Part shown: positions 1 through 64,000 of the stretch, in pieces
How the letters are laid out: every line of letters starts with the position of its first letter
Position numbering within the stretch: position 1 is the first letter of the stretch
Assembly (NCBI RefSeq): GCF_026210795.1
Contig: NC_089431.1
Span: forward strand, 4,836,001 to 4,900,000
DNA from: Rhizophagus irregularis
Lineage: Eukaryota
Direction: 5' to 3'
Length of the DNA stretch: 64,000 nucleotides
Translations under genes and position numbers: made by a program
The notes under the pieces: generated by a model
What the model saw: only the letters and a program-made list of their open reading frames with translations
Told to the model about the DNA's origin: nothing
Database searches by the model: none

Positions 1-1259
1 TTAATAATTGCCACGGTACGAGATTGATCATCACAAATATTATGAAATTTTTTAGGGGTAAATCCATCACGAGATCCACGAAAAATTAATTTAAACTCAT
101 AAAGATTTTTCATCGCATGCTCAACCTTTAACTTATCGATCCATTTTGAAATTAATACTGCATGTTGAATTGTAATAATTTTTGAATCAATAATTATCTG
201 TGATTCTAACTTGATACTTGGGTTATAATCATTATTGATTTCATGACTAACCTTAACTGTCTGTAGTTCTAATTTGCTGATTGGGTTATAGTCATTATTA
301 TTCATTTTATAACTGATTTCTTTAACCTCTTGTGGCTTTAATTTATTACTTGGATTATAATCGTTATTCAAAAACCATTTATTTAAGTTTTCATATAACC
401 TTTCAGGCATAATCATTTTATAAGGATATACTTTGTTTAAAAATTCCTTAGAAGTAAATTTAATAAATTTGATAAAAGGAATACATTGTTGCAAAGTATT
501 CTTTAAGGCGACAAAATCATCGTTTGAATAACTTAAAGGATCAGAAGAAAGTCCAGGATTCTGAGCAATACCCCATTTAAACACATGTTCCCAAATTTGA
601 ACTTCACTTATTTGTAGGTTATCATTTTGAATAATTGAGATTAAAGATTTTTCTGAAATTGAAGTGAAATCAGGTGAATTGAATATTTTTTCTGGTTCTT
701 TAGACATTAATTTTGTACAAAACTTTTGAAGTTCCAAGAAGGCATCATTTTCAAAGCTAATCTGATATATCAAACTAAAATTTTGTTCCATCCAGCTTGC
801 TTTATTATTAATTAAAAATGATTGTAAACGAGGAATCAATTCGTGAAGACTTAGTTCACTTGCGGTGACTAAAACCTTAATGATATCTAAAGTATCACAT
901 TCATCCAACGAAAGTTTTCCTCCATAAATATATCTATAAAACGTTTATAAAAAATTAAAAATAAATTCATAGGAATCATTTACTTATACATACATAAATT
1001 AATTAATTTACCTTAAAATTATTTGAAAAATTTCTGGTAAAATATTTGATAATTTAATATTTACCAATGTTCCGTCATTTTCCTTTTTATTTGTTGATAA
1101 AATTCTTCGCAAATAAGGAGAACGATAATTTAAAATAACCATATGAGCACGAAATACTTTTACGTAAGGGTCATTACCAACTTCAATTGTAATGTCATAA
1201 TATTCGTCATCATCCAAAATTTCGAGTAAATTTTGTGATAATTTTGGTAATAATTCCAT
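1..1259 (-). CDS. BTB/POZ-BACK-TLDc domain protein, 3' end runs off the window. Exon 1 1259-1012, exon 2 933-<1.
   Basis: BTB motif YYDITIEVGNDPYVKVFRAHMVILNYRS. GT-AG intron 1011-934. Exon 2 reads YIYGGKLSL... through to the TLDc start FKLIFRGSRDGFTPKKFH. Confidence 0.85.
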
Positions 1260-1424
1260 TATAATCGTTAGAAAGAAAAAAAAAATTTTTTTAAGGCTGA
1301 ACCTTATATAGTACTAATAGTAGCACAATTCCTAAAATTAATTAGTATGGCTGCAGATCATAAATCTTAGATCATCATTTTCAATTTTAAAAATTTATTC
1401 ATTCAGAAAATATACAATATCAAT

Positions 1425-3064
1425 TTTTTATATAATCTGAAATACTTCATATTCTTCTATAGAAAAAGTACCATTGTTTCTCTGATCAATTTTTCATAAG
1501 ATCTTTTTCTACAATAATTTTAATTATTATTATTATAAAAATCATAATCGTTCTTTACAGAAACTTCAAGATCGTAGCGATGGCTTAATGCGCAGTAACT
1601 GCGTTATAAATACATAGTGACCACATTATGTAATCGTAAAGAAATTACATATATGTAGTTACTGTGCATTAAGCCATCGCTACGATCTTGAAGTTTCTGT
1701 AAAGTTACTAGAACTTCTATACATTATAAGATCTCCATAACCAAATGATGAACCATAACGATTCCAATAATTCATAGCATTTTTTTCATCTTTTACTCAA
1801 CTTATAATATGATCATTAATATTTTTTTTATTCGTAAAAGAAAATATGAAACTATCTTTAGTAATACCGTAACCACTAGACTTCCACTCAATTGGATTAT
1901 ATCCTCAAAGAATTTTATCACTATTTTTTACCTTAATAATTGTTACAGTACGAAATTGATAATCAAAATTTCATGAAATTTTTTAGGCATAAATCCATCA
2001 CGAGAACCACGAAGAATTAATTTGGAATTCATATAAATTTTTTGTTTTGTCTGTAATTTCCAATCTATCAATCCATTTTGAGATTAATTCAACATGTTGA
2101 ATTGTAATAATTTTTGAATCAATGTTTTCATGATCAATCTCTTTGATTATCTCTAGTTGTGGCTTGCTATTATGATTACAATCGTGAACCAAAAAATATT
2201 TTATTAAATTTTCATACATCTCTTTAGGAATTACCTTTTTATATGGATATACTTTGTTGAGAAATTCTTTTAAGGTTAATTTGAAGAATTTAATAAAAGG
2301 GATACATTGTTTTAAAGTATTCCTTAAAATATTAAAATCACCCTTTGAAAAGTTCGAAGGGGTCTAATGAAAGTTCGGGATTTGAGCAATACCCCATTTA
2401 AGTGCATATTCCCAAATTTGAACTATACTCATTTGAACATTATCATTTTGAATAATTGAGATTAAAGATTTTTCTGAAATTGAAGTAAAATCAGGTGAAT
2501 CAAAAATTTTCTCAGGTTCTTTAGAAATTAATTTTATACAAAACTTTCGAAGTTCTAAGAAAGATTCATTTTCAAAGCTCGGTTTGTATATTAAACTAAA
2601 ATTTTGTATCATCCAATCTACTTTGTTTTCAATCAAAAAGAATTGTAAATGAGGAATTAATTCATGAGGACTTAATTCACTTGCAGCGATTAAAATTTTA
2701 ACGATGTCTAAAGTATCACACTCTTTCAACGAAAGTTTTCCACAATAAATATACCTTAAGAATAAAAAATGGATTAAATCAAACATTTAAAGAATTAACT
2801 TTTAAATTAATTAATTTACCTTAATATCATTTGAAAAATTTCAGGTAAAATATTTGGTAATTTAATTTCCATCATTTTTCTTTTCATTTGTTGATAAAAC
2901 TCTTCATAAATAAGGAGACCTATAATTTAAGATAACCATATGAGCATGGAAATACTTTTACGTAAGGATCATTACCAACTTCAATTGATATATCATAATA
3001 ATTTCATCATCTGAGATTTCTAATAATTTTGTGCCAATTTTGTTAAAAACTTATTTTCAGCCAT
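1425..3064 (-). pseudogene. BTB-BACK-TLDc pseudogene with frameshifts, stops and a MITE insertion
   Basis: Fragment ORFs 2364-2786 and 1998-2219 are paralogous to the neighbouring genes. Exon 1 and the TLDc part are broken by stops and indels. Confidence 0.85.
1553..1704. mobile_element. 152-bp MITE with ~50-bp terminal inverted repeats and a 2-bp TT target duplication
   Basis: ctttacagaaacttcaagatcgtagcgatggcttaatgcgcagtaact... pairs with ...agttactgtgcattaagccatcgctacgatcttgaagtttctgtaaag. It is flanked by tt on both sides. Removing it restores the TLDc frame (SSNDYDFYN). Confidence 0.85.
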
Positions 3065-5497
3065 TTATAATGTTACGTGAAGAATTAAGTTAAAAAGAAA
3101 AAAAATATAACCAAACCTATACCGACCAACTTTATATATTAACACGGTTATAACTTCCTGAATTGGAAATTAACCGTCCGTTCGATCATCATATATATGC
3201 ACCGGTTAAAATTTGAGGAAATAAACAAAAACTTCACTAGATAATTGCTTACATATTATTTATTTTTTTTATTTAGAAATTTGTTTTATTATCAATTATA
3301 AATTTAAGAGGACCATGAAAAAGAATAAATAGATAAAATAAAGTAAATCTCGTTAAAAAAGAGATAAAGTTAATTTTTTCCTCTCCAGATTAAACATTTT
3401 TTTAAGTACCATATAAAAATACTTAAAAAAATATAATAAACTCATTATACTGCACAATTTAGCTTAATTACTTTACGACTTTTTGATCTTCAGGTTCAAT
3501 ATTTCCTTGGTCGTTACGTGCCATAATACACACAAAGAAGATGGTTTCTTGCTTTTTTTTTCTTCCCCTCATTTGTCTTTAATTTTCTTTTCGTTACTTC
3601 TCAAAGTTGAGTAAAAAAACTTACCCAAATCGCGATTGGAAAAAATCAAAAACAAATATAGATTTTTCTCTCGTTTCGCTGGGCAGAAAAGAAACAAAAA
3701 AAATGAATAAATTTTTGTCGGATTATCGAGCGGCAAAATAAATCCTTTAAATTAGTGAATCAAGTCAACTATGATCATTGATCGAGAAAGCTAAATTTTG
3801 TTCGATCAAATCATTGATCCCGAATTTTTCAGTCACATAAATTGATTTTTAAAATTAGAATTATTAAGATATAATGATTTTTATTTTAAAATAATCACTG
3901 CGAGTATAGTTTGAATTTAGACACAAACTGATAAAGTAAATATAATTTGCGATATCGTAACTCATTATTTCACTGATCTATGATCTATTTGAAATAATTA
4001 AATAATTTCAATTCGTATTTTTGTTTATCTTGTATAACAAAAAAATTGTTTAATCTTCTGATGAAATAGGATGAGTTTTTTTTTAAAATGGATTTTATGT
4101 GACGTGCTTAATTGCTTCAATAAAAACAAATATTCTTACAAATCACAATTCTCAATAATATTTATATCGAAAAAAATAAAATTGTTATTCTCTCATAACT
4201 TTTATCCTCCCGTTCATTTTTTAGTAATATTTCTCTAAACTTTTACTATATTTCATGATGACGATCTGTGTCATAACTTTCTTTAGTATTAATAAAATGG
4301 CCTAATCTTAATTCATACTCTTCTAACTTGTTTTCATTGTAAGTTCCATGAATTATATTCTTTTCGTACATTAAACTATTCTATAGTTTAGACTATATAA
4401 TAATTACTTTATTATTAATTGAAATTTAAAGGTTAATTAACTACAGGAAGCGTATCAAATTCACGTGATCATAATGTTGACCAGAACTATTTATTTAAAT
4501 TTAGTCAGAACTACCGGAATCAATGGGCTCAAACCATATAATAAATTGTTCATAATTTTAGTGATTGTATACTAATTAAATGTATTTATTCAAACAAAAA
4601 ATATATTTATCTCAGTTATTTAGCAGCAATGATCCGATTCAAACCTAAGAGATGAAGAAACGAAAAAAAAATTATTAAAGGAAAAAGTTAGTAAAAAAAA
4701 ATAAATAAAAAAAGAAGAAACGGCGCCTCAGTATCAATTTTTTCTATCCAACGATAGGAACGAAAAAGAACTTATTAAGGGAAAAAATTAGTAAAAAAAA
4801 AAATAAATAAACGGGAAAAAAAGGGCTAATCCGATTACCGATCCCACCCTAAATGGTGGTAGAATGAAAAAAAAGGGAAAAAAAATTTCAGTTTGAAAAA
4901 AAAAAAGTGAAAAAGGAAAATTAAAAATATTAAATATTTGAAAGAAAAATTCTCCACTTCACACCAAAAAATCAAAAATCAGGAAAAAAATTTTGTGTTA
5001 ATCCTATTCGTAATGAGTAGGGTTACGACATCAATCAACGCCTAAACTATCTAATTCAGTTGCAAAAAAAAAAATAAAAAAAGAAAAAAAAACCGAAAAA
5101 GGAAAAATTTAAAAATACTAAATTTCATAAAGTCCATCGGAATGTGCACATGCCACATGATAATAAATACGAGTGCAGCATGTCACGCCTTTTGTAAGTT
5201 TTTCTTTAAGGGTTTTAGGGTTTGTTGTGTATGCGTACAAAAAAAAATTTGAAACTATTGTCACGAGTTTTCATATAGCGGCACGACCGGCACGTATTTC
5301 ATGTTAAATAATATAACTAATCCGCCGTCGAAGTTACAAATAATTTGAATTATGTAAGTTACTTTTATTACTTATCCATAATAAGTTTATTAGTTATCGA
5401 AGATAGTAGTTTTATTTGTATGTCTATGTTTATTGCGGTGAATTTAATCAAAAATAACTACACATTTAATACGATAGAAAAAAAAAATAACTGTACA

Positions 5498-7442
5498 TCA
5501 ATTTTGTTTTATAACCTGAAATATTTCAAAATCTTCTATAGAAAAACATTCATTGGTTTTTCTAATCGGTTTTTCATAGGAACTCATTTTACAATAATTA
5601 CTATTACCATCGTAAAAATTGTCATAATTTCCGGGACCTCCATGCATTATAAGATCTCCATAACCAAATGATGGACCATAACGACTCCCATAATTTATGG
5701 CATTCTTTTCACTTTTTACTCGACTTATAATGTGATCATTAATACTTTCTTTATTCGTAAAAGAAAATATAAAACTATCCTTAGTATTACCGTAACCAAA
5801 ATCAGATTTCCATTCAACCGGATTATATCCTCCAAGAATTTCATTACTATATTTCACTTTCATTATTGTTAATGTATCGGATTGATTATCGCAAATTTTA
5901 TGGAATTTTTTAGGCGTAAATCCATCGCGAGATCCCCGAAATAATAATTTGAATATATAATTTTGTTTACGTGTAAATATAAATTTCGAAACTAAATTAT
6001 AAGTGGTTGAGCTTTTCACAATATCTACTTTATCAATCCACTTTACAATTAATTCAGCATGTTGACTTGAAATTATTTGAGATTTTGATTGAACCTCTTT
6101 TGTCATCTGAGGATCTGGTTGTATTTGATTTGTCTCTTCAGCCATCAAAGGTTTTGATTGATTCGCCTTGGTTTCATTTTGAGATTTCGGTTGAATTTGA
6201 TTAGTCTCTTCGGCCATCAAAGGTTTTGATTGATTCGCTTTGGTTTCTTTCTTAGGTCTCGGTTGAATTAGATTTGTCTCCTCAGCCATCAAAGGTTTTG
6301 ATTGATTCACTTTGATTTCTTTCTTAGGTCTCGGTTGAAGTTGATTTGTCACTTCAGCCATCAAAGGTTTTGATTGAGTACCTTTAGTTTCTTCAATCTT
6401 CTCAAGTCCTACTTGAATCGGTTCAGTCTCATTTGTTGTTGTAAAAGTATTTAGATTGTTTTTAGATTCCAAAAAATAGATAATTAAATTTTCATATAAA
6501 TTTTCAGGTATAACCTTTTTATAAGGATATACTTTATCTAAAAATTCTTTAGGAGTGAATCTAGTAAATTTAATAAAAGGAATAAAATTTTGTAAAATAT
6601 TTTTTAAAATAATAAAATCATCATTTGAATAATTTGAAAAAGGTTTAGAAGAAAGTTTTAAATTTTGTTTTATACCCCATTCAAGAATATAATCCCAAAT
6701 TTGTACTTCATTCATTTTAATAATAATATTAATATGAATATTAATATTATTATAATTATTATTAATATTATCTTCTTTATCTTTTAAGATTGTTAATAAA
6801 AGATCTTCTGATATAGAAAAAGTATTTAATGATTTTAATATTTTATCAGGATTTTTAATTATAAAATCTTTACAATAATTTTGTAATTTTAAAAATGAAT
6901 CATTTTCATAACTCATTTGATAAATTAAATCAAAATTTTGTTCCATCCAATTTTCTTTATTTTCAATTAAGTAAGATTCTAAATATGGGATTATTTCTTG
7001 TAATCCAAGTTCTTTTGATGTTTTTAAAATTTTAATTATATCAGAAGAATCATAATCTTTTAAAGAAAGTTTTCCACTATAAATATATCTAAAAAAAAGT
7101 AAAGAATTTTTTTTTTACGTAAGTAAAAAAAATAAAATATAATTGAAATAATGACTTTTTTTGAAAAAAAAAAATTTTTTTTCACCTTAAGATTATTTGA
7201 AAAATTTCAGGTAAGATATTTGATAATCTAATATTTATTAAGGTTCCATCATTTTTCTTTTTAATTGTTGATAAAATTTTTTTAAAATAAGGAGAACGAT
7301 GATTTAAGATAACTCTATGGGCGTAAAATATTTTAACGCAAGGGTTGTTACCAACTTCAATTATAATATCATGATATTCTTCATCATTTAAAATTTCAAG
7401 TAAATTTTGTGATAATTTTGGTAATAATTTATTTTGAACCAT
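5498..7442 (-). CDS. BTB-BACK-TLDc protein with an internal 21-aa repeat linker, 2 exons
   Basis: BTB exon about 7442-7186, then an intron, then exon 2 about 7088-5498 with BACK (EVQIWDYILEWG) and TLDc (LLFRGSRDGF, ILGGYNP, GPSFG). Confidence 0.9.
6110..6395 (-). repeat. Coding tandem repeat, about 4.5 x 63 bp (KETKANQSKPLMAEETNQIQP-like)
   Basis: gccatcaaaggttttgattga recurs at 63-bp spacing and the repeat is visible in the translation. Confidence 0.9.
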
Positions 7443-8038
7443 TGTTGTTTACCATTTATTATTGTCGTTATTATTGTATCGTTATTATTGTTGTTATTAT
7501 TGAAAAAAAAAATGTTTATAGAGCGAGTTAATGAAGAATTGATAGAGTGAAAAAATTGATTTAATGCCTAAAATGGAATTGAATGAAAGAGCTTATAAAG
7601 TTAATTTATCAAAAATAGTTAATTTATAATTTAATGAATTTAATGGAAATATTTATTATTAATAATTCCGATTACATTCATTGATGATTCGAAAAAATTG
7701 TTGAAAATAGAAAATTTTCAACTATAAAATCACGTGCATTTAATCATTCGATCTTCGAGATCTTCCTTTTACATTGCGTCATTGACATAATAAGGAGTTA
7801 TACTGCTAAATTTTTTAAAAAATAGGGAGTAGTAGTACCCTTTGATTTAATAAGTAGATCTTAGCGAGTTAGCGTTGTCAAATTAGTCAGTTAGTCAATG
7901 AATAATATTAGCTATAAATAAAATTTTTTTAGGCATAAATGACTATTTTATTGGTTATCATTATAATAAAAAATAATTTTTTTGTAATACATTCTGTAAT
8001 AATAATTATCTGTTGTACAAAAAAAAAAAAATTTTTAT

Positions 8039-10051
<2,013 letters not shown>

Positions 10052-11879
10052 TTTTTTTGTAAAAAAAAAAAAAGAATTAATGAATTAATTTAGTAAAGAA
10101 GAATAGGCTTTAAATAAATAAATCTCTCCTTGTAGAATTTCTTGTATTTCTATTAAGCTAAATTGTTTCAAAAATATTTCTCATAATGAGAATGTTTTAC
10201 AAAAGAAAGGTCGATCCAGTAAGGAGTTCACGACGATCCATAACTTTTAAAATTTTCCTATATAAGTATTAAAGCTAAAAAAATTTTTTTAAAGCCTAAT
10301 TATATTTGAAACATCCGAAATAATTCCAAATTTTTTCATAATTTAAGAATTATAGAATACAGAATCTTGCAAATGAAAATGCCGAAAATTAATTATTCGA
10401 AACAAGTAATATTGAAAAAAGTAATTATTATATATGCATGTGCTACCAAAAATTAAATTACGATGATCAACAACTATAAAAAGTTTAAGTTTAGACATTT
10501 GGCGCACCTTTAAAATTTTTTACATTGGTTTAATCAATGATCATCAAGGGTAATTTAATAGCCAGTTATCGACAAATTCTGTCTGAGTGGTACCAAAATT
10601 TCAACAGCATCACCAAAGGGGATCAATCAAGCAATATAGTGACTAGTGAGTCAGAGATTCACCCTCCTAAGAGTTAATACACTGGACAATCTACAACTTG
10701 TAAAGCATAATACTACAATAAAAAACAAATTCCTTTTTTATTTTTCCATTAAATATCTAAGATATTGTATTAAAATTATAATACTATTATAATTATGAAT
10801 TTTTCCAATCAATCTTAAAAGAACGCAAAGGTAAAAGGAATAACGATCATTTTATTAATTTATTATATTTAATATTTTGCTCATTACATTCGTCATATTT
10901 ACTACTTATATTTGCCTGTTATTTATAGTTCAATTATATATCGTATATACTAGTTATAAACGTAAATATTAATTTTATAAGAATTTTTTAATCTTCAGTT
11001 CTTCCTTTCGTTCTGATAAAAGAAATGCTAAAATTATATGTTTACATAATAAATTACGAAATATATAAAATTCGTTCAATATTGGATAACAACGCTAAAC
11101 TTGAAAGATTTTTCAAAGTAGCACAAGGACTTTTAAACCGTATAATATACAAATGAAGTTAAAAAAAGTTAATTAAAATACAAAGCACACATAAAATATA
11201 CAGTATAATATGAATAAGAAATATTTTCAACACATTACAACCTTATGTAAGGTAGTAAATACACAGTATATAATGTCGCCAAATTTATTATTTTAGTGTA
11301 TAGTATAAAATTATCAATAATAATAAAATAAAATTTAAAGAAAAATTTTATCGACAGAATCAGATGTTATACAAATCCTCATTTATTATTTTATTCATTT
11401 GAAGTCTTGGGCCGAATGAAGTTAGAGTCATAATCGCTATATTCTTAAACTATTGTTTAAATAATATGATTAAAAGATTTGTTAATCGGTATGGTCGGAC
11501 GAAATGCTAAAAATGGAATGGTCAAATTCAATGACAAGGATTATAGATTGGAAATTGTTCGTCTTTGTAGTTAAATTTAATTTTAAATTTAACGTTAAAT
11601 TTTAAATTTGCCTTGTCAGGAATAAATTCATGACCACCCATCCACACATCAAATAAAGCCATAAATGGTGATAATAAATATTGTCAATATGAAAATCTTT
11701 ATCGATAATGTGATTACATAATAACTAGGAAAAGGAAACCGTTAAAGTCCTTCGCGTCAGTATTGCTTAATATAAACAAGTGAACTATTTACTGTGATTT
11801 GTAACATAAATATTTTATTGTACATTTAAATTTTTTTTAATTTGGTTACATCAAGCAATTAATTAATATATATATTCAT

Positions 11880-11950
11880 TTTAGTAAGTACATTTGTACT
11901 TGTACATCAAAATAGAATAAAGTTAGAAGACTTTGGTTTATCAAGAAAAA
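11880..11950 (+). pseudogene. Short kinase relic (subdomain VIb-VII)
   Basis: gtacttgtacatcaaaatagaataaagttagaagactttggtttatca translates as VLVHQNRIKLEDFGLS. Confidence 0.5.
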
Positions 11951-12558
11951 AAATGCCTTGTATAATCCAGCAGATATCAATGGTGTAGTTTCTTATCAAA
12001 ATATTTAAATAATATTAAAAATAAAAGTCAACAAATATAAATTAAGTATAATCAGCTATTGAAATAAGTATAAAACAGTTTCATTATCATTAGAAATGGT
12101 TTTATATTATTATTTTGATAATTTATATCTCATAATTGGAAAAGTTATAAAAAAAAGATTTATTTAAATTACAAACTAAGAAACTTGTAAAATATTTTCT
12201 ACTCTAATCTTAGTGTTCAAATAATTCTAAGTATAATAAAAAAACGTGAATATAAGCTAAAAAAAAAGAATTATCTAAATTACAAACTAAGAAACTTGTA
12301 AAATATTTCACTACTCTAGCCTTAGTGTTTAAATAAATTTAAAAAGAATAAAATAAAAAAAACAATTTCTTTGAATGTTGTAATGTAAAATATCACTTAA
12401 AAAAACTATAAATTTTTTTAAAAACGAACAATGATTGGTTAATTTTTATCTGCTTTAATATCTAAATAAAAAATTATTAAATAAAATTAATTTCACATAA
12501 ATAATTTGCAAGATTAATACTTTTATATATATAATACATACCTAATAACCCCAGACCC

Positions 12559-15500
12559 TTAATTATATATATAATCATTCAAATCTTCACTTACTAGCAT
12601 TTCATTTGCTTTTACACTAGCTTGTGAATCTTCACTTTCAGGAATTTCATTCAACTTTTTACTAGTACTCTCGTCTGTTTTAATAATTAAATAAATAAAT
12701 TAATTTCATATAAATAATTTGCAAGATTAATTTTTTTTATATATTATAGTATATACCTAATGACCTCGAATCTCTGATTAAACAATCATTCAATTCTGAA
12801 TGACTTGCATGATATGCTTTTTCACTTTCAAGAATTTCATTCAATTTTTTACTAGTAAAATCAAGTAAACGACTTTTAAAACAAGCTTTAGGATGAGATC
12901 TAGTAGCAAGATTTTTATGCCCAATTGGTGCATTTATAAATTCCATAATGTTGCTTTTTAATTCTTCATTAATATCTTCAACTTTCACTTTATATGGGAG
13001 AAAATTCCATTTTTCAATAATTTCAAATACTTCTTTAGAAGATGGTCTTTTTAGTGGATCTTCATTCCAACATTTTTTCATTAAATCTACATAACATTGT
13101 GGAGTATTTTCAATAATTTCAGGACGTTCACCTTTACAAATACTTAAACTAAGATGAATATCATGTGCTCTATTATTAAATGGTGGTATTCCAGATGTAA
13201 ATTCCCACATAATCATAGAAAAACTATATATATCACTAGCTGGAGTATAAGATTTGCCTCTCAAAACTTCAGGTGCCATAAATGGTATAACACCATAAAT
13301 ATCATACTTTTTCAAAAACGATTTTACGGGTTGACATAATCCTAAATCACTAATATAAATTTTATCCTTATTCTCAACATTATGATTTAAAATATTACCA
13401 TCATGAAAATCACAATGAATAAGTTTTTCTTCATGTATATTATTAAGTCCAGAAATAATTTCGTACAACATATATAATTTTTGACTCCAATTATTTACAA
13501 CTATTCTTGTTAAATTTTCTCTTAAGTTACCTTTATTTGCATAATACATTACTACCATATATTTTGATGTATTTGGATCTTCTGTGAATCCATAAAATTC
13601 TATAATATCTTCTGAACTTAAAACACTTGTATGATATTCCCACTATAAAAAATAATAATAATTTATTAATATAAATAAATTAAAAATAGAAAATAATATA
13701 CTATCATACTTCTTTCAAAAATTCATTTAAATCTTCATTTAAATTCTTGTGACATTTAAGAATTACTTCTTCATCTTCTTCATCATCATCTTCTTCATCT
13801 TCTCCATTTCTATTATTCTTTAACCAAATAGCTTTGTATATAGTACCAAATCCTCCTTCATTAAAATATTCAACATTTTTAAATTTGTTATAAGGAAACC
13901 ATCTTAATCCTTTTTCAAGAATAAAATCGTCTATAATTGTATTACCACTTTTCCCAAATCTATAAATTTAATTAATTAAATTTATTATTATAGATTGATT
14001 ATAATTTATACATATAAATTATTACTTACTCTAAATTTAAATAGGAATTTAATGAATACAAGCCTTAATTTTTAGATAAATACATATAATAACCTATGAT
14101 TTACGATTTACAACTTACTGACTAAAGTGACAGATATTTTTCAAATAAAAGAATGAATTCAGTTAACAAATAAATATTATATAAAATATATAACTTTAGA
14201 GATACTTACAAGCTAGATCATAAACAATTTTAAATAAAGAAATTAGTTAGTTTAAATTATATGTAAATATTATAACAATAAGTAATAATAGAATTAAATA
14301 AATAACTTATAACTTACAATCTATTAAATAAAGAAATTAGTTAGTTTAAATTATATGTAAATATTATAACAATAAGTAATAATAGAATTAAGTAAATAAC
14401 TTACTCCCTATATTATTTAATAATTTTTTAAATAAAAAAATTAGTTAGTTTAAATTATATGTAAATATTATAACAATAAGTAATAATAGAATTAAATAAA
14501 TAACTTACCATCTATATTATTTAATAATTTTTTAAATAAAGAAATTAGTTAGTTTAAATTATATGTAAATATTATAACAATAAGTAATAATAGAATTAAA
14601 TAAATAACTTACTCTCTATATTATTTAATAATTTTTTAAATAAAGAAATTAGTTAGTTTAAATTATATGTAAATATTATAACAATAAGTAATAATAGAAT
14701 TAAATGAATAACTTATAACTTGCCAACTAAAATAAATTACAAAATAATTTTAAATAAAGAAATTAGTTAGTTTAAATTATATGTAAATATTATAACAATA
14801 AGTAATAATAGAATTAAATAAATAACTTACTCTCTATATTATTTATGTATTTTTAAATAAAGAAATTAGTTAGTTTAAATTATATGTAAATATTATAACA
14901 ATAAGTAATAATAGAATTAAATAAATAACTTACTCCCTATATTATTTAATAATTTTTTAAATAAAGAAATTAGTTAGTTTAAATTATATGTAAATATTAT
15001 AACAATAAGTAATAATAGAATTAAATAAATAACTTTTACTCTCTATATTATTTAATAATTTTTTAAATAAAGAAATTAGTTAGTTTAAATTATATGTAAA
15101 TATTATAACAATAAGTAATAATAGAATTAAATGAATAACTTATAACTTGCTAACTAAAATAAATTACAAAATAATTTTTAAATAAAGAAATTAGTTAGTT
15201 TAAATTATATGTAAATATTATAACAATAAGTAATAATAGAATTAAATAAATAACTTACTTCCCTATATTATTTAATATTTTTTTAAATAAAAGAAATTAA
15301 ATTTAGTTTAAATTATATGTAAATATTATAACAATAAGTAATAATAGAATTAAATAAAGCAACTTATAAACTTACAATCTATTAATAAAGAAATTAGTTA
15401 GTTTAAATTATATGTAAATATTATGTAATAAGTAATAATAGAATTAAATAAATAACTTATAACTTACAATCTATTAAATAAAGAAATTAGTTAGTTTAAA

Positions 15501-18500
15501 TTATATGCTAAATATTATAGCAATAAGCAATAATAGAATTAAGTAAATAACTTACTCTCTATATTATTTAATAATTTTTTAAATAAAGAAATTAGTTAGT
15601 TTAAATTATATGTAAATATTATAACAATAAGTAATAATAGAATTAAATAAATAACTTACTCCCTATATTATTTAATAATTTTTTAAATAAAGAAATTAGT
15701 TAGTTTAAATTATATGTAAATATTATAACAATAAGTAATAATAGAATTAAATAAATAACTTACTCTCTATATTATTTAATATTTTAAATAAAGAAATTAG
15801 TTAGTTTAAATTATATGTAAATATTATAACAATAAGTAATAATAGAATTAAATGAATAACTTATAACTTGCCAACTAAAATAAATTACAAAATAATTTTT
15901 AAATAAAGAAATTAGTTAGTTTAAATTATATGTAAATATTATAACAATAAGTAATAATAGAATTAAATAAATAACTTACTCCCTATATTATTTAATAATT
16001 TTTTAAATAAAGAAATTAGTTAGTTTAAATTATATGTAAATATTATAACAATAAGTAATAATAGAATTAAATAAATAACTTATAACTTACAATCTATTAA
16101 ATAAAGAAATTAGTTAGTTTAAATTATATGTAAATATTATAACAATAAGTAATAATAGAATTAAATAAATAACTTATAACTTACAATCTATTAAATAAAG
16201 AAATTAGTTAGTTTAAATTATATGTAAATATTATAACAATAAGTAATAATAGAATTAAGTAAATAACTTACTCTCTATATTATTTAATAATTTTTTAAAT
16301 AAAGAAATTAGTTAAGTTTAAATTATATGTAAATATTATAACAATAAGTAATAATAGAATTAAATAAATAACTTACTCCCTATATTATTTAATAATTTTT
16401 AAATAAAGAAATTAGACCAGTTTAAATTATATGTAAATATTATAACAATAAACAATAATAGAATTAAATAAATAACTTACTCTCTATATTATTTAATAAT
16501 TTTTAAATAAAGAAATTAGTTAGTTTAAATTATATGTAAATATATAACATGCAGTAATAATAGAATTAAATGAATAACTTATAACTTGCCAACTAAAATA
16601 AATTACAAAATAATTTTTAAATAAAGAAATTAGTTAGTTTAAATTATATGTAAATATTATAACAATAAGTAATAATAGAATTAAATAAATAACCTCCCTA
16701 TATTATTTAATAATTTTTTAAATAAAGAAATTAGTTAGTTTAAATTATATGTAAATATTATAACAATAAGTAATAATAGAATTAAAATAATAACATAACT
16801 TACAATCTATTAAATAAAGAAATTAGTTAGTTTAAATTATATGTAAATATTATAACAATAAGTAATAATAGAATTAAATAAATAACTTACTCTCTATATT
16901 ATTTAATAATTTTTTAAATAAAGAAATTAGTTAGTTTAAATTATATGTAAATATTATAACAATAAGTAATAATAGAATTAAGTAAATAACTTACTCTCTA
17001 TATTATTTAATAATTTTTTAAATAAAGAAATTAGTTAGTTTAAATTATATGTAAATATTATAACAATAAGTAATAATAGAATTAAATAAATAACTTACTC
17101 CCTATATTATTTAATAATTTTTTAAATAAAAAGTAGTTAGTTTAAATTATATGTAAATATTATAACAATAAGTAATAATAGAATTAAATAAATAACTTAC
17201 TCTCTATATTATTTAATAATTTTTTAAATAAAGAAATTAGTTAGTTTAAATTATATGTAAATATTATAACAATAAGTAATAATAGAATTAAATGAATAAC
17301 TTATAACTTGCCAACTAAAATAAATTACAAAATAATTTTTAAATAAAGAAATTAGTTAGTTTAAATTATATGTAAATATTATAACAATAAGTAATAATAG
17401 AATTAAATAAATAACTTACTCCCTATATTATTTAATAATTTTTTAAATAAAGAAATTAGTTAGTTTAAATTATATGTAAATATTATAACAATAAGTAATA
17501 ATAGAATTAAATAAATAACTTATAACTTACAATCCTATTAAATAAAGAAATTAGTTAGTTTAAATTATATGTAAATATTATAACAATAAGTAATAATAGA
17601 ATTAAATAAATAACTTATAACTTACAATCTATTAAATAAAGAAATTAGTTAGTTTAAATTATATGTAAATATTATAACAATAAGTAATAATAGAATTAAG
17701 TAAATAACTTACTCTCTATATTATTTAATAATTTTTTAAATAAAGAAATTAGTTAGTTTAAATTATATGTAAATATTATAACAATAAGTAATAATAGAAT
17801 TAAATAAATAACTTACTCCCTATATTATTTAATAATTTTTTAAATAAAGAAATTAGTTAGTTTAAATTATATGTAAATATTATAACAATAAGTAATAATA
17901 GAATTAAATAAATAACTTACTCTCTATATTATTTAATAATTTTTTAAATAAAGAAATTAGTTAGTTTAAATTATATGTAAATATTATAACAATAAGTAAT
18001 AATAGAATTAAATGAATAACTTATAACTTGCCAACTAAAATAAATTACAAAATAATTTTTAAATAAAGAAATTAGTTAGTTTAAATTATATGTAAATATT
18101 ATAACAATAAGTAATAATAGAATTAAATAAATAACTTACTCCCTATATTATTTAATAATTTTTTAAATAAAGAAATTAGTTAGTTTTAATTATATGTAAA
18201 TATTATAACAATAAGTAATAATAGAATTAAATAAATAACTTATAACTTACAATCTATTAAATAAAGAAATTAGTTAGTTTAAATTATATGTAAATATTAT
18301 AACAATAAGTAATAATAGAATTAAATAAATAACTTACTCTCTATATTATTTAATAATTTTTTAAATAAAGAAATTAGTTAGTTTAAATTATATGTAAATA
18401 TTATAACAATAAGTAATAATAGAATTAAATGAATAACTTATAACTTGCCAACTAAAATAAATTACAAAATAATTTTTAAATAAAGAAATTAGTTAGTTTA

Positions 18501-19449
18501 AATTATATGTAAATATTATAACAATAAGTAATAATAGAATTAAATAAATAACTTACTCCCTATATTATTTAATAATTTTTTAAATAAAGAAATTAGTTAG
18601 TTTAAATTATATGTAAATATTATAACAATAAGTAATAATAGAATTAAATAAATAACTTATAACTTACAATCTATTAAATAAAAGTAGTTAGTTTAAATTA
18701 TATGTAAATATTATAACAATAAGTAATAATAGAATTAAGTAAATAACTTACTCCCTATATTATTTAATAATTTTTTAAATAAAGAAATTAGTTAGATTAA
18801 ATTATATGTAAATATTATAACAATAAGTAATAATAGAATTAAATATATAACTTACTCCCTATATTATTTAATAATTTTTTAAATAAAGAAATTAGTTAGT
18901 TTAAATTATATGTAAATATTATAACAATAAGTAATAATAGAATTAAATAAATAACTTATAACTTGCCAACTAAAATAAATTACAAAATAATTTTTAAATA
19001 AAGAAATTAGTTAGTTTAAATTATATGTAAATATTATAACAATAAGTAATAATAGAATTAAATAAATAACTTATAACTTACAATCTATTAAATAAAGAAA
19101 TTAGTTAGTTTAAATTATATGTAAATATAGTAATAATAGAATCAAATAAATAACTTACCATCTATATTAATTAATAATTTTTTAAATAATGAAATTAGTT
19201 AAATTATATAAATAATATAAATATAGATATCATATAACTTACACCCTGTAGTATTATTAATTATTAATTAGTTAAATATAAAGATAATATAAAAGTATTT
19301 ACTTGTAAATTATATATATTACTTACAATCTAGTTATTTAAATTAAGAATATAATTAGTTGAATTATGTAAAATATTAAACATGAATTGTTTATAAATAA
19401 AAACTTAATATTTCAGCTTGTTTGATATACCTTTAATACATTTGTCCAT
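12559..19449 (-). CDS. TKL-type Ser/Thr/Tyr protein kinase. Conventional exons are 13959-13710, 13642-12757 and 12674-12559. Predicted 5' part is exon 19449-19431 plus 53 micro-exons.
   Basis: The kinase itself is well supported: EGGFGTIY, VILK, IHCDFHDGN, DLGL, MAPE, DIYSF. The 13959 exon has no in-frame ATG and starts at an acceptor. The upstream micro-exon chain links it in frame to the ATG at 19449. The 5' structure is inferred from splice signals only. Confidence 0.8.
14210..19330 (-). repeat. Tandem array of about 50 intron + 3-nt exon units (87-111 bp) with a ~720-bp seven-unit higher-order repeat
   Basis: On the + strand each unit boundary reads acttac-NNN-cta or acttgc-NNN-cta. On the minus strand that is TAG|NNN|GTAAGT or GCAAGT. 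The shared core contains CTAACTAAT upstream of the acceptor. Confidence 0.92.
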
Positions 19450-19922
19450 TACTATATCAAAATTCTTTAAATTACTATATCAAAATCTCAAATTCTCCCC
19501 AACCGGAAAAGTTAAAGTAAATATCTTTTTTTCTTTTTTTTTTTATTATTAAGCGCCTTTAATGCAAAATACATTATGTGCAAAAATGTTGATCACAAGT
19601 ACATCATTGCATATATGACAAATAAACCGGAAGTCCGGAATGTAAATCAATTATTACAAAAATCGCAGTAACTGATTAATCATTTAATTATTAAGCACCA
19701 ATGAAATGATTATCATTCATTAACCCAAAGATAAGATTTTCTGGTAATTTTTATCTTTAAGGGGAAAAAATTTTAGTCGATCATCCCATTTTGACCAGAT
19801 TTTCGCCAAAATTTTCCCATTCCATTTTTAAAAATCACCACATGCACAGTTGCCGTGGATACGAAAAAAATTGCCTTTTTGGTAAAAAAGTCTCCAGTTA
19901 ATCTTTATATTATTATTGTACT

Positions 19923-19987
19923 TGTACATGTACATGAACATGAACATGAACATGAACATGAACATGTACAGTACATGTACATGTACA
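19923..19987. repeat. (CATGAA/CATGTA)n microsatellite
   Basis: tgtacatgtacatgaacatgaacatgaac...atgtacagtacatgtacatgtaca. Confidence 0.85.
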
Positions 19988-20119
19988 GAGAAAGTGAACA
20001 TTCACTATGGAAACTTTTTGCGCTGAGTTTAACTGTGCTGCTCAAAAAGAATGTTAATTTGACAGATCATGAAATAGTATGTTGATCATTTTTTATTAAA
20101 ATGTGAAAAAAAAAAAATT

Positions 20120-20935
20120 TTTTTTTAATCAAAAACGTCAAAAATTTGACGTTTTTGTGATTGAAAAATCAAAAAAAAATTGATTTTTTTTAATCAAAAC
20201 GTCAGACTTGACGTTTTTGTGATTGAAAAATCAAAAAAAATTAATTTTTTTTAATCAAAACGTCAGACTTGACGTTTTTGTGATTGAAAAATCAAAAATA
20301 ATTGATTTTTTTTAATAAAAAACGTCAAAATAATTGATTTTTTTAATCAACTTGACGTTTCTGTGATTAAAAAATCAAAAAAAATGATTTTTTTAATCAA
20401 AAACGTCAGACTTGACGTTTTTGTGATTAAAAAATCAAAAAAAAATGATTTTTTTAATCAAAAACGTCAGACTTGACGTTTTTGTGATTAAAAAATCATT
20501 TTTTTTTGATTTTTATTAGCTAAGAACGTCAGACTTGACGTTTTTGTTATTAAAAATCAAGAAAATTTGATTTTTATTAGCTAAGAACGTCAGACTTGAC
20601 GTTTTTGTTATTAAAAATCAAGGAAAAATGATTTTTATTAGCTAAGAACGTCAGACTTGACGTTTTTGTTATTAAAAATCAAGGGAAAATGATTTTTATC
20701 AGCTAAGAACGTCAGACTTGACGTTTTTGTTATTAAAAATCAAGGGAAAATGATTTTTATTAGCTAAAAACGTCAGACTTGACGTTTTTGTTATTAAAAA
20801 TCAAGGGAAAAATGATTTTTATTAGCTAAAAACGTCAGACTTGACGTTTTTGTTATTAAAAATCAAGGGAAAATGATTTTTATTAGCTAAAAACGTCATA
20901 CTTGACGTTTTTGTTAGCTAAAAATCAAAAAAAAT
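20120..20935. repeat. About 60-bp minisatellite, roughly 13-14 copies, each with the palindrome AAAACGTCA-gact-TGACGTTTT
   Basis: Direct reading. Units change gradually along the array (taatcaaaa becomes tagctaaga). Confidence 0.92.
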
Positions 20936-20949
20936 AGTGTACTTTTGTA

Positions 20950-22365
20950 AAAGTATACTAATAAATTAATAAAAGATTTTTTTATAAACAATAGATTGTG
21001 TTTAGTGAGATTTATAAAAAAATTTAATGAGACTTTTTTTTAATAATAGTTTGGTATAAAAAAATTTTCTAGGATTTTTTTTTTTAATAATATAATGGTA
21101 TAGTACAATAGATAGATATAATAAAATTTTCTGGAATTTATTTTAATAACAATAGGTATGATAACATTTTTGGTGATTTTTTTTTAATATTAAACAATAG
21201 ATTGGTATCATAGTACAATAGATTTATTTAACAAGATTTTTGTGATTTTTTTAATAACAATAAATTGGTAATAACAATCATTAACTTATTAAGTTAATAA
21301 TTGTTTTTTAGTAAAATTTTTTCCAGTAATACTAATACTACTAATAGGTAATAGATAACTTAATAAACTTTAATAAAATAGATTAAGATATATAAAAAAA
21401 ATTTGAGATTTTTTTAACAATAGATTGGTATAGTACAATGAATAGATATAAAAAAATTTTCTGAATTTTTTTTTTAATAATAGATTGATATAAATATATT
21501 TTCTGAACTTTTTTTTAACAATAGAGTCATTAGATCAATATAAAAAATTTTTTGATAACAACAGATTGGTATGTTATAACTTATAATGGATAGATATAAA
21601 GAATTTTCTAAGATTTTTTATTAATACAATAGATCAGTTTCTGGAATTTTTTATGACAAATTAATTGGTATAGTACAAAAGATACTAGGTATAAAATTTC
21701 TTGGGATTTATTTTAACAACAATAGGTATGATAAAATTTTTGGTGACTTTTTTTTAATAACAATAGATTGGTATTACTGCGACTAGTAATTGAAAACCAA
21801 TATGATTTGCCAATTCATTATCAGTTCAGTTTTTAATGTTTTTGCAACATTTTTTATTGTCTATTACCAATCTATTGTTATTAAAAAAAAACACAAAAAA
21901 TTTTATTAAATCAATCCATTGTACTATACCATCCATTGTATTATAATACCAATCTATTATTGTTATTAAAAAAAAAATAATCACCAAAAATTTAGCATAC
22001 CTATTGTTATTAATATAAATCTCAGAAAATTTTATTATATCTATCTATTGTACTATACCATTAAAAAAATCTTGGAAAATTTTTTTATTAACCTTATTAA
22101 ATGTAATCTATTGTTTTATTTATATTACTTATCAGTAATATTAGTGTTACTGTGAACTATAAAAAAAATCTTACTAAAAACAATTATTAACTTCAGTTAA
22201 TAAGTTAATTGTTTATTACCAATATATTGTTATTAAAAAAAATCATAGAAAATTTTTTTATACCAAACTATTATTAAAAAAAAATCTCATTAAATTTTTT
22301 TATAAATCTCACTAACACAATCTATTGTTATAAAAAAATCTTTTATTAATTTATTAGTATACTTT
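20950..22365. repeat. Long imperfect inverted repeat (foldback-like), arms about 20950-21775 and 21862-22365
   Basis: aaagtatactaataaattaataaaagatttt...gtgagatttataaaaaaatttaatgaga at 20950-21030 is the reverse complement of 22285-22365. The subrepeat aacaatagattggta on the left appears as taccaatctattgtt on the right. Confidence 0.85.
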
Positions 22366-25315
22366 CAAAAATAAACTCACTCACTATATCCAAAAGTACA
22401 CTAGTTTTTATATATAGTTTTAATAGTTAAATAAACTATTCATTAATTTAAAGAACAATTAAATATTAATAAAATTTCATTTTTACAATTAAATTACTAA
22501 AAATCTAATATTGAAATATGATTGGACAGAAATAAATGAATTAAAAATAACAAATATTTTGTAGTTTTATTTAATTAAAGATAATGCACCGTCCAAAAAT
22601 AAGTATAGTAATGTTATATACTTCTTGTTTCCTATAATAAATAAAATTTTTCATTATTTCACATTGACTGCTATTTGGATATTTTGGCTAACTATACTAT
22701 TATTTAAAAAAGTGTATTTAGCTGAAATATTCAGCTAAAAATAGTAGTTGTTGAACCAATAAAATATTCAAGATCAACATGAATTTTTTTTGGCTGGATG
22801 TTGTAAGCCAAAAATTTACTATGCCTTCGGCTGAATTTTTTGGCTAACTACACCATTATTGAATCATTTATTTTTTTTGCATAGCACCGTAACTTTATAT
22901 AATAATAATATAATAAGGTTTACAAATTATTTATAGAAATAAGTATATATTTTTTTCATTAAACTGCGACCATAGACAAACATTTTAAATACTGAAAAGT
23001 GAAAACACCAAAAATACTTACATCACATGTTGATTAACTGAAGTTTAAAATGTAATAATTTACTAAACAGAGAATCATTTTTCACATTCAAACATTCAAA
23101 AGAAAAAAAATTATTATTATTTTTTTACTATGAAATAATATTATTATTTTTAAATGAAAAATTATTTAGAACAAATTACAAAAAATTGAAATATTATAAA
23201 ATTTATATAATTATAACAACTTTTTTTAAAAATTAAAATCTTAGCATTATAATTTGATTCAAATGATTCTTTAATTTTTGTAAGAAGAAACAAATCCTTT
23301 TTAACATTTTAAAAATTGCCTTACTAACCCAACACATCAATATAGTAATCTTTAGCTGTATATAAAAATATCTTGTTCATCCAAAATTTCATAATTAGTT
23401 AATATGCTAAACAATAGTCTGAGACAATACTATAAAATCAAAAAAAAAATTTTTTTAAAGGAGAGTGACGAAAAAAAATTTCTTTTTAAAGGGAGGTGAC
23501 GAAGAAAGAAGATTAAAAAAAAGTATTGAATAAAATTGGAATTATGAAAATTTCGCGGTCCTAGATAATTTTGGCCAAATTTGTAATTCTGGCCGGCGTT
23601 ATGAATTCTGGCCAGAATTATTGCCGATCAGTTGTAAATCTAATCTGGATTTCAGTTTCTATCTGGATTTTTTGACCCGGATAAAGAATCCAGATCAATC
23701 CGGATAAAACCTGGATTTTTTTTGTGTAATCCGGACGACAGTTTTCATCTGGATCGAAGCACTACTCTGGACAACTATGATTACATTTGTTATAATTATT
23801 AAGATTACAATATAATCATACATAAGCACGAAAATCAAACACATAATATTGTATATAAAAGAAAAAAAAATGCTTGTTTTAAAATAACAAGTTTCTGAAA
23901 AACACTAATGATCATTATACAAGACCAATGATCGCTAGTATTGTTTTCACAAAGATATCATAGAGTTTATGGTGTTTTATTGATTTCTGAATTCTGATGC
24001 TTACACAATTTCAAATCTTTTGTTAATCCATTTATTTGGTAACAGCTATTTTCGTTCTCATTATCAAAAACAAATTCTGATTTACCTTAAATATTATCCT
24101 CCTGCCAAGCTTTACAATAAATAAATTAAAATTAAAATTAAAAAGAATATTCATAATGTTAAATTACTCATGAATTTAGCTTAATAAAATCAGATATAAT
24201 AACACGCGTTCGGAAAATAATGAGAATCAATTTGCTCCCATATTAGAACCTCATATACAATATACATTTAATTAAATAAATTAAGTCGCTGTATTTTAAA
24301 ACTAACAAATATTCAAAAATTTGCCTTCAGTGGCTGGTATAAAAACATTAAACTACAGATGGTTACAATGATGTTAAAAGTGAAAGAAATGGGACGTCGC
24401 ATACATAGTAAGCGCTGCTGATTGTGGTTTATACTAATAATGATAGAGTTCATAAGCTTTTTAATAAGCATTTAGAATTTTTTATTTTTATTTTTATAAG
24501 GAATTTAAAGTAATCACGTTGTTAGATTGAGTGAGATAAAAATAGATTAGTGAATACAAACTACATTTGTTATTAGGGGAATCCACTAATTTTCCACTCA
24601 ACAAGTTTCTGAAAGTATTTTTTTTTATCCATCGATAGACATAATTTCAGAATCATACCATTTTATCGTAAGTTGAGGCAAAGATGTATTTAAACATGTA
24701 AAATAATTTCACATATTTACTGATGACACAGATTATACTATGAAATGAATGGCCGATCATAATAAAATGGAGATATGATAGCAGAAAAACATTCATGTGC
24801 ATTTCTAAATTGATACTTGAACAACATCCAAATCAAACGAAAAGTGGCTTAATTTAGAAATGATCAATTTCTCAAAAATTAGAATATAATATAGATTTTT
24901 AAAGGAAACATAAATATTTACTACTCTTTTTATCTTATACTATTTCTTATCAGCAGAAGGTATTCTATGTGCTAAAAACTGCTATAAAACTATCATAGTA
25001 AGGGCAGAAGTATATGTTATCTGGATAAATTCGGATTGGATACTCAGATAACGGATAATGGATACCTGATAATCATTATGTATAAAGGATACCACGAGTT
25101 ACGCATGATGATGATACATCGTTCCATTGCAATTTTGTATGACTATTGATTTACCATCATTAGTACCAGGTATAGGTCATGAAGTAATTATCATTACAGA
25201 ATGATTCATTTATGAATTAGTCATCACTTGTTATGACTACAAAAAAGTAATTAAATGATCTTAGATTATCTATTCTTTAATCATTTCTTAGATTTACTGT
25301 ACGATTTTCATAATT

Positions 25316-26674
25316 ATGTTAAATAACTCTCTATTGACAAACTCTTTTTTCATTAATGGCTCTAAAAAATTTCAGTTACGCTCATTACGCCCATTCTCAT
25401 CAACAAGATATAATATTGTCGCATCACACGTAGAGAAAAGACTTGCTGTGTTAAATAAAGTAATTTTATTTTTTAAATTATTATCAAATAACATATAGCA
25501 AATAATCAGTTCTTTACTCGTTTAACTTAACAGATTTACTCACCACTTATGATTTATCATAAAGAGAAACTTGATTGGGCTAAACTTATCAGATCCGGAA
25601 AGGTCTGGGAAAATTATTTTGGTCCATTTGAATGGCGAGAAAAGGATTATGGTATGAACTAAAAATATTTTTATTTTGTTTTAATTTTGACTAATTAATC
25701 AATTTAATTTTTTTTTTTTCATTCAAAAGAATTTCGATCAAAATATGCTGATGTATTGAAAGAAATTGATGCATTCAAAGACTCTAAGAAAGTTACAGCT
25801 GCAAACTTTTTACAAAGTATGACTGCTAGTTTTACACAACAAAGTTGTGCATTGGAAGGAAATAAATTAGGGATAATAGATACGCAAAAAATTTGGAATT
25901 CACTGAAAAAAAATTATAATTTTGATAATATTATGACAAATTGGAATATACCATTACCTGCACCAAGCTCTCTTTCTGATAAAGAAGAAAATAAAGTTAT
26001 TGAAATCCGGAATCATCTAATTGCAACTTATTATCTTTATAATACTTTGTATGTGACAAAGAAAAAAATTGATTTTGACGAAATAAAAAGAATTCATCAA
26101 ATTCTTTTAAAAGGTACACCAATGGAGAATGTCCAATTAAATGATTATGATTTTTGTGAGGATAAATTTCAAAGAGAGTTTATTCTACATAGTGGAAAAT
26201 TTCGTAAATTGAGTGTAGATTCATGTATTTCTAATGATGTAATTCATCCAGTAAGTTTTAACTATTTAAGTTTTTTTTATTTATTAATATTTTATTGTAA
26301 TTGATTTAATTGATTTCATACTTTTATAATTCGTGTAGTTTCCCATTGAAGTACCTGCATTGATGAGAAGTCTTTTACTATTTATAAATTATGGTATTCC
26401 TGATAAGATTCACCCTATTATGTTTGCGTGTCGTATACTTTCTGCCTTTCATCATATTCATCCATTTAGTACTGCCAATGGACATGTTGGTCGTTTAATT
26501 ATGGCACTATATCTCATCCGCAATGATTATCCGCCTGTTATTTTCCATCAAATAAATCAAGAGGAATATAATTCTACTCTATTAATGTCACAAGGAGAAA
26601 TGGATTCAACTTCGTTATATGCTTTAGCGGTAGTAAATATTCTTAACAATTTTATAAAGATGCACACAACATGA
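25316..26674 (+). CDS. Fic/Fido-domain protein. Exons 25316-25459, 25534-25651, 25730-26250, 26339-26674.
   Basis: All three introns are GT-AG and keep the frame. It has the inhibitory-helix motif SCALEGN, IKRIHQILL, GKFR, and the Fic-like loop HPFSTANGHVGRL. Confidence 0.88.
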
Positions 26675-28047
26675 AGAGATTATACACAATCTTAAAAATT
26701 GTATAATAAACAACTTATAAATTACAATTAATTAATTATAAAATTATGATATATTTTCTTTTATTGCTATCTTATGAATTTGAAATAGTGTAGTTGTTTC
26801 ACAATATAAGCCGTTAAAATATATGAATCACTATTACTCAAGACGAATATAATAATTGACTGATCATTTGATTATTATTATTTTTTTGTTTTTTATAACA
26901 TTCTCTTTATTTTTGGATTCTTTAATATTATATCAATATGGTCTTTCTGGTTGCCTCCTGGAACTTCTGGACAGTATGAGTATATAAAATGTATAAGCTT
27001 GGTTTCTAGTTTGGACAATTCAACTGAGTATTTTAATTCAAAGAGTAATGGACTCGAATCAAAGCAATAATGCGGGCCAATTAACTTTAGCATACTCCGC
27101 ACTATGGTCTTTCTCTAGACTGACATTATGACAGAATTATGAACACGTGCACTCGAGTTACATTGTGCTCTAAGTAAACTGAAGAATATAAACAGACTTA
27201 AAATTTATCTTTATTATCATTTGTTAGAAATTCTTCTTTGATTAAGCCTATATATACCCTATGAAAAAAATATATATATACTTAAATGTGCTTATCGTTA
27301 AATGGACTTAAAATATACTCAAGATTTTAAAATATGCTTAAATTAGAAAATGTTAAAAAATCACCGCGCGGCGATCTTCACGGCACCAGCATTAGCAAAT
27401 ATTAGCGGGCGGAGTTTCATGTCATTTTTAATTCTGCCCAAAATTCTACCTAATTCTGGTAAGAAGAAAATAACCAACAGTGATACTCCTTTAAATTATA
27501 CTTAAAATTGCAATTTTAAATATAATTCAAATACATTTTTAAGGTGTAAAAAATTTAAAAAATTTACACTTAAAATACTTAAAATATACGTAAAGTTGCA
27601 ATTTAAGTTAAGTGATAGTTCTGCATTCAACAGGAGAAAATGATCGGTAAATCTATAATTAAGTTTACGGGCTTCGTTATTAATAAAAAAATTTTTTTTG
27701 GAATTTCATGTTCTTTATTATACAAACTTTTTTAATGAACAAAAAAACAGTATACAGTACTAACTCTTTTGGCTAAGGAAATTGTTTTAAAAACTCGTAC
27801 TATGGGATATATACATAAAACTGGTGGGAACCATACAAATATAAAGATAAAAAAAAAAGCTAAACTAAAACTAAATAAAGGTTTAAAAACTAAATTAGAA
27901 CCAAAATTAACTTATTTTTGGTCAAATGGTTCAAAAATAAATCATTTGAAACTAGAAATTTACGGTCGGAATCTTACGTTCCTCGAAGACTTTGAAACTT
28001 TAGCGACTTCAAACTCTGCATTCTTAGTCATGATTGACACTCATTAC

Positions 28048-28682
28048 GAGCAGTAATCCCGCACCCGTGATAAAAATAGTTTACTATTTTTACCACGTGT
28101 TTATTAGCCTCAAAATTAAGATGTACCGGGATTTATGAAAATGTTTTTTTTCAAGTTCGAACTTGTGTTTTTTTTCGTTCGAACTTAACTTTTTTCGCGT
28201 TTTTTACTCAATTGCAAGCAGAAGAAGCTTATGTATATAAAAATTTATGTTCTAAGTGTTTATTAACATACTTCTTTTTAATGTTTACTAATTATTTATA
28301 GTTTTTTAATACGCAATTTTATAAAATAAAATATATAAATATTTATTTATTTGCAATATTAAAGTTTTAAAAATATTATTTTTTATTTATTATTTAAAAA
28401 AAATGCCAAAGACACTTTATTTTGTGTTTCAATTTATATTATAATATTATGTCAAAAAAAAATATTAAATACATAGTAAAATTAATTAACTAAAGTACTG
28501 TATTTAAAAAGAAAAAATTTTAAAACATAATAATTTAAATATTTAATAAATATAAAATAAATTTTTGTTACAGTAAGAATTTTTTATTTTTATTTTTTAC
28601 AAAGTTAATGCATAACCTTTTGTCCCAAATTAATTTAGAGACGATGCTAAAAATTTTTATCACGGGTGCGAGATTACTGCTC
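28048..28682. mobile_element. Non-autonomous TIR element, Mutator-like
   Basis: The TIR gagcagtaatcccgcacccgtgataaaaat pairs with atttttatcacgggtgcgagattactgctc. The flanks cactcattac and cactattac form a near-perfect 9-10 bp target duplication. Confidence 0.8.
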
Positions 28683-29232
28683 CACTATTACGTATAATAT
28701 CACATGATGAGATGATCCAGTAAAAAAGGTATTAACTAATTTTTAAGCGATTCGTCCCTTAATTTTTAAAAATTTTAAGCGTATTTTAAGTATATTTTAA
28801 AATATAAGTATCATGTATTTTTAGCATAATTTAAAGAATTTCTTTTATAACGATAATTTTTTTTTAAAAAAAAAAAAACTTTAACAATTTTTGCAAAAAC
28901 AAATTGTCACAATTTAAGGATAATGTTTTAAGAAATTTCCCAAATAAATACCCTATTATAAATATTCCTTTTTTATTTAAAATTAACTTAGACGGTTACT
29001 TCAACCTGATACACAAAAAATTATCCGTGCGCCATCACGTTTATTAATTGTTTGATACCCCTGCGTCGATTATTAATTTGTGTAATATATCACCATATAT
29101 AATAATTTTTCTTTATCCCGTTTCTTTGTAACGGAATACCACCAGTATAATTTATACATTTTTATATCTAAAAAAATTTTGTTCTTACTGTTTTCACTAT
29201 TTCTTTTCTTTTCTTTTTTTTTCTTTCAAAAA

Positions 29233-30722
29233 ATGTTTTCGAAATTTTTGGCCGAGTTATCCGATGATTATAAGAAACTTTTTGAAACTGAAATAGGATA
29301 TGATGTTATTATATATGCAGGAGAAGAACCAAATGTTAAAGAAATTCATGCTCATTCAAATATTTTAATCGTTAGATCACAATATTTTCGTGCCGCATTG
29401 TCCAATGAATGGGCAAAAAAAGTAAATGGGAAATTTATTTTAAAAAAACAAAATATTAAACCACATTTGTTTGATATCATTCTTAGGTAATACTATATTT
29501 TTATGGTAATTTTTAATTTTTTTTTATATTTTTAAATAAATTATTAATCATTAATTTGTATTAAAATTATGTTTATAGATTCATTTATTATGGAGATATT
29601 GAATTGAAAAATTTACAAGGTCCTAATGTATTGAACTTATTGATCGCAGTGGATGAACTTAATATTCATTCATTGATTACTTATATTCAGGAATATTTGG
29701 TTGAACATCAAATTGAATTCTTACGTCAAAATCCAACCAGTATTCTTGAAATTATTTATAAACATGAAACTTTTACAGATTTATGGAATTTTTCTCTTGA
29801 AAGAATTTGTGAAGAACCTAAAATATTATTTGATTCTGATAATTTTATTAATTTAAAAGCTTCTTTATTAGAAATATTATTGAAACGGGATGATTTGAAT
29901 ATGGATGAAATTGAAATTTGGGACAACTTATTGAAATGGTGTTTGGCACAGCATAATATGATCAGTGATCCAACAAAATGGAACAAAGATGATATTTCAA
30001 AGATTGAAAGGACATTGCACAAATTTATTCCATCAATTCGATTTTATGATATTGAACCAACAGAATTCTTTTACAAAGTCTATCGTTATAAAGAAATTTT
30101 ACCACGAGACTTAATTCACGATCTTTTGGAGTTTCATATTGTTCCTAATAAGAAACCTAAAACTAATATACCACCTTCAAGAAAACAAAATTTAAAATTA
30201 AATCTTATTATACCAAATCATAATCATCTTTTTGCTTCATGGATTGATAAAAAAGATTCTTCATATTATAATAAAAAGAATGTTCCATATGATTTTAAAT
30301 TATTATATCGTTCAAGTAGGGATGGATTTGATGCTAGAATATTCCATAGAAATTGTGACAATAAAGGAGCTACTATTTGGATAGCAAAAATTGAAGACTC
30401 AACAAATGTAATTGGAGGTTATAATCCACTTGATTGGAATGGAGATGGTTGGAAATATACTAGAAATAGTTTTTTATTCAGTTTTGCAGATTGGAAAAAT
30501 ATTTCTAATACCACAACAAAATTATCTTATATCAATAATAATAAAAGCAAAAATTATGCTATTTATTGTGATAATAATCATGGACCACATATGGGTGATT
30601 TGTATTGCTCTAATTCCAATAATTGGACTTATGATGGTTATTTAGATTACTATCCTAATTTAGATATTCCAAAAAACATTATAATAGAGGATTATGAAGT
30701 ATATCAAGTAATTAAAAAATAA
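29233..30722 (+). CDS. BTB-BACK-TLDc protein. Exons 29233-29486 and 29579-30722.
   Basis: YDVIIYAGEEPNVKEIHAHSNIL, EIEIWDNLLKW, LLYRSSRDGF, IGGYNP. The frame is intact across a GT-AG intron. Confidence 0.92.
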
Positions 30723-31221
30723 ATGAAAATGGAAAAGGAAATTTTAATAATCTATGAATTATATAGCAGCTTTTATAATTTAGGCAATCGTTGTATTTAT
30801 TTTTTGTTAATATACTACGCTAGTCGTTATTTATAATAATGACTAATCAAATATTGTATTTTTCTACAATTAAGCCTAATCCAATAATTTTACTTTTTGG
30901 ACCTTTCTAATTAAATTTATCTGTGACGTCGAAGATTAAATATTATAAAGTACGTTTAAATCTTTAATTTTTTTTATTAACAGGTATAAATTTATTTGCA
31001 ACTTTAAAAACAAATGTTTTTATAAGTTTAAACTAATGCAAATAAAAAATATCTTTCAAAAAGTATAAATCTCTCAATTATATAAAATTTTATGCGTGTT
31101 AAATATTTCACTATATTTTCTGTCTAACGGGAATGTAGGCCGACGTTATGATAGTTCTGGCCAGCATTATGGATCACGTGCACTTGAGTCAACTTGAGTC
31201 AAAAAAATACACAAAGCATGA

Positions 31222-31735
31222 ATTTCTTTGACATTTGGTTCTTCTCCTGACTCCTGCATATATAATAACATCATATCCTATTCTAGTTTCAAAAGGTTCC
31301 TCATAATCATTAAATAACTCTGCCAAAAGTTTTGAAGCCATTTTTTTGGAAATAAAAAAATAAGTCTAAACCTAAACTGGTTTAATTTATTAAGCTCTAT
31401 AAAAAATTTTATCCATTATTTTCATAAAAACTTCGTAAACTTAGCCATTAACAGATACATTCACGGAAAATGAGATAATTCGATAAATTCCATGATATAG
31501 GGTTATTAATTCCACAAATATGAGCCTTTTGCGGAAAAAAATGGAATATAAAAAAAGGATCAACTTTTTTTTACAGGGAAGAGGAACCTTAACAAAGATA
31601 ATAATTTAAAGTCTCAATATTTTCGTGCTGCATTTTCTAACGTATGTCGTATGGGCTAAGAAAGAAGATAAAAGATTTATTTTTGAGAGAACAAAATATT
31701 ATTCCACATTTATTTGATATTGTTATTAGGTAATA
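31222..31735. pseudogene. Rearranged BTB exon-1 fragments: 5' part on minus (about 31341-31222), 3' part on plus (about 31612-31730)
   Basis: The minus strand reads MASKLLAELFNDYE...YDVIIYAGV. The plus strand reads tctcaatattttcgtgctgcattttctaac...ccacatttatttgatattgttattag|gtaata, matching the 40029 paralog. Confidence 0.7.
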
Positions 31736-31779
31736 CATGCAATTGACTTATACTTTGATAAAGTTCAATATATTTAACA

Positions 31780-32440
31780 TTCGTGCCTGGAATAGGTTTT
31801 TCTCTTTCTCCCTTAAGGATTTCTAACATAACAACATTATCATGTCTTGTTTCAAAATTGAAAGGGGATGAACGGCTTACTTGTTAATTCCCAGAATATT
31901 ATTCCCAAACTGTATATATCAGACTTCTCGTTTATCTTATGGGAAGTAAACGTTTTAGGATTTAGGATCCATATAAGGAATTACACCATAAACTCCAGTA
32001 TTATCGCCATGCTTTCCTTTTTTAAGTGAACGGCCGAAATCTGCTAATTTTATTGTATCATTGTGTATTAATATATTGTTGGGGTGCTAAAAAGATACAT
32101 TAATTAGTGGACTAGTTCCGCTATATAATTTTAAAACAAATAAGAATGCGCTTACAAGATCCCCGTGTATGATTTCCTTAACATTGTGTAACCATAAAAT
32201 CGTACTTGCAATCTCTTTAGCAAACATTAATTAGTCCTCCCATTTAAAAGTTATATTACTGTTCCTTAAATAATTTCTTTATGTCCACCTTCTGCATATT
32301 CAAGAACAAGCAAATATTTTTCTTTACCTTGTCAATGAAATAATAAGTTTATTTACATAATTGTTATTTTTATCGTCTAATTTTGTAACTCCGTATAATC
32401 GAATAATATTTTGATGACTATCAGCTATTCTCGTAACTAA
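31780..32440 (-). pseudogene. Degraded TKL kinase
   Basis: Fragments YLLVLEYAEGG, FAKEIASTILWL, IIHGDL|HPNNILIHNDTIKLADFGRS, with stops and indels. Confidence 0.75.
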
Positions 32441-33827
32441 AAAATTTGTTTTACGTTTGGATTATTAGTCATTGTGTAACTTGAAATCCCATGCCATATA
32501 ATTAAAACCCGGGACATGCCTCCCCCTAATCTATTTATGGTTAAAATCTATTCGATCCGTGTGAATTTCAACCTCAGAATTTTTTTTTGTCCGATTTTTT
32601 TTTCAAACTGAAAAACATTTTTTTCTCCCTTTCTTTCGGCTTAGTTTTTTTTTTCAAACCGAAAAATTTGTTTTTTTTTATTCTTTTCCCGTTTAGGTTT
32701 AAATATTTTCCCAAACTGAAAAATTATTTTTAAATAATCCCATTGTTTCGGTTTTTTAAGACAGATTTTTTTATATTATTTTTCTTCGATCTTTTTTTTT
32801 AGACCGTATTGTTATTTTTTAAAAAAAAAATTTTGTTTTTCACTCCTTTTGGACCGAATTATTGTCCTTTTTTTTCAGAATTTTTTTTTTCAGTACTTAT
32901 TTTTTTTTCGAATTCCTTTTTTTTTGGAAATTTCCCTTTTTTAAACCGGTTTCTTTCTTCATCTTTTTTCTTTCCCTCCAAATTTTTTTGATTTTTTTTT
33001 CTTTTTCTTTCAATTTTTTTTTTATCATTAAATAAAGAAATAAAATATTATGTTAAATATATTTACAAAATTATTTTTTTATAAAAAAAATCAATATAAC
33101 ACGTAGGAAATTGATCTACGTTGATAGCAATTAAATTGAACGCTGGATAAATAGTTTGATTTTCAAATTCATAAAAATCAAAAAAAATTAATATTTTTAC
33201 AATATTTTATAATTAATTAATTAAAGAAATTGTTGATTTAATAATAGACTATTATAACTGAATCCATATCCGGAATTCTCTAAATAATCACCAGATTTTT
33301 GAATAAAAGATTTTAATTCAAATGGTTTAGTTAAATTAATAATTTATTCAAGTAAAATGAGTATCAAAAGAATAATAATAAATGAAATGAACAAATTCTA
33401 ATACATTTAATTGTTCAAAACTTCAAATATTTTTCCCAAGTTGGTTATAAGTTTAAGATTGACGTAATATAAAATAATAAGAAATAATTATAAAATATTT
33501 TATAATTTAATTAATAAAAATATTTTGTAGTATTTTTTTTTTGACAACATGACACAATTAAATGAAAAAACTATGGCAAGCCGAGTTGGACTAAACTATC
33601 AGGCATTGGGCGGGTGAAAATCAAGCATGGATTGACAAAATGTTACACCGTATCTGATATTTGACCTGTTATTAAATCAATTTTGCCGGACTGAGAGATA
33701 TCTACAAAATCCGCAGATTCCGCAGTAAAATGCACATGACTGTACCGCGAGTAAGGATATACTCATTTACAAATACAAACAATTGTTTTCTACGACGAAT
33801 ATTCAGCTCCGAAATTCAATAATTAAT

Positions 33828-36244
33828 TTAACTAGTTTTAATACGTTTTCCTACTTTAAAAATTTTAGATTTGGTTAAAATAAAATATACATACAAAAAA
33901 TCAAAATATACACAGACAAAGATTGATATTTACCATCGATTTCAAGATTTAATTCTTCAATGTTTCGCTTTTTAAAAGAGGTTGAAATATTTTGAATTTT
34001 TAAACTTAAATTTTGTGATGATGAACTAAATAATAAATTAGTGTCAATTAATTAATTAGTAAACATCGTACTACCATTTACAATGAAAATACCTTTCAAT
34101 GTCTATATCAAACTCTTGTTCTTCCGAAACATAAATATAATTAGAATCTAAGGAAGATAACGTGTGTTTTAACTTTTAAGATTAAGTAGTATTTTTATTT
34201 ACAATAGATTTTTCTTTATTAATACCTTTTTTATTACCAATTGAAATTGATGATGAATTTGTGGATAAACATTTAGAAATTAAAGCGCTTAATGGCCTAC
34301 TTATATAATTGGCTTCTGAATGTCGTTTTTCAGCAAATTCTGGTCCAAGCTTCTTTGATTGTATAAGTTCCATTCTTTTTGTTTCAGCTTGAATAAATTC
34401 TGCTTTATTTTTACCTTTAAAAGTCCATCTACCAAAAGTTAAACGAATATCTTTTATAGAAGGTCTTTTTGTTGGATCAGGATCCCAACAACTTTTCATT
34501 AAATTAGCATAACATTCTGGTGTATCTTCTGTAATTTTGGGTCGTTCACCATCAAGAATGTTATAAATAAGATTATGATCATGTTTAACATTATCAAAAG
34601 GTTTACAACCTGTTGTAAGTTCCCACATAACCATACCCAAACTATAGACATCAGCTTTTTTAGAAAATGAAGACCCCTTAAATATTTCCGGTGCAATGTA
34701 AGGTATAATTCCATATATCTCATTATTTGATGATTCATTATTTATTTCTTGTGATAATCCTAGATCCCCAATTTTCCATTGATAATTTTTACCTGCACTG
34801 GTATTTAAATCAAATAACATATTTCCGCTATGAAAATCTCGATGTATGAATTTATTTTTATGAACATGTTCAAGTCTAAATAAAAAAAGTTAATACAGTA
34901 ACTTAAATTAAGAATATAATGAATACATTTTAAAATATACATACCCCTCTGAAATTTGCCACAATATACGTAGTTTTTGATAATTCCATGTAATATTTGT
35001 AAATTCCTTTTGTAAATATTTATGTAAATCTCCTTCTGTTGCATATTTCATAATTAATACATAATCCCCTAATTCAGGATCTTTTGTAAAGCCATAAATT
35101 TTAATTATATGATTTTGAAAATTTCTACTATAACAATGGTGACTTGATTTTAACTATTAAATTTAAAAAGTTTAATTAAAAGATCAAATATTAGTAAATT
35201 AAGTTAATAAAAATTATTCAAGAAAATATGTAAAAGTAGTAAATTCACCTCATTTAAGAAATATTTAATATTATTTTTAGAATTTTCAAATCTTTTTAAA
35301 ATGACTGTTTCATTATTACTTAACCAAGTTGCTTTATATATAATACCATATCCTCCTCTTGTCATTTCTTTTACATCTTTAAATTGAGAATATGGTATCC
35401 ACTTAATTGGTATTATAATATTTTTTTTAAGCATAGCATCTAATATGTCCGTAGGCATAAAATATTTATCAAGATTATTTACAGTATTTTCAAACTTAGC
35501 TAAGTTATCACATAAAATAATGATAAATGATATTCTTTTACATTTTTTACATTGAGTTTGACCTGTAGGACCAAAAATAATATTTGTTGTTAAACAATAT
35601 CTGCATCCAACATAAAATATATAACAATTTGAACAATACTTTTGACAGTCTGATGTAAATATTAATGTTGAATAACAGACATCACATTTATAAACAGTAT
35701 GCCACCATGGTATGTAAAAAATTGAAATTTTTTTTTTAATCAAAGATGATTCCATACGTTCAGTAAACATTAAATAACAATTTGAACAAAATATAAATTC
35801 TTTTGTAACATATGTTTCTCGATGTAATAATGATTTCCCACATAATTTACAATATTTTTCACTTTTATACACTTTATCATATTTACCACCAGGAGTTGAA
35901 TGATTTTCTAATATTTGTTTAAATGATAAAATTTTCAAGTCTCCACAGAATTCTTGAATACTTTGTGGTACTTTTGTCTTATTTATTTCATGATCACTAC
36001 ATTCTAAGTCTACTAATACGTCTAAATACAAATTATAATCAGTTGTATCGTTAATATAACTTGATAAACATTTTTTACAATATTTTTGTTCATAACTTAG
36101 AAGTGATTGAATATATTTTTCTCCACAACTGATACAATTTTCATCACCCTTATTAAAAGAAATAAATTTAATCGGTATAGGACTAGATTTTAATCTTGGT
36201 GTTGGGTCAAAAGAATTTTCGTCAATTGTATTTACAGGCTCCAT
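33828..36244 (-). CDS. TKL-type protein kinase with a Cys-rich (CxxC) N-terminal region, 6 predicted exons
   Basis: RGGYGIIY, VILK, FIHRDFHSGN, KIGDLGL, YIAPE. Exons 36244-35249, 35153-34945, 34875-34226, 34147-34093, 34025-33934, 33850-33828. Confidence 0.88.
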
Positions 36245-38099
36245 TTTGTTATATTAATTAATAATAACGATAATGAATTTGGAATTTTTTATATACATAT
36301 CAGCATGATACATTATTAAATAACTTTCCATTTGGAATTTTAGAAAGCCCGTTTTAAATTTAGAAGTACTCTATCGATCGAAGAGCAAATATGCATAATG
36401 ATATGTAATTGATGCATCGGCTTTATTATTTTACTTGTTTAGTTGAGAAGCAGTTGATCAACTAGCAGAATTATCTTTTAATTATTGGCGAAAAATAATT
36501 TTGTACGACCAACCTTCTGTTAGTGATACGGAAATATTCCTTGATCGTCTCATGGGATTTTAGAATTATTACGGAAAGTCCGTTTTAAATTTATATGTAA
36601 TAATATAATCGATGCATTGGCTTTATTATTTTAGTTGAGACGCATGTGATAAACTAGCAAAAATATTTCTTTATTATTGGAGTAATTATTAAACATTTCA
36701 TCATAAAGGATAATGATGAAACGAAATGAACACAAATTAAGAAAGGGAACAAATAAAAAATGAAAAAAATTAATATTTGAAAAATGATGATTTTAAATAA
36801 TAATGAATAAAGAAAAAAAAAATCTGTCTAAATATAAACGAGTAAACATTTAAAAAAACGGGAAATTCTGACTAATAATTAATAATATACTTATATAATC
36901 GCAAAACAAAGTACATTATTTTGTGGTTATCAATTTTTATTAAATATATTTATTATTTTATTAATTAAATTGCCAGTTGTTAATCAGATAAAACCTTATT
37001 TGGTTAATTACCATTAAGGCAAGTGGTAATGCTCATGTGTAATAAATGTCTAAAAAATCTTAATTTTGGTTTTTTTTTTTGTAATAAGACATAAATGTGC
37101 TTTTTTAGACGTTTCTTACACACGAACACAAATATAAAACATTTTTTTATTGGGAACCGTTTAATGTATTAAAAGGAAAGGTGAATTTTTAAATGTATTA
37201 AGTAAGCATGACTAAATGATGATCAACATCCAAAAAAGGAATCCCGATGAGAACAAATTTTGTTGTTTTAACGTTAGTCTACTTAACAGTTAAGAAGTGA
37301 TTAGCCGATCAATCAATGGACCAATAGTTTCGCTGGTACACGTTACACCAACAATCATAAAACATGATCGTTAAATTTATATTGTATCATTTTTTTTTTG
37401 ATAAGATAATCATAATCATAAAAACTAGATAATATAAATAAAATATTAAATATTGATAGATAATTTAACTAAATTTGAAATTATTGATAATTTATTAATT
37501 TAACAATATTATTTTTTTTTTTACATTATTGAACAAAAATTTTAATTGTTTTATCATGATTTAATTGGCATAATAAAGATTGATATTTCTATCATGATTA
37601 TCATAATAAAAAATGGATTTAGATAATTTTATTTCAAACAAATATTATATCTACAAACACCTTACTTATCATATGCCTCCACCGCTTAGACGGTCATATA
37701 TCCGCCGACACCAGTGCAAAATTATTAGACACCTTTATACAAACAACTACGGACCTTTAACAAAATGCATCATTCTATACCTGACAGTATTTACATATAG
37801 TATTATTATGATAAAAGAAAAATACGGAAGACTAAATTCCCTTTTACTAACCTTTTGTTCGCTTGTCTGGTTCATTGTTTATTTCTTTTTCCTTTTTCTT
37901 ACCCCGGTGAGTCCGGCGGTACTTGTCAAGCAACCCCATCCATTTTTCCTTTATTTTTTCACCAAGGTGACATCGTCCTGTAGTGATTTGGTTATCAGTT
38001 ATTAGAGTTACTTTCAATTCTAGTATATAATTTCTTTGTAATTTTTACTGTAATTTTGTTCACTTTGAGAAATAAAAATAAAATAAAAGTAAAAATTAT

Positions 38100-38860
38100 A
38101 TGACCAATGTGGCAACTGAACTTGTTTATTGAAATCTGTTGAATAACTATTTGTCCAAGGATGTCGTTATTCCTAAATGTTGGGATACATCAAAACCCTA
38201 GGGTAATGGTCATTAATAGTTACTATTAATATATGTGTGCAAGCTCGACAATCTTTGATTCTATCACGTATACAAGTAAATTTTAAGGATGGAATCTTTG
38301 AGAGGAGAGTGTTTATAGTAAAACATAGGTTTTTGCGGGTTACAGAGTGAAAATATTTATTTTTATTTGGAAATAAATGTTCGTAAAAAATTAATGTCCA
38401 TGATGAAATAAAAAGTAGTATACAATTAATCTAAGAATCTAGACATATTCACATTTAAATTATCCTTTTCACGATTTGACAAGTCAACTCCACTAAAAAT
38501 GTCTAATATGATCGTTTATCGTTTCATAATTGAAAGGGGAGGAGTGACTTAATTCCTCGGAATACATCATATACTCCATTATTACCTCTTTCCTTCTTTA
38601 AATAACGGCATCCTTGTGCAAAATATTATTGGCATGCTAAAATAAGAATGCGTTAATTACGCATTATAGTAAATAAAAAAAAACATTTTACTTATGAGAT
38701 TCCCTTTTCATGTAACTATAAAATCACACTTGCAAATTCTTTAGCGAATTTTAATTGTTTTTCGCGAATAAAAGTTAATAGTATCGTCCTTTAGATATTT
38801 GCCTAATGTTCCACTGTCCACATATTCAAGAACAAACGAATACTTTTCAAAATTAAACAT
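38100..38860 (-). pseudogene. Degraded TKL kinase relic
   Basis: YSFVLEYVDSGTLGKYL, QLKFAKEFASVI and HANNIL fragments, with many disablements. Confidence 0.65.
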
Positions 38861-40028
38861 ATCAAAATACTTATAAATTTATTTCAAAATTGTTATTTTA
38901 CCTTCTGAGAATATATTTGTATGAAATAAACTTAGAAAGAAAATGTTATGGGCGGGTTTGGTTCATCGCAATTATTAATTATAGATGGTTTTAGCCCATC
39001 AGGTATTTGGAAATTGCCCGATAGCCCTTCATGTGACCAGTAATGTGTATTTGCATCAGCATCATTCAACAATTTTTTCTTCCTTTTATCATATTTATAA
39101 TAAAAAAAACTACTCATCTCAAGAAAATATTCTACAAATTTTAGGCTATTGATATGTTAGTTAATCTATCTTTGCGATGCAAAGCATTTTCGATATGTGA
39201 GGAATATATTAAAGCAACATGGAATTGTGAAATTATTTTGCACTGTAACAGCCATTAAAATACGAATTTTATTATACTGTAATTGAATATAAGATTCACT
39301 TTAAGATAAATATCTTCGAATAATGCTAATAAATTGCTAATTATTATATTTGGTTTTAAAGTTCAGTAAAATGAGCAAAATATAACTAACTTATTGGTTA
39401 TCTGGCTCTTTTAGGCTGGTTCGGAGTCTGGTTAATTTTATAATATTCCATTCATGTAAATTCAGAATCTACTGAATTTAGGTCCGTTCCAAAATAGAAG
39501 TTCTAGAATCTAGATTTGAGCAAATCTTCATTTAATCACATGCTTCCAAACGACAGACGTTAGGTGCAGGAAAAATTATGTTGATTACATAATTACATTA
39601 AAGTATTTTTAAACTACATAAATCTTTTTTTTTTATGAGGTTTAACTTAAATAAACCTATAAGAATATAATATAATTCTTCAAAATTTACAAAATTTCCC
39701 AAAGAAATAACTTATAAATATTTTAAGAATTGAGGGTTACACCAAATGATGCAAACATAGAGATGATGATTTTCTGCGGTGATTAAGGATGGTGATAAAA
39801 ATTAATTCTGTAAATTCTCGTGATTTGGCCAGAATTATATAAGGCCAGCCAGCATTCTTATTCTCAAATTCCGGCCAAATTTAATGTTAAGCCGATGATT
39901 ACATTATCTCTGTAACACGGAGAAAATCATCCCAAAATAAGTGATTGTTTATATTTACACAACATATATATATAAAATTTGCAGTCTATATTATTCAATT
40001 TTTTTTTTCTTTGAAAATAAAAAAAGAA

Positions 40029-41522
40029 ATGTCTTCAAAATTTTTGGCAGAATAATCCAATGACTATGAGAAACTTTTTGAAACTGAAATAGGTTATGAT
40101 GTCATTATTTATGCAGGAGAAGAACAAAATGTCAAAGAAATTCATGCTCATTCAAATATTTTATGTGCTAGGTCTCAATATTTTCGTACTGAATTTTCTA
40201 ATGAATGGGCTAAAAAAGAAGATGAAAAATTTATTTTGAGAAAACAAAATATTAGTCCACATTTATTTGATATTATTCTTAGGTAATACATGAATGACCT
40301 TTATGATGTTATTTTTTTTTTCATTTTTTTAAAAAAAATCTAGATAAATTATTAATAAATTTGTTAAATTACATTTAGATTCCTTTATTGTGGAAATATT
40401 GAATTAAAGAATTTACAAGGACCAGATGTATTGAACTTGTTGATAGCGGTGGATGAACTTAATATTCATTCATTGATTACTTATATTCAAGAATATTTGA
40501 TAGAACATCAAACTGAATTTTTACATCAAAATCCAACTGGTATTCTTGAAACTGTTTATCAACATGAAACATTTATGGATTTATGGAATTTTTGTCTTGA
40601 AAAAATTTGTGAAGAACCCAAAATATTATTTAATTCTGATGATTTTATTAATTTAAAAGCTCCTTTATTTGAATTATTATTGAAACGGGATGATTTGAAT
40701 ATGGATGAAATTGAAATTTGGGATAATTTATTGAAATGGTGTTTCACACAACAGAATGTAATGAATGATCCATTAAAATGGAGTAAAGATGATATTATAA
40801 AAATTGAAAGGTCATTACACAGATTTATTCCATTAATTCGATTTTATGATATTGAACCAACAGAATTTTTTTACAAGGTCTATTGTTATAAAGACATCTT
40901 ACCACAAGACTTAATTCATGATCTTTTGGAGTTTCATATTGTTCCTAATAAGAAACATAAAACTAATATACCACCTTCACGAAAGCAAAATTTAAAACTT
41001 GATTCAAACTTAGTTGAACCAAATCTTATTTCACTTTTTGCTTCATGGATTAATAGAAAGGAATCTTCATATTACGATAAAAAAGATATTCCCTATGAAT
41101 TTAAGTTATTATATCGTTCAAGTAGAGATGGAATTGATAATAAATTATTTCATAGAAATTGTGATGATAAAGGAGCTACTATTTGGATAGCAAAAATTAA
41201 AGACTCAACAAAATTAATTGGAGGTTATAATCCACTTGATTGGAATGGAGATTGTTGGAAAAATACTGGTGATAGTTTTTTATTCAGTTTTGCAGATTGG
41301 AAAAATATTTCTAATGCTACAACAAAGTTATCTTACATCAATAGTGGAAAAAATCATGCTATTTATTGTAATAATAATTATGGGCCACAAATGGGTGATT
41401 TAAGTTGTGCTAATTCTAATAATTGGACTTATTATGGTAGTTTAAGCTACTATCCTAATTCAGGTATTCCAAATAATATTACAATAGAGAATTATGAAGT
41501 ATTTCAAGTAATTAAAAAATAA
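40029..41522 (+). pseudogene. BTB-BACK-TLDc gene with a premature stop at codon 9, close paralog of 29233-30722
   Basis: ATG TCT TCA AAA TTT TTG GCA GAA TAA, where the paralog has TTA. The rest of exon 1, the intron and exon 2 appear intact. Confidence 0.8.
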
Positions 41523-43209
41523 CGAAAATGAAGAGAGAAATTTTAATAATGGGTAAATTATGTTAACAGTCGATGTATAAATTAATGTCAGTATTTTATT
41601 TTATTTATTAACATAAATAAACTATTTTAGTTTATCAATCTCTTGCTAATTCATATAATATTTTTATTTTTGACTTGACGGAGGAGATTTTATTATAAAC
41701 ATTGTATATTAATACTTTACTGAGTTACCTGATTTCTAAATTCATTTACAAGATTAATGGTCTCAATTATTAATGTATTGTATTTAGCAGGTTGTTTAAA
41801 TTAATAATTGCATACTATTAAACAAAAGATGTAAAATTCTTTTATAACATATACATTTTCTTTGAAGTAACAATTTATATAGGATACAAATCCAATTTTT
41901 TATTATGATTGAAATATTTGTTTAATTGGCCTTATTTTATTATAACGAATGAATTTCTAAAAAATATTTAACAATTAGAAAAGATTGAAGTAGATCGATT
42001 TCATTCTTAACATGCTAATTTAAATTTGTTGTACGAGTCTTGCTTTATTTGATAATCATTATTTTAAACTCAAATAAAACTCTGATTAAATGTTTGTTTC
42101 AAACCATGAAAATGTAAAATAAAATCTTATTTTTTTATTATTAAATTTTTTTTTTCCGTAAATCGGAATGAATTCTAGTAATTAATAATCAATTAAATGA
42201 CTGTAATAAATCTGTTTTTGTGTTATGGGTTAAATTGTAAATTAAACTCATTCAAACTTCTAATCACTTTTAATCTTACTAATTGGGAAATCGAAAACTT
42301 TAATGAGAATATGATAAAAATTAATTGATGCAAGTAATCCAGTATAAATCTTGGACCGTTTCAGCAGATATAAATTTTTTGCGAGTTATTTTGTATTTCA
42401 TTCCGTCTAACGTCAAAAATCAAAATATTTTTATATCCGCCGTAACCTGTTATATTATCTGTATTTCTAGTTATTTACCTTGATTATTCGTAACGAACAA
42501 TACCGAAGTGCCAAGTGAGGAAGAATCCCGTTGATAATCATATAATTTTACGATAATTACGCCAGTCATACTACTTTTATTTACCGTTACAGCCGGTAAC
42601 AATATCACCACAATTTTCTGAAAAAAAATCACATTAATATAAAAATAGGTTTTTGTAGAGAAACACTTTTTTCTCGTCTATCTTAAAATATTAACAGCAG
42701 CCATGTTTGCTTAAGAACATCATAATTAATAATAGGGTTTATTTGTTTTAAAATACTTTATTTTAATCATAAAATATAACTAAGAAAATTTGTGACGCTT
42801 AGAATAATAAATTGAATTGTGTAGCGCCTGATTTATTTATAGTCAAAAACTGTTGGGTCAATGGGTCATGTGCTGATCGGAATTTTTAATTTCATCATGT
42901 TGATGCAACAGGTTACAACAGGTTACAACCAATATTTAACTAAGTAAATAGACGTTTCATTGAGATTCTTGAGATTCTTTTATATATAATTATTAAATAT
43001 TAATTTTCAAATAATATTAATTGCGAAAAGAAATTATCACATGAAAATTCGTGAAAATGAAACTATTTTCGGTATTAATTACGCAATTTGTGTATAGCAC
43101 AAATTTTGTAGATCATAAATAATTATACGCCATTCTTATAAATAAAACCTAAATACGTTTGATTTGTCCTAAAAAAAAATTCCTTTTTTTTTAAAAAAAA
43201 AAAATTATA

Positions 43210-44697
43210 ATGGTTGACAATAAGCTTTTACCAAAATTATCACAAAATTTACTTGAAATTTTAGATGACAACGAATATTATGATATTACAATTGAAGTTG
43301 GTAATGACCCTTATGTAAAAATATTCCGTGCTCATATGGTTATTTAAGTAATCGTTCCCCTTACTTGAGAAGAATTTTGTCAACTAATGAAAAGAGAAAT
43401 GATGGAAATTTGGCATATATTAAATTACCAAATATTTTACCTGAAATTTTCAATGTAGTCTTAAAGTAAGAAATCAGTAATTGTTAATAAAAGTGCGTGC
43501 TCTGTATATATATTTTGTTAATTTATAAACGCTTAATTCAAGGTATATTTATGGTGGAAGGTTACCTTTAGAAGAATTTGATATTTCAGATGTCATTAAA
43601 ATATTGGTCGCAGCTAATTAGCTTAGTCTTCAAGAATTGTTCCCTTATATAGAAACCTTTTTGTTAGAAAATAAAACAGTTTGGATGGAACAAAACTTCG
43701 CTTTGATATACCGGACGAGCTTTGAAAATAATTCTTTTTTACAACTTCAAAAATACTGTAATTATTTAATATCAGAAGAACCAAGTAAGATTTTCAATTT
43801 TCCCATCTTTTCTTCAATTCCAGAAAAACTTTTGGTCTCACTTATTCAAAATGAAAATGTTCAATTGAATGAAGTACAAATTGGGAATATGTAATTAAAT
43901 GGGGACTTGCACAAAATCCGGAACTTCTCACTGACACTGAAAGCTATTCAAAAGATGATTTTAACACTTTAAAGAATACTCTACAACAATGTATTCCTTT
44001 AATTAGATTTCATAATTTAACTTCCAAGGAATTTTCAGACAAAGTTATGCCTTACAAAAAAATTTTGCCAAAAGATTTATACAAAGAATTATTAAAAGAT
44101 TTCTTGAATAATAATAGTAGTCCAATTAAGAATTCATTGCGTTCCAAAAATAAGGATGATAAAGAAATTCATATGAATATTAATTCTAAAATAATTTCAT
44201 TACCATATATTGAAATAGTAACAAAATGGATTAATAGACTAAAAATTACGGATAGGTTAACAAATTCATACAAGTATAAATTATTATTTTATGGGTCTTG
44301 TAATGACGGGTTTATAATTAATAAATTACATGATATTTGTAATAATCAATCTCATACTATAACATTTATTAAGATAAAAGATAGTGACGAAATTTTTGGA
44401 GGATATAACCCAATTAAATGGAAATTTGATAACAGTTTTGGAATTACTAAAGATAGTTTTATATTTTCTTTTAAAAATAATAATTTTATTTTAAGTCGTG
44501 TAATGGATGAAAGGTGTGCTATAAATAATAGTCCTTATTACGGGTTGTCATTTGGTAATGGAGATTTATGTTTATACCAAACCCTGCGCGAATTAAGGAT
44601 TCATTGCAAAAAAACTAATTGTGAAAAACAGATTAGAGAAAACAATAGTAAATATATTGTAAAAGAATTTGAAGTATTCCAAATTATGCAAGATTGA
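43210..44697 (+). pseudogene. BTB-BACK-TLDc pseudogene
   Basis: MVDNKLLPKLSQNLLEIL start. Frameshift or stop near 43345, stop near 43619, frameshift near 43880. TLDc ORF at 44047-44697. Confidence 0.85.
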
Positions 44698-44937
44698 CGC
44701 TTAATTGTTATAAGTTTTTACTATTATTAAATAAATTATTTTATTTTATATTCGTTTTTTTTTTGAATCACATGACTCATTATAAATATGTACGATTAGC
44801 ATGTTAATTGACAAATTTTGTATCACCGAGTTTACCATAACGTTACTTTAAGATCTGCACAAACTAGAAGGTCGGCGTTTACGTGACTAAGAATAAATTT
44901 TCTTTTTTAAAGAAAAAAAAATCATGTTAGGATTATT

Positions 44938-46130
44938 ACGGCTAAAAACAAATTTTTAACAAAATTATCGCAAAATTTACTCGAAATTTTGGATGACAAT
45001 GAGTATTATGACATTACAATTGAAGTTGGTAATGACCCTTACATAAAAGTATTCCGTGCTCATATGGTTATCTTAAATTGTCGTTCTTCTTATTTTAGAA
45101 GAATTTTATCAACAAATAAGAAGAAAAATGATGAAACATTAATAAATATTAAATTATCTAATATTAAACCAGAAATTTTTCAATTAATTCTTAGGTAAGT
45201 AGTAATTAATAAATATTGAATTATAAATATTATGAATAAATCATCATTTTATGAATTTATTTTTAATTTCACAAAATGTTTTTTGTTATAGGTATATTTA
45301 TGGAGGAAGTCTTTCATTAGAGGAATTTGATACTTCAGATATCATTAAAATTTTGATCACTGCAAGTGAATTAAGTCTTCAAGAATTAATTCCTCATTTA
45401 CAATCCTTTTTAATTAAAAACAAAGAAAATTGGATGGAACAAAATTTTAATTTAATATATCAAATTAGTTTTGAAAATGATTATTCTTTCTTAGACCTTC
45501 AAAAATTTTGCACAGAATTATTTTCTAAGCAACCAGGAAAAATTTTTAATTCACCTGATTTTACTTCAATTTCAGAAAAAATTTTGACCTCTCTTATTCA
45601 AAATGATCTTCAAATAAGTGAAGTTCAAATTTGGGAACACGTTCTTAAATGGGCTATTGCTCAGAATCCTGGACTTTCGTTAGATCCTTCAAGTTATTCA
45701 AAGGATGATTTCAATGTTTTAAAGAATACTTTACAACGACGTATTCTCCTTATTAAATTTATTAAATTTACTTCAAAAGAATTTTTGATCAAAGTATGTC
45801 CATATAAAAAGGTTATTCTAAGAAATTGTATAAAAGTTTAATTGAATGCTTTTTTGATAATGATTATAACCCAAGCGACAAGTTGGGACCAAAGATAATC
45901 AAGGAAACTATTATTCGTGAAAGCATTGATTCAAAAATCATTACAGTTCAATATGTTGAATTAATTTCAAAATGGATCGGTAAGTTAGAGATTATGGACG
46001 AGATAAAGGATTTATATGAATTCAAATTAATCTTTCGTGGATCTCGGGATGGATTTACTCCTGAAAATTTCATGAAATTTGTGATAATCAATATCATACC
46101 GTAACAATTATTAAAATAAAAGATAGTAAT
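44938..46130 (+). pseudogene. BTB-BACK-TLDc pseudogene truncated in TLDc by an insertion
   Basis: The start codon appears as ACG. Frameshifts occur near 45820 and 46065. Homology ends abruptly at IKIKDSN, next to a TIR. Confidence 0.82.
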
Positions 46131-47520
46131 CCCTATAAGAAATATGTTAAGAAATATGTATACGGAAAGGATACGTTTTGTATACATTTTATGTACGTTT
46201 TTATAGATTCCGTATACAAATTCCGTATATTTAATAAGCAATTCATTTTTGAACATTTTTTAAAAAAACTAATGTATACGGAAAAAATTAATCATGCGGA
46301 ATGTATACGGAATTTTTAAACTTAAGATAATTTTACCCATCATAACACGAGATCACATGATTGTTTATTGTTTTGTTATGATACGTTTTTTGTTTTTTAT
46401 ATAAACCCTTACTTTGATGAGTTTGATCTTCCGATCTTCCTTTCTGTCTTTCCTTTCTTTTCTCTTTCTCTTGTCTTATTTTTGTTATTTTTTCTAAATT
46501 TTTCTTCTCACTTTAAAAAAAATTTTTTTTCGTTCTCCTTTGAAAAAAAAATTTTTTTCGTCACTCCCTTAAAAAAAAATTTTTTCTTTTATTGCCACTC
46601 TTCTTTTTTTTTTTAAAAAAAATTTCTTCTTTCTATTTCTATTTCCTCTTTATAAAAAAATTTTTATTTTTCTAACTTTGACGTCCTCTCTTTAAAAAAA
46701 AATTTTTTTTTAACTTTCCTAACTTCGTTATCCCTCTTTTTTAAAAAATATTTTTTTTGGTTTATCCTTTCTTCTTTATTTATATTTAATTTCATAGGCC
46801 AGCAGATTTTTTTTGTGAGAATATTCAGTTTCTTTTTTTTTTTGTAGATCAGTTTGGGAGTCCTTTTCTTTTTGTAGGTTGTTTCAGTTTTGTTGCTTTA
46901 GAGTCTTCTTTTTTTGTAGGTCAGTTTTGGATTTATTTTGTTGTTTTGGTTTCTTTTTCATCAGATGCTTCATAATTCTTTTCATTTATGTAGGTCAGAC
47001 ATTCTGGAGTTCTCTTTCTTTTTTTGTAGGAATGCTGACCTTTAGTGACTTGGACGATTGCAGATACTATATGAAGGGGGGGTTTTGTTTCCAATTAAGT
47101 TAGACGTTCTTATGTTTTTTTTTTTGTTCTTTTAGGTTGTTTGATCCAAATGAACCTGAACCTATAGATAATTTAGGTTGCAATAGGTGGTTTTAATAAA
47201 GAGGGAATTTTCATAATGTATTTGTACTTTATTAAATTAAATAAAAAATAAAAAATAAACAAAGTGAAATTAGATTTATGTAAATACAATTATAGTAAAC
47301 TGTAATACAAATAGTAAATTCAGTGACCAAATCGTACAAATTTCGTGATAAAATCAGTGATGTAAATTCCATATAAATCCCGTGCAAATTCCGTATCCAA
47401 ACCATATTTTTGGTGATACGGAATTGTGCATTTTTCCGTATCCTATTATGATACGTTATTTCTAAGGAAAAAAAATCGTATAAAAACTTTATAAAAAACG
47501 TATCCAATTTTTTTATAGGG
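46131..47520. mobile_element. About 1.4-kb non-autonomous TIR element
   Basis: It begins ccctataagaaa...ggatacgttttgtatacattttatgtacg and ends cgtataaaaactttataaaaaacgtatccaattttttttataggg-like. Both ends carry subterminal tacgga/tccgta repeats. No clear target duplication. Confidence 0.7.
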
Positions 47521-48300
47521 AGTTAATATATAATCATAATGTTCACGCGTTATATTCAGGATTTTACTAGACTTAGTGATATGATTTTGCGATAAAGTAT
47601 AAAAGAAATAAAAATTTTATAAAAAATAAAATGAGATTATAATATTACTATCACTGTTAAGTCCGTCCTTCGCTTTTATATCGATTTATTCGGATATAGA
47701 GGATTGGAATATTTGACTTTCTGTGCACGAGTTATTTTTTAATTGTTTATATTTTATAGTTCAATGCAAATAAATAAAATGTACATTTAAGTTTGGTATA
47801 ACGTAAATATTTTAAATCCGCATGCTTCACTGTAATCACAATCATACGTACGGTGTACCATGCTAAAATAAAAAAACTATTTTAAAATGTAAATCTCAAA
47901 CATAGTAACATGAGCAGGTCATTTGACTTTGAAATAACCTCTTAAATCCTAGTCGGTAAGATCATTTTTCATTTAAGTCATTTTACAATCCCAATTTAAT
48001 AAGCGTATTGTGTTGCCAGAAATAGGATAAAATAATCTAGGTAAAACCAATGTTATTTTTATATGATTACGTGAAATAATTTCATTTCGATTTCAGATAT
48101 AATTGATTAGTCAATTTTGTTCAAACGGTCTGCTGGTAGGATCTCAATTTTAGAAAGTAAAAAAAAAAAACATTTAAAAACCAGCTGAACTTTGCGTCTC
48201 GTATTTCATTAAGCGAAATTATATGAAGAGTCATTCTACGATTCCAGCAATTTATTAGTAATATGATGAAAACGAATTTATTCAATTTTATACATACAAA

Positions 48301-49256
48301 TCTATCTTATTAAAAAAATTCCTGTGAAACCGTTATTCGATATTTATACAGGTTAATCTAAATTTCTGAGTTATGCAACGTATCATTCCCCTGCGCCAGA
48401 TTTGCGCCTGATCTATACTTAAGTGTGTTTTTGATCGGCAAATTTGTGATTGCTAATACCAATTTTTATTTTCCCGAGTAACTGGCATTTTACCAATACA
48501 AATAACTATTAGAATAGATAGATTATTAGCTTTTTTTAATAATGATGATACTGTAAATTTCTATAATGGATAATGAATTTTTCTCCCCATAATAATAGAT
48601 CAATTTAATAGACTTTAGTATATAAAAGAGAATTATTTGGCCTTTTCCCTAATAAAATTTTTTTATATTGATTTTTTCTCCCGATAATAATAATTCAGTG
48701 TAATAAAGATAAAGATTTTTTAGCGTTTTTTCTCCTAATATCAATAAAACTATTTATAATAAATTTGAAAATATTCTACAGTACTGTAACATCTACTTTA
48801 TACAATAAATAAAATTTATATTAATTTCTTATCAATATAATACATTATTAATATATTTCTTCAGACCAAAAACATTGTATATAATGAAATCTTTCAAAAT
48901 ATTTAAACATGCTATAATAATACTACATTTTTCAAATATACAAAAAAAAGTTTATCTCACACATAAAAAAATCTTTTTGTAATCATATACAAAAAAAAAA
49001 TTCTAGCAAATGAAAAGAGACGTTTTCTAAGCTCTAAGAACTCCATCTTAGCCTTTTTTTTATCACCTTTTTTAAATTTATTAAATTTATTTTTTATTTT
49101 ATTATCATTTATTTACACTCCTTTAGATTTCTAATTATGAACAATCATAAAACTTGAAGTTTTTAAACATATATCATAATTTTTTTTCATTATTCATTAC
49201 TACATTAATATAAAACAACTTACTAATCCCGGTGCGAAGCAACGGGCTATCGCTAG
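48301..49256 (+). mobile_element. Non-autonomous Helitron
   Basis: The 3' end has the hairpin cccggtgc-gaa-gcaacggg, 6 nt, then CTAG|t. The candidate 5' end is a|TCtatcttattaaaa, consistent with insertion between A and T. The 5' boundary is less certain. Confidence 0.65.
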
Positions 49257-52200
49257 TTGTAATTTAATGAATATTGTTGCTAAACAAATCAATTTTTGGC
49301 ACTAATTTTACTCTTACATTCTCATATTAGACACATTTTATCTGCCACCATTCATTTTTAACTCTCTTTTTTTTTAGAATTATATCAATTCTATTTATAA
49401 TTATTACTCAATTTAGTTATTTTTGTTTTGCTTTAGTTTATTAGTTAATGTTAACTTGATCTCTTGAAAATGATTCTCCAATTTTTATTATGATTACAAT
49501 AATGATTTGGTAAACATATATCCAAAGGGAGTATATAGTAAATTAGTACAGTGCGGTAATACAAATTAGTACGGACACTCAAAAAAAAAAAATATTTCAA
49601 TTTTCAAAATAAATTTTGATTTTCCGTACTAATGAATAAATATCATGTGGTCAAATTTGCGAGAATGAATGAATAATATACTATGGACTCCATAGACTTT
49701 TTTTTTTTTTGACCGAAAAAATTATTTTCCAAATCGCTTATCCCTGAGCTTTTTAATTAATTCCTAAATTTCTAATTAAAAAAATAAATTAAAGCATTAT
49801 TAACTTTCTTGTGGTATCCTTATTGTTCTTGGCGGAAAAAGTTTAATTTGGTTTAATATTTTCTCTTTTCTTTCCTGGAGTTGAATTTGGTTTTCTTCTT
49901 CCTTAAATAATCTCAACATAATTAGCATGTTATAATATTTTTAATTGCTCTAGGAAGTGGTTTTCAGTTTGGATTTTTGCTTCAATTTCCTCTACTGTTT
50001 TTACAAAAATAATTCCTCATGGAAGAAATAACTTCTGCCAATTCAACCAATCAAAAACAAATGAAAATTGACAATTCAAGTTAAACTACCTTGAGGGTGA
50101 TGTTGTATAACCGGAGAAAAAAGACAAATCTTTTGAATGATAACTTTAGTTATTACAAATTTCAAAATGTAAAAATCAGACTACTGTATTACATCAGGAA
50201 AGTTTTTCGTTTTCTATTCACAGATAATCCATAACTAATTAGAAACACCATTAACATCTCTTGAAATATACTACCACCAAGAAAATTACACACTGGTTCT
50301 GATTATAAATAAAATATAATTAATTAATTAGTCCAAAAAATTATTCACATTAGAAATATATTCTTACCACTTAAATAAACCTGAGCTACATAGCGTAAAC
50401 AAAAGATAATATGGCTACCGCCTATTGTTTAAACTTGAGACGATGAATCTGAAGTAGCAGCATCTTATCTTACGCTATTATTTTGAACTAGCTTTTTGAT
50501 TACCTGCATCTAGTATATCCTCGTGATCCTAATACATATAAATGACTTATTCTCTTTTACCGTAATTCTAAAACTGCAAAAATTGTACTATATACGTACT
50601 TATTATATTAGTACAATATTTTATAAAGACAACCATCAATTATCTCAGTTGTTTATGCAGAAATTGTTGAATAGTAACGGGATATAAAATTACATGAACG
50701 GCCCGCACTACGTGATTAATCATCAAGTGTTAAATAATTATTTATCTAAAAAAAAATTGTTTTTTAAAATAAACCAAACGTAAAATCAATATATTTATAA
50801 GGTAAAAAAAATTTAAAATTTAAGGAACATCGTTTATAATCTCAAAGTATGAAAAAATGTCCTTATTCTTAAAACCCTCAAAAACAAATTTACATAATTG
50901 TGGACAAATGTCGTACCCTCACATAGTTACCTCTATATAAGAACATCATATATAACGATAAGTACATAGGAGCTTTAGGTCGGACGAGCATTCCATGTAG
51001 TAACACTATAAGCCTCACTAAAAGAAACTAAAAGGGACGACTTAATGTTAATAAAGTAAATCCAATCCTCTATAATTATATGAAATTTATAATCAGTAGC
51101 GGGACATTTTTTTTTTTTACCTTGTTCATTAACCAACTTTTCGGGAATATAAATCTTTGATAGAACAACACCGAACTTTCTATATAAAGAGAATTATGAT
51201 TAAATTGGTTATTGAAAAAGAATAAACCTATTAAACTGATTAAACCCATTAAACTGATTAAATGATTAAAACTATTAACTAGATTAAAACAATTAACCCG
51301 ATTAAAATGATAAAAATGTACCTCAATGTTTCCATATATCACTTTAAACGACATTAACTAAGTAAGTCTAAAAAGTTTATTATAATTAAATTCTATACAT
51401 TCTAAAGAAAGAAATAGATTACAAGTCCAGCGGTTACTTCAAGAAAATAGATATAGTTTCAATACATTCTTCCATAATAGATACACCAGTATAGTTTCTT
51501 TGAAGGTTATCAAAATAAGTAGTCATTTTCTTTTTTTAAAAAATAGAGAAATAATAAAAGTTTATATTTTTTCTAATATATACAGTATATTATATAAATA
51601 TATTAGATTTTGCGTAAAAGAAAGGCAGAATTATTAAAAAAAAGTATGAACGGAGTTCCGTTATATTGAATTAGTAACGGATTTACAGTATACTTGCATG
51701 GTATTTATTGATACTTGATTGAAATTACATCTAATCAGTAAATAGTAAAATAACAATATTAAAATCGAAATGATTATGCGATATTGATAATCGCGAATCG
51801 CGTAACAGTTGTAACACCGCATCTGAGTCACAGTTAGTAAAAATTAATACTGTAATACATTTCTAAGCCTCATATTTTTTATATATATAAGACTCATTGG
51901 GGCTTTTTTGTTTCTTATAGTTCTGCAGTTTTATTACTGTTATCATCGAATCTTCGCTCTGGAAAACTCTTTTTTTGACGCCTCTATTCACACTCCAGCT
52001 TCTGGTTCCGTTTCTTTTCGTTCTCCTGTGGATCCCTCTTCTACTACCAGAGCTTCTTCCGGACCGGACACTGTCCAAGACGCTATTCAGACGTGACTCT
52101 ACAAAATTTTTTCAACAGAAGGTTTGTTTTTTTCAGATAATATTGTAAAGTATTATGATATGAATGGTATGAATAAATAATAACAAATATATTATTTATC

Positions 52201-52307
52201 GTTTTAAGAAACCTAAAGTGCATGGATCATATTAACTGTAAGAATCTCCGAAGACTACGGCTTGGGTGTGGGTTTGTGTGTGTATGTTTATGTTGTGTAT
52301 TTCCTTG

Positions 52308-53155
52308 CTCCCTTTCGTTTTCCCTTTCCTTTTCCCTTTCCTTCCCCTTTCGTTCTCCCCTTTACCCTTCGTTCTCCCCTTTTCCTTTTTCCCTTCGTTT
52401 CCTCCTTTCCCTTTCGTTATCCCCTTTCCCTTCGTTATCCCCTTTCCCTTCGTTATCCCCTTTCCCTTCGTCTTCCCTTTTCCTTTCGTTATCCCTTTAC
52501 CTTTTTCCCTTCGTTTCCTCCTTTCCCTTTCGTTATCCCCTTTCCCTTCGTTATCCCCTTTCCCTTCGTCTTCCCTTTTCCTTTCGTTATCCCCTTTACC
52601 TTTTTCCCTTCGTTTTCTCCTTTCCCTTTCGTTATCCCCTTTCCCTTCGTTATCCCCTTTCCCTTTCGTTATCCCCTTTCCCTTCGTTATCCCCTTTCCC
52701 TTTCGTTATCCCCTTTCCCTTCGTTATCCCCTTTCCCTTCGTTATCCCCTTTCCCTTCGTTATCCCCTTTCCCTTTCGTTATCCCCTTTCCCTTCGTTAT
52801 CCCCTTTCCCTTCGTTATCCCCTTTCCCTTCGTTATCCCCTTTCCCTTCGTTATCCCCTTTCCCTTCGTTATCCCCTTTTCCCTTCGTTATCCCCTTTTC
52901 CCTTCGTTATCCCCTTTCCCTGCGTCAACCCGCTTCCCCTTCGTTATCCCCTTTCCCCTTCGTTATCCCCTTCCCTTTCGTTATCCCCTTTCCCCTTCGT
53001 TATCCCCTTTCCCTTTCGTTATCCCCTTTCCCTTTCGTTATCCCCTTTCCCTTTCGTTATCCCCTTTCCCTTCGTTCCCTCCTTTCCCTTTCGTTATCCC
53101 CTTTCCCTTTCGTTCTCCCCCTTTTCCCTTCGTTATCCCTTTTCCCTTTCCCCCC
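52308..53155. repeat. Pyrimidine-rich 18-19 bp minisatellite (CCCTTCGTTATCCCCTTT)n
   Basis: Direct reading. Open frames in all three plus-strand phases are low-complexity artefacts. Confidence 0.95.
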
Positions 53156-54356
53156 TGATCAATGTTGCTGCACCTCAACGTGGTGATCAGGTGACAACAA
53201 GTTTTGAAAAGACTTGGCTAAGTCAGCAACAAATACTAATTACACATTTGACTTTCCATTGCTTAAATGATTTGTTTTTAGGAAGCACTTGTGGGTTTTC
53301 TCTAACTTTTTGTCTTTCTTGTCTTTCTACTAAAAGCATTTTAGACTTATTTTTGTCGATTGTGTGATAATAGAAAACCTAAACAAACATCTAGCAACGG
53401 ATGGATCTCTATTTACTAAAGAATTGCCATATCCAATGGATACATCCTTATTTTTAGATTCTTCAATTTTCCAAAGTACTGAAATGCAAGCTTAAGTATC
53501 CTTATTAAGTCATATGATGCATTTCCTTTATCAAGTTCTTTATTAATGATCAATTTTACAAACATATAATAAGCTAAAAGCTATTATGCTTACTGTTCTG
53601 TGATTAAATCGATTTGTTCACTTTATTAATTTATTAAATTGATTTCAAATAAATAAATAATTTGATAAATCTAATTTTTTAAGATTATTTGATTTTGCAA
53701 GTTTTCCATAATAACGTTTTTAGGACTAGAATTTTGATGAAATTTTTAATATTCAAATTTAAACAATGATTTTCTATATGTTTTGAACTACGAAAAAAAA
53801 AATTATCATAATTAAACATTGGTTTATAAAAGTCATAGGATTCAGTTATTAAACGTCATAGTGTTTCAATTTAGCCTGTGAAAATTATACAATTGATATG
53901 GGATGTTTATTTTTTATCAAATTGATAGTGTTACCAAAATTTTTGCTATTTAAAATTATTGTTAGGGTTACCCATGAAAATAGTTGAAGATCGAACAATT
54001 CACGTGATGTAGTGCACAGAAATCCCATGATTATGGCTGAGTTTATTACAATATGGAACATTTCTTATAATATATTTTAGTTTTATTTAATTAACCACTT
54101 TTAGTATTATTATTGCTTTTGACTCATAAATATTCAAGTATAAGCATCAGTTTAATTATCATAACATTAGTAAAACTGCTTTATTAGTTAGCTAGAGAAG
54201 TTCTTGAGATTTACATAGTTGATGAATCATATAGACATATGGAACTTACACAAAATGGTAACAGAAAGGTTTTTACAGATAATTGCGATGAGAAAAGAAC
54301 AATTGATTGATTAATCAATCATATTAGTATAATAAGATAATATTGATAAATTCAAA

Positions 54357-54467
54357 CTGTCATTCATAAGTAATAGTTATTTCACGAGGATCAATGATTT
54401 CACGGCGCAGCCGTAAAAATCATGATATTCCAGTGACTCTGTGAAATAACTTTTACCTATGTCACAG
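54357..54467. repeat. About 110-bp imperfect palindrome
   Basis: cataagtaatagttatttcac ... ttcacggc-gca-gccgtaaa ... gtgaaataacttttacctatg. Confidence 0.7.
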
Positions 54468-56249
54468 TCGTATGAAGATGTAAACATATATAGGGCAATA
54501 TTTTCTTCTGAATAAAAGTTGTTAACACCTGAGTAGATTTAACAGAGAGTTTAGATTGTGTTATCCGAAGTATTGTTTGATTTGATTGTTAGTTTCTTTT
54601 TTTTTACAGTAAACTTTTCGCGTGTTTTACTTGTTTTACCTTGTGTTTTGTCATTATTTGTTTAATAGATTTTTATTTTTAAGAGACTTTTACATTATTT
54701 ACCAGAATTATACTTTCATTATTAATTTCTATTGAGAATTATTATGATACTCCGATATTTTGTTACAAAATTATTGAAACACCTATAATCTTACTGTTTG
54801 ACCTTTTTGTCACAACTGATCAGTTTGACATCTCCGACGTTAGTTATCGCTCCAAACCAAATCAGTGATAACAATAGAAACTTTTATTGCTTAAAATACT
54901 GTAATAACTATATGTAACCTTAAATATAAATAGTTTATTAAAAAAGTTATTAAGCAACTCAATTTTGTCATGAGCGTACTAAAAAATTCAAGATGTTATG
55001 AATAATTCGCCCAATTGAACATTTTATAACTTTAATAATCTTGCTCTTGTAACTTATACTATAGTATAGATCACATGACATTTTAGTTGCTGCGTCACAA
55101 ATTAAATAATAATATACCCAAAAATTTTTTATATGATTTATTTATTATTACTTTGTATCATAAACCGAATGTTTCACTATAAAAGATTTTAAATATATAT
55201 TATATCATAATCACAATTGGATTTATATATTTTTTCTCAATTACATTTTCATATAATTGGAAAAAGAAGAGATAAAGGCACGATTTGTTTTGTACAATAT
55301 AAACAAAGTTTTCTATCTTTTATAAAAAATTTTAATAATAAATCATAGGCGCAAAAACAATTAAGCAATGCATCGATTTTAACGCGTCCATTCACATCTC
55401 CTGTTTTAAAATATACGCGAACAGATACATTATAAGTAATATATAAAAAATAACTAATATGTGTAGATGAATGTTTATTGTATCGATTATTTGTCATTAG
55501 GACCTATACATGGTTTAATATTTAAATAATTTATATATTATAAATATGTCGTATCTTTTTTTTTTATCTCCTCGCATATTATTCGTTATACTGCCTTCTC
55601 AAAAAAGACAGAAACAACTAAAAAGTCAAAAATTATAAGAAGACATTTTTGACCTAACATACCATTAATAATAGAAACACATTGAGGCTTATCGCGAACC
55701 TTCCACTAGGTCGTTTCTGCCAAAATCGAAATCGGAATCGATTAAACTCGATTATCAAATAAAAATCGAAACTATAGTGCCGGCTCGTTTTAATCACGTG
55801 ACATCAGATCTTTGCGTTTATACTAAAGTTTTAATTTCGGCCGGAATTATAAACTTTGGCAGAGTTACCGCCGATTACTGATTATTCGTGCAATAAAACG
55901 TTTTATTTTAAATGCAAAATCATACAATTTAATAATCAAATGATTTATATGTTAAATTTGTGATCATTGGAAATTTTCCACAAATTTAATGATTCTAATT
56001 ATGGAAATCGATTCCAATCCCTACCCTCCACAGCAAGGTACAAATGTTTTATTAATTACTCAATTTATTTTTCAACGGATTTTCTTTTTATTAACTCTAA
56101 CAAATTATAGCCAATTAAAAAAATGAATAAATTTGACAAGTAAAAAATTTATTAATCAGAATTTATTTACAATATAATACTTGGAATCTATAAAAATATC
56201 ATATTATGTATTGTATGTAAAATGTTTGGTATTTCTTTATCGACTTCTT

Positions 56250-56935
56250 TAAACGCTGTTCGAATTTCTTCCCTTTTAAAAACAAACTGTTGGTCCTTCA
56301 TTTGAATTAGCATTCGTGCATTTATAAGCTAATTTCTTATAAAATTTAGGAGTTCCTTTTTTTTATTATAAAAAGGTAGTTTCCCAAATGATAATCTGTC
56401 ATAATTACACCAAAACTATAAATATCAGATGATGATGTATATGATTCTCCATTTAAGCCTTCTGGTGCAATATATGGTAACTGTGTATACTTTATCGTCT
56501 GGTTTCATTTCCACTATGAAAATCTAAGAATTCACATAGTATACGGATGAATCACTTAATAATTCAATTTTTTTTTTCTCTTATAATATTGCTAAAATTA
56601 TTTGAAAAATTATTTCTCGAATTTCTTTATCGGCAAATTCTTTAGTATATCTATAAAATAGTAATCCATAACCTTCAATGTATTTTAAGCTATATTCGCA
56701 ACAAATTACGGAATATACTTTGGGCAAATCCTCATCTATCAAATGTTATTCAAGAAATTCATCAATATAATCTTCATCAACTTTACTAATTATTACATCA
56801 TACATCGTATGATCGTATCTCAGGATTTCCAATGGTTCATTCTTTCATTATCCTATATGGGAAATTCTATACACTAATTCTTCGGTAAAAGTTTTATCTG
56901 ATGAGATATTTAATTTGTTAAACTCGGTTTTCATT
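56250..56935 (-). pseudogene. Degraded kinase
   Basis: QLPYIAPEGLNGESYTSSSDIYSFGVIM and GTPKFYKKLAYKC fragments. Confidence 0.7.
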
Positions 56936-57213
56936 GGTTAATTTTGAAATTTAATTTCACTGAAGAATAAATTTTTTCTTTTTCAATTTTTTTTTATTAT
57001 TTCTTTTTTATGTTTATTATTTATGTTACCATAAATTCAAAAGTTTATTTTCTTTCGGGGAATATCTTTGCGACGCAATGATCTGCGTTAAGTAAATTTC
57101 TAAATTTTTGCAAGGATTCCTTAAAATAAACCATGTCAATAAATAAATAAATGTTAATGAAAATAATGAGAGAGATTGATCTTACAGAAATTTAAGATTG
57201 TAAGAAGCAGGTT

Positions 57214-57453
57214 TACTATGAATAAAATATATACTTAAAATGTACTTTAAAATAGACTTAAATACTTAAAATATAATTAAAATTTTAACATCTACAGAAT
57301 ACATCTAAAATGTAATTAAATTATTGTAATTTAAGAAAATGCATTTGGCGTTGCTAGGTTGGTAATATGTAAAAAATGCAATTTTAAGTATATTTTAAGT
57401 ATAATTTAAAATTTAGATATACTCTTAGTAAATTTTTTTTTTTTTCATACAGT
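57214..57453. mobile_element. Degenerate MITE with tacttaaaa/ttttaagta subterminal repeats, related to sequence at about 27257-27600 and 28770-28830
   Basis: ctatgaataaaatatatacttaaaat ... attttaagtatattttaagtat ... ttttttcatacag. Confidence 0.5.
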
Positions 57454-58538
57454 AAGGTTATCTGCGGTTTGATTCAGGAATAAATTAGTATGTAAAATGT
57501 GTACAAACTGAACGTCCCAACAAACAAAAACTCAATACCTAAATACCCATAAAAACCATCTTTACACCGACTCAGCCAAACATCGTCGGAACTTTTTTGG
57601 CTCAACAGTTACGTGGTACGTTTGTTGACAAGTCACGTTTATCACGCTTAAACGTTCCTAAAAGACCCTTTATCTCAAAAAAAGCTAGAAACTATTAAAA
57701 ATTTTCTTATTTAATTATTTCATAATTTGATTACTTTTTGTATAAATAAATTATAATTTACAAAGTTGAAATTTATTTTAAGATATGGAAATATAGATAA
57801 ATTCAAGTATGTTTTCATCCAACCTTCAAAAAATGACTGTTTTAACAATCGCTCAAAAGTTTTGGAATACTATATATATAAAAATGTATGACATTAGTAT
57901 GACGGTAATCCAAAGAACTAAATCATTAATTCAGAGATAAAAAAAATGCAGTAATATAAATACACAGTATTTAATTTGTTAGTACGAAAATTTAAAGTTG
58001 TACAAAATTTAAAGTTGTTCTTATGTATTAGTATAATTTTATTAGATTTTGTAAACGTACGTACTATCAAAATATAAGGGCGTACGCCCATCAACGTTCA
58101 GTATTATTACCTATCCAAAAGGATGAATAAATGTGATTAAGCTACATATGATTTATTATAAGTGTCATGTCGTACTATAATTGTGTGCCAGTTTTATCGA
58201 TCATTTACTATAATCAGAAGGGATGTTTAACTGTCACCGATCATGTGATTGACGAGTTCATGTTGTTCTCAGCTGACGTTTTTTTTTGAGTGGTCTAAAA
58301 CTTATTTGCCATCCGTTATTTGTCATCGCTGCGCTACCAACCTGGTACACAAAAAAGTTGTGCAGTAAAACATATTGCTACACAAATCGAAAGAAGAGGC
58401 AGCTTATATATCACAAGCTTAATATTTATGTTAAAACGATCTGTAAAAGATTAAATAATTTTTTTGTCAAAAAGTTGTTTATTAAAACTGTACCATTAAC
58501 AAATTGGAAATATTTTTTTTTTATAAAAAAAATTATAT

Positions 58539-58632
58539 ATGGACGATAATAAATTTTTTACAAATGATGATGATTATTATGATGTAACAATTGAAATTGG
58601 TAATGAGCAGCCTTATGTAAAAGTGTTTCATT
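58539..58632 (+). pseudogene. BTB exon-1 fragment
   Basis: NDDDYYDVTIEIGNEQPYVKVFH. Confidence 0.65.
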
Positions 58633-59117
58633 ACTGCGTCTGATCTATTCCTTATTTATTATTACGCCAAATTGTTATTAGCATGTAATTAATGATGTAA
58701 TAATTTCTTTTATTTATTCAATTTTATTTTTTTTTTTCATTAAGCCATATATTTTATTAAAAACCTATATTTGCAATCCATTATTACATAATCAATATAA
58801 TCAAGGAATAACTATCTATTCATTAAGTATAACAACCAAATTTGCTTAAACATGCATTAAAAAAAAAATAAATAAAAGTATACTAAGTATAGCTAGAAAA
58901 AAAAAATTAGAAAGTCGATAATATGGAGTAGAAACATATTATATCAGTATATTTTCTTTTTTTGGTCATGAGGCGTCAAATACTACGCCTAAAGGTTACA
59001 AATTTATGTGGCACAACATGAAGTTTGATCAACAATTTGCATTTTATTAATTTATTACGGTTTGAATGAACGAACTTAAAATAATTCTTTCTTTTCCCTT
59101 AATTTATAAATTACATT

Positions 59118-61461
59118 ATGTCCACTCTTCGACATGAATTAATTAATGCAACAATTGGTAGGACATTTATATTATTAGATACTAATATTTACAATAATAT
59201 ACACAAACAATTTGAATTTCAAAAACAAACAGTCCTTGCTGATAAAATTCTTACAAATGATGAAAAAACTGAAGCAATAAGATTATTAACTAAAATTTAT
59301 GATCGAAGTAAAGTTATTTTTAATTCAGGAACAAAAAGAATTTGTGAAAATTGTAACCAAGAATGTTTAGCCACATTATATTGTGAATATTGTGTCTGAA
59401 AATATTTAAAAGAAAATTTTTCAAATTGGACATCTGGGAATGATGATGTTGATGATTTAATACAGAAATGTCAAATAGAATCACTTAATCCACAAATGAT
59501 AGTTGAATGGATTCCATATAATAATTTGGAAAATATTAATTATTTGACAAAAGGTGGATTCTCTGAAATCTATACAGCAGACTGGATTAATGGATATTAT
59601 GAAGAATGGGATTCTGAAAAAAAAACAATTAATAGAGTTAAAAGACTTGGAATACAGAACATAGTGGCAAAAGTAGTACTTAAAGCGTTAGAAAATGTTG
59701 AAAGTGCAAATCAAAGTTGGTTTGAAGAGGTTTGTATTATTATATTCTAAATTTATTGTATAAAATTATACAATCTTTATATTAATATGAGTATTTTCAC
59801 AAATTATTATCTTTTAGGCTAAATCACATTTAGCTATAAGTAATAAATGGGCGTGTGTTGTTAATTGTTATGGTTTAACACAAAATCCATCAAATGGAAA
59901 TTATATGCTTGTAATGAATGAAATGGATATAGATTTAAGAAAATATTTACGACAAAATCATAATCAACTTACATGGAAAGATAGAATTAATATTTCTTAT
60001 GAAATAATTTTTGCACTTTATTATATTCATGATGAGAAAGCAGTTCATAGAGATTTACATTCCGGAAATATATTATATTCAAAATTTAATGATAGGTGGT
60101 TAATTAGTGATCTTGGATTTTGTGGACCTGCTGATAAATCTTCAACAAGTATATATGGAAACCTTCCTTACATAGCACCCGAAGTTATCGTTGGAAGAGA
60201 GTATACTTTTACATCTGATATTTATAGTATTGCAATTCTTATGTGGGAAATTTCATCTGGACAAACACCATTTATAAATTATGAACATGAAAATGATATT
60301 GTAATGAATATTATACACGGTATAAGGCCAAAAATTGTGACAGGAACTCCATTAGAATATAAAAATTTAATGAAAGAATGTTGGGATGCTGATCCATTAA
60401 AAAGACTTGACGCTTATGCACTTATGAAAAAAATGGAAAAAATTCATTTAGATTATCAAAATATACCAGATGAATTGATCAAATCAGTAATAGATAATTT
60501 AGAAATGAATAAAGTAGAAGAAAATTATACGAGTAGCGAATTATTTACAAGTAAAATTCACAACTTTGAAAATCTACCTGAACCAAGAAATGCAACAGAA
60601 GGTATAATTGTATAATATTTTATTAATGAATGTATTTATTTTAAAATACATTATTAATGTTATCTTTTATTATATTAATAGAAGAACAAGAAGGTATAAC
60701 CGTATAATAATAATTTCCACTATTTTTTTAGTTACTAAAATAATTTACTTTATTTTACTACCAATAGCGTTTCATAGTAAATTGTATGATTTTAACATTC
60801 CTAATAATAGTAAGTATTTATTAACATTACAGCGTTGAATTATCATATAATGATGTTTAATAATTGATATTTATTTTAGTTAACGATTTTAATAAATCAA
60901 ATAAGCAGAACAGTAACAAATCATCGAAAATAGTTACCATTTTTAGAGGTAATGTATTTTAATTATTTTCAAATCAAAGATTGATTTTTATATATTAAAT
61001 CAATAACTTAAATTTTAGATAGTAGTAAAAAAATATCTAAATTATTTAAAAAGTTGCAAATAAATTCAAATGGTAAGAATAGTAATAAATTACTAGCAAA
61101 TAAAATGCATTATTATATCAATTTTATTTATTTATTAAACACGACTTTATTTAATTTAGATGATGAAAAAGAAATAACTCAACAACAAATAAAAGGGCAA
61201 AATATTAATGTCGATGGTAGGTTGAAAATTTTACGTAATAATAAACAAATTTTATATTATTTTAATTCTATTTATTTATTTTTTTTCTTTATAGATGAAG
61301 ACGAAGTATATAATAATCCAAATTTTCATTCAAAAGAGCAAGATGAACTGGAAATTCCTGATGGTAAGATCTTAAAATAAATTAGAAAAATAATAAATTT
61401 CTTTATAAAGCAAATAATTAATTTATAATTTGTTATTTTTTAATCTTTAGATGGATTTTAA
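59118..61461 (+). pseudogene. TKL kinase gene with one in-frame TGA (59397-59399) and a tail of seven small exons
   Basis: CEYCV*KYLKENFSNWTSGN stays in frame through the stop. Kinase motifs KGGFSEIY, VHRDLHSGN, DLGF, IAPE. Tail exons splice to EEQEAFHSKLYDF...ELEIPDDGF*. Confidence 0.8.
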
Positions 61462-64000
61462 ATTATTTAAATCAATAATTTTTTTTTTTGTATATTTTAA
61501 ATTATTATCATTTATTTATTTATCTTGGATTATTTAAACACTAAGACTAGAGTAGTAAATGTTTACAAAATTCTTAGTTTGTAATTTAAATAATTTTGAT
61601 AAATTTATTCAAATTATTAAATGTATAAATAACCAATAAAAATTAAAAATACTTACAACCGTATATTGATTTAAGTATCTTAACGTAATTTATGTAATAA
61701 AATTTGTAAAATCATGACAGATTATTCCATTCGTTAATTAAAACAAGTTGAAAGAAAGTATTACAAGAAGCGACGTAAATATTGTCAGTGTACATGATCT
61801 ATGTTAAAATTTTGTTTTTATTTATAATAAATTGGTTAAATTGTTAAAAATCTTTTGTTTAAACTTATAAATATTAATTTTACACAAGATAGTTAAATGG
61901 CTTCAATTATTGAAACAATTCATATAACACATAACAAGTAGCGAAACATTTTTTTTTGAAAATCACAATGATCCTAATATTTGATCGAATTTTTCAAACA
62001 AAAATTATTTCAACATTTATAATAATAAGATTTCATACATAAAATTTCCTAGCTTATAATTTACTATCTAATAAATTTTAAGTTATTAGTAAATATGCAG
62101 TATAGCTTTCAACTTTTTCTTTTTTTTGGTTATAAACTTTTAATGAATCTATAATAAAATAAAAAAATTCTAGAGTTAGAAAATTAAATAATATAAGTAA
62201 TAAAATAAGGGAATTAAAGGATAATATAAAAAGAAAAACTATAATCAATATGTGTGATAAGAAAGTTAAAGTTGATAAAAATGAATTGATAACTTGGGAT
62301 AATAATAATAGCGTAATTTATAGCATGTAAGAAGAAAATAGCAAAATAAAAAAATTATCATAATATTGTGTTACATTTGATATCTATAGCAGAAGATAAG
62401 GATGAAAATTCACCTAGTTTGGAATTGTGTGGAGATTGTAATTTAAATATAAGTAAATTAAATGATAAGAGAAAGAAAAGTAATTTATTTAGAGAATAAA
62501 GAAAATAAGATTATTAATTATAGGAAAGAAATGGAAATATAATAATTTGTGTAAAATGTTACGTAAGATTAATAATGAAGAAGTTTAATATGAAAATTGA
62601 TGTAATTTGATTATTTGATAAATGGGAATGGAGAAAAATTATTGAAATTAAAAAATTAATTCTAGAGATGATAAAATAGTTTGTTATGTAATGGTTTCAG
62701 TGTGTAAGATATCAGGATCTGATTAATGATAAAAGAATAAAATTTTTCAACGCTATAATTAATATAAGAAATTAATATGATAGAGGAATCTTGCTTGGAA
62801 TAATTATAAATTTATTGGTGGTAAAAAATATATAACAATTTATTTGTTAACCAAAAAAAGAAGATGGGATTACATCAATAAAACAAAAAAAAATTCCATA
62901 TTATTAAGGAAATAGGTTTAATGATAAACCACATAATTTTGAATGATTATGTCTTGTTTTAGAAGAAAAATATTGTATATGGGAATTGTAGAAATCGGGT
63001 CAAGAGAAAAACAAATAGTTAATGTGTAGAAAATTAGGATATTATTGCTAAAAGTATACTTCAAATCAAAAAAATGAACAAATCGATGAGTTATTATGAA
63101 AGAACATACAAGATTAAAAATCTATTAAAAGAATTATCTACGTACAGTATTTATCTAATAAAATTTATGCCCAAGATGTGAATCAAATATAGAAGATTGG
63201 AGGCACATACAGATTTGCAGATAATGAATATACAAAATTGGATATAACGATAATGATTAAAACAATTATAGAATAAAAACTATGTATATTGAAAGATTGC
63301 TCAAAAACAATCTGTAATATAAGTTGAAAACAATTGTAAGAAATCATTTGAAATTAATCACACATGGTTTGTTTAATAGAAAATTTGAAAAATTAGCATA
63401 AATTAATCCTTGTTGCAATGCAACATTTACAGCTAGTTAAAAAATATTAAAATATCAAATTAATAAGCTTTAAAAATAGAGATGTGAAAAACACAATTTT
63501 AGGAGAGTTCTGATCTAGATCTGTATTGGTCAGATTTTTAGCATTTATATTCTGACCAGACCAAGTTTTAATTAGGTAATGAATTTATACTTCTAAAGAC
63601 TAAAATAAGATTGCTGATTATTACATTAGAATTATACAAATTATTATTTTTAATAATCCTTCAGAACTAGAAATAGAATCATGTAACAGAAAATCTTTTG
63701 CTGCAATTCTATGCCAGAATTACACGAGTAAAAATCTTTTTCAAAACTTGAAATAGGTTTTTTGGCCACAAGATCGAAAATCTTTAGAAGTTTTTTCAAC
63801 TGGATACTTGAATTATGTAAATCAATTTTCTATAAACTTGAAATATACTACTGAATATCTTTCAGAATTGCACGAATAAAAATCTTCTACAAAACATGAA
63901 TATGCTACGATTTCTCTATTAAAATCACATAGCTGAAAATATTTACTAGTCTCAAAATTTTTTTCATAATAGCTTCTAATCTAAACCACATCGTGGCAAC

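What the first reader, a model, noticed from the sequence alone, without database searches (positions are those of the whole stretch)
14030..19449. Apparent 5-kb satellite is a chain of 53 micro-exons encoding the N-terminus of a kinase
Seen: on the minus strand each repeat unit is a complete intron, with a GTAAGT or GCAAGT donor, a CTAAC branch-site match and a TAG acceptor. Consecutive introns are separated by 3 nt. From 19329 to 14318 I count 50 such exons: GGA x14, AGA x13, ATT x12, TTG x7, ATG x2, TTA x1, GGT x1. CTT (14212-14210), TCA (14121-14119) and a single A (14030) follow. Upstream is exon ATGGACAAATGTATTAAAG (19449-19431) with a GTATAT donor. The pattern continues into diverged, non-repetitive introns at both ends, which a neutral satellite would not do. 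Inference: joining everything, with three damaged units read as their 3-nt consensus, gives MDKCIK-DWYDFGRNWIENWIERKNYWIERKKNWIERKNYWIERKNYWIKRKIENGNSFK-FGKSGNTIIDDF. This is stop-free and in frame with the kinase. About 5.4 kb of DNA would encode about 53 residues, one codon-equivalent per intron. I know of no described gene with this many consecutive 3-nt exons, but I cannot search the literature.
Basis: partly seen in the sequence, partly recalled or inferred. Interest (0 to 1): 0.97.

Follow-up and report, generated by a model that had tools for sequence, protein, structure and literature searches.

The report
Codon-sized exon array in fungal kinase
A 5-kb 'satellite' in a mycorrhizal-fungus kinase gene is a row of about 50 complete introns separated by three-base exons, and RNA reads from this kinase family show such triplets stitched together, so the family likely builds a hypervariable protein segment one amino acid at a time, a trick the papers searched here report only for truffle immune-type receptors.

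Summary
On the minus strand 48 of 51 G[TC]AAGT donors have an AG acceptor exactly 3 nt upstream, against 1 of 34 elsewhere in the window. The gene is a Rhizophagus tyrosine-kinase-like kinase. Poly(A) reads, mostly from paralogs, support the splicing. 76 of 106 reads leave the genome at donor 19431 and continue with ATT, GGT, the window's first two micro-exons. Two reads join 19431 to 19245 with only ATT between. 200 reads at the kinase acceptor carry a triplet string ending CTT, TTG, A. Public gene models catch these arrays in at least seven paralog lineages but read them in another frame. Not shown: that this copy includes all 53 exons (three units carry an extra base as assembled), how much skipping occurs, or what the segment does. 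It is not categorically new: Tuber melanosporum NACHT-ankyrin genes carry tens of alternatively spliced codon-sized exons (Iotti 2012, seen only through citing papers). It is likely an independent case, in another phylum and protein class. The scan noted a similar array on a kinase tail in another genome (e1-7450022, without RNA).

The parts
19431..19449 (-). First coding exon (19 coding nt from ATG, ends in phase 1; GT donor at 19430)
   Evidence: Sequence; 76 RNA reads leave the genome at 19431; public models with similar starts (MDQxI, MGQxI)
19327..19329 (-). Micro-exon 1 (ATT), between non-repetitive introns
   Evidence: 2 RNA reads join 19431 to 19245 with exactly these three letters between (table 5c); first triplet of the 76-read loose end
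19243..19245 (-). Micro-exon 2 (GGT), CAG acceptor
   Evidence: Second triplet of the 76-read loose end; 8 reads enter the genome at 19245
19159..19161 (-). Micro-exon 3 (ATG), edge of the homogenised array
14228..19201 (-). Homogenised array of about 47 exon-centred units of three classes (94, 104 and 115 nt), each an intron 3' half, a 3-nt exon and an intron 5' half
   Evidence: Tandem Repeats Finder; unit classes and variants
17531..17534 (-). Imperfect unit: 4-nt exon (one extra G after the acceptor)
16694..16697 (-). Imperfect unit: donor lacks three bases, leaving a 4-nt exon with a weak donor
15259..15262 (-). Imperfect unit: 4-nt exon (one extra A)
15040..15042 (-). 3-nt exon AGA with a weakened donor (GTAAAA)
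14210..14212 (-). Micro-exon CTT, second-last triplet
   Evidence: CTT at the same offset in the 200-read loose end
14119..14121 (-). Micro-exon TCA, last triplet, between non-repetitive introns
   Evidence: the RNA consensus has TTG at this offset (paralogs)
14030..14030 (-). 1-nt exon (A); an alternative GT donor 4 nt downstream would give a 5-nt exon
   Evidence: Kept with its AG and GTAAGT in L001; single A next to the junction in the RNA consensus; alternative donor
13710..13959 (-). Exon coding the SGN element, glycine-rich loop and beta-3 lysine of the kinase
   Evidence: identical to a R. irregularis protein fragment (P0168); 200 reads with a loose end at 13959 and 61 reads splicing 13710 to 13642
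12757..13642 (-). Main kinase-domain exon (catalytic-loop Asp, DLG, APE present)
   Evidence: Pfam PF07714 E 1e-33 and PF00069 E 9e-33
12559..12674 (-). C-terminal tail exon ending at a TAA stop

Best explanation
The array is a run of about 50 short spliceosomal introns whose 3-nt spacers are coding exons of a Rhizophagus tyrosine-kinase-like gene; RNA of this kinase family shows the triplets joined, and the chain likely serves as a hypervariable N-terminal binding or bait segment that is diversified one residue at a time. Shown: the anatomy; for the family, splicing of first exon to triplet chain to 1-nt exon to kinase exon in phase 1, so each codon takes one base from one exon and two from the next; partly spliced molecules with joined triplets next to retained introns. 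Inferred: each 70-115 nt intron is recognised on its own and removed in turn, because a 3-nt exon is too small to hold factors on both sides at once. Inferred: skipping of triplets keeps the frame and yields many isoforms. Inferred: unequal crossing-over in the shared intron core adds, removes and reorders exon-centred units in the genome. Inferred: the segment takes the place of the CxxC module that precedes the SGN element in longer relatives and has a recognition role, probably for non-self (about 50%).
For: RNA, run X24, about 24% of it read; of 106 reads laid on 19205-19760, 76 leave at donor 19431 and their consensus starts ATT, GGT, the window's first two micro-exons in order; 2 reads join 19431 to 19245 with only ATT between; 8 reads at 19245 have a consensus of an intron end with TAG followed by three joined triplets (TTG, ATG, ATT); of 2732 reads laid on 12300-14320, 200 have a loose end at 13959; the consensus reads as nine triplets, all with T in the middle, ending CTT, TTG and a single A, and is open in the kinase frame. 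DNA contigs of run X6 show one of those triplets (ATC) between AG and GTAAG in this repeat unit (table 5c). Splice zones carry 0 of 26 variable positions against 31 of 168 elsewhere in the first two introns (p 0.017). The pattern continues into terminal introns only 55-63% like the core. The triplet order avoids the one stop-forming pair in this phase; shuffles are stop-free 0.7% of the time; 2 of 48 single skips and 99 of 1176 block skips give a stop. Phase 1 puts Phe five residues before SGN, as in 83 of 145 such elements in 34 long relatives, 74 of 94 where a CxxC precedes. Eight public models carry I/L/M/V/G/R strings before the kinase exon, and such models are spread over the subfamily tree. 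Distinct substitution sites are enriched in the exons (4 of 9 against 21 of 304; p 0.003, or 0.025 counted conservatively).
Against: The reads are mostly paralogs: only 19 of 2732 are 99% alike or better, and most diverge from the window's 5' UTR at 19464-19466, with depth 2 beyond. The loose-end consensus lines are mixtures (agreement 0.58 and 0.60) and only 30 letters long, so chain length and skipping were not measured. Three units are 4 nt long as assembled, and indels are not depleted in signal zones (5 seen, 2.1 expected), which fits assembly errors or decay of this copy. The shuffle test overstates its case because the order arose by block duplication. The Phe match is a single residue. 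No evidence of function was obtained.
Confidence: 0.85

Rival explanations
1. The family uses short micro-exon chains, but this copy has undergone runaway, neutral expansion; its full chain is rarely or never spliced into a productive mRNA (decaying gene or mostly skipped array).
For: Three +1 units and one weakened donor; indels not depleted at signals; units nearly identical; almost no X24 reads match this copy's own 5' UTR; the tail exon stops just before the last small exon seen in the sequence.
Against: Kinase exons are open with catalytic motifs; the intact-only chain is stop-free and in frame; the damage is of the homopolymer-indel kind and clusters in 17572-15097; public models show strings of 20-50 triplets in other paralogs; skipping a damaged unit restores the frame.
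Confidence: 0.25
2. The triplets are read in phase 0 with a 5-nt exon at 14030-14026 and an internal ATG triplet as start, giving the hydrophobic I/L/V/M/G strings ending in S-K that public models show.
For: 27 of 110 public models end in SK before the kinase exon; a GT lies 4 nt into the last intron.
Against: The RNA consensus next to 13959 has a single A after a triplet, not the 5-nt exon; 76 reads link the phase-1 first exon to the chain; the family Phe appears only in phase 1.
Confidence: 0.05
3. A neutral satellite inside one long intron, or a recursively spliced intron whose spacers are discarded.
For: Satellite-like homogeneity and very high summed depth of the unit in DNA contigs; RNA depth of 30-40 on the unit suggests some intron-retaining molecules.
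Against: Triplets are kept in RNA at both ends of the chain; direct joining of exon 1 to the kinase exon is out of frame; the pattern persists in diverged introns.
Confidence: 0.03

Closest known systems
Tuber melanosporum nank (NACHT-ankyrin) NLR family (Iotti et al. 2012, PubMed 22289772; primary paper not held, read only through passages of PMC4986451, PMC3689799, PMC13449251, PMC9815663)
   Same: Expanded gene family of a mycorrhizal fungus with tens or dozens of 3-bp exons; proposed as a way to diversify a recognition segment.
   Different: Here the host is a tyrosine-kinase-like kinase of Mucoromycota, not an ascomycete NLR; the array is N-terminal, not in the C-terminal recognition region; alternative splicing is reported for nank but not yet measured here. 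Phase, intron homogeneity and a 1-nt exon could not be compared without the primary paper.
Schistosoma mansoni micro-exon genes (MEGs; passages of bioRxiv 10.1101/2023.06.21.545858)
   Same: Runs of short exons, mostly multiples of three, whose skipping gives isoforms at a host interface.
   Different: MEG exons are mostly 15 bp (3-81), 10-20 per gene, with introns of 0.1-5 kb, in secreted proteins with a signal peptide; here nearly all exons are 3 nt, introns are about 100-nt tandem copies, and the product is a kinase.
Arabidopsis APC11 single-nucleotide exon (PMC4674806, abstract)
   Same: Precedent for a working 1-nt exon such as 14030.
   Different: A lone exon, no array.
Expanded tyrosine-kinase-like family of Rhizophagus (PF07714 / PF00069)
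   Same: The gene is an ordinary member by its kinase domain and SGN element.
   Different: This subfamily has the micro-exon chain where longer relatives have a CxxC module.

Membership tests
Tuber nank-type codon-sized exon genes | Tens of consecutive 3-bp exons | tested here: met
   48 intact plus 4 imperfect units
Tuber nank-type codon-sized exon genes | Triplets spliced into mRNA | tested here: met
   For the family; for this copy only exons 1-2 match reads, which may be from paralogs
Tuber nank-type codon-sized exon genes | Extensive alternative splicing of the triplets | not testable with these tools
   Loose ends are given as one 30-letter consensus; low agreement cannot separate paralogs from isoforms
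Tuber nank-type codon-sized exon genes | NACHT plus ankyrin architecture | tested here: not met
   Pfam finds only kinase families: works like nank, is not a nank gene
Tuber nank-type codon-sized exon genes | Expanded paralogous family | tested here: met
   123 hits; triplet-string models in at least seven lineages of an 80-row tree
Schistosome MEGs | Secreted protein made mostly of micro-exons, with signal peptide | tested here: not met
   Most of the product is a kinase domain from two long exons; no signal-peptide predictor was run
Schistosome MEGs | Long non-repetitive introns (0.1-5 kb), exons mostly 15 bp | tested here: not met
   Introns 70-115 nt, exons 3 nt
Rhizophagus tyrosine-kinase-like kinases | PF07714/PF00069 domain above the curated cut-off | tested here: met
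   117 and 114 bits against cut-offs 23.1 and 31.7
Rhizophagus tyrosine-kinase-like kinases | Catalytic activity | not testable with these tools
   Gly loop, Lys, catalytic Asp, DLG and APE are present (motif names recalled)

The most novel reading that the evidence does not exclude
Arbuscular mycorrhizal fungi run a codon-resolution diversity generator: dozens of kinase paralogs carry satellite-like arrays of exon-centred units that are reshuffled by unequal crossing-over and skipped combinatorially at splicing, so that each gene yields a library of N-terminal recognition peptides. It would be an immune-like repertoire, evolved independently of the truffle system and hidden by wrong-frame annotation.
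Probability: 0.45. Interest if true: 0.9.

Novelty: new variant of a known kind. Interest (0 to 1): 0.78.

Why it matters
It would be a second, likely independent origin of codon-sized exon arrays, again in a mycorrhizal fungus and again in an expanded signalling family, which points to convergent selection for fine-grained variation. It gives a testable handle on why Rhizophagus keeps about 2,500 kinases (2,533 in PMC10234402). It shows that a satellite can be coding structure and that none of 110 public models examined has the junction that RNA supports. About 50 near-identical introns with 3-nt exons and a 1-nt exon are also an extreme natural test of ordered, intron-by-intron splicing.

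Tried and rejected
No whole genome is held for the window, so paralog arrays could not be scanned directly. A metagenome scan for the kinase-exon start gave 1 locus, L001, which reaches only 125 nt upstream. A viral-contig scan for the unit motif gave 14 single matches, none in an array, taken as chance and not examined. Prokaryote genomes: no relative among 599 pattern hits. Rfam: 0 matches in 13900-21000. ESM Atlas: only unnamed Mucoromycota clusters. Cluster members held no transcript-derived N-terminus. The array interior was not covered by any read alignment, so its length and order rest on the window alone. The search of protein representatives gave no result. The tree is the quick one, with many open forks; rows without a long enough kinase stretch were left out (80 kept), among them P0012. 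Rejected: recursive splicing with discarded spacers, and the phase-0 reading of public models as the main form. Literature searches (listings of 3 of 3, 20 of 74, 2 of 2, 20 of 174, 20 of 46, 4 of 4, 25 of 56, 6 of 6, 15 of 17) showed no description of this array in Rhizophagus; subscription journals are mostly missing and no supplements were read.

Full report
Observation. The stretch 14228-19201 is a tandem array. On the minus strand 51 G[TC]AAGT donors lie between 19326 and 14029, and 48 have an AG exactly 3 nt upstream; elsewhere in the window 1 of 34 does. Introns are 70-115 nt; 43 of 52 rows hold CTAAC. The first exon (19449-19431, phase 1), the 48 intact triplets, the single A and exon 13959-13710 form one open frame, whereas joining the first exon straight to the kinase exon is out of frame. 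Three units (17534-17531, 16697-16694, 15262-15259) are 4 nt long as assembled and would have to be skipped or be sequence errors; 15042-15040 has a weak donor.

The gene. The downstream exons code a kinase of PF07714/PF00069. The 83-residue exon product is identical to a Rhizophagus irregularis fragment (P0168), and the named hits among the 120 listed are R. irregularis, R. diaphanus and R. clarus. In longer relatives the same SGN element usually follows a CxxC module; Phe stands five residues before SGN in 83 of 145 elements. The phase-1 reading of the last triplets puts Phe there, in the window and in the RNA consensus. This is one residue and is modest support.

RNA evidence. Run X24 is poly(A) raw reads under the same species label as the best DNA holder; about 24% of it was read. 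At the 5' end, 76 of 106 laid reads leave the genome at donor 19431, and their consensus begins ATT, GGT, the window's first two micro-exons, followed by further triplet-like sequence. Two reads join 19431 to 19245 with only ATT between: both flanking introns are gone and the 3-nt exon is kept. Eight reads entering at 19245 have a consensus of an intron end, three joined triplets, and then the window's second micro-exon with its downstream intron still present, which reads as a splicing intermediate. Another 8 reads leave at 19435 into sequence of the kind that DNA contigs also show there, taken as paralogs with a longer first exon. At the 3' end, 200 of 2732 laid reads have a loose end at 13959. 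Their consensus divides into nine triplets, all with T in the middle, ends CTT, TTG, A, and is open in the kinase frame; CTT sits at the same offset as in the window. I reverse-complemented and divided these consensus lines by hand. Limits: agreement is 0.58-0.60, the lines are 30 letters, and most reads are paralogs (19 of 2732 at 99% or better; 5' UTRs diverge at 19464-19466). So splicing of triplet chains is shown for the family, not for all exons of this copy, and alternative skipping is not measured.

DNA evidence. Contigs of runs X1 and X9 cover the first two introns in many copies; 0 of 26 splice-zone positions vary against 31 of 168 others (p 0.017). Contigs of X6 show the array unit at very high summed depth and with other triplets, ATC among them, between AG and GTAAG. 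L001, a paralog from a metagenome contig, keeps the 1-nt exon with its AG and GTAAGT. The five outermost introns are only 55-63% like the core yet keep the pattern.

Array anatomy. Each triplet travels with its own upstream intron end and downstream intron start, in three classes (ATT; TTG; GGA/AGA/ATG), and all share the middle of the intron. The unit of duplication is therefore exon-centred; unequal crossing-over in the shared middle would add, drop or reorder residues (inference). The most frequent variant in the largest class is the first exon base, and distinct substitution sites are enriched in exons (4 of 9 against 21 of 304). The stop-forming pair ATT then AGA never occurs; shuffles are stop-free 0.7% of the time, though block duplication makes the positions non-independent. 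Only 2 of 48 single skips and 99 of 1176 block skips create a stop. Against a clean picture: indels in signal zones number 5 where 2.1 are expected, so recent damage has not been purged, or it is assembly error; it is mostly of the homopolymer kind and lies between 17572 and 15097.

Family-wide and misannotated. Eight public models have strings of I, L, M, V, G and R just before the kinase exon (P0040 and P0249 are similar by eye). These match triplets read in phase 0, closed by a 5-nt exon that uses a GT four bases into the last intron (my inference about the predictors' choice). One of them, P0157, ends M-M-L-L, as does the phase-0 reading of the RNA consensus. Of 110 models with the motif, 27 end in SK and none in FK or FE, the endings that phase 1 gives. 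Eight such models were placed in a quick tree of 80 rows and fall in at least seven lineages, in R. irregularis and R. diaphanus.

Mechanism. Shown: anatomy, phase, and family-level splicing with intermediates. Inferred from general splicing knowledge: the short introns are defined one by one and removed in turn. Inferred: isoform diversity by skipping and allelic diversity by unit shuffling. Most likely function (about 50%): a variable binding or bait segment in place of the CxxC module, used in non-self recognition, by analogy with the truffle case. No functional data were obtained.

Comparison with what is known. Passages of PMC4986451, PMC3689799, PMC13449251 and PMC9815663 describe Tuber melanosporum NACHT-ankyrin genes with tens or dozens of alternatively spliced 3-bp exons, citing Iotti et al. 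2012, which is not held; I first recalled this lead from memory. This gene works like those but is not a member: no NACHT or ankyrin domain, another phylum, N-terminal position. Schistosome MEGs (passages) have longer exons and introns and are secreted. A 1-nt exon is known from Arabidopsis APC11 (abstract). The long-read R. irregularis annotation paper PMC10234402 was searched for five terms (7 passages) and none mentions such arrays; its supplements were not read. Nine literature searches showed no description for Rhizophagus in the rows listed; the library lacks most subscription journals. An earlier scan note (e1-7450022) reports 29 three-base exons on a kinase tail in another genome, without RNA; I did not test it.

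Verdict. Real, spliced at the family level, and a new variant of a rare known kind. Interest 0.78.

Noticed in passing
window 20107-20935: A second satellite of 61-bp units with a short inverted repeat in each unit, about 0.7 kb upstream of the kinase start; a 6-bp repeat lies at 19917-19987. No splice-like pattern seen.
   Followed up: no
window 12559-12561 and 12440-12560: The kinase tail exon stops just before a donor and a further small exon; paralogs run on for a few residues, so a small frameshift may shorten this copy's C-terminus.
   Followed up: partly
P0040, P0071, P0082, P0122, P0187, P0190: Other paralogs have an acidic 8-residue repeat (EEFEGSG-like) after the first residues, and some begin Met-Gly with a nearby Cys, which resembles a lipid-anchor motif (recalled, not tested); the window's copy has neither.
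   Followed up: no
window 14204-14320: Poly(A) reads of X24 cover the last array unit at depth 30-40, which may be intron-retaining transcripts from other arrays or spurious AT-rich matches.
   Followed up: no
window 13302 and 13378: 24 RNA reads show an opposite-strand joint inside the kinase exon; possibly a library fold-back or an inverted paralog.
   Followed up: no
window 1-3100, 5498-7450, 29234-30722, 40031-41522, 43211-46100: Cluster of BTB/BACK-TLDc-like genes, several apparently broken (family label recalled from motifs, no call); the one at 5498-7450 has a 72-bp coding repeat at 6117-6393.
   Followed up: no
window 34182-36253 (-) and 59400-60615 (+): Two more kinase genes of the wider family; no AG-NNN-GYAAGT array next to them in the scans.
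   Followed up: partly
window 52309-53150: Pyrimidine-rich 18-bp tandem repeat, 44 copies, with long open frames on both strands.
   Followed up: no
window 8123-10050 (-) and 25400-26674 (+): An intron-rich alcohol-dehydrogenase-like gene and a Fic-domain-like gene (labels recalled from motifs, no call).
   Followed up: no

Follow-up and report, generated by a model that had tools for sequence, protein, structure and literature searches.

A probable one-nucleotide exon between an array of codon-sized exons and the kinase domain of a Rhizophagus irregularis gene

We analyzed a 64,000-nt stretch of AT-rich Rhizophagus irregularis DNA (contig NC_089431.1, positions 4,836,001 to 4,900,000), here called the window, whose own coordinates are used throughout. 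On its minus strand lies a gene (Table 1) with two large exons that match kinase families alone (PF07714: E = 1.2e-33; PF00069 also matched) and no NACHT or ankyrin domain. Among the best 120 of 1,469 protein matches to the kinase part (12757-13959), the closest is 93% identical and comes from R. irregularis, and judged from its sequence the gene appears to be a member of an expanded Rhizophagus kinase-like family. The ATG of exon 1 has an in-frame stop 11 codons 5′ of it, and an in-phase alternative acceptor precedes position 13930 inside the first large kinase exon. At the 3′ end, a tail exon (12541-12674, minus strand) repeats part of the previous exon; its TAA near 12560 lies, as assembled, in an AT dinucleotide run, where a slip or assembly error would trim the last residues alone.

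Elsewhere in the window, a 61-nt tandem repeat with a palindrome-like core (ACGTCAAGTCTGACGT) lies upstream of the kinase gene (20107-20935), and an 18-nt pyrimidine-rich tandem repeat occupies 52177-53367. Two other kinases (34182-36253 and 59103-60615) are without arrays. Open reading frames at 1008-7114, 29086-30722, and 40368-46104 resemble what we take to be BTB/BACK/TLDc genes.

Table 1. Features of the kinase gene in the window, with the evidence for each; RNA counts are for runs X23 and X24, in that order
Feature	Positions	Strand	Evidence
Exon 1, coding part (ATG at 19449; 19 nt; ends in phase 1)	19431..19449	-	RNA reads leave at 19431
Intron 1 (101 nt)	19330..19430	-	Splice joint 19329-19431 (ends CT..AC): 2 and 6 reads
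Tandem array of intron plus micro-exon units (51 candidates: 49 of 3 nt, 2 of 4 nt)	14119..19329	-	
First 3-nt micro-exon, ATT	19327..19329	-	Loose-end consensus after exon 1 starts ATT in both runs
Second 3-nt micro-exon, GGT	19243..19245	-	Consensus after exon 1 is ATT GGT in both runs
4-nt unit GATT (ATT plus an extra G), variant or assembly error	17531..17534	-	
4-nt unit GGAA (GGA plus an extra A), variant or assembly error; unit with 3 indels	15259..15262	-	
3-nt micro-exon CTT	14210..14212	-	CTT at the same rank in sister-gene RNA consensus
Last 3-nt micro-exon, TCA	14119..14121	-	TTG at the same rank in sister-gene RNA, L006, and L011
Intron upstream of the one-nucleotide exon (88 nt; GTAAGT..TTTAG)	14031..14118	-	
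Probable single-nucleotide exon A, phase 1 to phase 2 adaptor	14030..14030	-	Sequence, sister-gene RNA, homologues, frame models
Intron downstream of the one-nucleotide exon (70 nt; GTAAGT..TATAG)	13960..14029	-	RNA depth 0-0.2 over 13976-14027
First large kinase exon (phase-2 start; glycine-rich loop and catalytic lysine region)	13710..13959	-	260 and 354 read ends at 13959
Intron (67 nt)	13643..13709	-	Spliced in 61 and 87 reads
Main kinase exon (PF07714/PF00069; HCD, DLG, and APE motifs)	12757..13642	-	

Between exon 1, which ends in phase 1, and the A at 14030 stretches an array of ~5.3 kb in which each candidate micro-exon follows a short intron (74-113 nt, save one 211-nt gap at an additional, donor-less unit near 16690); the donor is GC in 8 units. 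Read in order, the chain of 3-nt exons contains 0 stops, compared with a mean of 3.4 in shuffled chains, of which 81 out of 10,000 were stop-free. This stop-avoiding order fits selection on in-order inclusion, tandem copies making the counts nonindependent. Random skipping of units would leave 44-81% of chains stop-free, so combinatorial use remains compatible with the array. The commonest higher-order repeat spans ~6 units (ATT, GGA, TTG, AGA, GGA, and AGA, corresponding to N-W-I-E-R-K); TTG units have GC donors in 7 of 7 cases, and the other common unit types have GT. In DNA run X1, the summed contig depth was ~2 million on the intron unit at 14236-14313 vs. 4,000-40,000 on the kinase exon, an excess that fits many genome-wide copies, depth being no measure of copy number.

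At 14030 the minus strand reads TTTAG-A-GTAAGT, and both adjoining introns are GT..AG, so that an earlier note on this DNA, which had placed a one-nucleotide exon here between introns of 88 and 70 nt, was right about the sequence. Across both strands of the window, the motif YAG-N-GYRAGY has one further occurrence in the remaining 116,800 nt. The kinase exon beginning at 13959 is open solely with one leading base, i.e., in phase 2. When the A is included, the junction codon AAA is built from three exons; when it is omitted, TAG appears as the 10th codon, counting the junction codon. In frame models with all units taken as 3 nt, 440 residues are open with the A and 64 without it. The phase-2 need, the lysine codon assembled from three exons, and the stop on omission had all been stated in the earlier note and are confirmed. 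A DNA contig of the best-matching run, X1, which may be the source sample, equals 13879-14054 with 0 differences, extending just 24 nt beyond the site at 14030.

The same note had gone further in claiming that only the one-nucleotide exon reconciles the two phases, and here it stands in part: the A does fix the frame, but GATT or GGAA without the A, or the in-phase TAG acceptor at 13930, also open 381-394 residues in the frame models, although none is apparently the main route. A weak GAG-A-GT reading is possible at 13 AGA units as well. A real 4-nt unit, such a GAG-A-GT, or the 13930 acceptor might thus supply the frame, leaving the A unused, and the models of two public proteins (P0010 and P0034) do join the kinase exon at the corresponding D-D-F-I-L. 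Against this, we counted 23 indel events in 4,858 nt of array, 20 of them in the lower half, and therefore ~1-2 hits on exons are expected by chance; GATT and GGAA are consequently plausible as assembly errors or decayed copies, and no internal 4-nt unit occurs in any of the 80 homologous loci described below. Together with RNA reads that break at 13959 itself, this makes an unused A very improbable.

If every unit is included as assembled, the 4-nt GATT brings the frame to a stop after 24 residues, and this copy might be a pseudogene or misassembled, its layout inherited from working paralogues and no full protein being made. In its favor, the assembled copy contains two 4-nt units, the donor-less unit, a GTAAAA donor, and the early stop in the tail exon, and almost no RNA read matches the window's letter at 13929. 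The kinase exons are nevertheless open with their motifs intact, the RNA runs may be from another strain, and the defects gather in the indel-rich stretches, as happens in unpolished repeats. We consider a defunct or misassembled copy unlikely; even so, the one-nucleotide exon would stay in the family.

RNA evidence came from two poly(A) runs of one study (X23 and X24), which bear the same species label as X1 and about a quarter of each of which was aligned. For the acceptor region, reads were aligned on 13560-14330 at 85% likeness, giving 958 aligned reads in X23 and 1,200 in X24. Nearly all differ from the window at 13929 (374 of 375 in X23 and 464 of 470 in X24) and stem from paralogues or other alleles. 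Loose ends began exactly at 13959 in 260 of the 958 and 354 of the 1,200 reads, and no loose-end row at 13930 was found among the six best per run (the smallest holding 41 and 48 reads, with 288 further rows). On the sense strand, the loose-end consensus at 13959 was ATG-CTT-TTG-A in both runs, which is open in the kinase frame (agreement: 0.57 and 0.59, the consensus being taken per place and not as a per-read count of inclusion). At the same ranks the window has CTT-TCA-A and homologous locus L011 has TTG-A. In the register that leaves one last base, the triplets TTG, CTT, ATG, and ATG occur 17, 4, 10, and 10 times among 76 homologue triplets, whereas without the last base TGA, TTT, TGC, and TGA occur 0, 2, 0, and 0 times among the 76 (the two registers were compared by hand). 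Sister-gene RNA thus supports the A as a phase-setting element, as the earlier note had proposed. RNA contig runs gave no usable support at the junctions (X15 was without a listed piece at 13959, X16 had one contig, and X17 none).

For the exon 1 region, reads were aligned on 19150-19660 at 80% likeness (n = 125 and 158). Breaks at 19431 were found in 76 of 125 reads (X23) and 64 of 158 reads (X24), and the consensus continues ATT GGT in both runs; therefore exon 1 ends in phase 1 and 3-nt exons reach mRNA, two points on which the earlier note had relied. The reads leaving exon 1 list no difference at 19447-19449 (ATG), and in 2 reads the letters ATT, and no others, link exon 1 to 19245. Past GGT, the consensus diverges from the window; its agreement of 0.57-0.60 may reflect a mixture of paralogues or alternative splicing. 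A strictly 5′-to-3′ order of splicing was considered, and the reads show no order: 13 and 7 reads carried a spliced chain before a retained intron, against 7 and 6 with a retained intron before other letters, chain-like in X23. Sister-gene reads also leave the window at 19464-19466, where a short stretch ~15 nt 5′ of the ATG is duplicated, and the pyrimidine run plus AG in these loose ends may mark a 5′-UTR intron.

Taken as real, the exon might be skipped in a regulated way, sending transcripts to the stop 10 codons on, and the earlier note had suggested such an off switch. The frame models do place TAG at the 10th codon when the A is skipped, and in VPS55 of some plants alternative use of a one-nucleotide exon occurs by intron retention, according to PMC8831610. 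Yet the A stands in the majority consensus of both runs, this per-place consensus held no skipped junction, and consensus-strong, conserved splice sites flank it, a GTAAG(T/C) donor and a TAG acceptor being kept in all 9 phase-2 genes scored. The suggestion is thus unsupported, and we regard regulated skipping as quite unlikely. Inclusion at this very locus and near-constitutive use are what we infer, the RNA coming from paralogues.

Homologous loci were collected by an alignment-based metagenome scan, from which the best 80 of 230 relatives were kept; searching with nothing but the 83-residue exon yielded no relative. Among the 80 loci, 53 match the first kinase exon and 45 reach its S-G-N anchor, forming three groups with the window. 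The phase-2 group has 12 sequences, 10 of them with upstream DNA, and in 9 of these 10 (the window included) the array closes with a unit of 1 or 4 nt: A in the window, L001, L002, and L011; T in L006; and 4 nt in L008, L010, L012, and L054. The AG-N-GT that the earlier note proposed to look for in paralogous kinases is therefore conserved, and it is kept even though final introns are 58-89% alike in AT-rich DNA. Phase-2 acceptors (AAG in 7 of 9) were picked by open frame, that of L006 by eye. Two members are apparently decayed: L006 (442-530) keeps its one-nucleotide exon T with an in-frame TAA two codons later, and L047 (1-410) has T with a broken donor (G-to-A), an inverted upstream unit, and a rearranged locus.

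In the phase-1 group (25 loci, L026 being left out as a copy of L022), a TAG lies 38 nt before the anchor in every case (41 nt in L014). A strict unit is found within one intron length in 15 of these loci and is 3 nt long in 15 of 15; of the others, 5 are without a strict unit in the available DNA, and in 5 the last unit is weak, ambiguous, or interrupted. These phase-1 kinases (L014-L065) are also preceded by micro-exon arrays, entering at the C-N-A-K position of array-less relatives. In the third group (8 loci), the exon extends upstream into a cysteine motif and has no acceptor there. At L052 a 3-nt unit lies upstream of an intact cysteine-motif exon. In the window and in RNA, exon 1 plus the first two micro-exons reads C-x-K-D-W-(C/Y), like the W-C of the cysteine motif.

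Strict units are present in 32 of the 80 loci (76 of 3 nt, 5 of 1 nt, 4 of 4 nt, and 1 of 6 nt; 86 in total), vs. 2 units on the opposite strand of the same 80. Of the nine units whose length is not a multiple of 3, eight immediately precede the kinase exon, and one, in L071, lies elsewhere. Adjacent unit pairs contain a stop in 0 of 47 cases vs. 2.8 expected (P = 0.023, tandem copies being nonindependent). The phase-2 group forms a single tree branch (97/92; 46 rows, unrooted), and the contrast of 9 loci with 15 is therefore one evolutionary comparison, which Fisher's P of 7.6e-7 overstates. Within the phase-2 branch, the change between 1 and 4 nt keeps the frame, and this 3n+1 rule agrees with the sister-gene RNA in supporting the one-nucleotide exon as the element that sets the phase.

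The AG-A-GT could in principle be a chance motif within a single 159-nt intron, and the array satellite DNA, since the tandem DNA is AT-rich and motifs of an array-type N-terminus were found in none of the public homologues (0 of the best 120 of 1,469). RNA contradicts this at both ends, however, by joining exon 1 to ATT plus GGT and by its letters at 13959; the motif recurs just once in the rest of the window, and the units are nearly all 3 nt and strand-specific. The public models, moreover, are inconsistent: 37 proteins reaching F-G-K-S-G start in 21 different ways before that motif, several reading through the intron end. A chance origin is accordingly hardly credible. The public N-termini M-S-K-F and N-L-E-F were rejected as evidence, as they look like prediction artefacts. 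In sum, the A at 14030 is very probably a real, routinely included one-base exon that takes a phase-1 chain into a phase-2 kinase exon.

As we picture its working, the short introns of the array would be normal spliceosomal ones, their donors GT or GC and their acceptors TAG, and would probably be recognized through intron definition and spliced out singly. With all array introns in phase 1, each 3-nt exon would end one codon and start the next, and since 3-nt units always keep phase 1, the array may gain, lose, or skip units with its frame intact. The last unit would have to remain 3n+1 long as the adaptor to the phase-2 kinase exon. As to origin, a phase-2 intron may have been gained in the first kinase exon, cutting off a 31-nt front piece that would then have lost whole codons until 4 and 1 nt were left. 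In the 4-nt group, the kinase exon opens 7 nt before the anchor, within the codon matching N of N-W-T-S-G-N; 4 + 7 and 1 + 10 both equal 11 nt, which suggests, on an unrooted tree, that the intron later slid by 3 nt.

One of the closest known cases, as PMC12940212 describes it, is CYP621A of Fusarium, a fungal spliceosomal one-nucleotide exon that likewise bridges a phase-1 and a phase-2 boundary and is conserved and read-supported; that paper, of 2026, calls it the first for a fungal gene. The CYP621A exon is isolated, an invariant G in a fixed motif between large exons, whereas here the one-base exon closes ~50 three-base exons, its letter is A or T and its length 1 or 4 nt, and it belongs to a Glomeromycota kinase family. 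Plant one-nucleotide exons include those of APC11 (Arabidopsis; called constitutive; PMC4674806) and VPS55 (PMC8831610), which share with ours a frame-setting base between two introns, a GTRAGT donor, and a history of being missed by annotation, but stand alone, without micro-exon arrays beside them, in conserved genes of low copy number. The site at 14030 has the features of this class: a canonical acceptor and donor, two introns of normal length, a phase need, and conservation in homologues.

Arrays of codon-sized exons have been described in the nank (NACHT-ankyrin) genes of Tuber melanosporum, with tens of alternatively spliced exons (Iotti et al. 2012, as cited in PMC4986451, PMC10197012, and PMC13449251). 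Like nank, the present gene belongs to an expanded fungal family and carries tens of 3-nt exons (49 candidates here, the first two seen spliced); nank genes, as those accounts have it, are alternatively spliced NLR-type ascomycete genes, whereas here the array is N-terminal on a Glomeromycota protein kinase. Schistosoma MEGs, according to 10.1101/2023.06.21.545858, also string together very short exons (3-81 bp), but their products are secreted and their introns can reach 5 kb; the gene in the window has a kinase domain (introns 70-113 nt) and near-identical tandem introns of ~70-115 nt. It works like the one-nucleotide-exon class, is laid out like the nank class, and is a member of neither nank nor the MEGs. 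No prior report of micro-exon arrays in mycorrhizal fungi was found in the openly accessible literature searched (at most the 20 best-ranked matches per search, plus the main text of PMC10234402). One-base exons and codon-sized arrays are thus known singly, and that search turned up no publication joining the two in mycorrhizal kinases.

The finding adds a Glomeromycota case to the short list of spliceosomal one-base exons and brings with it a natural compensation rule, by which the last micro-exon is 3n+1 solely where the next exon needs it. The layout is family-wide, with units in 32 of 80 homologous loci, and an array N-terminus is present in none of the best 120 of 1,469 public models; R. 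irregularis has 2,533 kinase genes by the main text of PMC10234402, and the N-termini of a share of its kinases are likely mis-modelled. Dozens of consecutive 3-nt exons followed by a one-nucleotide exon also offer a test bed for how the spliceosome deals with exons too small to recognize. More tentatively, and with doubts that outweigh our confidence, we suggest that a large branch of the kinases of arbuscular mycorrhizal fungi may have N-termini spliced combinatorially from micro-exon arrays, giving many sensor variants per gene, much as is reported for truffle NLRs, with the one-nucleotide exon as the fixed adaptor by which each combination would stay in frame with the kinase. If this is true, combinatorial arrays would be a generator of diversity for non-self or partner recognition, lying in DNA annotated as satellite.
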